A stretch of DNA of 64,000 bases, from the NCBI RefSeq assembly GCF_964355755.1, contig NC_092675.1, positions 8,365,812 to 8,429,811 on the forward strand, in the 5' to 3' direction. Positions 1 through 64,000 of the stretch are shown here, one piece after another; position 1 is the stretch's first letter, and every line of letters begins with the position of its first letter. A program made the translations under genes and the position numbers. The notes under the pieces were generated by a model. That model was not told the DNA's origin and did not search any database. It was given only the letters and a program-made list of their open reading frames with translations. This stretch comes from Antedon mediterranea (taxonomy: Eukaryota > Animalia > Echinodermata).

Positions 1-91
1 GTATTATAAGAAAATTCTCCACATGATATTTTTTAAAGAATTTATACCACCCGTCAGCGTAATTCAATCATATAGCAACGAAATGTTAATA

Positions 92-688
92 TTATTTTTT
101 GCTAATATCTCTTACCTTTCCATATTTCCAACCACCCGGCGGTTCGTAGGGGATAGAAAACTCCAACTGTTCATGTTCACCAGTCTTTGAAGCAAGTTCT
201 GGAAGTTCAGAAGAATTATAAATAGGTTTATCATTAGAACTAATTTTCCGTCTCTCCACCGTTTTATGTCCACCGAGAGAAGAACTGATCATGGTTAATT
301 CCGTAGAAGGAATTTCATCAGGATTCGGTGATTGTCCATCTCTTAACGCTGCCCAAGCATTACTCGTGTCTCTGTAGACAATCGTTCTGGAAGAACCAGA
401 TTTGTTAGATACCAAGCTAGCAGTAGATTTTCCAAGGTAGATTGTATTTCCATTTACGCTATCTTTAATGTCATGAACAACAATATCGTTTTCAATTTCA
501 TTTTTTAATAGTGTACTATTTTCAATTAATTCATTTGTAGGTCCTTGTACATTAATAGTCGGTTGCGTCTCCTGCTGACGTGTTGACGTCTTTTTAAATG
601 CAGCAACAGTAAAAGCTGCTCTGCGAAAGGTTTGTACGGCTTTCTGTTGATTTGTTTGCTTTTTTTGTTTTCCAAGTGTAACTCCCAT
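92..688 (-). CDS. Intronless 198-aa ORF, unknown function; Met-Gly N-terminus followed by a polybasic patch
   Basis: 597-nt open frame in AT-rich DNA where random ORFs are short. Starts MGVTLGKQKK. CCAAT-like boxes lie upstream (~970, ~1041). No family recognised. Confidence 0.6.
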   Translation of the reverse strand: MGVTLGKQKKQTNQQKAVQTFRRAAFTVAAFKKTSTRQQETQPTINVQGPTNELIENSTLLKNEIENDIVVHDIKDSVNGNTIYLGKSTASLVSNKSGSSRTIVYRDTSNAWAALRDGQSPNPDEIPSTELTMISSSLGGHKTVERRKISSNDKPIYNSSELPELASKTGEHEQLEFSIPYEPPGGWKYGKVRDISKK

Positions 689-1908
689 GATGGCAAAAAT
701 ATTTCATTTCAACTCAACATTATAAACACACTATTAGTAAATGGAACTTGAGACAAGTGCCAATGACACCTGTTTGACTGGAACCAAAATTGTCCTCAAA
801 CAATTATTTCGTGTTTTCTTAACTTCTTAAAGTGTGACATCGAAACAACCAGTTCATTATGTTGTTATCCGTTGTGATCTTCGTTAATTATTAATTTCCG
901 AAACAAAGTTAAAATAGATTCAATACAGTGCTGTTACAAACAAACAGTTTGACAGTTAGAGTAGAGAATGACCAATGATCTGGTCAATTATATGCCTAAA
1001 AAGCAATACAATTAAGCATCGGACTTTGTTCCCTGATCGTCCAATCACACAATCCAAATGGAAATCAGCTACTCAGAGTAGATTATAAGATCTTTGGTAG
1101 TGTAGTATTTTTTGGTATTGGTGCCCTCTATTGCACAAGCACAAACAAAAACCAACTAACTCGAGCGGAGAGGTGGTTGTCAAAGTGAACCGACGCTCAA
1201 GGAAGACAACAGGATCAAATAAATAAATATTGGATGATGATTTGGTTTTATAACCTTTTGCCATATTATTAGTGAAAAGGGAAAGGTATATTTGTTATAC
1301 AATGATCAGTATTATTATATCGAAATTATAAGTGTAGGTCTAGGCACTAGGCCTAGGAGGGTAGTGGTCGACGTGACGGATCTGAAAAGGTCCTGGGCTG
1401 GGCCCAACCTTGGCCAGTCCAGATCCTACTCTAGTAAGCTAGGCCTAGGCCCTAGTCTAGGCCTGACCTTCCTAACTAAATGATACTTTCAGATCAGTCA
1501 ATGCTATTTGATATCATTCATACATACAGAGGGTGTGACAAAAACCTGTCACGTTTGAAATCTTTTGTGATAACTTCATTCATTTGCTAGGCCTATTGTT
1601 TATTAATTAACAATAATATAGGTAGGCCTAGGCCTAATGTTTGAAGTTATTTATTATTATTATTACGAAAAATTTTAACCTTCTATTCTAAGAAGGCTTC
1701 TTGTTTATTTAGGCTTATAATAATATAGTATGCCTAGGTTGCATGCATGAGCTTTCTTTAACCAACCAACCAATAAGAGCTCGGCTAATGGATTTACAGT
1801 ATGTAGAAGTGTTGAGTATTAGGCCCTATGTATTCTATTGAAGTCGTCTCTTTCAGCAGAGTTGTGTGAATTGTTCCACATACCCGAGTCTTGCATACTG
1901 TATTGTAG

Positions 1909-4520
1909 TTCAAGTTCAAGTTCAAGTTCAAATTTATTCACATAATGCAAACATATACAAAATATAAAAGATACAAGTGGTTGGAAATTAAGTAAATAAT
2001 AGTTGCATTATGCCTGGAGAATACCATTTAAACCCCAAGGGGCTTTAAGCCTGGATCCACCAGAAAGAATAAAAAAGTTAAAAAAGATAATAATAAGCAA
2101 AGTGATGGTACGCTACTGACAGACAGAGACGGACATGTACGACGATACAAACACGACAAGGACGACAGGAAGGACAAACTGTATTTATATGATTTGCCTA
2201 ATTAAATTTAATTATAAGTTATTAATATGATCAAAATAATTAATTTATTTTATATTTTGATATTAGATAAGATTTGTAGTTTATTTTTAGAGTATTATTT
2301 GTTTTGCTATTAGTTATTGACGGATTAAGAGAGTTCCAGAGTAGGGGACCAGTATGTAGTATAGAGTTAAGTATTTGCTTACTGCTATAGTTTTTGGAAA
2401 TGTAGTTGTTTGCGTTCCTAGTGTTATATTTGTGTAGTTCGTTATTTTTAGTGAAGAAACCGTTGAAAGTGGATGGTAGTTTGTTATTTGAGTACCTAAA
2501 CATGAAGAGGGCAGTTTGCAATTTATTAATGTCAAAAATGTTTAGGGTATTTAGGGTGTGAAAAAGAGGTTTAGAGTGGGAGAAGTATTTTGAGAGAGTG
2601 CAAATGCGAAGGGCCTTTTTTTGGAGTTTGAAAAGTTTGTCTATTTTGGTTGTTTCCGTGCTGGTCCATGGACAGAGAGTTCGATGTTTTGAGTTAGTGG
2701 CTGCCCATGCAATGTTGCAGTAAGAGAGATGTGGAAGTATTAGAGTATTATATAAAGAAAAAAGGATGTTAGACGGAAGAGTGAATTTAAGTTTATTTAG
2801 TATGCCAATAGTTCTTGAAATTTAGTTTGATATGTTATTAATATGGAGATTCCAGTTCAGTTTATTATCAATAATTACACCAAGAAAATGGGTGTGGTCG
2901 ACTGGTTTGATGGGTATATTATCGATATAGATATTTGTATTTGTAGCATTATTATTGTTTTTATTTCCGGAAAAGTGAATGTAATTTGTTTTGCTGATGT
3001 TTAGTGAAAGCTTGTTGATTTTAAACCAGTTTGAAACGTTTCGGATTTCTCGGTTGAAAGTTTGAATTAAAGTGTTAGGATCTGGGCTGGAGAGAAAGAT
3101 ATTAGTGTCATCTGCAAATAGAACATAAGAGAAATAGTTTGAGGCATAAATCAGATCATTTATGTAGATTAGGAAGAGAAGGGGACCAAGAATAGAACCT
3201 TGAGGAACGCCACATTTAACAGGAAGGATGTCAGAGGAGTGAGAATTAAAAGAAGTGAATTGCATTCTGTCTTGAAGGTAGTTAGTAATTAGGGATAAAG
3301 GAATTCCACGGATGCCATAGTGGTTAAGTTTAGATAAGAGGATTGAGTGGTCAATAGTGTCAAAAGCTTTGGATAGGTCGAGGAATAGGCCAATGGTGTG
3401 ATGTTTATTTGATAGTGCGACAGAAATTTTATTTGGGATGTCAAGAAGTGCGAGATCAGTGGAATGTTGTAAGCGGAAGCCATACTGGTTGTTTTGAAGA
3501 ATGTTATGGGTAGAGAAGAAATGATAAAGTCTGTCATAGATAATGCGTTCTAGTATTTTAGAAAAGCAAGGTAGGAGAGAGATAGGTCGATAGTTTGAGA
3601 AGGAATGTGGGTCGTTCTTTTTGAAAACGGGGATTACTTTAGCAGTTTTTAGGGAGGAAGGAAAAATACCAGTAGAAAGAGAAAGATTAAAAATATGAGT
3701 AAGGGGACCGGCAATAAATGGTGCAATATCTTTTAAGACCTTAGGGTCAATGTCATCCGGCCCAGAGCTTTTGCCGTTTTTAAATTTTGATGTGATGTCG
3801 AGAATTTCTTTGCTAGAGGTGGGGGAGAAGAAGATAGAGTCTTTGGTGGGGTTGTTGAGAAAGTCAGAGAAATTTCCACCGTTGGATTGGATTTTTGAAG
3901 CAAGCTTGGGGCCAATTTCAGTAAAATATTGATTAAATTTGGTAGCAATTTCAATGGGATCAGTTAATTTAATGTCGTCATTTAGAAAAAATGTGGCTGT
4001 TGTCTTTTGGATGTTTTTCCCTAAGATATTATTGATTGTTTGCCATGTTTTTTTTATGTTGTTTTTGTAATTATCAAATTTATTTGTAAAATGTTGTTTA
4101 CTTGAAATTCTAATCAGATGGGTAAGTTTATTTCTGAATGTTATATAGTTGGTTTTATTGATTTGGGTAGGTGAATTTATGTATTTTTTATATAGTTTAT
4201 TTCGAGTATTTATAGATTTTATTATTCCATTTGTTATCCAAGGTTTGTTTAGTTTGCGTTTATTTATTTTAATTTTTGTCCTTGGAATATTAGTATTGTA
4301 TAATAAAGAAAATTTATCATGGAATGATTTATATGATTCCTCCGCAGAGTTGTTTTCATATACCTCATTCCAGTTTGTGTTGATTAAATTGACACCTAAT
4401 GATGCAATTGTTTTAGAATTAATTTTTCTTGTGGAGTACGTATTTTTAATTTGTATCTGACGAGTATGAGAGTTACCATTGGGATTATTTGGTATTTGGA
4501 ATATTGGGAAGTGATCGGAA
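1909..4520 (-). mobile_element. 5'-truncated, decayed non-LTR retrotransposon (CR1/L2 group) ORF2: end of APE endonuclease plus RT
   Basis: Minus strand gives SDHFPIF at ~4500-4520 (end of APE), FLDLSKAFDTI at ~3350-3385, GVPQGSILGPLLFLIYINDL and LFADDT (ORF 2822..3265), and C-terminal HKYNTR...GPLLWNSL. In-frame stops at ~3733 and ~2822. 3' tail is (TTGAAC)n at 1909-1930. Confidence 0.93.
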
Positions 4521-4629
4521 GTAGTCTATCTAAGCTTAATTCCTTGTGTTTAAAGAGAACACAATTTGATATGGTTTCGATAAGTACAATTTTCTATTAA
4601 TAAATGTTTACTTTCAGCACTATGATATC

Positions 4630-7600
4630 ATGAGTCGCAAGAAACACTCGGCGGCGTGCAATGCTCCATTTGGGACCGACGTTCAACCAACATGTGACAT
4701 GAAAATTATTGGGGGAAGAGCAGTGGAAATTCCTATGGAATCACCGGCAGTGAGGTAAACAAAATTCCAGCATTTTTTTCAGAACATTTAAATATACTAA
4801 ATAAATTATGCACTACAGTTCGTTATCAAATCCATCTTTCGGCCAAGTATCTCTACTGTGCTAATTCACCATCTTGAACCTAAACTACCATTTTGTTTCT
4901 TGAACAAATACTGTACATTCTTTATTTATTTATTACCTTTACTTATTTAGTGCAAAGAAGAGTGGCAGAGATTTACCTCCGGTGCATAACAGTCCAAAGG
5001 AAAGTCCCCGAATACCAAGCCAGTTCAACTACCAAACCTTTAATGATCTTTCACAGAATAAGCAATCTAAAGAACAGGTAGGTTTAAATGATCTGATTTT
5101 GGAATTATGATTGAAATCAACTGGAAAAGATAACAAAGAAGTCATGTCATGTAAATTTATTGTTATTTAAAGTAATGACATTCTCAGGAAGACGATTGTA
5201 TCATAACAACTGATATGTTGAGAGATTCTCAACCATACTTTATTTCCTTTTGTGTACTGCAAACATAAAGGCCAACTAAGACAGCGTCGTCGAGTTGTCT
5301 CGCCGGGAGAAGATTAAACATGTTTAAAGTTCTCGCGACAACCTAAAAACTATGCATATTTTGTCGTGCCTCATCGTACGATGCTGTTTGAGTTGGCCTT
5401 AACTTTACTCATTGTTCTTCAAAATTGTTGAAAATAGGGATTTTCTTATACCTAAGTTGGATATTCTTACATATTCTGAAATATATTGACAACAGAATGA
5501 TACAGATACAGATTCCTTTTCTTATCCAATATTAAATGGAAATTATAGATAGATAGATTCTATTATTTCGCCTAGTACTATTTGATTTTAAAAATACCCC
5601 TTTTTCAGCAAGAACGACTGCGAGCAATTGCTTCTAGAACATCTCCACCAGATAAGAGTAACTCCCACATACATGGTATTAGGTCAAGGTCAGGAAGCCT
5701 TCCAGGTGCTCACAGGTCAGTAGAAAAACTTGATTCACTTAAGCAAAATGTGTTATTTTGATTTTGCTTAAGCAATATAAACTTTGTTTACTTGCTTAAG
5801 AATAGTTATTTATACAGTATACAACAAGTAACATTTCATATGTTAAAGTTACCTGTGTAACTTTAACCTAGCCATGCATATCTAATAAACCAAAATAAAC
5901 AGAGAAAGTGACAAATTTGCACATGTAGTAGATTGCATTATTAAATGATCTTTAAAGGGCTATAGAAATTAAATTTAAGAATATTTACTTTCAGAATTCT
6001 TCCTCCAATACCCAAGTCTGATAGGCCAACCTATCCCTCTAGCGAGAACACACCATGTTCAACTGAAGTAATCTCACCAAATGAGATCCAAGACAAGTCA
6101 AAGATATCAATGACTGTTCAGTTACAAGGCATGCTTAAAGAGTTTGATCCAAATTGCTTTAAAGACATGTACAAGAGCCTAGCAGAGTTTGATCACAGGT
6201 TAACAGGCTATGTAAACCAAGCTCAACTCAACATGATAGCACTGCGGCATGGCTTACCTATTCCAACAACCATGTTGAGACTGCTTTTTAGTAGCTTTGC
6301 AAAGGGTAGTAACCCTGATATGGTCAATTATGAGAAGTTATTACAGTACCTTGCCAGGGCACAACTGGGTTCAGCCAAGGCTGAAACTATGCTTCATGAG
6401 TCGATAAACAGGTACATTTATTGGAATTTCCAGATTTAATCTTGTACTAACTTTTTTTATATTGGATCTTTTTGTTCCGGCGGTAATGACACTGTATCCT
6501 TTTCCGTGCTATGCTAACTTATGCCCATTCCTTTGTAGGTTCCTTCTCCTAGCATTACCTTTTTCCAATTCTTTTAAGTAGTTTTAATGGCTTTCGTATA
6601 TTATCTGATCCTCAACACAGTATTGTTTGACTCAAGCTTTGAGATAAAGAATTGGAAAATATGTATTACATGAAAGAATAGAAACATAAACTTCAAATCT
6701 TAGATTTTGTGCCAAATATATATATATATAGCAGAATATTGTCTGTCCACCAGATCAGACATAGTTCAATGATTGCCTGTAAAGCAGCACTTCTCATTAA
6801 ACCAAACCAGATGTTCTATTCTTTTTATCTATTTCTAGATTTGTGAGTGAAGTAAAGACTCTGGATGGTCCTGATGAACAAGTTTCCTTAGATGAGAAAA
6901 TGGCAAAGTTTGAAGCAATACTCATCAGAAATAAACAGATGTCGCATGAAGAAATTGCTTTAACAGAAAAAAGCCTCAGTCGACAACAAGAAGACTATCA
7001 ACAGATTGAACAAAGGTAATAATTGTTCTGCATGAATTTAATAAGCTACACCTGAGTCATAGCCACCAGTACTACAGGTGGTGAGGTTCACATTCAAATA
7101 GAAATAAGTGAATTTACCCTAGACAATGGATGAGTATTTGCTTTTTTCCAACTTTTAAAATGTAAAGGGAAAACACCATACTATATACAGTATAGCAGGA
7201 CTCTCTATGGTACAATTTGACACATTACTGTAAGGGAAAACACCAAACTATATATAGCAAGCATAGTACAATGCGACATGCGAACAATTAAAATTATTAA
7301 GATTGTTACTATAATAGTTCTTTCTCTTCTACAGTATCTTGCACTTACTACACTACTGTGCTACCAAATACTCCTCACCCCTCTTTAATCTGCCTCTGAA
7401 TTACACCCTTATTATCCTAGCTACATCTCTGAACAAGAAAAATATCATAACATGCAAAATGGATCTATGATTTATGAAGTAATTTAATTGATTGTTGTTT
7501 TAGGGAAAGTAGGCGTTCTTATGAGAAATCTGAAATTCAATCACCAATTATTTATAAGTAAGTAAAACCAGAAATTTTCCTTCAAAAAGCTTTATCTTTT

Positions 7601-10144
7601 AATTTCAACCATCCTACAGTACACAATAGCTATAGATTTTCTATTATTAGTGATTATTTATAAAGTGCCTTTCCAAAAGATAAAAGCGCTGTACAGAGAA
7701 TTAACAGAAACAATGTACAGATAAGATATATATATATAGTGTATACGGTATGATTTTAGTAATAAATATGATTCCACTTTCCTATGGTAGAAAACCAGTA
7801 AAGGTATTTTCTGAGCGAGATGATGCCATGTTGCTAATGTTAATTGAACAACAGATTATTCAAGGTAAAGAGGATAGCATAGATTTGGCAGAGATCAGTG
7901 ATACAATGTCAAGTTATGACAAATATAATGATGGAACCATTACACAAAAACAGGTAAATCAGCTTGCAGTAGAATTGTTGTCATTAAAATATTTTTTTCA
8001 TTGTGATATACTGTACAGTAACTTCTAGATAGCTGTCAATACCATTTTCTAAGACTACAATCGGAAAACAACAACTACTTACTAATACCATAAATGGTCT
8101 TATTTGCACTGTGTTCCTGTTTAAGGCACTCCTTGACCATAGTTATTGTGGTAGTACAAGTCTTCTCAGATAAGGACTGGAGGTCCGATATTACATCTGG
8201 CTTTTGAGCAGTAGGGGTTAACCTTTCTACTAGTGAATTTTGAGACTGAGTTGTTAGTCATTACTAACAACACAGCAGTTGAATCGCATTGTTACAGCTC
8301 AGAAACCACAAGAATGTCCCATTGGGAAGAAAAGAAATACATATTAGAACAGTTGAATAACACTAACTGTTTAACAATTAGTTTCAGGAGGTTTGTTTAA
8401 AGCATAGACTACCATTCCAAGGATCTGTATTGGAGAAGATGTTGATGCGATGTGACACAGGTGATTCAAAGTTAAGGTATATAGACACCATCAACTCAAT
8501 AGCAATTCCAACTGAAAAAATTACAATTTCGTCCCAGTTCACCATATTTTTTAGCTAGATTCAGTAACCTATTTGTAAAGTTACCTGGTTTAAATGGTTT
8601 AAATACTGTGTATGTACAGTGATTTGAGAATGGGTCAAGTAATTTAAGTTTGATTCTTTTTTTTGTCATGTTAGTTGGATAGCCTTCATTGATTTTCTAA
8701 GCAAGGTACAATCTATAAAAACATCGCAAGAACAAATGAATGGGTCCAGTCGTCCAGGCACATGGCCATCACTTGGTATAAGGAAGACGTATGAACAGGA
8801 TGAACATAATCAACCTCTTGCACAGAGCTTCAGGAAGGCACAAGAACAAGTTGATGCTCCATGGCAAAAGAAGAAACCCCTAGGGGTAAAATATATATAG
8901 ATATATATTCTATCTAGCTTTAAAGTAGAAATTAATTATACAAATATTGCCTGCTTATGGGTGTAATATAAAATTTGAGGGATTTATATTTTAGGTATTT
9001 CATATTCTGGTAGCACTAAGGACAAATATAGTCCTATAAAATACAATTCTCAATAATTTTAAACCAATAGAAAAGGCAATATTTGTAGCTAAAGCGTTTC
9101 TGTAGTCCGCAGGAATAACATGGCCTTATGGCTTTTCACCCTCCTTACCTCAACAAAGAATGACCATATCAATGCAAGTAATTACTATTTCATTGTCCTT
9201 ACAATACTGAATAATTCTTCTTCATTAATAAATTTACACTTAGCTTTATAACTACAAACTCTCTTGTTTCCAACCTTTCAGCCTGTCAGAAAATCGTCAG
9301 TAGAAGAGTATGTAACCAGAGATGACACACCATCACCTGCTATAGAGTCATCAAGTGACGGCGCAGAGGATGTCTACCAGCGTAAACAGCTGACTTATCT
9401 TGCCAAAAAGCATCAAGCATTGAGAGATCAAAGCCAAGAAATGATGGATGCTGTAGTAGACAATGAAGTTGAGCCATGGTTCTCTAGGTTTATGCACCTG
9501 GCCCAAGGATTGTACAACAGTGATAGTACAAACACAGGTAAGGTAGGCAGGCTAGGCCTATAATTTAATACCATAAAATAGTAGTTATGATGCTGCCATT
9601 ACTCTAAAGCTTAGAGTGCTAAAACTTATAAGTGCTTTCTATAATCCACTAGCAAAGTTTCACAAGTTAAGCTGTAGTTTGGTTGTTAATATGCATATAT
9701 ACAGTTCAATCCTGGCAACCACTGCACCACACTCCCTTGGCTTCAAATAGGACTATAAGGTTATCGTTCCTTTAATTGCCAAGCAAAAGCAAGAGATTTA
9801 GGCCTTCCAATTTCAAGTTCCAGGGAGACTTGCTGTAATTGGCGAGTTACTTGCTCTTGGATGTGTTTGTAAAAAACAATTCCAAAAATCAAAATATTAT
9901 AGCCATTTTTGTTTAGGCACGGTAAAATACTTTCAAGAAGATGATATTAAAAAGAAATAAATATATTTTTGCAGGTTACCTACCAAAGGAAGAAATGTTA
10001 CGCCTTGTAAACAACTACAATTTGATATACAACTTAAAGATACCAGCGGAGAGAATATATAAAGTGATTAACAGCTGTGTGGGGGTCAGAGGTCAAATAA
10101 TGATTGAACCAGTTCTTGAATCACTCAGGTTAAGTATATACTGA
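4630..10144 (+). CDS. C1orf87: C1orf87 (CREF) orthologue with EF-hand-like repeats; 11 coding exons: 4630-4754, 4951-5077, 5609-5715, 5995-6411, 6839-7015, 7504-7557, 7791-7953, 8382-8476, 8675-8885, 9281-9537, 9975-10144
   Basis: Canonical GT-AG junctions. Motifs MKIIG, FDHRLTGYVNQAQL...MVNYEKLLQYL, EPWFSRFMHLAQGLYNSDSTNTG and RLVNNYNLIYNL...IEPVL match my recollection of human C1orf87 (VKIIG, MVNYEKLL, WIDRF...LYLCDLSNTG, HNYNLIYNL, LEPAL). Confidence 0.85.
5269..5399. mobile_element. PIF/Harbinger-type MITE
   Basis: TIRs aggccaactaagacagc / gctgtttgagttggcct, flanked by TAA on both sides (5266-5268, 5400-5402). Confidence 0.65.
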
Positions 10145-10676
10145 AGCAAACAACAAGTGTTATATTACTTTACAGTTATTATACTGTTATTGCTATACTA
10201 TAGAGTGGCTGGGTGTGCAGTAGTGTTTAATATAATATACTGTACATGATGTGTCTTGCATGTGCATATTTGTAGCACTAAATTAATAACATACTGTAGA
10301 TTTGGTTGGTCATTTTTAATCGTTGAAAAGTTGCTTTGTTGTATTCAATGCATATTTTTCCCATGGTTTTGCTATTGAGTTTTGTTATTGTTGGCTAAAC
10401 TTTCTCTATATACAGTTCTGTGGTCAAAATGGGTAAAACTGCAAACGCTAAGCCTTGTATGCTAATTTGCATAATAAAAGTTTGTTATCAATTATATATA
10501 AATCTTAATTTGACTCCAAATGTCACTTCATGGAGCAATACACCGTTTAGCCTATGTTTAGTGTCCGGCTGATGTAGTGTAAAGACGAAGGTATTACTAC
10601 ATTATTTTATATACAGTTTAATATTACAATGTTATTCACCTATAAATGTATTTGTTTTGTAAATGATTTTTTAATA

Positions 10677-11145
10677 GGGAGGTTTCGCAACCTTACGAAT
10701 ACGATAACGGATACGTCATACATTTGTGAAACTTTTGAGCTGATCCCCATTTCATATTCGTAAAGCGTATTCGAATATCACCAGTCATATTCGTAACTAC
10801 AAAACGAGTATAGTTTTTGATCTATTTTGCACATTTTGCATTTGAATTGGGAATGATTCATGATTATAATATAATTATAGATTTATTGAAAGTAATTTAC
10901 TAAAATGCCAAGTAAATTTTGATAAGCAGTTTTTAAAGTCCTCACTCGCTTTGATGTTACGCTAGGCCTAGGCAACCAAGCAACACGTACCTGCGCTTCG
11001 CTCAAATTTACCGCAGCCATATTTTGGACGTGCCTCAATATTTCGTTGCCATGCGAAAAAGATTTTTTTATGGCTTACGAAAACGAATACGTGTGCGTGA
11101 CGTATCCGTTTTCGTTATCGTATTCGTAAGATTGCGAAACCTCTC
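10677..11145. mobile_element. MITE of ~470 bp with ~35-45 bp TIRs
   Basis: gggaggtttcgcaaccttacgaatacgataacg at the left end; cgttatcgtattcgtaagattgcgaaacctctc at the right end; TA on both flanks. Confidence 0.8.
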
Positions 11146-12768
11146 TATTATATTACAGTATTTATTAATAACATACAGAGTACAGTATTTATGTATATGC
11201 CAAGAAATGTCTACAATATTGTATATATCTTTTTTCTTATGAAACACATTTTCTGTAATGATATTAATTTAATATTATGTACATTAGGTCTTTCAGATAT
11301 TGTAGTATTATTGCACAGTTTTTAAAAATAATATAAGCCTTGATTTGTTACCACTTAGACTTATGAAACAGTCAAAAGTGAATATAATATCTAATTTTAA
11401 TAAAAACATAAATTTCTAATCTTTTTGTTTGTTTTTTTTATATATAATAAAAGTATAAAACCTACAAAATGTAACATCAACTTGTCACTGTTCAAGTATT
11501 GTTAAGTGAATGTTTTAATACAAAGAACATATTATGTACAATATTAATGTATTTTCCATGTGAGTTATAACACATGGCGATAACTGTTTTAAAAAATATA
11601 ATACTCAAGTTTGTAGGCTACGTAACGCGGCGCTCTTGTATACTTCAATTTGATCATTTTAAATAATTAAAATGCATACTAAATTGATTTTTTAATACAG
11701 CAACAGCTTAAATACTCTACCAAATGATTAATTTAAAAGACCAAAAACCAAATGTTTACTTTTAATTGTTTAAAATTATTTCTAATAGTTGCATAGCAAC
11801 CACATCATTCACCAAATTGTTCATAAAGGATCAAATAACACCAGATGTTGAAAATGCACAAAGCATAGAAAAGCAAATATAGACTTTATTAGTAACCTGT
11901 TGATCAAATAAATCTGGATTGTTAATATGCTGTAATGAACAGTAGAGTAGAGAGTTCTTTAATAACCTGACAAGCATGTACTGTTGTGAATGTGAGTATA
12001 GGCCTATTTTTTAAATGTTTTTATTTATTTGCATATTATTCATGAGACAATATTTTAAACTTTTGTTCTAGTTTCAGTTGGTAAAATATTCCATTCTGTA
12101 TTTTAAGGTTCGTTTACCTTGAAAATTTTCCAATTTGGTGTTATTAATGTTTTACAACTTTGCCTACGGGTGCATTTGGCGTTGAGGCAGTCATTAAACT
12201 TAAACATTGAGGATAAATATGATGGTGAAAGGCCTTAATGCATCTGAAAGTTGTAAATAGTAGATATTTCCCTCCATCTTTCATTTAGTTTAACCCAATT
12301 AAGTGTTTTAAAAATATCATTTATTGGTGTATATATATCAGCGGATAGCAGAACTCTACCTAATCTATTTAATAATATTTGAAGCGTATTTAAATTTTTT
12401 GAAGAAGTAAATACAGCTTTATGTATTTAGAATATTATACTATAATGATTGTTTACCTCATGGAATTATTTGTTCCATTGCATTAAACAATTCATTATTT
12501 GTTTTATAACACACCTCCAAATTGGAAAATTTAGTTAGAAAGCATATTACTACAGGTTAATCGAAAGTCAGTCGACCACAGCCTAGCGTCTTGACTTGCA
12601 TGTGGTTGCTTAATCGATGTGTAACAAAAATAAAGGTGCAGAACAACATTTCAGTACTCGCGTGCATATAACAACATTGCACTCTTTATGACGCAATTAA
12701 GAGTGCTATCAAACATTTATTTAACATCATGTGACCCACAATCTTCTAATCAAATTACAAGCTACTTA

Positions 12769-12926
12769 AGCTCTGTCTACACTATCCATCTAGTTTGCAA
12801 AAAAATGTGATGTGCCCAAATATGGTAGTGATATGCTCAAATATAGTAGTGATATGACATCACCATGTCTATATATGGGCACATCATATTTTTTGTCACA
12901 TAAAGTTTAATAGTGTAGAAAGAGCT
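12769..12926. mobile_element. ~155-bp MITE family, copy 1; other copies at ~15766-15923, ~27279-27355 (partial), ~29842-29965, ~35472-35640
   Basis: TIR agctctgtctacacta(t)...tagtgtagacagagct with a shared core gatgtgcccaaatatggtagtgatatg found five times in the window; TA-rich flanks. Confidence 0.85.
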
Positions 12927-14380
12927 TATAGAAAGATCAAAACACTGTTGTATATATACTACTGAAGGGCATCATTTACATATACCTGTATTTTCTATTT
13001 TGTGCTCCTTAGTATGACTATGAGTATTTTGTTTCAAAATGCATACATATATTGTAGGTAGGTCTATTTTGTGCACCAAACATCTGTATAATGTGCATTT
13101 CTGTGCATTGGAAAACATACTTATTTTTGTGCATTTTAAATTGCAAAAGATAGTCATCCATAATTGAAAATAAATTAATAGATTATTCTTCATATACAGT
13201 GAATAAAAGTAATTTCAAATTGAATGGAAAGTAAAATGAAACCATATTTAATATGCCTTAGACCCCACTACAATACATCTACAAGCTGTTTAAGCTGTGT
13301 AGTGTTACTACAAATTAAATTATTGATTTTTTTTAGTCATCCACTACCACCACAAGCCACAATTTATTCATCACTGAATGCTTTTATTTAAATTTAGATA
13401 ATTATTCATATTTCTCATCTGTATGAAATTGGATATAGAATTGTTGTTTAATATTCAGTCAGACAATTTATATTCTGTGCACGTATCGGTTTGCTTCGGT
13501 ATAATTTTACAGCCTAGTTTTTTTTCCTCACTGCAGTTTATATAACATTCAATTTAATGGATGGATTCTATTTTAAAAATCTTCCCCCACGCCAAACTTT
13601 TCCTCACGAAAACAACTCAAAATGTCAATCTTTGATATAACCAAGGCAATCTATGCCTTAAAAGTAGTTGTATGACACTATTGAATAATAAATACATATA
13701 TTTTTAGAATTTAATTACTATTCTCTGTATGTTGCATGTCATAAGACCATGTTATCCAAATATAACAAATATATTAACAGGTTGCAATGATGCCTATTTT
13801 TCGAAAAAAATGTTTTAATACGATATTATGTATTATGTATCTTTCATGTTTTTTTTCATAACCGGTTGTTATGCGTCTATGAAGATAATAACATGATATG
13901 TTCTCATACATAGCAATAATATTGTATAAAAAATTCTATATTTTGGCTATTTCTTTAAATCTCATAGTAGTTGAGAGATAAATACTAAAAATGTGTACTT
14001 TTCTGGATTTAATGTACTAATATTTCTAAATGTGCCTTACGATCATGTTATCATATAAATGATATCTATTTTTAGAAAGAAAAAAATCATGAGCTGTTAC
14101 TACACAAGGTTTATTTAAAAATTACTCAAAGTGTGGATTGGATTCAATATAGGCCTACGTAATTGTGTCCTCATCCCCCACCCCCACCAACTATTAATTT
14201 AAGAGTAGAAAGTTGTTAAACCTATGATACAGTTTACTTATAGAAGTAGATGCAGCTATTAAATTATTCAAATTTATTCATTTATATGTTTAGATTACAT
14301 TAATAATTGTTATTTTTATGTCACAGTTAACCTTTTTTTATACACTGTATTATATTAGATGATGACCGAATTATTTTATT

Positions 14381-17300
14381 ATGCAAGTTCTACTGATCAA
14401 ACGCTTTCTGCTTGGACTTGCTACAGTGCTCTTTCACCTGTCATTCGTTAACACATCTGGATGTAGAGATAGCGCCTGTTTTCCACAAACTGTAACATTC
14501 AGTCAAATCCCAACAACCTCCATAACAGTTTTACCACCAGATGTAACATGTGACAACTCTATTTGTAAGGTACTGTAGATAAAACAAAATTAACAATAAA
14601 TAATATGTATAATTCAATTAGAAACATAGAAATCAAAAAGAATTCTACCTCAATATCTATAATTAGAACTTACATTACAATAATCAATAATCAACTGAAG
14701 TATAAATAATGATGATCTCAAAAGACAATCAAAACAAGCTGTTGGCTGTCTGCTCATCAAAGTGTGTGAACAATGTTTGTTGAATTACAACATTACATTG
14801 GCAGCACAGTAATCACATTACAATGTCTCGGTTGGGGCAAATTTTACCCTTTAGATTGACAGAATTATATCCCAGAGAAACATCAACAGTATTGTACTGT
14901 ATTACTTGTCTGCCCATGTTTGCTATACATTGTACAAAAGGAAGAAAATAAAGAAATAAAATAACAGTTTATTTAAACTCCAAACTGTACTTCCCAGTTA
15001 AAGATAATGTAGCATTTAATTGTTTAAGTGTATATTTTATATTATATTCTTTTTAGATAAGTCCAATATCTGAAAAAGTTGTACCAGAATTAATAATTGA
15101 CAATGAAGGAGAAGACACTACGACTTGGTCAAGTAAAATATGGTCCAGTACATCGACCATTCCAGAGGTCATCATTACTGTAGATCTCGAAAAAGACCAC
15201 AGTTTAGAAGATGACCTAACTATAACGTTTCGGTCTGAGCTTCCAGAAGCAATGATACTTGAAAAATCTAGCGACTACGGAGAAACATGGAACACTTTAC
15301 AATTTTACTCAACAGATTGTTTTAAAGATTTTTCAGTGAATGAAAGTTCTCGTAGCTCTGATGTTCAAAAGACTACAGATGTGTTATGTGTTAATCCATT
15401 TCAAAATCAAATTGACAATGGTGTACAGTATGTTTATTTCTTGGTTACGCAAAGGTTTGAGTTGCTTTCACCAGGCTTGTCAAATCCAGAAGAGCTTTTT
15501 ACGGGTTTAGAGGAGGATGTTGCATTAAGAGAATTCTTAAGCCTTACGAATCTAAGACTGAGGTTGTCTAGACCTACATTTAAAAATCAAACCAGTTTTG
15601 ATCCAGGAAACACATCAATGATGTATCATACAGCTCAATACGCAATTTCAAACATTGAGACTATCTTAAGGTATTTACAGAATTCTAACACTACTTCTTC
15701 TGATGTCAACCAAACATCTCTAAAGCTGACCTTCCACATAAATAATTCTAAAAATACTGTACTAGAGCTCTGTCTACACTATCAAACTAGTTTGACCAAC
15801 AAAAATTGTGGTGTGTCCAATGGTAGTGATATGCTTAAATATGGTAGTGATATGGCATCATCATGTCCACATATGGGCACATCATATTTTGTTGTCACAT
15901 AAAATGTTATAGTCAGACAGAGTTTTAACGCAAAATCTCATTTTACAATACACATAATTAGTGAGGAGCCATAACTGTTAAAATTGTTAATAATAAAATC
16001 CTTATTTATTCCAAAACATTTAACAATAAATGTTATGCTAAGAAATATATTTACTATAGTAAAACCTAACATGAAAATTATTTACTATAGTAAATATAAA
16101 TATACATTTTCTTTCTTTTCTTTATAATTTTCAGTTGCAACTGTAATCTACATGGCAACTACTGTGATTTAAAAGATGGTGAATTGTCTTGTCAATGTCA
16201 ACATAACACAGAGGGACGGGACTGCCAAAAGTGTTTACCCACCTATGATCTTGTGCCATGGCAACCGGGATCTTTTTTACCAGTCACTAAAGGTACTGCC
16301 AACAGCTGCAAATGTAAGTTTACAACTAAAGTCTCCCTGTATATTGAATTTAGTGGTGTTGTGTTGAGAAAAAAAGTGATTTGCATAAAATATGTGACTT
16401 GGCAGCCATTAGATCATTCACCCAATATTGAAAAAAAATATTTCTTTTTCTCCATAATACTCTTATAGAATACAATTTTACATACAATGAATGCAATTAT
16501 AAAAGGCTAGTTTGAATAATTTTCAGTTTTATAAATAAACAAAAAAAACCAAAAAACTGTTTGCTATTATTACGAGTGAAAACTTGACAAACATAAATTG
16601 ATAATTAAGGACCGGGTGTATTATACCCATTAAATGTGATATTGATGATATGATTCAAATAACTTTAAGATTACAAACTATAGAGGGTGGTGTACAGGGT
16701 AGGAAAATATCCTTTGGGGCATGTAGTGAAGAGTTTTGGGAAAGGGTTCAATAACTTTTCCAAATTTAAAAACCCATAAAAACCATTTAGTAGTAGTCGG
16801 ATTTATTTTAAAGTATACATGAGATGAAACAAATGAACTAAATTATGATTATGATAAATTTATGGTTGGTAAAAAGGAATCATATCTGGAATTATGAATA
16901 TTTATATCATGTTATTTTTTAAAGATTAATTTTGGCTCAGCAAGCACACCCATCAAATAATGGATAAGTCCAAACTCTTATTGTGTATCAATGCATGAAT
17001 TGTTTGACAGCACACAAAATTCCAATTACATCACAATAAAGGAACTACTTTTAAATCTCACTATTCTTCCTACCATCATCTTTATGACAATGCTTACCGA
17101 AGCGCAACCAAACAATTCATTCAGGTATAGTTAGGTTTATTCCAGTCGAAAGACCAATCCACCTTGATAACGCTTTCGTGACACTTTATTAACATATGGA
17201 CTGTTTAACCAAAGATGTCTGTGAGAAGTTTAGTTTAAGATAATAGGAATTTATAAGTGTTTATGTTGGCTGTCAGAATGAGACACAGTTGTAGTAACTT

Positions 17301-20300
17301 TTCTTGCTGTATTATTTTGTATGGCTATGCATATTATTATTATTTTATATGTATTGGATTAACACACAGTCAACAAGGTAAGAAAAGTGGTTGTATATCA
17401 CTATACTAGAAATTATTTTGTTACTGACAATGCACAATTAAAAAAAAATATGTTATACCATATAACTACAGTAATTACAGTTATATAGGCAGACTAGAAG
17501 CAGGTGACATATAGCCATTCAAATACATATAGTATACATAAGATTCTGGAGTAAATCAAGAAAGAGAAGATACTGTGATCACATTGGTGAAATCAATGAA
17601 AGTACACTTATCAAACTTGAAAACTTGTTCACAAAATCAACTTAAATATCACCTCAAAATGTTTTAAATGATTTTGCTATTCTAATGTTCGTTTTCAGTA
17701 AGTCCTATTCAAACCACCATAGCATCTATACAAACCACAGCAGCAGCTGAACTGCTTCCTACCACCTCAATATGTGAAACAGAGCCATGTGAGAATGGAG
17801 GAACTTGTCAGAAAACAAACAATGGATTCTCATGTCAATGTACTGAAGCATACACAGGTAACATTTTTACATTTCTCTATTATATCTTATTGTATGTCAA
17901 TAAGAAAGTAAACAAACACTCTTTAGAGTTTACTAAGTATGCTCCTTTGTTTTAATATACAATAGAATTGTAACACAACTAATCAAAGGTTTAAGGCAAA
18001 TCTCCGCCGCAGTTGGCGCAAATGTAAATGGTCTGTCAGTTTATACATTTTTGTAGTATAGTCAGTAGCGTTACAGAGAAAAGGGTCTTTCACACCTGTT
18101 CTGGCACGGTTTCAGTCCGACACCGGCAAATCCAATCGAATGTCAATGTTTCGCTTTTACGCGGCTACGCGCATATCGATTGCCGCACAGCCGTATGGAG
18201 CGACGTGAAAACAAAACATTGACGTTCGATTCGCCGGACCGGAACAGGTGAGAAAGACCCTCAATACATTACTCTGTGTGTTCATGTTGAAAGGTAGCGT
18301 GCAAAGTTGGCTCTCTTCGGCTCATTCATTCATCAGTGGAAAATTACTTTGTTTAATTGATTGTTTACATGTTGAATAAAGTTACAGAACCAAAAGATGT
18401 GTGTGTGTGTGTACCTGTGCTGTATGTTATGTGTTGTATTCAAAACAAGCTAAATATAACAATTTTAATATAAAAAGAAGAATTGGATACAAGTAAATTA
18501 CCAATTCACATTTTTACCGGTAGTCATGCTTTTGTTGTTTAACAGGAAATAGCTGTGAGAATGCTGTAGACCCATGTCAAAGTAACCCATGTATGAGTGG
18601 TCATATTTGTACTAATGACAACAATGGATATATTTGTAAAGTAGAAGATGTAAGTACACAATAATTACTATCACCACATACTGTAAAGATATTAGCAGGC
18701 TTTTTAACAGAAGAAGCAACACTGTGGTATATAATTCAATTATTATACTGTTATTATTTAAGTTTCAATGACTATGGACTTCGTCAAGTGAAGACGTGTT
18801 TTATCTTTATTATAATTTAATTTAAATTCATTCTGGTTATACGGTACTTCCAGAAAGTGTCCGTTGCCATTTGTTATGTCTTCTGCTGCTGTTCACTATA
18901 AATTAAATTGAAACTTTTACAGTTTTTGCTTTATTTTGTGTTGAAAATACTGCAATAAATTTAGGCGAATAAATGATAAACTGATACTTTAACACTTATT
19001 TACATTACCTGTTATTGATTATTATTATTAAAATATAGTTCTATATAAAAGGTTGGATATTATAATGTATGCACTTTTATAAAAAAAAATATTTTACCAA
19101 CTAACTAACCAGCAAATAGCTTCTTTATTTTTTTGTTAATAGTATATTCAAACAATTGTTAATAAGCTTTAAATATGAAAAAAAAAAAAAATAATGGAAA
19201 TTCTAGAGCAAATAATTATTAACTTGGATACCTTTAAATGTCATTACCATAGATACACAAAGCAACATTTTCCAACATAATCACAAAATAGGTTTGTTGG
19301 GTATATTATAATAATACCATGGAAACGTATACAATTGCTTTGGAATTTAATTTTAAAAGTAATTTTTATGCATTTGTATTTTTTAACTATATAAATATGA
19401 ATTGGCACTATTCATATTTTTGTTGTACAGTATATTGATTACTAAAAGTTTTCTAATTTGAATGCAATGAAAGATGATAAACAGCAGTCTAGATTCTAGA
19501 TAGCATCTTGACTTACTGTACACTGTAATATTGATAAAAAGATAAATATTTTGGCATATATGGCGTTTCATACATTAATAGACAAAAATATATGCCGACT
19601 CAGCTGGTGGACATCAACATAAAAAAAGACAATAACTAGATACTGTACTTTGTATACACTGTCCTTGAATAATTTTGAAGTAGTATTTGATAAAGTTAGT
19701 ACTAACTCAAATACTGGACACGTTTTTTGCTCGCCCAAAATGGTTTCCAAATACAATTTCAATAGTATAAACCTTTTTAAAAATTCTGGTCAAAAAGGTA
19801 CACTGAAATGTCTGAAATAAAAACTCTGAAATCATACACGTGTTCCAACATGTAATATACAGAATTTTGAAACATAACCATCTAGCTTCTTACATGCGGC
19901 CTAGGTCTATTCAATTCTGGCAAGACGACCACAAACGGCAATTATTTAATATTTTGAAACATAGAGGAAAATCAAATAGAGAATAACAAAATAGAACACA
20001 ATCATGCTGACTGTTCAAAGTCTCTGTAAATCATTTGAACAAACAAGAAACAGGGAAACACTGAAATCTCTTGGGAAACATTTTCTAATTTCTCACTACT
20101 AGTTAACACATCAGATATGATACTGGAAAAAATCAATAACCAATCAATTTAAGATTGACAATATCTTGTAGGATTTCCCTTTGGAAAAAACAGTGATGAA
20201 CAGTTAAAATGGTCATATCCTAATGGTCATCTGTGATCTGTAGATTACTGATGTTTTTATGATCTGGTATTTCTGGATCTTTTATACTATATATGGTCAG

Positions 20301-23300
20301 TGCCAACCTAAACAAAACTATTGTATCTCAGGGATTAATTGTCTCCCAGGGATTAATTGTCTCCTGACAAACCACTTAATAATAACCTTGGAAATTCGTA
20401 AAATAATTTCCAAGGGAAGATTGAGGGGGCTTGCTCCCTCATTTTGTTAGAGCTTTAATGTTCAAATGCTTATAAGCCATGTGTAATTAAAATTTACCGT
20501 GAAATAAATGAAGCATGGTCCGGCCGTAGAGATAGAATAGCCTTCGGTTTTATTATACCTATACTGTAGGTCTAATCAGTCTGCCTTAAGTTTTAGTAGT
20601 GTACAGTATGTGACTGATGAGCTATAGCAGCTACTGTAGACACTATGGGCTAAGTACTCAAAGTCATAATCTTCAAAGTTATATATTACTGTATACTAAT
20701 GTGGCTACTTAAACAAACTGTTATTGATCCAAAAGAAAACCGTAAGATACATAGCAAATGCTCCTCCTTTATCCCATTCCAATCCTTTATTTTCTTTATT
20801 TGGTCTTCTTAAAATTCAGGATATTAACCATCTTCAACAAAGTGTTTTCCTTTATTCATGGCTAAACTCGATCCTGCCATCACACTTTGATGATTTATTT
20901 AGTTTCAATCTTAATTTTCATAACCACACTACTCGGAGCGCTAATTAAATACGTATTCCTTTTTTTAAAACTACTTCTTTTAAACATAGCATTAAGTTTA
21001 CTGGTCCTAAACTCTGGGATAACGTACCAGTTAATATAAAAAGTGCTTTGTCTAAGAAGAGTGTTTCTTTTAAATTGAAACGGCACCTCTTATCTAGTTA
21101 TGTTTAATTATCCTTTCACTCATTGTAGTTTTGATATTTAGTCTTTTCGGTACCCTGAAACTAAAAGTCTTCATTACTGTTTTTGTCCTGTTTCCGGTTC
21201 CTGTGTTGTCCTGTTTTATTTTTCAGTTTCTATGGGCTGCCTTATACAAGCTTCGCTTTCTAGGAATGTTGCCCCTCTTATTTTAATCATATTTACTGTT
21301 AATTTTTATTTTCTATGAAAGACAAGAAGAGAAATAAATGTTACTTTGATTGATTGATTGATTGATAATTAGTAAATTACAATGCTACAGTACTGTATGA
21401 TGACATAATGAAATGCAGTACAGTACTGTATGATGACATAATGAAATGCAGTGTGTATTTACACATTCACTCTACAATGAATTCAAGCAATTAAAATAGG
21501 CTCTTGGGGTTAATTGAATAAAAGTTCCTTAAAAAAGACTATCTATAATAATGATACATAGATATCTATATTATTATGCATCAGGTAAAGTAGCTAATTG
21601 AATAAGACAAATGTGGGTATGCTCTGACGAAAGATTTAAGATCTACCAGAGTATAACTTAAATGTTTTAAATGTACTGAGCACTGGTACAATTTTAATTA
21701 TAAGTACAGTGTATTATAAAGTAAAGTGTGTTCTACAGGTAAACCATAATTCCGAAAATATAATTTGGTGTACATTGGTGGAGCTCAATTCCTTCATACA
21801 CTTAAAACTTTTAGCGCCACCAATTTTTACCAGAGGTTAAAGGTCATTATGTCTAGATATTTTTAAAATGCATGTCTAATTAAAAATCAATACATCTGGT
21901 ATCAGTCATATTGTTTATAGATTGTCTATTTATATCTGTGTTTGATTTTGTCACTTTTTAATTATTCGTCACTAAGCTTTTTAATTAATCAATATAATAT
22001 ATTGAGCTTTCATATTGTAATTTAGATTTAAATTCTATGGCATTTAGTGATATGTTACACGTTTAGGGCATGCAAATATAATTAGTGTGTTTATCTGGTA
22101 AGTCAGAATTAAAATTGTTCTATAGGCAAATATTTTTATTTAGTAAATGTTTTGTAGATATTAGTGTTACAATGATGTAGTACTGTACTCTAATGGTATA
22201 ATTGTTCTATAGGCAACAGTTTTAGCATGATACGACTATTTAGTCTTTCTTTTAGAATGTTATACTGTAGTGTCACAGTGACATCTGTTAATGAGTAGTA
22301 TAATTTTGTTCAAACTTATCTGATATTTGAGTCATCTCACCGACTTGAAATCAAATCGTTTTTGTATTTTTGTGGATTAGTGAAACAATTAAAAATCAGA
22401 AAGAAATCTTCTTTGTTGGTTAAATTTTACTATTATGCCTCCTTTAGTATAAAATGCTTACATTTTTTAGATTATAAAAACACATTTAATTATTTCAAAT
22501 ATTCACAATACTATTAACCATTATTTATTATAATTTTTATATTTCTTAACAGGAAAGTGGTTTATCTAAGAAAACTATCATTACAATAGCAGCCGTATCT
22601 GGTGGTACTGCAGTGTTCATTGTATGGGTGTGTTTTATAATTTACTACGGAACTTACAGACAAAAATTGCAAACGATGAACCGCAAATCTCAGAAGTATA
22701 ATGTACAAACAGCTAAGGTAAATGGTCAGTCTATGTCCGGCCATTACACTGTAAGTTAAATAAAAAATATTGATAAAAAGCATATACCCCCCTCATCAAT
22801 GGGATTCTACCCTTGCACCATTTATCCTGCTTTAACCTTTGACATGGTGTAATGTTATTTTTTTTAAACTTTTAACCAGCTAGTTAAAATTTACACACAC
22901 CTATATATTACCCACTAACACTCATACTTGATACAGCTACTGTAATCTACACTGCATTTTAACTTAATATTATTAAGAAAAATATTTTGGCACACATGCC
23001 ATTTCATACGTAAGTACTTGACATTGTAATTTACAGACAGGATACCAAACATAAAGAAGATAGACAAATACAGTATGGCCTATTTTAATAATTATTCCAT
23101 GGTAATACTGGATCCTTTAACACAATGAAAGAGCATTAAATGAAATCTAGTTTACTTAAATATACAGTCTAGAACACTTAAAAGGGATAGCCATATTTTG
23201 GAAACAAACAAACCAAGTTAAAATAATCATTTGAGTTTCAAAGGTTCTTAAAAATGACTGAAAATATTTAGTAAACAAAGTTTAAACGGTATATTTTCTT

Positions 23301-26300
23301 ATTAAAATGAGCTGTTAAGCAAACAATATGGAGAAATTGACCTTTACTAATGAATCCTATCTGCATTAGTAAAATAACAAGTAATGAACAATACATTGTT
23401 AACAAAAATAGCCAAATTAACATAATTTAAATAGTTTATATTCTATTGTTCCCTTTTTTTTGTTGGTATTTTGGTAAAAATTACTTTTTCTAACTGCATG
23501 GTATTTTATTTACCGACCTTCCTCCAAACCTCAATTACTGGTCTTATTTCTACTCTACTATCTAAAAATTATGAATTACTATTCAGAATATTATATACTA
23601 CATTATAACAACAGTACTGTATATTAGTTTCAACAAAAGCTAACACAGCGCAATATTAGTCTATATCCATTTTCTAATACCCAAATATGCAAGTGCTTCA
23701 TTAACTTACAGTTATTATCATAAAGCAATTTTGCTATTGGCGTAATTTATATATAATATACAGATAACAAATTACTATAACTGTAATTTATAATAGCTAG
23801 TAAATATGAAAATAAAAGACATGATATTTTTTTTTTTATTTAAGAGCATTAAGCAATCGCAATTGCTTGGTGAATGAAGATTAAAACCAAATAGTAACTT
23901 CAAATTGTATGCAATTTTGTGTTTATTGGGTAAAGATATTCAACAGAGGGGTTTTAATATAATATAATAAAATAATAATAATATATACTAATATAAAATT
24001 GGAAAAGCACTTTTACTTTAATATTTTCATTAAAATAATAGAAATTTAAAATAACAAAAAATAAAGATAGCATTCTGTATACTTCACGCTTGTATAAATA
24101 TTATAAAATAAAGCAAAATCCTACTATTGTTATTCCAACCATAGAAGAGTACAGATTTGTTGATACCTGATGGTTTAAGCTCTGCAAGAGTGCATGAACT
24201 CCAAGACAAATGGAACATCAAAGAAAACAACCTGATGTTGGGTAAGCTGCTCAGAAGCGGCAAGTTCTCATATGTGTGCGAGGGATCGCTGAAAGAAGAC
24301 GATGATACCGTAGCCGAAACCAAAGTTGGTGTCAAGTTACTTAAAGGTATCAATAACACATTTTTAATGATCACAATCAAAAAAAATAATATTACATATA
24401 AATATAAAAACAATTTATAATTTTATTTTTATTATTATCAATGAAAATTTCAATTTAAAAATCCGCAATTCTGGCAAGATGTTATAAATATTTTCATAGA
24501 ATCTTGTTATGTATTGAAAATACAACAAAATATAAAACTTTTACATTTTGACTCATATTCTCCACCAAAATACACAACTTCTTGGCGTGTCCAATGGTGG
24601 GAATAATTGATTTGATTTTAGTAAATTCTTTTAATTGTTTATAGATGAAAGCGATGAGACAAGTAAAAATGAGATGTTAAATGAGTTTAGTATTTTGTCT
24701 ACTATTGGCAAACATAATAATACAGTACATCTACTAGGAATGTGCACCAGAGTACTGGAACAATCAAGTAAGTCAACAGCAAACCTTTTCCACAATCTGT
24801 GGCCTAATATTCACAAATCTTAAGAAATATATTAAAAAAAACTTAAGACACCAAAAAACACTTCATGGCGAGACAGAGGTCCAGTGGCTAACATAATAAA
24901 TATTTAAGGATTTGTCTTATGATTTGGTACTGTATTTTAATGTAAATTTGTCCAAGCCGAGTTGTGGACGCCGAGCCACTGGACCTCTGTCTCGACATGA
25001 AGTGTTTTTTAGTGTCTTAAGTGTTTTTGCAGAACTCCATTTGGTTGACTGAAACATGGAGTTTTTTCCTTCATAATTGAATGTCTATGCGATGGCATAG
25101 CAATTAATCAATCAAAAGATTAAGTGACATTGGACATTTAGAAGGCTTTTGCATATACAAAAAAAAAAATATCCTTTTCATCATAAATACAGTTTTATTG
25201 AGAAAAAAAATTACCTTTCCATGCCAGTACAGTAGTTGATATTGACTGAAAGTTGATATCAACTAACATCAATGTATCAATAAGTTTGTCTGAACAGTTT
25301 TAATTGTAATGCAATCCATTCTTGTTTCAGCTCAACTTTGTTTAGTATTGGAATACATTTCTAGAGGAAATATGCTGAGGATTTTGAGAAGGTGCAGAAG
25401 CAGGCGAAGGGACCAGCCCCCGATAGATGCCCTCCCAGAGGATGAACTGCTTGGATATGCTAATGATGTCATCCAAGGTCTCAAGCACTTAGATTCACTA
25501 GGGGTAAATTATCCTTTTTTATATTCAGACTATAGCATACAATTCATGAAAAGGTATCAGACCTGTGAGATTACATATTCAAATGAGTAACAATTTCTAC
25601 AATAATAACAAATTTGGGAAAACTATTCTAGCAACATTAAAAGCATCACAAATATAATTTTAAAGCATCCTGGTACCTGTTTTGATAAAAATTTGCTATA
25701 CATTTTCTCTATGTGTTTTTTAACATTTTTGATGCAGATTCCCGATAGCCACAACCTACCCTTAAAAATCCAATAACTCTGCGACAGATTAGAATAATAA
25801 ATAAATATAATAATTATTTCTAATGAATTATAAATTGTTTTCTCTAGATTCTTCATTTGAACATATGTGCAGAAAATGTTCTCATCACGTTCAACAATAA
25901 AGCAAAAATATGCGACTTCAGACGATCTGTTGAGATTCAAGAGCCTGAGCAATATATTAAGTACACTCCTCATCATGATGTAAGAATGCTATGGATTTAT
26001 ACAGTCACCTTTTTCCAAATCGAACTTTTTCAAAAAAGATCTGCAATTCTTTCCTACTGTTCAAAATGTATTATGAGAGACTTTCTAGAAAAAATACATT
26101 TTGTCACGTATGTGTTAGAAAAGTAAGATTATAGAGGATAAAAACGATTAATATCGTACTTGAAAAAAAATGTCAACTTGACATGATTGAGGCTATGTCA
26201 AAAGAGGACCATCCCACCTCCCTCAGTCAAAACAAGATTGAGCCTTCAATTGTTCCTTTTCTGCCAGACCAAGGGGTTTGGTATTATGAGAGTTTTAATA

Positions 26301-28080
26301 CTTACATATCTAAGACACCACCACTTTTGTATGTGCAATAGATATCAATTATCATAAAAATTGTGCAGAAAATAAAACAAGATGGAGAAGCAGGGACACA
26401 CCATGATATCCCATGTTCCACAACCGACACAGTTGAATTACACATTTTTTCTTCTATCATTTCAAAAGAAAAGCTTGCCATTACATACTATATGTATGAA
26501 TATAAATGAACAATAATTTCTCTTTACTTAGGAACAAAAGAAAAGGTGGATGGCATGTGAAACACTAGACGGAATCTACAACACCAAAAGTGAAGTGTAA
26601 GTCGCTGCTATGCTTTCATTTAATTTCATTTAAAACTTTATTACACAGTACAATGCTTTATAATACACCATAGTTTTTAAATTTAAAATATCAGATACTA
26701 ACTAGCAAAAATACCTGCCAGTGCCACCCCACACCCACACTCCCCTCGCCATCTAGAAATATTATGGCAAGATGGGATTTGAACCAAGCATGTCAACCAC
26801 AAACCTACAACGTCACTCAAAAATTATCTTTCTAGCAGCACACAGCAGTGTGTATGCTTCTGAGCTGCATGTAGTGTTGTAAAAGAAGTGCAGTAACTTC
26901 TGGGTGTCATTTTTAACTTCTCCATAAACAAATTCAATAATAAAAAGTATTAATTGTATTATTATTTATTTCATAGCTGGTCATTTGGAATGTTATTGTA
27001 TGAAATTGTAACATTAGGTAAGTACAGTACATTTAAGACACTACATAGGATATTATCAAGTAGACATTTTGAATTGAATTAATGTGTGAAATGCCAGATG
27101 AGATAGGCTTCAGTATAACAGTAGACTCATCATGAAGAAAAAAAACAACAAATTCTTCATTCTTCTTCTCTTTTATATGGTGTCACCATCACCAAACTTG
27201 GAAAGGAATAACAATAAAGTATGATGATAGTGTTGATGTGTACAGCATAGAGCCTTACATTACAAAACATTCTTCTAAAGCTCTGTCTATACTATCAAAC
27301 TAGTTTGACAAAAAAAGTGTGATGTGTCCAAACATGGTAGTGATATGACGTCATCGACAGTATACAGTATAATAAACTGTGGATTCTCAAAATGTCAATT
27401 TTTTGGTACACAAACATTAAAAGATAAAAGCATACCTTATCAAAACCATTTACTACTTGCTTCTCAGGTGGAATCCCATATGCTGATATCAAGATACGGA
27501 ACTTGAAAGAGAAGCTTAAGGAACACCATCGCATGGAATGGCCACGGCACTGCTCTCAAGATCTCTACAACCTTATGCTAAGCTGCTGGCATCGGCGTCC
27601 AGAAAGTAGACCAACTATCAACCTGTTGTCCAAAGAAATGAAGCTTTTTAAATCATCAAGCAAGGTATTAATACAAATTTAAATCAATGTAGTAATATAT
27701 ACAAAATATTGAATGTAAATTATTTGTATAACACATAAACTATACTATATATATCTATACTACAGTATACTGACAACCAATGACCTAACTAGGTCAGATC
27801 AATTGATAAATTCATCAAAACTGTGTCGAGCGTGTATTATCCCCGCTCAATGAATTAACATGACATACTTTGTTCGTCCATTGTCTCAAATCAAAAGCTT
27901 CCTAATAACAAATTCATAAAAAATGATTGCTTGTTTTTTAAAATAGTAAATTTACTTTTCTCCTTTTTTTTCTTTCAGAAAAACCTCTGTTTAAAGGACT
28001 ACCCTTTCCAAATGTATGTGGCTATCAGATATCCAGAGGAGTTTGATGATCCTATGGCTATTCAAGACTCATTTGTTTAA
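14381..28080 (+). CDS. Netrin-G-like ectodomain receptor tyrosine (pseudo)kinase, 814 aa; 14 exons: 14381-14569, 15057-15670, 16135-16313, 17699-17857, 18546-18649, 22553-22717, 24145-24346, 24645-24767, 25331-25503, 25848-25979, 26532-26596, 26977-27017, 27468-27664, 27979-28080
   Basis: All junctions are GT-AG with compatible phases, totalling 2445 nt. Order: signal peptide; LN domain (MILEKSSDYGETW..FYSTDC); LE (CNCNLHG..CQCQHNTEGRDCQKC..PWQPGSFLPVTKGTANSC); EGF (CENGGTC..CQCTEAYTGNSCE); TM (IITIAAVSGGTAVFIVWVCFIIYY); TK domain (VGVKLLK, RWMACE, SEVWSFGMLLYEIVTLGGIPY, LMLSCW..RP). Confidence 0.85.
15766..15923. mobile_element. ~155-bp MITE family, copy 2
   Basis: agctctgtctacactatcaaactagtttgac...tagtcagacagagtt; same core as the copy at 12769. 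Confidence 0.8.
18082..18261. mobile_element. MITE, Harbinger-like
   Basis: TIRs agggtctttcacacctgttc / gaacaggtgagaaagaccct. Confidence 0.7.
20700..21366 (+). mobile_element. CR1/L2-group LINE 3' fragment
   Basis: IQKKTVRYI..SHSNPLF..LLKIQDI..HNHTTR..GPKLW ORF2 C-terminus, AATAAA and a (TTGA)n tail at ~21347-21366. Confidence 0.85.
21388..21452. repeat. 33-bp tandem duplication
   Basis: cagtactgtatgatgacataatgaaatgcagt occurs twice in tandem. Confidence 0.85.
24841..25022. mobile_element. MITE/foldback with ~49-bp inverted arms
   Basis: acttaagacaccaaaaaacacttcatggcgagacagaggtccagtggct is inverted by agccactggacctctgtctcgacatgaagtgttttttagtgtcttaagt. Confidence 0.8.
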
Positions 28081-30013
28081 ACTTTTTTGTGCAATATTTT
28101 TACGCCTTGATTAACTATCATAAGAGACATCCACTATTTGCAGCAAAAAGTTTCAAATATTCAATTACTTTATTTTTACTATTACTATCAAAGAACAACA
28201 CATAATTGAAGTAAAACATTTTTTTTGAAATATGGAATAAAGATTTGATACTCCAATATAGTATCAATTTTATCAAGTTTTGAAACAACAACAACAAAAA
28301 AACAATATCATTTGGACATGAAAAGGAGAGTAAAATACTGGTAACAACAACAATCATTCTGTTATAAAGGAAGCTTTCCTAAAATTACCATACACACACT
28401 TGGGCAAGATGAAAATGTATCCCTTTAATTTCTGAAAAGTCACAATTTAAAAATTGTCCGGCTTATCTTAATTTCCAGTTAATGAATAATGTCCAGTGTT
28501 TTAAGTATTAACTTCTAATGGTAACTTAAGTGTTTATACCAAATACTCATAATCTTTACATGCTGTCATTGAGCAGGCATTAAGTATTTAAATTTAATTA
28601 AGATGTTGTACATTTTTAATACTAGGAATATCTTTTTCTAATTTAGCTTTCTTTTTTCAGACAAGACATTAGTACAGTTTAATTGAATTAAGATGACAGA
28701 TAATAATATAACTTTCAGTAACTTACAACTTGTGTTCATATAATTTTAAAGAATTTTATAGTAAACTAAACTGAGGAAATAATAAAAATTATTATTATTA
28801 AAACATTATCAATTATTAGTATGATTTTAAAATGTATTACTTTTAAATTATAATAGTTAATTTATTTGAACAAAGATATATTATAAGCATAATAAAAAAA
28901 TACAAATAGGTATTGCTTTTTCCTTGAACATTTTTTTGAATAATTTTAATAAAGATATTTGACTGTTTTAGTAGTAGTCTGTATTCTGTATTTTTTAACC
29001 ACTTCTAAACAATAGGATAGTGAATTACATAAATTACATTTTTATGAATCTACCACATGAATTTCCACAGAGTTTGCGATAGTTATTGAATTGAATAGCC
29101 CAAACCTATTATTCTTTGGACACAATTTTCCATACGGACTAGAAGTGCATCTATCTCAAGGCTTTACCTTTGGTAATGCTCTAATACCTCCATAATCAGA
29201 TGATTGTTGTGCGGAAAATGGCATTCAATTCTAGTCAATTTAATAAATACTTATCCATGGTATACCTCCCCTATTAATTTTTGCAATGTCTCATTTTCTG
29301 GAGAATCACCAGAAATTGTAACATCTGGTTGATCTACCTAACTTCTAAAAAAATAAATCAGACTGTTTTTATAGCAAAATATTAATATATATCTTCTTAT
29401 TTTTATAGTATCTGGTATAACAACCTAATGTATTCCAGCATCAATTTTATTCCCATGACAGCACAGTACAAAAGGACATCCATGTGTTTCTATCCTAGCC
29501 TAAACTTGGGATTTATAAATAGGGCATATACTGACCCCAAATAATACTCCTGGTTCTAATCGTATGCCTTTTCTCTTCCTGTGTTAATCCTGTACAAAGT
29601 TAGCGAGATTTCTTTCATAATATTTCTTTCAAATTCTGTATTTTAAACATTTAATATTCTAACTTAATTTTTTTTTCTTTGGGGGGTTATTTTTGTTGTG
29701 ATTTCTGTTGTGAAACATTTTTCATTTATGGTAATGTAACCAAATATTATATCTGCCTGTACCTTAAAAGGATTAAGAAAGGATTAATCATGCAACAGCA
29801 ATCATGAATGTATTATTAATTCCAGCTATCATAAAGTCTTAAGCTCTGTGTACACTATCAAGCTAGTTTGACAAAAAAATGTGATGTGCCCATATATGGA
29901 CATGATGATGTAATATCACTACCATATTTGGACTTATCACTACCACACATTTGTTGTCAAACTTACCTTTGAATATTTAACTACATCGATAAGTGAATGC
30001 CTGCTGTAGCACA

Positions 30014-33000
30014 CTACATGTTAGCCACATGATCCGTAAAATCAGTTTCTATATCCTCAGAAGGTCCAGCAAGATGAACTGTAACAATTTCATGTAGTGC
30101 TTTGAAGTAACTGGATTCATTTCCTACAGTATAATTATGTTGAAGTCGTAAATGTTCCAGTGTCAATGGTATAAAACTTTGTTGAAGTTCTATACCAAAT
30201 GTCCGCAAACCTTCTGATGATATTTTACTATTGAAGCTACAACAGAATAAATAAGCGTTAATATTTAAAACACTTTTTCTTTACGGACAAAAATGATTAG
30301 TACAATTTTTAGAATAAAAAAAAAGTGTGGAATCGTATCTTGTATGACACTAGTGAGACACACCAACATTTGTACTCTTGATAGAAACTTTCCTATATTT
30401 GATATATCAAATTTATACGATGTATTTTTAAACAGTACAGCACTATAATATAATTGACATTATACTATGGTATCAACATTTTTTAAATGGTTAAATGTCT
30501 GATGTTGCAGGAAATGTGGGGTTTTATTTAAAATGAATGCATTTTGAATGTTAAAACTAATTTAGTATTAATGAAATATTATGAAAATTCTTGTTTTTTT
30601 GGGAGAAGTCATTTGAGAGAGTAAACCGAAGAAAGCTGTACCTGATATCCATTCTATTCAATTGAGAATTAGATGACTCATCTGTCAGTCCTTCTGCAAG
30701 TTTCATGAGACATGCATCACCTGCAGATAAGGCATAAAACTGTGATATCAGGTCTTCATGAGCGCCTTAGGTGCTAGTTACGCCCGGTTGAGTTCAAAAA
30801 CAGTGTTTTAAGTATTAACTTCTAATAGTAACTTAAGTATTTTCTATTTGCAACATTATGTTCACTATTATCTAGATATTTCCAAAAATAAGTCAAAAAA
30901 TGCCCAGTGAGTAATTAGGTTTATTCCAAAATTGAAGTATGGCAACTATTATGTGAAAGAGATTACAGATTTAAGTTGTCACAGCTACGACTTCAAACTG
31001 CATAACAATTGCATTAAAAAAACAAAATTAACATTATGTTATGGTCGATGGCAGCCGCCATATTGTGCGGTCCCGGTCCATGAAGAATCACTTTTTAAAC
31101 TGCAATAACATTTGAGTCTGCCCTCTAGCCAATCTATAATACCTCAATGGTGACAACTTACTTAACAAAGTAGAAGCTAGACCCAGATACTTTAAGTGTT
31201 GGTTATTCATCATAGCAGAAAGCAGTTGCATTACAAAATCTGTAGTAATACCTGCAAAAGAATGTTACTTCTTAGCAATTAGTCTATACATTCCCAAGGT
31301 TTCAATGTAACACTTGAAATTCAGAAAAGCTTAGTAAACTTGTAATAAAATATATGAATATTTAGTATTTCTTAAATTCTTAATGTTTTTTTTATTTAAA
31401 AGATCTAAAATACTTTCTATTAAAAACAATAGAAATATTGAAAACTATACATTTTTCAGAATTGTTTATTTTTGGCCAGTTTGTTCGGTTTTCTTTGTCA
31501 TAGAGTAAACCATATATATACATATACCAAACACTGGTATTTTTTTAAACTTACCTTGATCCGAAAGTGTAAACTTAGTTTGGCCTAGGTCAAGGAATTG
31601 TAAGCATCCATCTTGGAACAGTTTTACAAGTGATGACTGCATGCTGTTGGCTTGATTGCCATGCACACTTAAAAAAATGATTTTCTTGTTTTCTGAAAAA
31701 GTAAACACTCTAATATTAAACAAGACCTTATATTACATAGCCTATGTAAATACGCTAACGTGATTGGTTGAAACTGCATCACATGACTACCGCTGCGAGG
31801 ATCGTAAATCGTATATATCCTCGAGAACGATGATATTGACTGTGTAATTTTCGCGTAATTATCGTGTCCCCTGTCATTAAACATATAGATTCTCGAGTAC
31901 GATGATATTGACTGTGTAATTTTCGTGTGCCAACACTCGCGTTGCCGATAAATAAACAAAAGTCATCTACTCGATCTTGAACTCGGGTGGAATTGTCACT
32001 CCATTGCAAGACAACGTTTCATCCGCTGGGCCACGGAATTTGCTTGAAGAAATTAATCTTCTAAACTATTTAAGCTATGCATACATAGCGCCCTCATTTG
32101 TTATAAGTCCACCCTAAATGTGATGAAACACCGTTTGTGATTGGTCAATACTCACGGTAGTAACCTAGTAACTAGTACGCGCTGAACATCCGGTGATTCG
32201 GCTCCTCGAAGATCGAGAGAAGACGAATTGTTTATTCGGCCTACCTGATTATAATATTATTATTAATAGGCTTATTGATGGAAATTCTTCTGTTAATTTA
32301 AACGACCTAGGCCTAAGTGAATATTTTATTGCCAAGGAATCATTAATTATCTGTATATTATTCTTCGCAAGGTAAGGTGTCTAGGCAGGCTTGTTTTAAA
32401 TACAATACAAATAATAGGAGGCCTAGCCTAGCTTCACCCAACCCAGCAGACTTGTTCTTGGCTATATAATATAACAGATATTGCCTTTTATATCGGTTAA
32501 ATATAAGATTTGACATCCCCTCGGGAATGATATTAAGTTCTCGGGGAATATATATTTCCCTCAGCTGGCGCTTCGGGAAATATATATTCCCTCAAACTTA
32601 ATATCATTCCCTCGGGGATGTCAAATCTTATATTTAACCTCTAAGCAGTCAATATCTGTATAATAATTGATGGTTATTGTACAAAACATAGCAGCAAAAT
32701 ACATCAATTAATCAATGTACAAAATAAATGAAAACGAAAATTGAATAATCACATAGATATAAATTAATTGTTTCTTTGTACTTACCAGATACTATTGAAA
32801 ATAGTTGTGACAGCATCAATGATGTCATTGAACAAAACTCCAATGAAAGATGGGTAATAAAATTGCTTGTTTCTAAATCATATAACATATTAAATCATAA
32901 GCAAACTTGAAATCATATTTTCCAAGGATGGAATGGACATTGATAAGAAAAAAAAACACTTGCATATCTTGATTTGACTTAAAAAGCATAATATAACTTT

Positions 33001-36000
33001 TTCTCTCATCAGTATCAATTAGTAATAGTTCTCTATTATGTTACAAATATTTAATGAATAAGTTATTCTATTATTCATATGCATATTAAAAATGCATAGT
33101 TTAAAGTGATATACAATTCAATTCAATAAACTTTATTGTCTAACTCATGAATGGCTTGAAACTTTGGCTGAAAGTACACACATTAACATTGTCTAAAAAC
33201 ATTGTCGCACAGACAGTAAAATAGAATAAAATCACATAAAACAGAGAACAAGATGTTATATAAAAAAGTTAAAAGAGGACACACAAAGTACAAATTGAGT
33301 TAAAAAATAGCTAAGATACTTATTGCGGTTATCGTTTCCACATTAAATTAAAATGCCTCATAGCAGATGGGAGAAAGGATCTACGTAGGCGTTCAGTGTT
33401 CCAGCGAGGATATGTAATGCGCCCAGACCGGCTTACCTGTAATTCCTTGATAACGTATAATTTCTTGTAATGATTTAAAACAACCTGAAATTATATTTTG
33501 TTCGTAGCTGAAAACCGACGGTAATCGTTGTCCATTATTCACACTTAGCCCTAGACAACTCAAAATATCAACACTGCTTGATATATCTATAGAAAAAAAA
33601 CATGGTAAAGGGACAAAATAGAAAGAAATACTACACCATTATCAAAATTCTAAATGCAGTTACTGATTTATAATTTTTTCATTTTTCAGAATATATAGGA
33701 TTTGTTTCATGCCTGTTTATAAAAATATTTGGATCCGGGTTGGTTACTCTTAACTTTTTTCATATGGCGAGGTGCCGCATTTACGGGGGATAATTTCGTG
33801 GGCACAAGTGTGGAAAAATATGGGAAGTTGAAGCATTTATGGGGTATATTTTCAATGATTTGGTAGCACAAGTGTTGGAATTGTTCCATAGCCATAGCTT
33901 CAATTAGAGAGCCATTCAAATAATATATAATAGACGTTCCAGTCACCCAGTTAGGGACCATGTCAAAATTATTCTACTGCACTTACTGCAGTACTGTAAC
34001 TATATTTTACCATTGTCTATAAGTTCAAGTTCCTCCAATCCATCAATATTCGAAAACAGGTCCCTTAATGTGTCCATTCTTTCAATTAGAAAACCGACAC
34101 CAATAAGTGAAATTTTTCTGAGTTGAGAAATGGCGCTGCAGGGAAGAGGGTCTACCTTTAGATCGGATCTGTCATTTTTCATACGCTTTTTAGGAGGCTC
34201 GGCTGAAGAAGACATTAAACATTCTGGCACTGAAATAAAAAAAAACAAAAACACTAATTAACATTTGAATTTGTTCAAATATAATTTACTATTAAAGAAA
34301 GTTAAAATAAAGAGAAACTGAAGGCAGGCATCAATAAGGGTTTGTTTTTGCTGAAAAGGTATTTTTAAGAAACCATTGGTAATTTGTTACAAAAACCTAC
34401 ATAAAATAAAACTTTTTTTCATTTATTGATCGTTGATGGTTGGTTTTTATAATGACATCATTATTGTCCAGAGCAGTCAAATGTTCACTCCTTACAGTAA
34501 TCTTATGAAGTTCATAATAATCATAATCTTGGTTTAACAAATTGAAGTTTAAAAAGTTAAGTCAAATTGAGACTTTGATTAACTATGTTGCAGCTAAGAA
34601 TTGTTCCAAGAAAACCAGTATTTACAATCAAGTTCACAGTCAATTATCATTTGAAAAAAAAGTTGGCGTTTTTGTGTGGTAGTGCAATTTCTAGTGAAAG
34701 CAGAAATAGGCCCGAAATAAAGTTATAGTGGGTAGGGGATTTTATATATGAGTGAAATTCTACAATCAGATAGAATACAAGAATAAAAAAAGAAGCAAAA
34801 AATGCAGACAACTGCAGTACTTACACTGATGTTTTCTTGATACAAGATATAGAAATTGATCTAAAAAATAGTATTTCACATCCTTCAAAGTGATTGTATA
34901 AAGATGACCTTTCTGTAACAACTTGTGAATTATATCAGCAACAGCTTCAGATTCAGAGGGAAATAGTAAATGTTCAAATGTAATTTCTTCTACATTATTA
35001 GCAAGAATTTCAAGAGCAATTGGATTGTTTGCCAGGGTATTGCAAGTTTTCCCCCAAATATTGATTGATTTAGGAGTATACTTATAACAGGATTTGCTTA
35101 TGTTTAAACAAGCTGGTTGTACTAGAGGGTCTGTCAACGCTTTAATGACTCTTTCATCTTTCTTGTTATCTGAAAGAAAAAGACAACATCTTTTGATAAT
35201 AGGTGAAAGAAATTAAAACCATTGGTTTGATTAAAAAATTGCAAGATTACTGTTATGTAATAGTATAATTTCAATATTATAGAATTCACCAGACATTTAT
35301 ACTCCAATGACCAATGTAGTCTTCACAAATTCGTCATATAGACATTCCCATAAAAGAATTGACCATGAGTTGTTTATCAAGAAATATTAGAACCAATTCA
35401 TCATATTTAAGGATCAACAGCTTTGGAGCAAATATATATCACAACAACAAAAAATGATGTACAGTCTACTGTTAAGACACTATCAAACTAGTTTGACCAA
35501 AAAAGTTTGATGTGCCCAAATATGGTAGTGATATGCTTAACTATGGTAGTTGGTAGTGATAAGACATCATCATGTCCATATATGTGCACATACCATTTTT
35601 TTGTCACATATCTGTAAGGTTTAATTGTGTAGACAAGGCTTTAAAAGTACTGACCATCAAAAAACATTAGCTGTCTCAATAACATGTTAGCCTTATTGTC
35701 ATGATACTTCTGTCTCCAATCACATTGACTTATATCACCTGGCAACCGAAACTCTCTTCTTCTGTTGTACTTGTTGATCTTGCATTTCTTTTTAAAGTGT
35801 TTTATCCATACATACTGTGAATTGATGCCTGAAGTTTGTAAAAAGCATTATTGTTATGGAAAAACTTAAAAACACCTTTTCAGAACTTAGGCCAAACATA
35901 TGTACAAATGTTTTACTTGGTGTAATATTTTTTGTATTTCGATGTTTTTTAAGGGGCAACTGACTCTTTGAGTTATAGTAATTGTTTTGCTTTAGTTGCC

Positions 36001-39000
36001 CCTGACCATTGTGCTCTGTTTCTGTTCTGTTCTGTACCTGTGTATTGGTCGAATAAATAAATGAAATGAAATATGTGTTATAAGTAAAATTACACAGCCT
36101 GAATGAAAATACAATTTGCTATCTTAGATGGACTATAATTCATTTTTACTTTAAAGCTTTTACACAGGTAATCTGTGAATTCCACTTATTATTTTTAGGC
36201 ATACTGTACATGGGTAAAATATAAGACAATAACTGGCCCTATGTGAACATTCATGAACGCATGGCATACGACTTCACTCAACATCATTGCAGGGGGTAAA
36301 TGTTTCCAAACTGTGTGAAAGCAGACCTCCCAACAACTCTCCTTTTTCCCATGTTTATCAAGATAGCAATATCTTTCTATTTTAATAGCGCCCTCTCTGG
36401 TTTGAATAAATGTTATAGTGTGCCCTCTATAGTTTCGACATGCTTTCAATAATCCTTTTTTTCCAAGTTGGGAGGTCTGCGAAAGAATGGTAGAGCCGAA
36501 AATACATACCCTTAACATTTAAGTCATCATGAAAGGCATTCAAACAGCAAATGGGCAAAAGATGAATTAAATCACAAAGAACATGATGTGGCAAATCTAA
36601 AAAGAATACAAAATAACATTTATTAACAAATCCCTTTGTTTTTGCACTTGATTTACATATTTCTACTTATACTACTCTCTCTATCTATGGCCTGTTTAAA
36701 TAATTTTAAAGAGGCCTAGCCTAGCTAAGCTAAGCGGCGCTTTAGACCTAGCTTAAGCCTAGGCCTATGCTCTCTGGTTAGTAGAGGCAAATATAATAAA
36801 TAATAGTTAATACTGCTGAGGCCTAACTAAACTAGCTAGCTAGAGTAGCTAGCTATAGAGAGTGTTGACAAAGTGCGAGGCAGCGAGGCACGCGAGGCAA
36901 GCGAGGCATGCCAAATATTTGTGCGAGGCATCATTTTATCATTTCCAAAAGTGCGAGGCATGCGAGGCATATACTGTAGTTTACAATTTCAAAAAGGTGC
37001 GAGGCATATCTTAACGTGCTATTATGATATATTATAGGCCTAATAATCAATCGATACAAGCGTATCTAAATAGATTCGTGTATACACTCATCATGTTGTT
37101 TATTTTTATGTAACGATTGTTTTTTCATTCAAATCATATCGTGTCAAATTTTACTTTTACAAAAGTGCCCAAACTACGGTTCAAAAATCTGAACGACAGT
37201 CTTCAACTTTCGATAAACAATAATTGTTATAGCGACACACTCATCAAATGACTGCAATGTTTGTTGGCATTTCGAGCGTGTTCACTCACATGTCTCTCGA
37301 ACATAGCAGAGTGAAAATAATATTTTGTCACACCCCTGCGCCTAGATCCGGTAGACCCGAGAGATGGACAATCCCTCTTTACTATTTAGCAGGTAGCGGA
37401 ATGATTCAGCCCTCAGCTCAGAGGATCGTGGTGCATTCCCCTCCTATAGCACGTGGTTTCAGCAGCAACGCACAGACTTCTCTCTGAGCGGCGTGCCAAA
37501 GACTTTTTTGACATTCCATTCTCTAGGAACAACACGTGTACCTCTCTCGCAAATAAGGTGAACAGCGATTGCCAGGACAAGTTCAATAACTGGCGGTGAA
37601 TAAAAGGTAACTGATATGCCGATCCAATAACATGCCGCAAAGAAAAAAATTGCGACAGAATTCTGGAGCGCGTGTGAAAAAAGACTTACGTCCGACAATT
37701 GTAATACTAGGCCTAAAATTAAACTTTAGCTAATATGCTTAGCCCTAACCTAGATAAGAGGCCTATGTAGAAAATAATTTAATCAATTTTGATAAAATAA
37801 TAATTGGTGTAATATTTAATAATGATACACTATTCCTGTTTTAGTAAGCTAGGTATATTACGAACGATTTTTATTTATTGTTGTCCATGTACGTACTAAT
37901 AAACCTGGCGCTAGTTTCCTTCGCTTGTATTTTTACTCCAAATTTGATAACTAACTTTATCGTGTGAATACCACACCTTAGAAGTATACCTCATGAGTAC
38001 TTTAATGAAAGAATCACATAAAAAGTAACAAATAAATCCTTAAATTAATGATTTTACAGGCGTGTTTCTCGCACACTGTTCGCGAATTTCACTTATTCAA
38101 TGTTCAATATTTTTGTTTCTATGGAGCGCCAAAAGAGCAACGATAATAGAGGACTAAAACTCAGTGGAATGCGTCAATTTCTCATGCATTTATTGGTGAA
38201 AAACACGTTTTATTTCAATATATTTGTTAATTTGTCAATAAAAATGTTGTAATATGTTACTGCTGATACTGTTCTGTTTTCAAAGAATAATAATCGATCC
38301 TAAATCAACATCACTACCTAGTCTAGACCTAGGACATCCTACTAAGGATATTATGATGAATTTTTCTATTTTATTCTTTAAAAGGTTAACGAAACCGTGT
38401 ACATTATCAACAGTAACATTTTTCCTTACTGACAGTGACAAAATCTATTGAAATTGTACTTGATTTTCACCAAATAATGCGTTAAATATAAATGGATTCC
38501 ACAGAGTTTTTAGCTCTCTAATTAATTTTGCTCTTTTGGCGTTCCATAGAAACCAAAATATTGAACATTGAGTGTGCGAAATGCGAGAAAAACAACGTCT
38601 GTAAAATCACCAATTTAATGGATTTATTGTTACTTTTATGTGATTTTTCTTCATTAAAGTAGGCCTACTAATTCTAAGCTGTGGTATTCAGGATAAAGCC
38701 TTGGTTAAATTACAAGGCAGGTGCAAAAGGAAACTAGCCTAGCGGGCCTAGGCCTAGGCTACTTAAATTTCGGTGATTTCCTGCCTTGCAATTTTGAGAA
38801 ATGATAAAATGATGCCTCGCATTTTTTGATGATGGTAAAACGATGCCTCGCATAAATTTCTGACTTGCCTCGCATGCCTTCCCTGCCTCGCGTGCCTCGC
38901 TGCCTCGCACTTTGTTACTACCCAGCTATAGATAGAGGGCCTTGCCTCTACTAGGCTTCTTAGGCTAGCTAGCCTCTCCTAGGCCTAGGGCCTAGCTAGG

Positions 39001-39260
39001 ACAGTAGCCTAGGTCTATATATTATATAGATTGAGGCATATGGCTAGCTATAGCTAGAGCCTCTAGTCTAGTAGAGGCTAGCCACATGCATGGCCTGGCC
39101 TGGCCCTAGATAGCTAGGCCTAGGTCTATTGTTTCCATAATATGGAGGCTTTCAGCCTACCTTTAACTAGATTCCATCCCAAGCTATCACTTAATTCAGC
39201 AACAGTCAACAAACATTTGTCATACAATGACATAACCTGCAGTAGCTCTATCCTCTGCAT
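30014..39260 (-). CDS. LRRC41: LRRC41 (MUF1)-like elongin BC-box/LRR protein; exons approx. 39260-39161, 36596-36510, 35829-35656, 35170-34824, 34229-34010, 33586-33485, 32875-32785, 31665-31555, 31251-31163, 30721-30642, 30237-30014
   Basis: N-terminal BC-box-like SLYDKCLLTV, then DLPHHVLCDLIHLL..VKG|INSQYVW..CDWRQKY, LRR strands (LEELEL, LQFLDLG, LKYLGL, LEHLRL) and C-terminus FTDHVANM*. These match my recollection of LRRC41 (LFELCG, LPGPIL, GLSTQAIW, CWRAKF, FADYVSTM). Start could be Met at 39260 or 39233. Confidence 0.75.
31731..32665. mobile_element. Non-autonomous element ending in a ~190-bp imperfect palindrome (possibly Crypton-related)
   Basis: GC-richer intronic insert. Internal direct repeat cgatgatattgactgtgtaattttcg x2 (~31828, ~31900). 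Terminal hairpin 32476-32659 with ccctcggg bulges. Confidence 0.55.
33115..33440 (-). mobile_element. L2/Rex-Babar-type LINE 3' fragment
   Basis: Minus strand reads RSGRITYPRWNTERLRRSFLPSAMR, then AATAAA and a (TTGAA)n tail. Confidence 0.65.
36860..38923. mobile_element. Non-autonomous Mutator-like (MULE) DNA transposon in LRRC41 intron 1
   Basis: Exact 9-bp TSD agctataga (36851-36859; 38924-38932). G-start termini. ~110-150 bp TIRs built from GCGAGGCA repeats. Confidence 0.85.
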
Positions 39261-40122
39261 TTTGTTTTGTTTTCCTTGCTTGTTTTTAAAACGCACACGT
39301 GCTTTAAAGGTCATAGTTCACAGTGTTTATGAAGTACAAATGTTGACAAAAAATCTAATAAATGTTATTGAAATAACAGTTTAATACTGTTAATAATAAT
39401 ACACAATTAAATAAATAATACGCACTTAGGCCTATATCAAATCACCCTAAATAACGACTGATTCACAAATGGTTAACTCTCCCTTCAAATTATATGGTTT
39501 TTACTTGAAATCATGAAGATCCGTGTAAGCGCGTTGCATTATGAGATATGTTTTGATCGAAAACTTTGACTGGAAGTCAAAGTTATTTTTTGAACAAAAA
39601 ACGTCTGTATTTCAGTTAAATGATTTTTTTTTTCGACTAATTATTATGATACTTCAAAATGACCTACTTTTTTTCGAAATCTTTTTTTAAAATGTTTTCG
39701 GAATTAGTCAAAGGGACATCTTTAAGTTTAAGCTCACAAAAAGGAAGATACAAAAACATAATATAATCGCCATAATATTTTTACACAAAAGAAGGTTGTA
39801 GGCACACTCCGCGCTCCATACTGTTTTAATTGTCGTATTCGATTTAGACTTTCACCGTTGAGTACAGTTTTTCCGTTCTTTTGAGATTGTTCTTAACGAA
39901 AAAGCTTTCGTTGTCAACGTTTTCTATTCGAATGACTTTCTGTTGAGCACAAATTTACAATTCGAATACAAAAAGTACTCAACGAATCTTTACGTTGACA
40001 ACGAAAGTTCCCAATCGAATACGACAATTGTGTGTGGAATTGTCTACTTTTTAAGAGGGAGATCAAGTCATACCGTCTATAGAAGCTCTGCATTTTGTAT
40101 TTGAGACAAAACAACATTCGAA

Positions 40123-43100
40123 ATGGACCACATGAAAGCCGCATTTGATACGTGGAACTACGAAGGAATAGAGTTGCCTGTGTTTGTCAAGAAAGATGTT
40201 TTGTTAGGTCCAGTAAAAGATTTTGAGGTAAAAGACGATGATGTTTGGCTTTGTACCTATCCAAAGTCTGGTGAGTACAAGAGTCGATATATAAAATGAT
40301 TAATTGTCACCCACAAATGTACAGTAGTATAAAAATACGTCAATAATATTGATGATAACACATACACAACTGTATAATTATTACTAATTTACTACAGTGA
40401 GTTACAGGAGCTTAAATTAATGTGAGTGATAGCTCTTTGCAACAGGAGCAGTGTTGGATCTTTAGTTGTGCTTAAAAAAAGGATCTCCGGGGTTAAAATG
40501 TCGTGCTTATTCTGCTTCACTGCCTCACAGTAAACAAATGGAGATGGTTAATCAACATTGTAACAAAGGTTTTATACCTTACAAATACAAATGTTATCTC
40601 CGGACCTGCCCTTTAAGCTGTCAATAGTAACACAAACGACTATAAAACAAGAATATTTCTTACAAAAAACGCTGCTCGCTCGTTGACGTAGTTTTTTTTT
40701 AAAGATATATTGTCCCGCTGAAAAATATTTTTTATTTCAAATTTCTTTTTGAATGTGTGATTTTATATTATTTTCACATAATAGTTGTTCACGTTAACCA
40801 AACAATTATTTAGGCCTACCTGAAAAAAAATGTAATTTAAAATAAAAAATACTTAAATTACGGTCTGTCAGACAATGGTTTTTGGGTTATAATTAAAAGT
40901 TTTTTTCTCTTTTTATACATGAATAAATATTATTTTTTTGTTACAGAAATGAATGTACTTTTGTATTTGAAGTAAAATACAACAAGAATTCATACTTTGT
41001 TATATGTCATAATTGTGCAATTGAAATTGAAAACTAAAAATACTGTATAAAAAAAACACTTTACTATTAAATGGACTGTTTTGATAATAATTCAATGATT
41101 ATCGGACATCGAATTACAGTATTATAATATCGGTCTAGATTGACAGTAAAATCTAAAATGGGACTCATTGTAAATACCATAAATAATGTTTTGATTATTT
41201 TACAGTGAATTATTATAATAGGCCTACTGGCCTAGGTTGACAGCAAGAACAAAGTCATTATTTATTGAACATGATTTTACAGATTACTGTCTACATGCAT
41301 CTATACAATCTGTATTATCAGCAAATTGTTTCATAGACCTCTTCTCCCAGACGTGCTTTGGGGATTGTAATTTTAGCATGACCTGTCCTAGTTTACAAAT
41401 TATCAAAAACGTCAGCCTCTAGAACTATAACTGCTGCTTGCTTATAGCTTCTGAATGAGTAGTCCTCTTGGGATGTAGCTGGCTAAGGCAGCATGAAAAT
41501 GTCCTTCTAAATATTCACTTCACTGGATAAAAATAAGGCGTATAGACCTACATACCCACGTCCTACTATTCCACAATCTCCAATATGAAACAAAACTAGA
41601 ACTCTCTAATACTTCGTTTCTATACTTCTAAAGTGTTTAATACATTATGCCTAACTTGAAAATTTAGGCCTACCAAAGATATTGTATTTTATAAATGTTG
41701 TTAATTAACTTATTATATGGTGGTCAGGCAATTTTATGAGCAATATGTTCATAACATTTTGTTCTTCTAGGAACACATTTTACCATGCAAATGTTAAATT
41801 TATTACAATTTGATGGTGATTTTGCTCAATTAAACAAGCACACTGAATCTATTCCTCGTGGACCAGGGCCATTTGGAGTATCAGTCCCTCAAGCAGATGG
41901 CAGTACACAACACACCCACGAATACTTCGGAAGTTTACCATCACCGAGGATGATTGTTACCCACCTTCCATTCCATCTTCTACCCACACAAGTGTTTGAG
42001 AAAAAAGCAAAGGTATATCAATGCTGCTGCAGTCTAAGTGACTATTTCTATAAGCTGCTGTTTTTGTCAGGCGTGATTCGTGTTACTTAAGCTTGTTTCT
42101 TCCAACTAGAGAAACGCACCGCAAGGACGTTTGAGGCGCAACGCAAACGTGTTGACCACCAATGACAAGCAAAAGTTTAGTCGAATAATTCATCGCTTTC
42201 GATTGGTCAAATCACTTAATTTGCGTTACGTGCTTGTCGTGTTGCGTCTCCAGTACATTGGGAGATTAGGTTATTATACGCATTGATTTTACCAATATAC
42301 ACATGATTGCTCCAAGCTCCTATAACTGTTTGCTTCACCTCCTTCTTCGCCGATATTTTGGGAGCAATGTTCACAACATTAATAGTGTGTTTATGTTTTT
42401 ACCTTGCAGGTAATTTATGTTGCTCGTAACCCAAAAGACGCGGCTGTATCGTTTTACCATTTCATACAACCATCCATGAAAGCATTTGGCAAAGATTTTG
42501 AATGGAATGATTTTATAGAAAGATACATGTCAGATAAAGGTAAAAACAATTCTTTTCCGACTATGGCGACTTTGATTTTTCCCCTGAAGTCGTAATATAA
42601 GTGTTTTTTTACTTAGGCCTAATATAATTGATTTTAATAGTAGGCCTACATCGCTTAACTATCAATATTTCAGATACGTTTCATTTCAAGTACAAATAAA
42701 GTTGACTATGTTTTATTTATCTTATCGGATTTTTTTCCAGCACATATAGGACCGTGGCATTCTCACGTTCTACCGTTCTGGAAACGTAGAGCCGACGAAA
42801 ATGTTCTGTTCCTAAAGTTTGAGGAAATGAAAATGGTATGTGCTTAGAACCTATACATGGAGCCTTTGTGTCCGCAAAGCTGGCTCCCGACAATACCAAT
42901 GCGTGTGCGCGAGCCGGCCTTGATATGCCGTCAAGTTTCGTTGGTAATTACGTCCTATGAAAATGATTCCCTATAGTAGGCCTACGTTATTTTAAGCAGT
43001 GAAGATAATAAAAAAAACTCTACCGTAACAGCACTCTGCATTCATGTTGTATTTATACATTTAGGACAAATATGAAGCAGTCAAGAAAATTGCAAAATTT

Positions 43101-43879
43101 GTTGGAAAAGCAGTTACAGAAGATTTACTAAATAAAGTTGTTGAAAATTCATCATTAAAAAAAACCAAAGAAGCAATGGATTCCGAACACTACCGAAGCG
43201 GAACAACTAGTGCGGCTAAACTTGGATCATTTGTGAGGAAAGGTAGGCTAACTTGACAATATTACGTTTTATTCAAAGAAATTGTAAGTGACGGAAGCAA
43301 CAGCAGCGGCAACAAGCAAGAGCGCGGCAAAACAGCAGAAGTGTCGCAATCAGCAACTAGAATCAGGCAACACCGCGACTGACAGCAGCAGCGGCGACGG
43401 GTAACAGCGCGGCAACAGCAGAAGCGCCGCAATCATCAACTAGAATCAGGCAACAGCCCGACTGACAGCAGCGCTGCAGCGGCAATGGGCAACAGCAGAA
43501 GCGCCGCAATCAGCAACTAGAATCAGACAACAACAGGCTATTCCATAGGTCTACAACAACGACGATACATATCAATGTTATTTTTATTGCTGGTCATGAC
43601 ATGATTTTAATTTTTTTTTTATATTTCCAGCGACAGCGATATTTCGTCGTTCAGTATCGTCCGTTGTATAAACGACGGGCATTTATTCAATTGAGACAGT
43701 TCAAATTCACAATAACCTAAATATTTTGTTAAATGTTTTTTTTTAAACATATATTTTATATTTTACCAGGAACAATTGGTGATTGGAAAAACGAATTTAC
43801 TGTTGCTCAGAGTCAACAATATGATATGATACTCGAAAAAGCGCTAAAAGGATCGGGATTAGTCATGCAGTTCGAATAA
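40123..43879 (+). CDS. Cytosolic sulfotransferase (SULT1-like); exons 40123-40270, 41771-42011, 42410-42539, 42741-42835, 43065-43242, 43770-43879
   Basis: 5'-PSB loop TYPKSGT, catalytic THLPFHLLP, 3'-PB RNPKDAAVSFYH, LFLKFEEMK, and RKGTIGDWKNEFTVAQ. Confidence 0.93.
42089..42262. mobile_element. MITE family copy; second copy, in opposite orientation, at ~53867-53985
   Basis: Shared cgcaaggacgt...cgaataat(c/t)catcgctt..gattggtcaaatcactta...gttgcgtc core, with agct termini. Confidence 0.6.
43295..43532. repeat. GC-rich minisatellite, ~80-85 bp unit x ~3, in the last SULT intron
   Basis: aacagcagaagcgccgcaatcagcaactagaatcaggcaac recurs three times. Confidence 0.85.
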
Positions 43880-44898
43880 AATCAAGAACTTGAACTTAAA
43901 AGCATAACGATTATTCAACATAAATAGAGTCCAATCATATCAATTTTATTGTGACTAACACAGAGGCCAGTCAATGTTTTTAACAATACTATCAGGATTA
44001 TCATGACATAAACATTTTTAATTTGTCTACAAACTAAGCCTATATTAAATTAATATCATATAAAAATCTACTTAGGACTTTTCAAAGTCACTATTGACGA
44101 AAACCTACCTCAATCATTGTTTGTTTTTTGATTAAATTGTATACAATGGAGAATTATGTTTTAAAATAGATTATATGAAATAAAATAATTAAAATATGTT
44201 ATGATATACTTTATTTTTATTGAAATAATGTTCTCTATATAGATTTATGCTCTCTCTAAAATAAGCGCCGAACAAAACTAAAATGATATGAGAATGCCAC
44301 ACACATATGGATACAGAGACACAGTACCAACTACCAAGGACCTAATACACATTCAAAGTTTTTTTCTGTGATACATAGGCCTACATGTATGATGCATAAA
44401 GAAGAAGGTTAAGCACTTAGCAGCTTCCTCAAGATGAGCATGTGACTATCATTTCACGAGTGCGTTAATGATTGGAGGGTCTTTACAAAAACATATGGTT
44501 ATTAAAGTGTTTTACAAATGTTCTATTATACTACTTAAGCTGTGAAGTAAAAAAACAACAAACGTAGGCCTACATGATAGCCAAAATCTTGAAGAAAGTC
44601 TCCCTCAAAACAGGTGAATCCTCCACTGACATTTTGAATTCGGCTTATCTATAATTAATTAGGCCTAACACGTCAAACTATAGGGGCTGAACTACTGTAT
44701 TTTATAAACTAAATAATATTGATAACAATTTAATTTTAAAATAGTTATCATTTTAGAACTTGAAACAATACCGAATTTTACGCAATTAACCAATTAAGCA
44801 AACACACGTGATTATAGGAAAACAAGTAAAAATAAGAAAGCAATAAGAAAAAAAAGAAAAAAATAGAATTTCGGTCTGAATACGACATAAAACATGGC

Positions 44899-47800
44899 TT
44901 AGAGAGCTGTCATGTCATCTTCCGTATCGTCATCATCTTGAACGTCATCCATAAAATGAACTTTCTTTAACTCGACATCTGGAATATCAGAAGAACTTTC
45001 AGAACTCATGGGGATAGAAACGAAATCATTTGACGTTTTCTTCTTGCCAAATTCACCAGTGTCATCGTCTATAATAACGCCTGAATGGTCTTTGTGGTCT
45101 GTGCCAACCTTATCTGGTGAATCTCTAAACACCTCGTGGTCTTCTGACACGATGGTTTCATCATCAGTTGTCCCGTCGATGGTACCAGGTGCAATGATGA
45201 ATGAATCACTGTATTCATCATCAGCTCCTTCTTCTTCCTCTTCTTCGTCTTCTCCTTCAGTTAAGTCTCGGCTATTAGTTTCTTTTGTCAAACCATCGTC
45301 ACCATACCCAAATGAATTGAACCCGTGACCCTTACCACTGTCAACGTAAACTCGAGCGACAGTGGTTTTTCTAGTGCCATTTGGAGTCATGGGAACAATG
45401 GCATTGTCCCAATCGATGGTACTAGGATCAAAGTTATCATCGTTGCCATCGTGTTCATTTTGAAATTCTGTTAGTTGTTCCTGAAAAAGAAAAAGTGTGT
45501 TTTTATAATGAAATCCTTAAAGGATAATATTTTAAAGGGTTGCTCTGGGTTGAAAACTTGTAATGTTTATTATAATATATAAGCCTTTGTAACAAAATAA
45601 CCCCATTTATTTTTTGAGAAAATATTGTTGTTCATCAGAAGTAAAACAGAACGAGCATCATGACATGAGCATATTTTTAAATCTGTGCTCAGGAATAGCC
45701 TACATTCATAAGAATAATGTTAACTCTCACCATTGATTCATAAACGTTCTCAGTCACATTTGTAGTAGGACTAGTAATCAGTAAGTCATCTTCTCTATAA
45801 ACCATATCTTGTCCAACTTCATCTACATCTGTCTTTAATGTATTACTGAAATGAAAGCACGTCATTTAGTACTTATTTATTAGCATCAATGATGTTATAC
45901 ACGCGTACTGGTATAACTTAATTAAATGCCGAATTAACTTTTTTAAGAGGGCATGCGTCCACCCGGCTATTGGATTCGAACATCCCAAAGTTCATTGACT
46001 ATTCTACACCAGGTAAGCCAATAGAAAGGATACGTGTAGAATGTCGCATGTTCACTCAAGAACCTTAACTGAATTCCGTACACATGGTTTTAGTATAAGC
46101 ATGTAATATTACGATTGGCTTACCTCTTTTTAACTTCCATTCCTTCACTTATATCGGATTCATTTTCAAAAGCAAAATTCCTAACACCATTTACATAATG
46201 TTTCTTCCTTATCATGCTTTCACGTAATACATTGTTCCTCCTTGCCTGTTCATACCTGAATAATAGTATAAATGTTATAAGTTAGGCCTAGATGGTAAAT
46301 TGCGAAGGAAAATTGATCTGTTTTTTTAAACGATTCCCCTTCTTGTATCGTTGTTCCCATTAGGCCCTGCTGAATCAAACGATTTAAAGCTTGAGTTAAG
46401 TGCCTTTATGGCATCATGCCTTCTGGTGTTAGGTATACAAACGGTTGCCACTGTTTGAAGGTTTTGCTTACTAGAAGCTGTCCATCTTAGGATCACTTAC
46501 TGTAGTTGTGTGATCCTCGGATGGACAAGCTTCTCAAACTCGTAGAGTTTGAAATCAAAATGGAGAATGTTAGGGGATTAGGATAATTGTCAATTTGTGA
46601 TTCGTTTGTCATCACACTGCCTAAATACGAATTATAAAAACAGTAACTTACTCTTCAAATGAATATACAATGAAATATAATAGAATACAGGAACCAACTA
46701 GAATAGTGGAAGCAAATACAATCATCACCAATCCTAGGACATCATTTTGTGTTGAGGACAATTTCTGGATTGGAACCAGTTTACAATCATCAATATCCTT
46801 TGTACTTTCTTTATCACAAGAAGTTAAGCTATGAAAAATAAAATGTATTAATAATAGTATATATAAATCCAAAGGCAAATAACTGAAAAAATGACAATGC
46901 TGTGGGTAACAGTGGCTGGATCTCAATGGAGATACAAAAAAAAGCGAAAAGCTAAATCAAAACGATAAAGTAAAACAGCCAGAAAAGTTAGCAGAGCTTT
47001 CGGGCAACACTAGCCCTTCATCAGTGACATATAAGTGATATATTATCAATTTGATTTTTTTAAATAATTATTAATACAAATAGTGTGTACTTACTTTTTA
47101 AACTCGTCATAAGTATAAAAACGTCCTTCATTTGATAAAACTATCACCATCATTTCAGATCTGAAAATTAATTTTAAACTTAGTATCTTTTATCATTTAA
47201 GAAAAAAATAACTGGATTTTGAACAATATTTAGCGGCTTATAAAGTGTTCCAGTATTCCAAATCAAATCATTTAAAACGTCAACACAAACGGAGTATTGC
47301 TTGGCTACAACTTTACCAATTGTACGTTTGGTGTAAAATAAATGTTGCTGTAAAATACGACCGCGATTGTTTAAAGACTGAATGGATCAACGTTCTTGTC
47401 TCTTTAATTATTTTGTTATAATAATAAGGTACAATCAGACACTTGTAAAGCATGGCCAAGTTATTCAACTTACTTTTCAGAATCAACCTCAATTGGCATA
47501 TACGTTGTACGTGGCGAAATACTTTCTACAAATATATTTACATCAAAATTGTCTTCTAAATCTCTGTAAAAAATTTAAGAACAAAACAGTCAGTGCTTTA
47601 CGTGGTATTGTACATTTTTTTAATTTAGAAATTTATATATTATAATTTATATAACAATCAGAAGCTAATTAACATTTTAAAGCACACACAATATAAATTC
47701 ATAGTTATTAATAAGATATTCGCACTTACTTAACAATATATTGTTGCTCATCTTTGATAGATTCAACTGATTTGTTGAAAATCAACAGAATGTGCTCAAA

Positions 47801-50800
47801 CCTCGACAAGATTCTAATCTATGAAAAACGAAAACAAATATAAAATAAACAAGTTTATTGGTACCGTAAAGATATATGGAAATATAATAGACTAGGCCTA
47901 GAACTGCAATAAAAAGTCAAAGTCACATTTTTGTCAGATCGAAACCCAAATAAATGGTTTTGTTACTTTACTTACATACTTTATTGAATAATAAAAAATA
48001 AAAAATCGTCTAAAACAAGTTGCCTTCCCATAACGTACTTTCGAATTGGTTGTTGTTGTACTTTCTCCAGTTACGGTACTATTCTCATCCGTTACTTGTA
48101 TGGTATACTCAAATTCTTGTTTCTTCCAATTATCTGGATTAGAGTAATCAATGTCCTTGTACAGAAACCCCTTACCAAATACCTGTCCAGTGTCTGAATC
48201 AATCATAAACAAGCTGTTGTCAGATGGTGACATGCTATACTCTAGCTTGGACGTTGTATCTTTATCTTGTGCCTGTAGGTTAATTAAAACAGTCAATACA
48301 AATGTACGGGGTAAAAACATATCAGAACTGTATTAAATTTGTCCAGTACAGGAAAATATCATGCTACAAAATCACATATGTTTCACAGTGCAGGCCTATC
48401 AATTAGTATTCCTTCATTTATTTCTTTATTTCGGATATTACATCCCTATATAAATCATACAAACAAAAAAAGAAACAATTACACCCGAAAATTAAAAATA
48501 TATGCAACTTCCATAAAACCAACCTACAATATCCTAAAAAACAACACTGATGTAGGTTGGATTGTTGAAGTACAGCAAACTCTAAATGAGTTCACAGTAC
48601 CTTCATTGAATTTACTCCATAGAGTCATACATTATACATTAACGCAATACGTTTCAAATAACTGAAATTTCACTTCAACGGAACATTTGCATGCATTATG
48701 TATTAGTTCTGATACATAGCTCGATACTGCTTCTTATATCATTATCATCATTCATAGAGTTACAAATCACATGACCCAAGTATGTTATACAGTCAACAAA
48801 TTCAAGGTCAATGGTTTAGCTTAACACTGGGTAAACCTGTTTTTGTATTGTATCACATTCCATAAACTCATATCTCTAATAACCTAACCTTACATGATAC
48901 AGGTATCAGATGTGATAGGCCTACAAATCAAATTCCGTATTACCAAACATTCCTATGATACTGAGAAAATATTGTAGTATGTATCACTGATAATCGGGAA
49001 CTTTATAGCAGTGGTATACATTATCTCTTTCAATCTCGTAAAACAAAATATATAAAAAGGGTTTTAGATTTGCGAATTAATACTATTAAATTCACCAACC
49101 TGAACTTGAAATAGCTCATAACCATATTCGGTGTCATCTCGGACACCAGCAATAATGTAACCATCAATGTTATCGTTTTCAATTGTTGGTGGTTCATCGT
49201 TAATATCCTCAAGAATGATAGTTAGCAAAATTTCATTTGAAGTTAAAACAGTATCTAAATTCAAACAAATCATAGTTCATGTTAAGAAAAGAACAAAGTA
49301 CAGTACTAATTTCATTATATGAAATATAGTTTTAGTCGTTTCTCGCCACAATTAATGACAGATAAGGCCAGTCCGCAATTTCATTTTTCGTACATTAGTT
49401 GGGGACTACTTCAAAAATATAACTAAACGTAACCTTCTAAATAATCTCTCTCTCACTATAAAGTAAAAAAGAGGTTGCTCATGGGATTCGAACTTCATAC
49501 ATCAACATGTAAAGTCCATGGTCTAATCCACTCGACTACACAGACGGCTCGGCCTTTCTATGGTACACAGATATGACAAACGTGAGGAGAGGGAGAGAAA
49601 GCTACGCTACATTACCAGAAGATGGATATGTTTGAAGTGCAGCGACGTGTTTCAAATCGTTACTTTCCGTTTCGCAATCACTCGTCAGATTAGAGCATTC
49701 GTTTAGTGTATAGTTACAGAATTCAGCAGCTATTATCAAAGTATATGAGGCATTTGCTTCTCGATCTAGTTCATAAATTGGTCTCAAGATGTTAACTAGT
49801 GGGTCGGGTATACAGAAATCATCTACCAGAAGAAGAAGAAGAAAAAAAAATAATAATCTTCTAAATTATTCGGTCACTACAATGCGTTCAGTAGTCAAAA
49901 GGCATACCATTTATTATTAGCTTTATCAATACATTCCACAACCCGTAACATGAAGTGGCGTAATATGCTATTTATTCAAGAAGAACGGTAGCAATACAAA
50001 AACCGTAATATATAGCCTATACAAAAATAAATAGATTTCCTCAACAGCAACAAAAGGTTTCCATGATATTTAAAAATGATGTAGGCCAAAGAAGAGTAAA
50101 ATTAGCGATTTCACTCTTGCTGTTTCAACCAATAAATTTACACACGATGATACAAATAAAAAATATATTGCACACATAAATTACAATAGTTTATAATTGA
50201 CGAATATAGGCCCCTAATACCGTATTCTATATATTCCAAAGTGACGAATTAAATTCTAGTCATTCTTTTTTTCTTCAAATTGAATGTGAAAAACTTACCA
50301 ACACCACTTCCCCCTGTAATAGAATAGGTCACATTCCCTTCATTTCGATTTTCATCAGGAAGTTCTGCTGCTGGAAACTGTTTTTGATCCGTTGATTCTT
50401 CCATGATTTCCAACCTATGTACACAATATTTTCTTTCTAGTTAGTTATTTGTATTCCTTTCAAACTTATCCAACAACAAATACTGTAATAATACTGGGTG
50501 AATAAACTATAATATCTTTTTTTTAATAAAAAATTAATTGAGGCTTGTTGTGTGGAGAAAAAATACCAATCACACTTTAGGCTAAGGGAAACATCCTTAA
50601 AATTAAGAAAATCTCCTATCGAATTGAATATAATTTAAACCCTTATCATACCGGATTCTTTTTAAGAAAAATGCTTAAATATTTATTGAGTTAAGTGAAA
50701 TACTTTTATTTAAGAGAAATATCTCACGTAAGTGTGAACAGGCCACTGGATACATTCCTCGTTCTTACTCTTTTGATATTGTTGTTTTTCTAAGCACCAG

Positions 50801-53800
50801 TGATTGTCATAATAATAGTGTTTGCTTACGTTTGCTTTTCTGGTGTACTTTTATTAAATTTAGGCTGGCCTGGTTTTGATAACACAATTTCAACTCCAAC
50901 TTTATCTGACTTCGGTGGTGATCCTTGATCTTCAGCGTGTGCTACCAAGCTAAACGTTGGCTGCGAATATCAAACGTTTAATGACATTGTTTAAACAATA
51001 TAATCTAATAATAATAATAATCTATATACACATATTTCGCAAAATAAATAAACTTATATAATATAAATTAATTGATTACTATGTTATCTTACCAACTCTC
51101 CGAGTAGTTCTGGAGAAAACATGCGTTTAGTGGTAATGACTCCCGTAGATTTGTTTACAGTAAAGTATTCCAGACTTGAATCTTCTGCACTTAATGAATA
51201 CACCAACATACTATTGAACCCCTATATTGTACAAAAATATGAAACATTTTATACTGTATTGAAATTACAACCTAAAATTGAGCTTTTTTCAAATTATTGA
51301 CACGTTTTCTCTATTCTTTTTAATACATTCATACCAGTTTTGTGAGAGACTGCTAATAAGAGTCACTCCCTATTATGCCCGCTCTTTAGTGAGTAACACG
51401 CGGTGTCATAGTTAGCGATCAGTTTGAACGTAGTTTAAATGCCTGTTTCTCATAGTTCTATATTATTTGTAATTTTGTTCAAACTCTCCAATCAGTTTTA
51501 TTTATTCAATTTAACATTACCTGATCTACATCTTCTGCGTGGACTGTCAATACATCAACTCCAATGTTATCATTGTAGTTCGTAAAATACGTTTTATAGG
51601 ATTCTTGATCAAACTTTGGTTCGTTGTCATTTACGTCTAAAACCCTAATTAGCACGTTAGTTGTATTTTTTTCAAATTCCGTATCATCATCAATGTAAGA
51701 TTGGATTATGTTGAATGCTTCGATCGTCAGGTTAAATGAATCTGTAGTTTCGCGGTCTAATTGATCTTTAATGTATATTTTTCCCGTAAAAGCATCGACA
51801 CCAAAGTATTCTGCGTTATCTGAAGATAATTATAGTTATATGTTGTTAATCAACAGTCAATCTATATCTAATGTATCTTACACCATCCGTATTTTGTTTT
51901 TAAATAATGGATCATAAAAATATTAGTAAAAGCAAGTAATTTGTAGTGATCGGCATTAGGCCCTATATCATCATCATCATCACGGTGATTATAAGTGATT
52001 AAACTAGCATTACAATGGTAAATATTGTTTCTGATAATAGTAATTTACATTAAAATGAACATATCCCATTCTCACTTGTGGAGGCCACAGTCACTAAGAC
52101 AATGAATTCATACCTAATAGTTTGTAGTTGACTGTATTTGTGTTGTTTGAAGAACCAATGTCGTCATCATATGCATAAACGTAACCAACTGTGTCATTCA
52201 CTAAATGGTTTTCAAAGACGTCAAACGCAAATGACTCCTAGGGAATAATTAATGTTTATATTAAGAATAGCAACATCTCACATTAATTGCAAATGACATA
52301 ATAATGCATTGTAATTTAAATTGATAAAAAAATTAATGTTTTAGAAATTTACAAAAATTAATTTTTGCAGTTTTTCTGAAATACCAGTAAACCAGACAAT
52401 ACAATAACGTACACTGTCACACTAGCAAATGAGGTAGGCTCTACACACAGTTGTTACACAAACAGGCCTCTATTATTTAAGATTGACGTTACAATCACCG
52501 TCTTTTTATGTACTTATTAGTGCAAATATATATTGTTCTCATTGTTTAATGTAAACTGATAAATGTTACCTTAAATGTTGGTAAATTGTCGTTTATATCT
52601 TCGATATTGATCACCACTACTGCATAATCTTTCAAGCTACTTGGATTGCTAACAACCACTACGATCTGTATATTCGGTACAATAATTTAAAACAATTATT
52701 TCTAGTTTTGTTTATAAGAAGTGACTCACATGGAGTACATAGATCACCAACAATGAACTTTTTTTCCTATAATTTCGGTATATAATACACATCAATACAT
52801 AGTCGTAATGCTAATTGTTCTTACAACCATAAAGAAGCAAATGTTCGGCATTAGTCACAAGCGTCATTAAGTTAATGGAAGTAAAAGCCTATTAATTGAA
52901 GAAGTTCAGGCTTTTTGAGTATTGTTTAAATATTGTTATATACTTAACTGACCTCAAAATTACTGTCTCCTTTTTCACAGTTAAACTTTACTTTAGAAGA
53001 GACATTTCCATCATTGTTAATCTCGAAGAATTCTGCCCCACTTCCATCTAGTTCAAATGATAGAGGTCCGTCAGACGAAGAAGTATCACCATCTTTTGCA
53101 GTAATTTGAAATAAGTACATCGGATCTTGTTCCTTACATAAAAGATTTAGGCTTATAGTATCAAAAAATCATCCTAATTATATGCTTAAAAAACCGGCAA
53201 TGACAGGTGAGAAAGCGTCTGGCAATATTTAAATTATTGATGCCCACAAAAATAGTAGTGTAAATAATATCAATCTATCTACTGTATCTTATTGTTTACT
53301 CTAGATTGTTTAGAGATCATTATTAGGAGTATATAATAATAATCAAGGTAATAATCAAAGCAATAAATACCTCTTTTAAATAATACTGTAACGGGGCATA
53401 AGTAATAACTGGGCTGGGGCTTGGTAGTTGAATTCGGAACTCTAGCGTTGCGTTGTCCACACCGGACACGACGCTTAAGTCATACACCTGAACATCTACA
53501 GTAACATTAATTATCGTCGAAGTATACCTGGTTGCTATAGAGATTTCTGCTGGACTTAGTAACAGTGAAATTGATCCGCTTGTAGGGTTTATAGAGAAAA
53601 TACCTGTAATGATATATACAAGAATATGTAATTCTTAAGCATTTAAAGTAATTTTATCCCTACATTAATTTATTTTTACCAAAGCATGGGTTTGCCCTTT
53701 ATCAATTTATTTTTATCAATATAGTTTAGCATAGTTTTGCCTTTGTTATCGAAGGAAATCTTGTATTTTTAATATGCAGACGTATTGTGATTATATCAGG

Positions 53801-56800
53801 GAGCTGTAAGTAGAACTCTAATTACAACTCACTGATTATATCACCGAGTTGTCTTTGTATAATGCTTAGTTGCAACGCAAGGACGTAAGCATAACGTAAG
53901 TGATTTGACTAATCACAAGCGATGGATTATTCGAACTGCCATTGGTCAATTCTCTTACGTTGCGTCTCTAGTGGGAGCCAAGCTTTGCTGGGTCACATAG
54001 TACGCTATAGGTTTGGACATCTGTGTGCGAGAGAATCCAATATCTAGTACTACTGTAAATACATGCATTCTAATTAACAAATAGAAACTCTATAACCTCC
54101 CAACGTAAATAATGTTACTAACGTTGGCCATTTGTTATATTTTCCTCTTTCGTAATACTATACATGATTTCACCATTTCCAAGCTCGGGATGCTCTTTAT
54201 CTGTGGCATTTAGTTTGAATACTTCTGTTTCTATCTTCGTGTCACTTTGAATTAGTGGGGGCACAGATTCAATAAACTTTGGAGCAGTATTATTGACAGC
54301 CACGATGGTTATAAACACCTGGAAAAAACCCCAATTTCACTTTATATAATCAATGAAAGAAAGTTACATTAACAAAATATGATGACAAACAAGACCAAAA
54401 TAAATCAGCTTTCACTACTCCGGTTTTTGCCTTACGTAAAATTCATTAATCATTAACACAATGTTAATTGCAACATTAGTTTAATAAATAAATTTAAATA
54501 TAATAATATATAACGTTATTCATCTTAAACGTAAAATTAAAGACACCAAATTTTTAAATATTTTTTAAAAAAATTACTTAGATAAGCTGGTAACTTCAGA
54601 ACATTTAGCTTAGGCCTATTGTATGTCTACGGTATATTACTAATATTGAATCACAGACAAGTTTTAATATCAACATTTAAAAATATATATCTTACAGTTT
54701 CTTGATCGTAGATCGATTCTTCACTGATGTTAAACGCCTTGACAACAGTAACGTAGCGTCCCATACCAGCGCTACTGTTAATTGACAGCTCACCATCCGT
54801 GTTAATAATCAACATAGTAGATACAATCGTTTTACTACCAATTTCTTTAAAAGAGAGGAAAGTATATGTATATATATATATATAAATTCACCGTTGTATA
54901 TATATAAAAATACTGAAAGATGAGGGCGTATCAATTTGTTCCGCCGTACCACGCCGAGAATGTTAAAGAGTCGCTATCCAATCGAGTTTAAACAATACCA
55001 TGAAAGCCCCAGAGGTCTAATGGTTAGGGCAACTGCATATCAAGCAGACGGTCCGAGTTCGAGTCTCGGTAAAGGCGACTTTTTCTCATTCTCACAGATT
55101 TCCTCATCTCTATCGTTTCAAATTAATTAATTAAATTTCAGTATATCACCGGACGGTTTAGAATTAATGTTCTTTGCCTAATGTGTTTATATATATATAT
55201 ATTAATAACAATTATAATCATACTTTACACAAAGCCTAATAATATTTAGGTATTTATATTATAACAATCGTCATCATTTGTTGTCACAAACACCTTTCTT
55301 TGAAGTCATAAAATCACAACTACGACATCCAAAAAACACCCCTGCTACCATACACGAAAACTCAAAGATCACAAGAAGCAAAAGCACACTTATAAAGATA
55401 TTTCACAGTGTTTACATTGTGTCAAAATAAGTTAAAATACCTTCTTGAAATGTTTCTTCAATAATTTCGAACGATATATCTTCGTCATTTCCGTATGAAT
55501 CTGTTTCTATAGACAGTGTGAAATTTCCAATCTCCTCACGATACCAAGTGGTGTTCTTGACAGGTTCAATGTTGATGCTGTATGTCGGATTGCTTATAAT
55601 GTAAATTGTCAGCGTCTCCTTTACAGCATTGATGAGCTCTGTGCCGTTGATATTTTGTACTGTGATCGTCAATTCATATGGTACACTGCTGACATTAACT
55701 TTGCTGATCTTTAGCGTTCCTGTAGAATCTGTGCAAAAGAATACCTAACCATTAAAATACAATGGTATATTGTTAAAAGTATACTTATTATGTAACTATC
55801 ATCACCACCACCATCATTATCATCATCAAGACATTATCAGACTGTGTTCATCCATTGTTGGATGAAGCCCTCCTCCAGCAATTTCATTTCATTTATTTTG
55901 TCTGCATAAAAATACAATTTACACAACAAGGACAAAGAACAAGAAAAAACAACACACAAAGTCAGGCAGGGACAGAATTCCTAAAAATAGAACTTAATCA
56001 CTATCTGGTAGGTTTCCTATGGCACTGGTTGGATAAAAACATTTATAATATAATTTGTATAAACATTAAAATTGCATAAAAATACTATATCAAAATAGAA
56101 TTGAAATATATTGCAAGGCCATGTTCTTCTGTCATAACTCTACTTAAACTAGCTAAATATAGACTATGACTTGGAATCTTCATATATGGAGATCAGGGTT
56201 AAAATAAAAATGAAAGGAACAAATTTGAACTCTGGTCAGTCCAAGTTTAAACGAAACATAAAATGGAAACAAAGCTGAGATAGGCTCCAACATGGAGAGT
56301 AACGTTGTAAAAGCAACCAGCTCATTCCGCCTGTTTCGTCAGTGTCTGCATTTGAGTCTGGCGTTGTGTAGCCATCGAAATCATTAATTAACTGTATACT
56401 GTAACTTTAATATAGGCATACTTAACGTTATTCAAACAAAACCTCAACATACTTACCCGTAATATCATTCTCAATATAGAAATGATTATCATTGTTTGGT
56501 GACTCCTCAATTGTAAACCATACAATATTGTTTGGATAGGTATCGTTATCAGTCGCGGAAAATGTGTGTATCTATAAAGTTGAGAGTAAAACAATAATTT
56601 CCAATCATAAATATCCAAGCTTAAATACAATGTCTGTCGATCCAAAGAAAAATACTACTTATGTGGATGAAGTTAATATTAGTTTAACGGAATACATTAG
56701 ACGAGATTACATATTCTCCAGATAAAGGAATACAATACTATGAATGCATCTTTTCAGTTACCAATGCAATCATACAAAACCTGTGAAATGACGTTAACTC

Positions 56801-59800
56801 AGTATGTAGAGTGTGAACGAATTGTTCACAGAAATAATTTGAACGAGAACTTACCGCTGTTCCAAACTCAGCAAACTCTTCGTATACAATAAATTCAGTA
56901 ACCATACTCTCTGTTGTAAATGTTGGTTTCTCATCATTTACGTCATCAATTACTACTTTAATTAGGCACACATCCGATATCACATTGTCAGGATTCAGTG
57001 CCTGGAATGGCAATGATAAAATTAAATAAATCGATAATTGATCAAACACCGATACAAAAAATCGATACAATAACAAACATCATTACAAGCAAGACTACAA
57101 TGACTGCAACCTTATAACATAATAATATTATATTTCATTTACAGTATTTCAAATTATCTAACTACAACTAGTTAAATTCCTATTCAAATCATACCCAGAT
57201 AAAAAGTGAAAAGTTTGTGTGAACTTCTCGATCAATTGGTACATTAGTTGTGGACAGTTCACCTGTCGTATCGTTTATTACAAAGTAGGTAGAAAAGATA
57301 TCTGAAGCAGAAGAATAAAGAATTCCTTTTAAAATTTAGTATCATAGACTTCATACATCTGCAATGTATTTATCAATGTATCAATGAATAACATAAAATT
57401 CAACATAATAAAAAAAATGCTTATTAAGCAAAATATATTGCTGTATAACACAAATGAGCCATGTACTCCATAAGCAAATAAGTAAAAGTATACAGGCAGT
57501 GTTTGTTCCAAAGATTTCCACCCAATTCTGCTTTCCTGCAGGTTCTAGAATAATTTAATACACATTTCACGTTATACATTATCTGCAGATAGAACTGACA
57601 GATAGCATGTAAGTATTTAGTACACCTAGACTTGTATCATAGCTGACTGTCACTAGTCAGTTAGATATTATCTAGTGACTTCTACAGAATCGGGTAAGAG
57701 TGTAAAAACCTACCACTTTCTGTATTGTTGCCTAATTGATATAATATTTGGGAGTTTAGAGAATCCTGTTCATCCGCATCATATGCTTGAACCTGTCCTA
57801 TTGCTGTTCCTTCTGATGTTCCTTCTGAAACGTGGATTACCGAAGAATTGCATTGGTTGTCAAATACTGGTGGATTATCATTCTCATCCAGAATATCCAC
57901 TGTAACCTAAAACGATGAAAATAATTATTGCATATCTCCAACCCAGTGCTATATTGATATTAAACAAATGTTACCTAATGCTATTGTTGAATAACTTTAA
58001 CGTCATTGTTAGTAGGCCTATGTTGTATGAACCAGTGAAAGCATATGAATGATAATACTACTGTATAAATAACAATCGAAAGCTTTTTAATAGAAATGAA
58101 TATCGTTTAGATGATATGTTAAATAAAAGGAGAGAACCACACAAATCAAAAACAGAATGAATCGGGTGTAGTATACATGGTATTTCTCCTAAAGGAATAG
58201 TTAACAAACAATAGTAACAAACTTCTCATTGGCATTGGCTTACCTTGGTAAGGTTGTATAAAGGCAACATAGTAGCATTATCTCTTATAATTATCAGGAC
58301 ATCGTAGCTACTTTGAATCTCTCTGTCCATACTCACATTAGTTGTAAACAAACCCTAAAGGAAGAATAATAACATGCTAGATATGTAAGTAAAACGTATT
58401 TGGAAAATTTATTGGGAAAGTGAACTTAGTTACAAACTTAAGACTACACATAAACATTACAAAAAAGCTTGAAATAGATCAATCGTTTTAGATTTAAAGG
58501 TAGGCTTAATAATCGTATGTATGTACAAAATCTAAAGTAGTATATATAAATATACATGCTAATATATTTAGCCCAGGCATAAATTCAATAATTTGTTAGA
58601 CCAGTAGTTTTACCAAAAACGGCAGGCAGCAGGCAAATAACAGATTTGTTGTAGTGTTGTATTATTTATTCGTTTCACTTCAATAAAAAATGTGTCACTC
58701 TTTCTGTCAGTGACAGGACCAACACATGTTTTGATTATCAAGTTAACTTGTTACTAGTAAAACACGTAGGCCTATTGTTAATTAATGTTTCACATAATAC
58801 CGTTTCAGTATCGAGAGAAAAGTATTGGGCGAATGACGGATCATACAGATGGTAACTTAGTTGTTGATTCTCCAATGCATCACTGTCAGTAGCATTAATC
58901 TGTGAAAACAGAAACAAAATAGACTGTTGATATAATAATCATTATGGTTGTTATTGGTACATTGTATCTTTCGATGTTTATGTCGAGTGCCACCATAAAT
59001 AAAATATAAGTCGGCCTAATCAAATTATATTAAAGATACACTGGCCACCTGAAAATAAAAAAATTATTTACAACTGTAATTTAAATTAAAAAAATTTCAA
59101 ATTTACTGGAAGTCAATGGGGTTTTGTTTGAATTTAACAATTTAATTTGTCTTTTTAAAAGTGACATTATTTATTTTCCTAAAAAGTGATTAACTTTATT
59201 AAAATTCTGAAATGGCCTTTTCAAAGTCTTTTTTTTTATTGATCTTAATGTTCATGTTTTGGGGGACAATACATCTTTAAGTAAAATGTTTATTGAATTG
59301 TTGTAACATTTATCAAGTTATACAGCGTTGGATACAAATGGTTCGCCGCCTTATTGTGAAGTGTTCTCGCATACAGGCCTAAACAATATAACTTACCACG
59401 ATGTCCTTATATCCTGCGGCAAGATTTTCTTGAATTTCAAATTCGAAAGCTGTAGTAACTTCTGGGTAGTTATCATTTGCATCCTCAACGACTACAGTCA
59501 GGTTAAGCGTAGTAGTCTGAAAGAAATAACCCAATGTATAAGGATCCTAAACTAACTAAAACAAACTCAGACATCGGACACCATCATCGGTATAATAAAC
59601 CCAATCGCAGGCTATAAAAGAATCAGAATAATACCTACATTGAATCCGTCTGTTGCATCTATATATAAATTGTATTTAGATGCGACTTCTCTATCCAACG
59701 GGTTGATTCGTGTTATCTCGCCTCTATTAAAAATGAAACAATAGCAATACGATGATATGAATCTAATCTAACCAATCCGGAATTCGGTGTTTTTGCTAAT

Positions 59801-62800
59801 CCAATGAAAGCCATCAGTTGAAAAAAGCAGCAAAAGAAAGCATAACATTACTGTGGAGTAGATTTGCGGCAGGGACTTGAGTAATTGGTCAGATGTTTTG
59901 CCCTACTATGACTTTATACTAAGTGCATTGAGAATACTTGTGAAAAAATATGCAAGTAATTCTCATGTAAGACTTGAACCCACGACCTCTCACGGCTACT
60001 GCACCAATTGGATTGTAATTGTTTGTAACTACTCCACACCATTTTCGCAAGTATTCTCAATGTACTTAGTATAAACTTATAGTTTTAGACTTTTACTAGA
60101 GTTAAACACTCAACATTATAATCATTCTATGAAACATTTGCAATGTTGGTTACAATTAAGCAGGTGAATTTACAGGTTATTGATAACTAATTGTAATAAG
60201 CGAAATTTAAACTTACGTTACATTGTCAATTCTAAAATTATCACTCCCACTCAGTGTATATATAATATTTGCAGTAATGTCGTCATCAGTAGCCTGAACA
60301 AAAAACCACATTAAATAATTGATTCAATACGTGTACAGCATACCGTATGAGATGGCTCCACTTTGAGAAAACTCTTAGGTTTGCTACCTGACAAATAATC
60401 TCAGCCCAGTGGTCAAGCCATACCAATGCTTGCTTTATATTCTTATAGATTATTCTCCAGTCACTCTAATATTAAGTAACATATTTTTACTCTACAGCTC
60501 ACTATGTCGGTCGGTCGGTACTCTAACACACTAACTCAAATTTGGGCACGTGACTGCAGCCATGTATATATGGCCTTGTTTAAGGTAGGTTCTCAATATG
60601 GAAATCATGACAATGTTTAAAGTAAATATACACAAAGCTCCCCTTCCTCCACAATTGCCTCATTCAAACATGCCAATACATGATGTTGTTGCTAAATGAA
60701 ACTATATACGGTTCTCTAAACGTTTGGAATTATTACCTTGATAATAAGGCTGTTACATTATTTGTTATACACATATTTGAATAAAATTACCTTGGTAGTA
60801 AAAATAAGTTCAGTGTGCTCGTTTTCATATACTTGAATTAACTTCGAAACTTCTGGAAATTCAGGGGAATACTCATTCACATCTTCAACCGCAATCACAA
60901 CATCAGTAAATGCACATCGTCTGCGCAGGCAAGAGAAAAATTACAAATACCGTTATCAATTATTTAACTTTACTATACCAGTATTAATGTAATTTATTTA
61001 AGAATTACAAAAGAAAAGTTATTACAACAGTCTGTTGTCAGCATTTAAAATAGCAAATTTGTTCTTTTAGCCTCAAATGAGTATATACTGTTTAAGATAA
61101 CTAAACAAGTTCAGTGTAAATAATAATATTTTGATTACATTTCTATCAGTCTATTACTGTTGGGGTTTGGAAATATTGTATGGCATGGTGGGGTGGACAT
61201 GCTACAGATGGAGATAAGGGTAGAATTCATCGTGTGGAAAGAAGGGTTGAGCGGATGTCTGGTTTGTGTCAGCAGTCGGTGGATTCAGTTTTGCGAGAAC
61301 CTGGACAGGCTTTTTGGGATTGTGTTGAGGGATGAAAGTCATCCTCTGAATTCCAATTTAGGCAGTCTCGGGAGTGCTCGCAGTGAAAGATTGCGATTCG
61401 CGGCTCCTGGAACAAATCGATATCTTTTCTCCTTTCTGCCCACAGGTATCAGGAGACATCAGCGGAATTCATCCAGATGAGCACCATGGAATAATATGTT
61501 CTTGTCATGAGTTTTTAAACTTGGTATTGTTTCATATTGTTATAAATATTGTAATTATGATGTATTTTAAGACGAGCAATGTAATGTTATCCTTGTGGGA
61601 ACGAATAAAGATTATACTTGATAGCTTGATGGGCAAAATCTATTTTTCTCTTTTTCTTTCTGTTTTATTAAAAAATCTTGCGTAGATTAATTACGATAAT
61701 ATGAAACTGAGTTACAATACAATTTTAAAGTTATAGTAAATAGCAATATTAATTGTATTATCATGTAAGGTAACAAAGCACGAACGTTATTTTTCCATTC
61801 CTCTTTACAAGTATTGAATTGTAGCAATCCAAAATAGTGACCATAAAAGGTTATTCAGAGAATTTTTTAAATCTAAAACTAGCGGTTTGTTGCAATCTTA
61901 TGCAATTATAAGTATACTGTTTAGTGACATAAGCCTAAAATATACAGTTTGCAAAAACATGTTACCACCTTTGAAACATCTTGGATTTGTCGCATGCTTG
62001 AACGACCAAGCGGTACTCTGTTCTCTTCTCTGCATCTAATTCACCCGAAAGTTGCATCACTCCGGTTGTGTTATTAACAGTAAATAGGTTCATATACTCC
62101 GATACAATGCTGTATTCTATATCCCCATCTATGCCGGAGTCATTGTCTGTTGCGGTTATCTAGTTAGTAAAAACAGAATATTATATCTAGGCATGCCAGA
62201 TGATTTTGTTTTTCTATATATTCACTTTTAAATTAAGTGTTGTTAAAGGTTTTATTCTACAGTGGACTATAAAACTTTACCACACGTTTGTCACTGGTTT
62301 GCCTACACGAAATTGTTATTATGTCTATCTGAAGGATCATATTATTGCAAAGCACTCAAATACTTTCTGCAGTTTGCTTGTGTAGCTTGTAGACACACAA
62401 GCAAGTTTTGGGAAACGTATCCTAGCCTAGCCTAGCCTAGCCTAGCCTAGCCTAGCCTAGCCTAGCTATCTTGCTAAACTAGTAGATTGCAAACTAATGT
62501 TTTCTAGTGTAAAATAGGCTTGGGTAGCAACAATGTCGATGACGATTATTAACCCTTGATAAGGTCGCAACATGTACGTTTTAACGAAGTAAACACAACA
62601 ACGAATAAATAGAGGTAAACGGCATTCAAACTTGCTCACGAAACGGAAGATGACCATTATTAGAAAAATGGCGCTTTCTTAAACAGACAATTTCTACTAT
62701 ACCTCAATAACATCAGATGCCGTCCCCATATCTTCTGCTACATTTATATTGTAGGTATCTTTGAATACTGGATTATGATTATTGACTTCAACAAGATGAA

Positions 62801-63288
62801 TCGAAACATTTGTTTCTGTCTTGCAATTATTATCATCTGTCAAAGTAATCTACACGCATAAAAATTATATTAGGAAATCAACAATGAAAATGATTAGTTC
62901 TTTGGTTTTTAAACAAATTTAAACTCTTTAAACTTTCGGATATCAATAAGTCCCAAATTGGTCTTTTATGTACAGTACATTGTTTTAACTAATCTTGATG
63001 TGCGTGTTTCATTATCACTCTCACATCAAGCTCATTTCGAGTTTTTATGTGTTTCCTTTTCATCTCTTTATCGAAATTTTTCTGATTTTTTTCTTTATAT
63101 TTTAACGATTATGAATTAAAAATAAGGTAAGTACAGACTTACAATGATTTCAAACACTTTTTCACAGTTCAAATACAATGAGCAATTCAAGGGTTCACCA
63201 TCCTTCACTCGTATTCTAAATGAGTCTGCGCTTAAAGAATCCAACTCAAATTCTTCGCTATCAGTCTTAAAGGTTCCATTGAATTCCT
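44899..63288 (-). CDS. Large non-classical cadherin (cadherin-23/Cad87A/PCDH15 type): at least 12 EC repeats, membrane-adjacent (MAD/SEA-like) domain, TM, acidic tail with PDZ ligand; 5' end unresolved
   Basis: Repeated DxNDxxP, LDRE and AxDxD motifs across >30 small exons (DENDNPPVF, DVNDEKPTF, EDINDNLPTF, DVNDNEPKF, LDRET, EDINDEPPTI). Post-EC IRILSRFEHILLIFNKSVESIK. TM VLGLVMIVFASTILVGSCILLYFIVY. Ends DDMTAL*. Confidence 0.88.
46992..47026 (-). ncRNA. Minimal type I hammerhead ribozyme motif in a probable Penelope-like element remnant (~46862-47026)
   Basis: Minus strand: ca CTGATGA A GGGC tagtgtt GCCC GAAA GCTC tg, i.e. conserved core, stem II and a palindromic AGCT in place of stem III. 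Confidence 0.6.
49471..49545 (-). repeat. tRNA-derived SINE head
   Basis: Minus strand gtctgtgTAGTCGAGTGGattag...GTTCGAATCCcatgagc gives A and B boxes without a complete cloverleaf. Confidence 0.55.
55006..55077 (+). pseudogene. tRNA-like unit (anticodon ATC) inside a (TA)n-flanked insertion at ~54885-55188
   Basis: A box AGGTCTAATGG, anticodon arm CTGC-ATATCAA-GCAG, T arm CCGAG-TTCGAGT-CTCGG, T5 run at 55080-55084. The acceptor stem has three mismatches. Confidence 0.6.
59034..59276. mobile_element. Kolobok-like non-autonomous element
   Basis: TTAA on both flanks, AG..CT termini, imperfect TIR agatacactggcc / ggggacaatacatct. A related left end lies at ~40700. Confidence 0.55.
61160..61630 (+). 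mobile_element. L2/Rex-Babar-type LINE 3' fragment
   Basis: ILRDxSHPL-like (VLRDESHPL)...RSERLR..TNRYLFSFLPTGIR C-terminal motif, then AATAAA and a short cttga tail. Confidence 0.7.
62421..62466. repeat. (CCTAG)n microsatellite
   Basis: Nine perfect CCTAG units. Confidence 0.95.
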
Positions 63289-64000
63289 GTAGGAAAATAC
63301 CGGTCATCATATATTGTTATTCAAATTTAATATGCATCATACTATTCTAATAATCCCACTACGATAAATTTACTTGGTTACCTAAAACTGTGAATTATGA
63401 CCTGTAGACCTACAATGTTAAAATAAACTTGTATTCGTTATATTTAGCGTATAATAATTTATATAATGGATAAAAAGTTAGTCATATTCTGTAGAAATTG
63501 ATGGTCAAACCCTAATACTTCAAACGACATAGATACATTTGTCTACCCAGTAGGCGTAAATGGACGTAAAGGCGTTTACAAATCAATCAACGAAAATGTC
63601 TTTTTTTCTCTCTCTTTCGTTAATTAAATTATTCCATTAATTAAATGGATAAGAAAACGTATATACAGAGGCGTAAGCTCAAATTGTAAATTCGGAACTA
63701 TATAAGACTCACCAGAAATAGAGCTGCTAGGTCCCCGGAAATTGCACTTATACTTTGAAATATATGAAACGAAAGTCTCGCACTTTGGCGAGCCAGCGAG
63801 ACATACAATGCATGCCATTCACAAAAATTCACAAAAATTCACAAAATCATAAATACAAACAACGCGAGCCACACACAAAACAACAAATTATAATTACTAA
63901 TATTACGATAATTATGGTATGTTAAAATTTTAACTATCCGGATGTTACTTAAAAGTTTAGGTGGGGGTTTTCTCTACTTAAAAAACCCCGGTGGAGGGTT

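Follow-up and report, generated by a model that had tools for sequence, protein, structure and literature searches.

Does the crinoid Antedon mediterranea carry a gene that joins a netrin-G-like ectodomain to an intracellular tyrosine kinase, and if so, what kind of receptor does it encode and where did it come from? The question is raised by a locus within a stretch of 64,000 nucleotides of Antedon DNA (hereafter the window), in which a preliminary description had reported such a fusion. Here, we examine the gene model, its relatives in other deuterostomes and the possible histories of its two halves. The gene, with its laminin N-terminal (LN) domain, laminin-type EGF (LE) repeat, EGF, transmembrane (TM) segment and kinase domain, is real, as had been reported.

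Gene structure and distribution

The gene comprises 14 exons and 13 introns, all of them GT-AG, and the spliced frame runs for 814 codons to a single terminal stop, reproducing the exons and the 814-residue product of the preliminary description. When AG and GT edges were picked at random, no more than 60 nt from the true ones, only 1 pick in 200,000 gave an open chain. RefSeq holds the same gene as XP_071953444.1 (Antedon mediterranea), which starts at residue 38 of the present model and takes a second donor at 22750 in exon 6, adding 11 residues. The encoded domains follow in the order signal peptide, LN, LE, Ser/Thr-rich linker, EGF, truncated EGF, TM, kinase and tail. The neighbours of the gene are a DUF5580 gene on its upstream side and a cadherin gene on its downstream side.

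All features lie on the forward (+) strand and are given in window coordinates. The first coding exon opens with 5′ untranslated sequence (14359–14380) behind an acceptor AG at 14357–58; an RNA contig has its edge at 14359 and carries 39 further letters that do not come from there, which implies an upstream non-coding exon. Exon 1 (14381–14569) encodes the signal peptide and the start of LN, and exon 2 (15057–15670) the netrin-G-type LN proper (Pfam Laminin_N, PF00055, E 3e-29, and Foldseek). LE1 is encoded by exon 3 (16135–16313; EGF_laminin, PF00053, E 2e-8), the Ser/Thr-rich linker and most of the EGF by exon 4 (17699–17857; Pfam EGF; RNA edges at 17699 and 17853), and the end of that EGF with a truncated, four-cysteine second EGF by exon 5 (18546–18649). 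Exon 6 (22553–22717, with the alternative donor at 22750; RNA edge at 22553) supplies the transmembrane helix and juxtamembrane part; there is a single TM segment, at about residues 423–447, followed by a cytoplasmic part of about 365 residues. The kinase N-lobe, with a degenerate Gly loop and the beta3 lysine Lys534, lies on exon 7 (24145–24346; RNA edge at 24344), the alphaC helix with Glu551 on exon 8 (24645–24767), the hinge, a basic insert and alphaE on exon 9 (25331–25503), and the catalytic loop on exon 10 (25848–25979), which reads HLN for HRD and DFR for DFG. Exon 11 (26532–26596) encodes the P+1 loop and alphaEF, exon 12 (26977–27017) alphaF, exon 13 (27468–27664; PF07714, E 5e-12) the end of the C-lobe, and exon 14 (27979–28080) a tail with Tyr789, Tyr794, the PDZ-type end DSFV and the stop codon. 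Pieces of the Pfam PK_Tyr_Ser-Thr domain fall in order on exons 7–10 and 13; taken singly, most kinase exons score under the curated Pfam cut-off, and the whole RefSeq protein gives E 5e-61.

The fusion is annotated in nine species, covering crinoids, a sea star, a brittle star, sea cucumbers and acorn worms. Precomputed Pfam assignments give LN, LE and kinase together in Antedon, Anneissia, Ptychodera, Glandiceps, Saccoglossus and Apostichopus. The same architecture is present in Acanthaster and, from their sequences, in Amphiura and Holothuria. A narrow, lineage-specific fusion, as had been considered, is not supported; the fusion is common to echinoderms and hemichordates, and the receptor architecture has been kept since their split. 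A profile search of 1.84 billion representatives returned 1014 matches, and among the best 150 a kinase was found in three, all ambulacrarian.

RNA support comes from a run, X1, presumed to be RNA on its contig edges alone. Nine of nine readable edges of its contig pieces fall exactly on predicted splice sites, and the pieces on exons 4, 6 and 7 have one common depth value (52.8), as expected of one contig. The support consists of these edges and not of sequence read across the junctions, that of exons 3 to 4 included; the contig over exons 2–3 stops at the end of exon 3. Within intron 3 there is a likely alternative first exon (16930–17377), with an ATG at 17263 or 17278 and a donor (17377) that would keep the reading frame into exon 4. 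It is covered by an RNA contig (16930–17375) with 30 letters continuing elsewhere, and encodes a hydrophobic leader. Spliced presumably to exon 4, it likely yields an LN-less isoform of 520–525 residues, which would provide the inner module without the ligand head. The join point of this short form is identical in three other species, and in the models of five sea urchin species the LN part is absent altogether, leaving the short form only.

The RNA contig that ends with exon 3, the independent first exon between exons 3 and 4 and the short-only urchin models would all suit a misjoining, by gene prediction, of adjacent genes, one for a secreted LN-LE protein and the other, driven by a promoter of its own, for an EGF receptor pseudokinase. 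We regard this as very improbable, given that the join is in frame in nine separately annotated species and that the exon 3 donor is in phase with exon 4. Moreover, the short form of Ptychodera begins before LE2, within the netrin-G-derived part, and hence from an internal promoter; for this reason the short-isoform first exon was rejected as a relic of a separate RTK gene.

The netrin-G-like ectodomain

The preliminary description had assigned the ectodomain to netrin-G rather than to laminin or netrin-1, on motif parallels with netrin-G1. These parallels are borne out in alignment against the PDB, where 3zyj is the top match (E 1.5e-55), and a Foldseek search with the LN domain places netrin-G1/G2 at ranks 1–5. 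The netrin-G-type LN is followed by LE repeats, with no NTR domain. In a tree of LN, LE1 and LE2 (33 rows), the receptors form one clade (99/98) that joins chordate netrin-G at 96/98 (97 under a mixture model), outside the laminin-beta/gamma-like chains. The phylogenetic part of the assignment is weak without LE2: with LN and LE1 only, support for receptors plus netrin-G drops to 73/35, and to 67 in a mixture-model quick tree. LE2 carries the tree signal and, among receptors, only the three acorn-worm rows have it; the trees used were quick and LG+G4. A tblastn search of Antedon intron 3 with proteins from acorn worms and vertebrates found no LE2 exon. On comparison of sequences, we consider the ectodomain likely to be an orthologue of chordate netrin-G. 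The family had been called vertebrate-restricted; this should read chordate, as amphioxus and tunicate netrin-G exist.

Laminin-beta/gamma-like chains are the source group of the LN-LE head, both in PMC3516229, where netrin-G nests within them, and in our own tree (99). This nesting, the failure of LN+LE1 trees to resolve the node, and the occurrence in annelids and a limpet of membrane-anchored forms built on the same laminin head, which indicate that anchoring arose more than once, would fit an independent origin, with the head copied from such a chain within Ambulacraria and only resembling netrin-G. We hold this to be unlikely. In approximately unbiased (AU) tests, a grouping of the receptors with ambulacrarian-type laminin chains is rejected, if at a borderline p of 0.043, as is one that puts netrin-G with laminins and leaves the receptors outside (p 0.0135). 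Acorn-worm LE2 is nearest to netrin-G in all three rows, the receptor of Ptychodera shares 44% identity with amphioxus netrin-G versus 38% with amphioxus laminin, and the YPATDG motif of laminin chains is absent from the receptors. The chains themselves are secreted coiled-coil proteins with many LE repeats, and are encoded by a separate gene also in echinoderms; their long LE arrays, L4/LF domains and coiled coil were not found in the receptor.

As the likely sister group, netrin-G1/G2 (NTNG1, NTNG2) and the netrin-G of amphioxus and tunicates have in common with the receptors the LN-LE1(-LE2) head, a Ser/Thr-rich insert after LE1, isoforms that skip LE modules and a terminal EGF ahead of the membrane anchor, and the D-x-E...T calcium-site pattern of netrin-G, carried in Antedon by exon 2, is present in the crinoid receptors and in those of two acorn worms. 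The receptors differ in having no LE3, in having LE2 in acorn worms only, and in their anchor: no GPI-anchor signal was found after the terminal EGF, its place being taken by the TM segment, pseudokinase and PDZ-type tail. They differ also in loop I (NetrinG1 residues 81–90), which, according to PMC3230378, forms the conserved centre of the contact between netrin-G and NGL. This NGL-binding loop is deleted in both crinoids, in Antedon from exon 1, and is present, in divergent form, in the other orthologues, where the vertebrate motif is not kept; an NGL-type ligand is therefore doubtful. That intron 1 might contain a micro-exon of 39 nt able to restore the loop was considered and rejected, as Anneissia also lacks the loop and the RNA piece on exon 2 opens with two letters shared with the end of exon 1.

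A kinase domain without its catalytic aspartate

All features of the RTK layout are present: signal peptide, ectodomain, one TM segment and a tyrosine-kinase fold. The domain had been described as a tyrosine kinase, with the implication of activity; this is not borne out, and the term should be pseudokinase. The catalytic Asp is found in none of 12 orthologues, which have N, K, A or R instead, versus 29 of 30 other kinases; in Antedon the position is Asn641 (codon 25860–62), with the catalytic-loop Asn646 kept. Pseudokinases are defined, in PMC4718504, by the lack of at least one of the beta3 Lys, the HRD Asp and the DFG Asp, and the receptor falls within this definition by its missing HRD Asp. 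Also lost are two of the three glycines of the Gly loop, which has a family-specific Tyr513, the HRD Arg (mostly in echinoderms) and, in 7 of 12 orthologues, the DFG Gly. The kinase domain is nonetheless more conserved than the ectodomain (84 versus 62% in crinoids, 72 versus 56% in acorn worms). Tail tyrosines Tyr789 and Tyr794 are each present in 12 of 12 orthologues, and a C-terminal S/T-F-V motif of PDZ type in 11 of 12.

An active or weakly active kinase with a non-canonical catalytic arrangement would be consistent with the retained beta3 Lys, alphaC Glu, catalytic-loop Asn and DFG Asp, and with a fold that matches FGFR/RET kinases at a TM-score, by target, of about 0.9. HER3, according to PMC4718504, has an Asp-to-Asn change yet binds ATP, and weakly autophosphorylates without the Asp, so that ‘dead’ may be too strong a word. 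We consider activity improbable: the base position varies freely across the 12 orthologues, and the Gly-loop, HRD and DFG losses stand against it. The domain is likely an enzyme-dead co-receptor or scaffold module.

In a kinase tree of 42 rows, 12 of 12 orthologues fall in one long-branched clade (100/100), with hemichordates sister to echinoderms, matching the ectodomain tree. Nearest to them (96/94) are the invertebrate Tie-like RTKs (‘angiopoietin-1 receptor-like’), in a grouping with sea-star Tie-like, brittle-star FN3, amphioxus SAM and bivalve RTKs. The clade lies outside Ret and PDGFR/PVR in this tree, which has no vertebrate Tie, FGFR or STYK1. PTK7, RYK, ROR, EphB6/EphA10 and STYK1 are receptor tyrosine pseudokinases, and the tree was built without these families and without HER3. 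Unlike the receptor, the Tie-like and Ret/FGFR groups keep HRD and DFG and have HYR, FN3, Ig or cadherin ectodomains. PDB matches to the kinase have RET and FGFR on top, at about 35%, and a search of the ESM Atlas gave generic kinase clusters only. HER3/ERBB3 is, like the receptor, single-pass with a kinase fold lacking the catalytic Asp, and has the same Asp-to-Asn change as Antedon (PMC4718504); it differs in its unrelated ectodomain and in missing the alphaC Glu, and the receptors form a clade of their own.

From the exon structure, the domain order, the conservation in nine species, the loss of the Asp, the tail tyrosines and the PDZ-type end, we think it fairly probable that this is an ambulacrarian single-pass protein with a likely netrin-G orthologue outside and an Asp-less kinase inside, acting as a likely enzyme-dead co-receptor and scaffold. 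The LN head would bind a partner presented by an adjacent cell or by the matrix, and binding would cluster the receptor with an active kinase, be it of the Src type or a second RTK. With the beta3, alphaC, catalytic-loop and DFG residues that it retains, the pseudokinase probably still binds ATP-Mg, and would offer a conformational docking surface, as in HER3; the partner kinase would phosphorylate both tail tyrosines, recruiting SH2/PTB adaptors, and a PDZ scaffold, at a synapse or junction, may hold the complex in place through the end motif.

Origin and meaning of the receptor

Gain of the kinase on the ambulacrarian stem is slightly favoured over its loss in chordates. The history by loss, which we rate as a serious possibility though somewhat short of even, supposes a deuterostome ancestor with an LN-LE-LE-LE-EGF-TM-kinase receptor, which chordates truncated behind the hydrophobic segment, losing the kinase and turning the TM segment into a GPI signal. 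Such a history is compatible with the co-receptor mechanism and differs in history only. The end of netrin-G (an EGF, then two further cysteines, then a hydrophobic segment) is collinear with the EGF, truncated EGF and TM of the receptor, although this EGF alignment is short and EGFs are alike among themselves. Since laminin-beta/gamma-like chains have laminin-type repeats only (Pfam), capture of an EGF-TM-kinase unit followed by truncation costs two steps, equal to two separate gains. Against loss, word-indexed searches with the kinase found no chordate orthologue, the next-best chordate match being Ret at no more than 191 bits versus 303–608 for ambulacrarian orthologues; amphioxus, tunicate and vertebrate netrin-G all have a GPI-like tail, and LE3, kept by chordates, is missing from the receptors. 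Rather more tentatively, vertebrate netrin-G may be the ectodomain that was left when an ancestral deuterostome receptor, preserved whole in echinoderms and acorn worms, was truncated; if so, its need for co-receptors to signal into the axon would follow from the dropping of the inner module.

We could find no description of an LN plus tyrosine-pseudokinase architecture in the literature, in line with the earlier statement that no RTK family with an LN ectodomain is known, although the urchin short form may figure in the 2006 kinome papers and the supplements of PMC3516229 may include ambulacrarian LN sequences. Table 1 of the 2012 survey (PMC3516229) scores echinoderms and hemichordates as lacking netrin-G; the ambulacrarian fusion contradicts this and moves the origin of netrin-G, a family of synaptic adhesion proteins, to the deuterostome stem. 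Automatic names (mostly ‘uncharacterized’, also ‘FGFR3-like’ and one ‘Netrin-G1’) have concealed the receptor family. The fusion is a rare genomic change, usable to place Xenoturbella and acoels, and the receptor is a direct test case for the transition from TM to GPI anchoring. Where GPI-anchored netrin-G lacks an inner part, the ambulacrarian form has a built-in signalling tail, whose partners are approachable by pull-down.

Gene structure and transcripts

The receptor gene was rebuilt from the sequence as 14 AG/GT-bounded exons at 14381-28080 on the forward strand, with 814 codons and one stop, reproducing the exon set and frame of the preliminary description; random AG/GT chains around the same edges stay open in 1 of 200,000 cases. 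Pfam, run exon by exon on 13 of the 14 exons (exon 12, at 41 nt, is too short), returns Laminin_N, EGF_laminin, EGF and pieces of PK_Tyr_Ser-Thr in order, and a signal peptide and one transmembrane (TM) helix are predicted by hydropathy and an AlphaFold model (mean pLDDT 72; 80-97 in the kinase core, below 50 in the linkers). RefSeq XP_071953444.1 from Antedon mediterranea matches exon 2 at 100% identity; this partial model, annotated as 'uncharacterized', shares the domain set, begins at residue 38 of the rebuilt protein and takes a second donor, 22750.

Exon 2 is present in five sequencing runs, of which three were placed on the window; none is recorded as RNA, although one of those placed, X1, is presumed to be. 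Contig pieces of X1 end at exon edges, and the two other placed runs continue through introns. The X1 edges coincide with predicted splice sites in 9 of 9 computable cases, allowing letters common to donor and acceptor. The pieces of exons 2 and 3 have a common depth of 13.1, and an 823-nt contig has the exact length of 30 exon-1 letters plus exons 2 and 3; the pieces of exon 4, the TM exon 6 and the kinase exon 7 have a common depth of 52.8. This depth and the edges support indirectly the two junction regions singled out earlier for RNA confirmation, and the junction sequence itself was not recovered. That exon 3 splices to exon 4 is predicted from phase, the RefSeq model and the orthologues.

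A further X1 contig, at 16930-17375, continues for 30 letters that map elsewhere. Translation from an ATG at 17263 or 17278 would give a hydrophobic leader that reads in frame into exon 4 by way of a strong donor at 17377. Together these features mark a likely internal first exon (16930-17377, forward strand), and this exon likely gives a receptor isoform lacking LN. Short forms with their own leader occur in Amphiura, a holothurian and Ptychodera, joined at the same point, directly after LE1. Since the Ptychodera join precedes LE2, the promoter of the short form would be internal, lying within the netrin-G part. Isoforms that skip LE domains are known for netrin-G1 (PMC6408995).

Several other features lie in the window. 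Upstream, at ~5966-10143 (forward strand), is a gene with DUF5580/EF-hand-like domains, which we take to be C1orf87-like; a sulfotransferase domain exon (41755-42087, forward) and a cadherin-repeat gene (~44900-57100, reverse) that has a TM-like exon and an acidic tail lie downstream. A LINE-type reverse transcriptase remnant (PF00078) occupies 2243-4525 on the reverse strand, and a multi-copy fragment resembling it lies in intron 5 (~20700-21100, forward). A very high-copy short interspersed repeat is found at ~12766-12930, 15766-15870 and 27276-27320, two copies being intronic in the receptor gene.

Distribution and kinship of the ectodomain

Protein searches with exon 2 (16 matches among 856 candidates) and with the Ptychodera kinase (157 among 3622, best 120 examined; 11 of 1024 among shorter proteins), cluster look-ups and an LN profile against 1.84 billion representatives (1014 matches, best 150 examined) identified nine species with the complete LN-LE-EGF-TM-kinase architecture: Antedon, Anneissia (crinoids), Acanthaster (sea star), Amphiura (brittle star), Apostichopus, Holothuria (sea cucumbers), Ptychodera, Glandiceps and Saccoglossus (acorn worms). 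The proposed fusion of LN and tyrosine-kinase domains is real. Gene models of five urchin species contain the LN-less form only, which urchins appear to have retained alone. A kinase is present in three of the best 150 LN-profile matches, all ambulacrarian. In one protein model, an Apostichopus-like LN-LE1 head is followed by HYR, FN3 and TM without a kinase, reflecting either a chimeric gene model with an adjoining Tie-like gene or a second shuffle.

The ectodomain had been described as resembling netrin-G rather than laminin or netrin-1, and this holds: its best PDB match by sequence is netrin-G1, and netrin-G1/G2 take ranks 1-5 by fold, above netrin-1 and laminins. The rival that matters is the laminin-beta/gamma-like chain, a group within which netrin-G nests (PMC3516229; PMC10084454). 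From 52 aligned rows, 9 were removed as redundant for a quick mixture-model tree of LN+LE1 (43 rows), which places the receptors in one clade (98) within netrin-G plus laminin-beta/gamma-like chains (99) and leaves their sister group unsettled. Adding LE2 (33 rows, without distant outgroups and one mis-cut LE2 row) unites receptors (99/98) and netrin-G (87/73) at 96/98, or 97 under the mixture model; the same rows minus LE2 give 73/35. AU tests reject both receptors joined to ambulacrarian-type laminin chains (p 0.043) and netrin-G joined to laminins without receptors (p 0.0135), the laminin group labels of unnamed rows being our assignment by length and best matches. The ectodomain is therefore likely orthologous to netrin-G, a reading that hinges on the acorn-worm LE2. 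Table 1 of Leclere and Rentzsch (PMC3516229) gives netrin-G as absent from Hemichordata and Echinodermata. Two acorn worms and both crinoids carry the D-x-E...T calcium pattern, whose Glu is typical of netrin-G (PMC3409155). In the 52-row alignment, the two crinoid sequences show a deletion of loop I, which forms the conserved core of the interface with NGL (PMC3230378).

Four unnamed LN fragments, one long-branched, also place in the receptor clade. The amphioxus netrin-G and laminin-beta/gamma-like genes may lie on one chromosome, as both records give 20,681,859 for the longest contig. Other LN proteins are membrane-anchored: in Owenia and Capitella (annelids) and Patella (limpet), laminin-beta/gamma-like heads of LN and 5-6 LE are followed by a TM segment and a long, kinase-free tail whose last residues are G-S-L/M-V. 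The Patella vulgata TM form and a full laminin chain (labelled isoforms X2 and X1) have a common N-terminus; the former is a membrane-anchored laminin isoform, apparently not described before.

The pseudokinase and its origin

The inner part has an FGFR/RET-type kinase fold. The catalytic Asp is replaced in all 12 orthologues, whereas 29 of 30 comparison kinases keep it; HLN, HMN, HHN, HRN, YMN, HRK, HQA or HQR stands in place of HRD. Loss of the HRD Asp is enough for a pseudokinase by the standard definition (PMC4718504), so the tyrosine kinase of the preliminary description should be read as a pseudokinase. The domain still has its beta3 Lys, alphaC Glu, catalytic-loop Asn and DFG Asp; its Gly loop retains a single Gly and has gained a Tyr (12/12). 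The domain is more strongly conserved than the ectodomain and so is under selection. Docking features also persist: two tail tyrosines are present in every orthologue, and the C-terminus is S/T-F-V in 11 of 12, presumably a class I PDZ ligand.

In a 42-row kinase tree (without vertebrate Tie, FGFR and STYK1), the 12 orthologues form one clade (100/100) beside invertebrate Tie-like RTKs (96/94). Among the best 120 of 157 matches, orthologues score 303-608 bits and single-domain RTKs such as Ret at most 191, while a few two-kinase-domain proteins score high through summing, at ~30% identity; no orthologous kinase was found outside Ambulacraria among these matches. As the searches were word-indexed, absence from chordates is not proven. 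The C-terminus of chordate netrin-G (amphioxus, tunicates, vertebrates), comprising an EGF followed by two cysteines and a hydrophobic stretch, is collinear with the receptor's EGF, truncated EGF and TM. Kinase gain in ambulacrarians and loss in chordates require equal numbers of steps; gain is somewhat the more probable, since no chordate orthologue of the kinase was found in these searches and its neighbours in the tree are Tie-like.

A proposed mode of action

A receptor pseudokinase with a netrin-G head is real, conserved and apparently not previously described. No account of a netrin-G-headed receptor kinase was found in full-text literature searches, and the subscription 2006 sea urchin kinome/RTK surveys may list the short form. 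Neither 'laminin' nor 'netrin' occurs in the accessible text of the holozoan tyrosine kinome paper, nor 'Laminin' in one supplement; 'netrin' is likewise absent from the accessible text and supplements of the hemichordate genome paper.

The receptor belongs neither with active RTKs nor with GPI netrin-G, and the nearest precedent for its pseudokinase is HER3 (PMC4718504). Its LN head would engage a partner on the cell surface or in the matrix, and the receptor would cluster with an active kinase that would phosphorylate the tail tyrosines in trans. The pseudokinase, with ATP bound, would offer a docking or allosteric surface, and the complex would be anchored by a PDZ scaffold. On this reading the receptor would work in the manner of HER3 or PTK7.

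What the first reader, a model, noticed from the sequence alone, without database searches (positions are those of the whole stretch)
24145..26596. The kinase domain has pseudokinase hallmarks
Seen in sequence: Gly-loop reads LRSGKFSYV instead of GxGxFG. The catalytic loop is ILHLNICAENV (HRD->HLN, catalytic Asp->Asn at 25860-25862). DFG->DFR, APE->ACE, SDVW->SEVW. The beta3 Lys (VGVK), alphaC Glu (NEF) and DFG Asp are retained. The frame is intact across 8 exons, which argues against decay. Inference: a catalytically impaired co-receptor or scaffold comparable to ERBB3 (also Asp->Asn), PTK7, RYK or ROR, possibly still binding ATP.
Basis: partly seen in the sequence, partly recalled or inferred. 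Interest (0 to 1): 0.72.

Follow-up and report, generated by a model that had tools for sequence, protein, structure and literature searches.

The report
Netrin-G-like receptor with dead kinase
This feather-star gene encodes a cell-surface receptor that joins a netrin-G/laminin-like outer domain to a tyrosine-kinase domain lacking the key catalytic residue in every echinoderm and acorn-worm counterpart examined, so it likely signals as a non-catalytic scaffold and may bear on the origin of our synaptic netrin-G proteins.

Summary
In detail: every motif lies where stated, in an open 14-exon, 825-aa frame, and spliced contigs from two studies carry the HLN/DFR exon unchanged. The gene matches Antedon mediterranea XP_071953444.1. 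Orthologues occur in all five echinoderm classes and three acorn worms. The catalytic Asp is missing in 12 of 12 (Asn 7, Lys 3, Arg, Ala), as are the first Gly-loop glycine, the DFGxxR arginine and the P+1 proline; the beta3 Lys, alphaC Glu, catalytic Asn and DF are kept in 12 of 12. DFR and ACE are Antedon-only and SEVW crinoid-only, so they are not family hallmarks. The pattern resembles HER3, not PTK7/ROR/RYK; the kinase sits in the RET/FGFR/TIE group. I found no description of this architecture. Whether it is the netrin-G orthologue or a separate offshoot of laminin-beta/gamma-like is unresolved in my trees. Verdict: an ancient, apparently undescribed ambulacrarian receptor tyrosine pseudokinase family; inactivity inferred, not assayed.

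The parts
14381..14569 (+). Exon 1: start codon, signal-peptide-like hydrophobic stretch, start of laminin N-terminal domain (extends the partial RefSeq model by 37 aa)
   Evidence: aligns with Anneissia N-terminus by eye; start codon inferred
15057..15670 (+). Exon 2: laminin N-terminal (domain VI) core
   Evidence: Pfam Laminin_N E 3e-29; covered by X5 contig 11 over 15055-15668
16135..16313 (+). Exon 3: laminin-EGF module LE1
   Evidence: Pfam EGF_laminin E 1.8e-08
17263..17377 (+). Putative alternative first exon (coding part) with its own hydrophobic leader, giving a short isoform without the laminin domain
   Evidence: in-frame with exon 4, GT donor at 17378; X5 contig 13 ends at 17375 with 30 further letters; inferred, the joint itself was not listed
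17699..17857 (+). Exon 4: Ser/Thr-rich stalk and first EGF module
   Evidence: Pfam EGF E 1.3e-4
18546..18649 (+). Exon 5: second EGF-like module
   Evidence: cysteine pattern and alignment with orthologues; no EGF Pfam hit on the exon alone
22553..22750 (+). Exon 6: transmembrane helix (aa ~425-447) and juxtamembrane part; alternative donor after 22717 removes 11 codons that include a Tyr
   Evidence: both donors seen in contigs; both forms annotated in Anneissia with identical 11 residues
24145..24346 (+). Exon 7: degenerate Gly-loop LRSGKFSYV (24250-24276) and beta3 Lys545 (VGVK 24325-24336)
24645..24767 (+). Exon 8: alphaC Glu562 (NEF 24680-24688)
25331..25503 (+). Exon 9: hinge, family-specific basic insert (RRCRSRRRD), alphaE
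25848..25979 (+). Exon 10: catalytic loop HLNICAEN (Asn652 for catalytic Asp at 25860-25862), DFR (25914-25922), activation loop
   Evidence: 0 differences in X5 and X9 contigs
26532..26596 (+). Exon 11: P+1 loop without Pro (KKRWM), ACE for APE, SEV
26977..27017 (+). Exon 12: alphaF
27468..27664 (+). Exon 13: rest of C-lobe
   Evidence: Pfam PK_Tyr_Ser-Thr E 5.2e-12
27979..28080 (+). Exon 14: tail with Tyr800 (28000-28002), Tyr805 (28015-28017), terminal DSFV (28066-28077), stop

Best explanation
This is an intact, spliced crinoid gene for a single-pass receptor whose tyrosine-kinase domain lacks the catalytic aspartate, as do all 12 orthologues examined, and which therefore likely works as a non-catalytic adhesion and signalling scaffold. 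Shown: architecture laminin-N + LE1 + stalk + 2 EGF + TM + kinase fold + tail; loss of the catalytic base, Gly-loop, substrate-binding and phospho-activation residues across Ambulacraria; retention of Lys/Glu/Asn/DF, two tail tyrosines and a terminal F-V. Inferred steps: (1) the laminin-N domain of the long isoform binds a cell-surface or basement-membrane partner and clusters the receptor; (2) the folded pseudokinase domain, probably with Mg-ATP bound as in HER3, serves as a docking or allosteric surface; (3) an active kinase phosphorylates the tail tyrosines in trans to recruit SH2 proteins; (4) the [ST]-F-V end binds a PDZ scaffold; (5) a short isoform without the laminin domain acts as co-receptor or modulator. 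The defect predates the echinoderm-hemichordate split.
For: Motif counts in 12 species: of 54 positions at least 90% conserved in 45 control tyrosine-kinase domains, the 4 lost in all 12 are Gly-loop Gly1, catalytic Asp, DFGxxR Arg and P+1 Pro; the AAR Arg is kept in 2 of 12, the HRD Arg in 4 of 12, the activation-loop Tyr in 5 of 12. Lys545, Glu562, Asn657, Asp670, Phe671: 12 of 12. The 12 kinase domains form one clade (SH-aLRT 100) with hemichordates, crinoids and other echinoderms as successive groups. Kinase identity Antedon-Anneissia 243 of 286 (85%) against 124 of 205 (60%) for the laminin domain. AlphaFold2 kinase region mostly pLDDT 81-98, TM 0.86-0.90 to RET/FGFR. Tail: both Tyr 12 of 12, F-V end 12 of 12, S/T at -2 in 11 of 12. 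Spliced contigs in two studies. Short isoforms with their own leader in Amphiura, Ptychodera and a cluster-mate of the Holothuria protein; the echinoid models examined have only the short form.
Against: No assay. Retention of the four ATP/metal residues is weak evidence of ATP binding: 29 of the 54 conserved positions are invariant anyway, so four of four has a chance near 0.08; bulky residues at Gly1 (12 of 12) and Val/Ile at the beta3 Ala in 2 of 12 could block the pocket. HER3 and JAK2 JH2 with HRN show low phosphoryl transfer under some conditions (PMC13519141). No ligand, partner kinase, PDZ protein or expression site was identified. The AlphaFold model was built on an alignment rich in active kinases, so its fold leans towards them.
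Confidence: 0.7

Rival explanations
1. Low-activity, HER3-like kinase: binds Mg-ATP and transfers phosphate weakly when clustered, and that trickle matters.
For: Lys, Glu, Asn, DF all kept in 12 of 12; Asn at the catalytic position in 7 of 12; precedent for HRN domains.
Against: The position takes Lys, Arg and Ala in 5 of 12, so no chemistry is conserved there; substrate-binding Arg and P+1 Pro also lost.
Confidence: 0.12
2. Nucleotide-free scaffold like PTK7/ROR/RYK: the ATP pocket is blocked and the domain is purely a binding surface.
For: Gly1 replaced by large or charged residues in 12 of 12, Gly3 by S/C/A, an invariant Tyr follows it, beta3 Ala is Val/Ile in two species.
Against: The occluded human receptors alter the DFG Asp or Phe and keep HKD; here DF is invariant.
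Confidence: 0.3
3. A decaying or misassembled copy of an active receptor kinase, peculiar to this genome.
For: DFR, ACE, loss of a residue after ACE and deletion of part of the laminin-domain loop are Antedon- or crinoid-specific.
Against: Same letters in spliced contigs of two studies; 12 of 12 orthologues lack the Asp; the kinase is more conserved than the ectodomain; 5 of 6 listed differences in kinase exons are synonymous (a partial list).
Confidence: 0.02
4. On origin: the ectodomain was taken independently from a laminin-beta/gamma-like gene by exon shuffling onto a TIE-like kinase in the ambulacrarian stem, and the likeness to netrin-G is shared ancestry at one remove.
For: LN+LE1 mean identity is slightly higher to echinoderm laminin-beta/gamma-like than to vertebrate netrin-G in 8 of 9 family members; second tree groups them 53/19; this grouping not rejected, p-AU 0.264; laminin-N has been reshuffled three times in netrins (PMC3516229).
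Against: First tree groups the family with netrin-G, 65/73; LE2 of two hemichordates is closer to netrin-G (52 vs 45%, 46 vs 39%; 3 and 2 comparators); LN-LE1-stalk-EGF order and optional LE2 resemble netrin-G isoforms.
Confidence: 0.5

Closest known systems
HER3/ErbB3 (receptor tyrosine pseudokinase)
   Same: Catalytic Asp to Asn with beta3 Lys, catalytic Asn and DF kept (PMC13259870 Table 2); docking tyrosines in the tail.
   Different: HER3 keeps the Gly-loop, HRD Arg and DFG Gly and lacks the alphaC Glu; unrelated ectodomain; here the kinase is nearest RET/FGFR/TIE.
PTK7, ROR1/2, RYK
   Same: Pseudokinase-only receptor lineages without an active paralogue of the same architecture.
   Different: They keep HKD and alter DFG; Ig, CRD/kringle or WIF ectodomains; PTK7 and ROR2 rank 15 and 32 in the structural search at 27% and 24% identity against 35-36% for FGFR1.
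Netrin-G1/G2 (chordate GPI-anchored synaptic adhesion proteins)
   Same: Best PDB match of the whole protein, E 1.5e-55 over residues 18-350; a family LN+LE1 fragment scores E 1e-51 to 1e-53 on netrin-G against 1e-23 or weaker on netrin-1, laminins and netrin-4; LN-LE1-variable stalk-EGF order.
   Different: TM helix and pseudokinase instead of a GPI anchor; NGL-binding loop I (AMGNPYMCNN) is not conserved in the family and is deleted in Antedon; sister relationship not shown.
Laminin-beta/gamma-like (invertebrate laminin chain)
   Same: LN+LE1 at 33-42% mean identity.
   Different: About 1,900 aa with many LE and laminin IV domains; no TM or kinase.
TIE2/TIE-like receptor kinases
   Same: Best single-domain PDB match of the C-lobe plus tail, with the alignment running into the tail; weak tree neighbourhood, SH-aLRT 88.
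   Different: Margin over RET is about 1 bit; TIE ectodomain (Ig, EGF, FN3; recalled, and seen in P0224) absent; TIE2 is active.

Membership tests
Pseudokinase (sequence definition) | Lacks at least one of beta3 Lys, HRD Asp, DFG Asp | tested here: met
   Asn652; Asp absent in 12 of 12 orthologues; definition from PMC13519141 passages
Pseudokinase (functional) | No or negligible phosphotransfer | not testable with these tools
   needs an assay
Receptor tyrosine kinase superfamily | Signal peptide, ectodomain, single TM, tyrosine-kinase-type domain | tested here: met
   (PK_Tyr_Ser-Thr E 5e-61)
ErbB/HER3 | HRN-type loop with Lys, Asn, DF kept | tested here: met
   (HLN; DFR here, DFG in 6 of 12)
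ErbB/HER3 | Leucine-rich/cysteine-rich ErbB ectodomain | tested here: not met
   Pfam shows Laminin_N, EGF_laminin, EGF only
PTK7/ROR/RYK | HKD kept, DFG Asp or Phe altered | tested here: not met
PTK7/ROR/RYK | Occluded ATP site | not testable with these tools
   no coordinates returned; needs binding assay
FGFR (RefSeq label of several orthologues) | Ig ectodomain and placement in the FGFR clade | tested here: not met
   no Ig domain; outside the FGFR-like clade supported at 96 (FGFR labels assigned by me from motifs)
TIE | Kinase domain sister to TIE | tested here: inconclusive
   no vertebrate TIE sequence in the tree
Netrin-G | LN + LE1 (+LE2-3) + EGF ectodomain | tested here: met
Netrin-G | GPI anchor, no cytoplasmic domain | tested here: not met
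   TM plus kinase domain in all long isoforms
Netrin-G | NGL-binding loop I | tested here: not met
Netrin-G | LN-LE1 sister to chordate netrin-G | tested here: inconclusive
   65/73 in one tree, opposite grouping 53/19 in another, p-AU 0.264
Laminin-beta/gamma-like | Long LE array and laminin IV domains | tested here: not met

The most novel reading that the evidence does not exclude
This family is the ambulacrarian orthologue of netrin-G: the deuterostome ancestor had a netrin-G receptor (pseudo)kinase, and chordate GPI-anchored netrin-G arose by losing the transmembrane and kinase part. Netrin-G would then not be chordate-only, and its need for lateral co-receptors would reflect a lost signalling domain.
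Probability: 0.3. Interest if true: 0.82.

Novelty: new variant of a known kind. Interest (0 to 1): 0.64.

Why it matters
Receptor tyrosine pseudokinases are known mainly from eight human proteins. This is a separate, apparently undescribed lineage that has kept a dead catalytic site since the echinoderm-hemichordate ancestor, with an ectodomain type (laminin N-terminal) for which my searches found no description on a receptor kinase. It is filed in databases as 'uncharacterized', 'FGFR3/4-like' or 'Netrin-G1', so it can mislead FGF-pathway work in sea urchins and brittle stars. It is testable in established embryos (sea urchin, sea star, Saccoglossus, Ptychodera), and it gives a concrete candidate for the pre-chordate history of netrin-G.

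Tried and rejected
No whole genome was held, so copy number and synteny in this species were not tested. First exon models were off by one or two bases and were corrected. A candidate 32-nt exon near 23041-23072 was dropped: contigs join the TM exon directly to 24145. One search was swamped by repeats and listed no useful joints, so exon 3-4 and exon 1-2 joints rest on contig lengths and on orthologue models. No run is on record as RNA; splicing is read from intron-skipping contigs. No non-ambulacrarian orthologue was listed (top 150 of 47,523) or 40 (20 hits at E<=1e-60 among 4,339 candidates of 522-1,663 aa); this does not prove absence. No amphioxus or tunicate netrin-G and only one poor outgroup (an aberrant Xenopus netrin-4 model) were available, so the root is unresolved; Gallus netrin-G1 dropped out on a pattern miss, and most LE2 columns were trimmed from the tree. 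HER3, PTK7, RYK and vertebrate TIE were not in the kinase tree. True dN/dS was not possible (no orthologue DNA). ESM Atlas gave only generic RTK clusters. The first AlphaFold model was poor (mean pLDDT 56.7). Whether Sp-Tk9/Afi-Tk9 of PMC8180256 is this gene could not be checked (supplement unreadable); the supplement of PMC3516229, which may list these LN domains, was also unreadable. Earlier-findings look-ups returned nothing. No complex prediction was run: no candidate partner sequence was at hand.
Full report
Gene and observation. The window is AT-rich animal DNA. Splicing 14 exons from 14381 to 28080 at GT..AG sites gives an open frame of 825 aa. The model minus its first 37 residues equals XP_071953444.1 of the feather star Antedon mediterranea, a partial 'uncharacterized protein'. 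Contigs from run X5 (organism A, study P2) and X9 (organism B, study P3) skip the introns from the TM exon to 26977 at the modelled joints and show no other letter over the HLN/DFR exon. Neither run is on record as RNA; splicing is read from the joints. Assembly error is excluded.

Architecture. Pfam finds Laminin_N, laminin-EGF, EGF and a tyrosine-kinase domain; a TM helix lies at about 425-447. The best PDB match of the whole protein is netrin-G1 (E 1.5e-55, residues 18-350), followed by RET and FGFR kinases. An AlphaFold2 model on 54 sequences has mean pLDDT 80.1, a confident kinase fold and TM 0.86-0.90 to RET/FGFR; that alignment was rich in active kinases.

Family. Three homologue searches, one representative search and three cluster look-ups found orthologues in crinoids (Anneissia), a sea star (Acanthaster), a brittle star (Amphiura), sea urchins (Strongylocentrotus, Lytechinus, Diadema), sea cucumbers (Holothuria, Apostichopus) and acorn worms (Ptychodera, Glandiceps, Saccoglossus). 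I counted one protein for each of 12 genera, leaving out isoforms, L. variegatus (same loop), D. setosum (not examined) and a Patiria ectodomain fragment. The 12 kinase domains form one clade (SH-aLRT 100, quick tree of 42 rows) in which hemichordates, crinoids and the remaining echinoderms separate as expected for orthologues. No member outside Ambulacraria was listed, which is not proof of absence.

What is conserved. The catalytic position is Asn in 7, Lys in 3, Arg in 1, Ala in 1, Asp in 0 of 12. Of 54 positions at least 90% conserved in 45 control domains (picked by an intact HRD loop; some are near-duplicates), four are lost in all 12: Gly-loop Gly1, catalytic Asp, DFGxxR Arg, P+1 Pro. 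The AAR Arg survives in 2, the HRD Arg in 4, the activation-loop Tyr in 5. Beta3 Lys, alphaC Glu, catalytic Asn, DFG Asp and Phe are kept in 12 of 12. Losses thus fall on phosphotransfer, substrate recognition and phospho-activation. Since 29 of the 54 positions are invariant anyway, keeping four ATP/metal residues is only suggestive of ATP binding (about 0.08 by chance). DFR and ACE occur only in Antedon, SEVW only in the two crinoids. The kinase is better conserved than the ectodomain (85% against 60% for the laminin domain between the crinoids); 5 of 6 listed read differences in kinase exons are silent, from a cut list. Two tail tyrosines and the final F-V are invariant, with Ser/Thr at -2 in 11 of 12; reading this as a class I PDZ ligand rests on recalled motif knowledge. 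Family-specific invariant residues cluster in a basic insert, the TFNN turn and WHR..ESRP, candidates for a binding surface.

Isoforms. An 11-codon alternative donor in the juxtamembrane region is used in X5 versus X9 and is annotated with identical residues in Anneissia. Short forms with their own leader and no laminin domain exist in Amphiura, Ptychodera and a Logan cluster-mate of the Holothuria protein; the echinoid models examined show only the short form. In the window a candidate alternative first exon ends at 17377 in phase with exon 4, consistent with contig ends; this is inferred.

Mechanism. Most likely a non-catalytic adhesion/co-receptor scaffold (0.7): ectodomain binding and clustering, a folded pseudokinase used as docking or allosteric surface, tail tyrosines phosphorylated in trans, PDZ anchoring. 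Only the anatomy and conservation are shown; every interaction is inferred. Whether ATP is bound is open (about 0.6 yes).

Comparison. By PMC13259870 Table 2 (parts 1-3 of 8 read) HER3 has HRN, Lys and DFG but no alphaC Glu; PTK7, ROR and RYK keep HKD and alter DFG. The family works like HER3 in motif pattern and is a member of none. Its kinase lies in the RET/FGFR/TIE group, weakly nearest TIE-like kinases. For the ectodomain, PMC3516229 and PMC10084454 (passages) call netrin-G chordate-only and nested in laminin-beta/gamma-like; PMC4000137 and bioRxiv 10.1101/034645 (passages) trace it to an ascidian gene. My LN+LE1 trees do not decide between netrin-G (65/73) and laminin-beta/gamma-like (53/19; p-AU 0.264) as sister. 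LN+LE1 identities lean slightly to laminin-beta/gamma-like (8 of 9), LE2 and domain order to netrin-G. The NGL-binding loop I (PMC3230378 passages) is not conserved and is deleted in Antedon, so NGL binding is not predicted.

Novelty. Ten literature searches (listings seen) showed no description: six gene or protein ids gave 0 papers, and 'netrin-G' with 'echinoderm' gave 5, of which the two relevant ones state absence. The library lacks most subscription papers, including the 2006 sea urchin RTK survey cited, and two supplements were unreadable. Sp-Tk9/Afi-Tk9, an FGFR-grouped kinase without FGFR domain structure (PMC8180256 passages), could be this gene. The proteins are in RefSeq with both Pfam domains precomputed, so the architecture is on record but, as far as I could search, not discussed.

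Verdict. Observation confirmed; interpretation partly supported; new variant of a known kind; interest 0.64.

Noticed in passing
window 4904-10141 (+): Multi-exon gene with DUF5580 N-, middle- and C-terminal matches (EF-hand-like; C1orf87-like by recall), directly upstream of the receptor gene. Useful as a synteny marker.
   Followed up: partly
window 2243-4525 (-): LINE-type reverse transcriptase reading frames, broken into at least two frames (RVT_1 E 2.9e-37).
   Followed up: partly
window 40105-43876 (+): Cytosolic-type sulfotransferase gene, five exons with Sulfotransfer_1 matches.
   Followed up: partly
window 44902-63316 (-): Long multi-exon cadherin-repeat gene with a TM-like exon near 46651-46956 and an acidic cytoplasmic tail; runs towards the window end.
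   Followed up: partly
window about 30017-36666 (-): Exon-like reading frames of a convergent downstream gene, with a possible nuclear-localisation-like PPKKRMK near 34200; no convincing Pfam match.
   Followed up: no
window 12790-12927, 15766-15900, 27274-27350, 29869-29931: Copies of a very high-copy short repeat family in introns and flanks; thousands of contigs lay on them.
   Followed up: no
window 95-703 (-): 203-aa reading frame beginning MGVTLGK, resembling an N-myristoylation start; no Pfam match.
   Followed up: no
P0146, P0156, P0228 (sea star and unnamed proteins): A separate echinoderm family of EGF-repeat receptor kinases with intact HRD, labelled Cad96Ca-like or FGFR-like; not orthologous to this gene.
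   Followed up: partly
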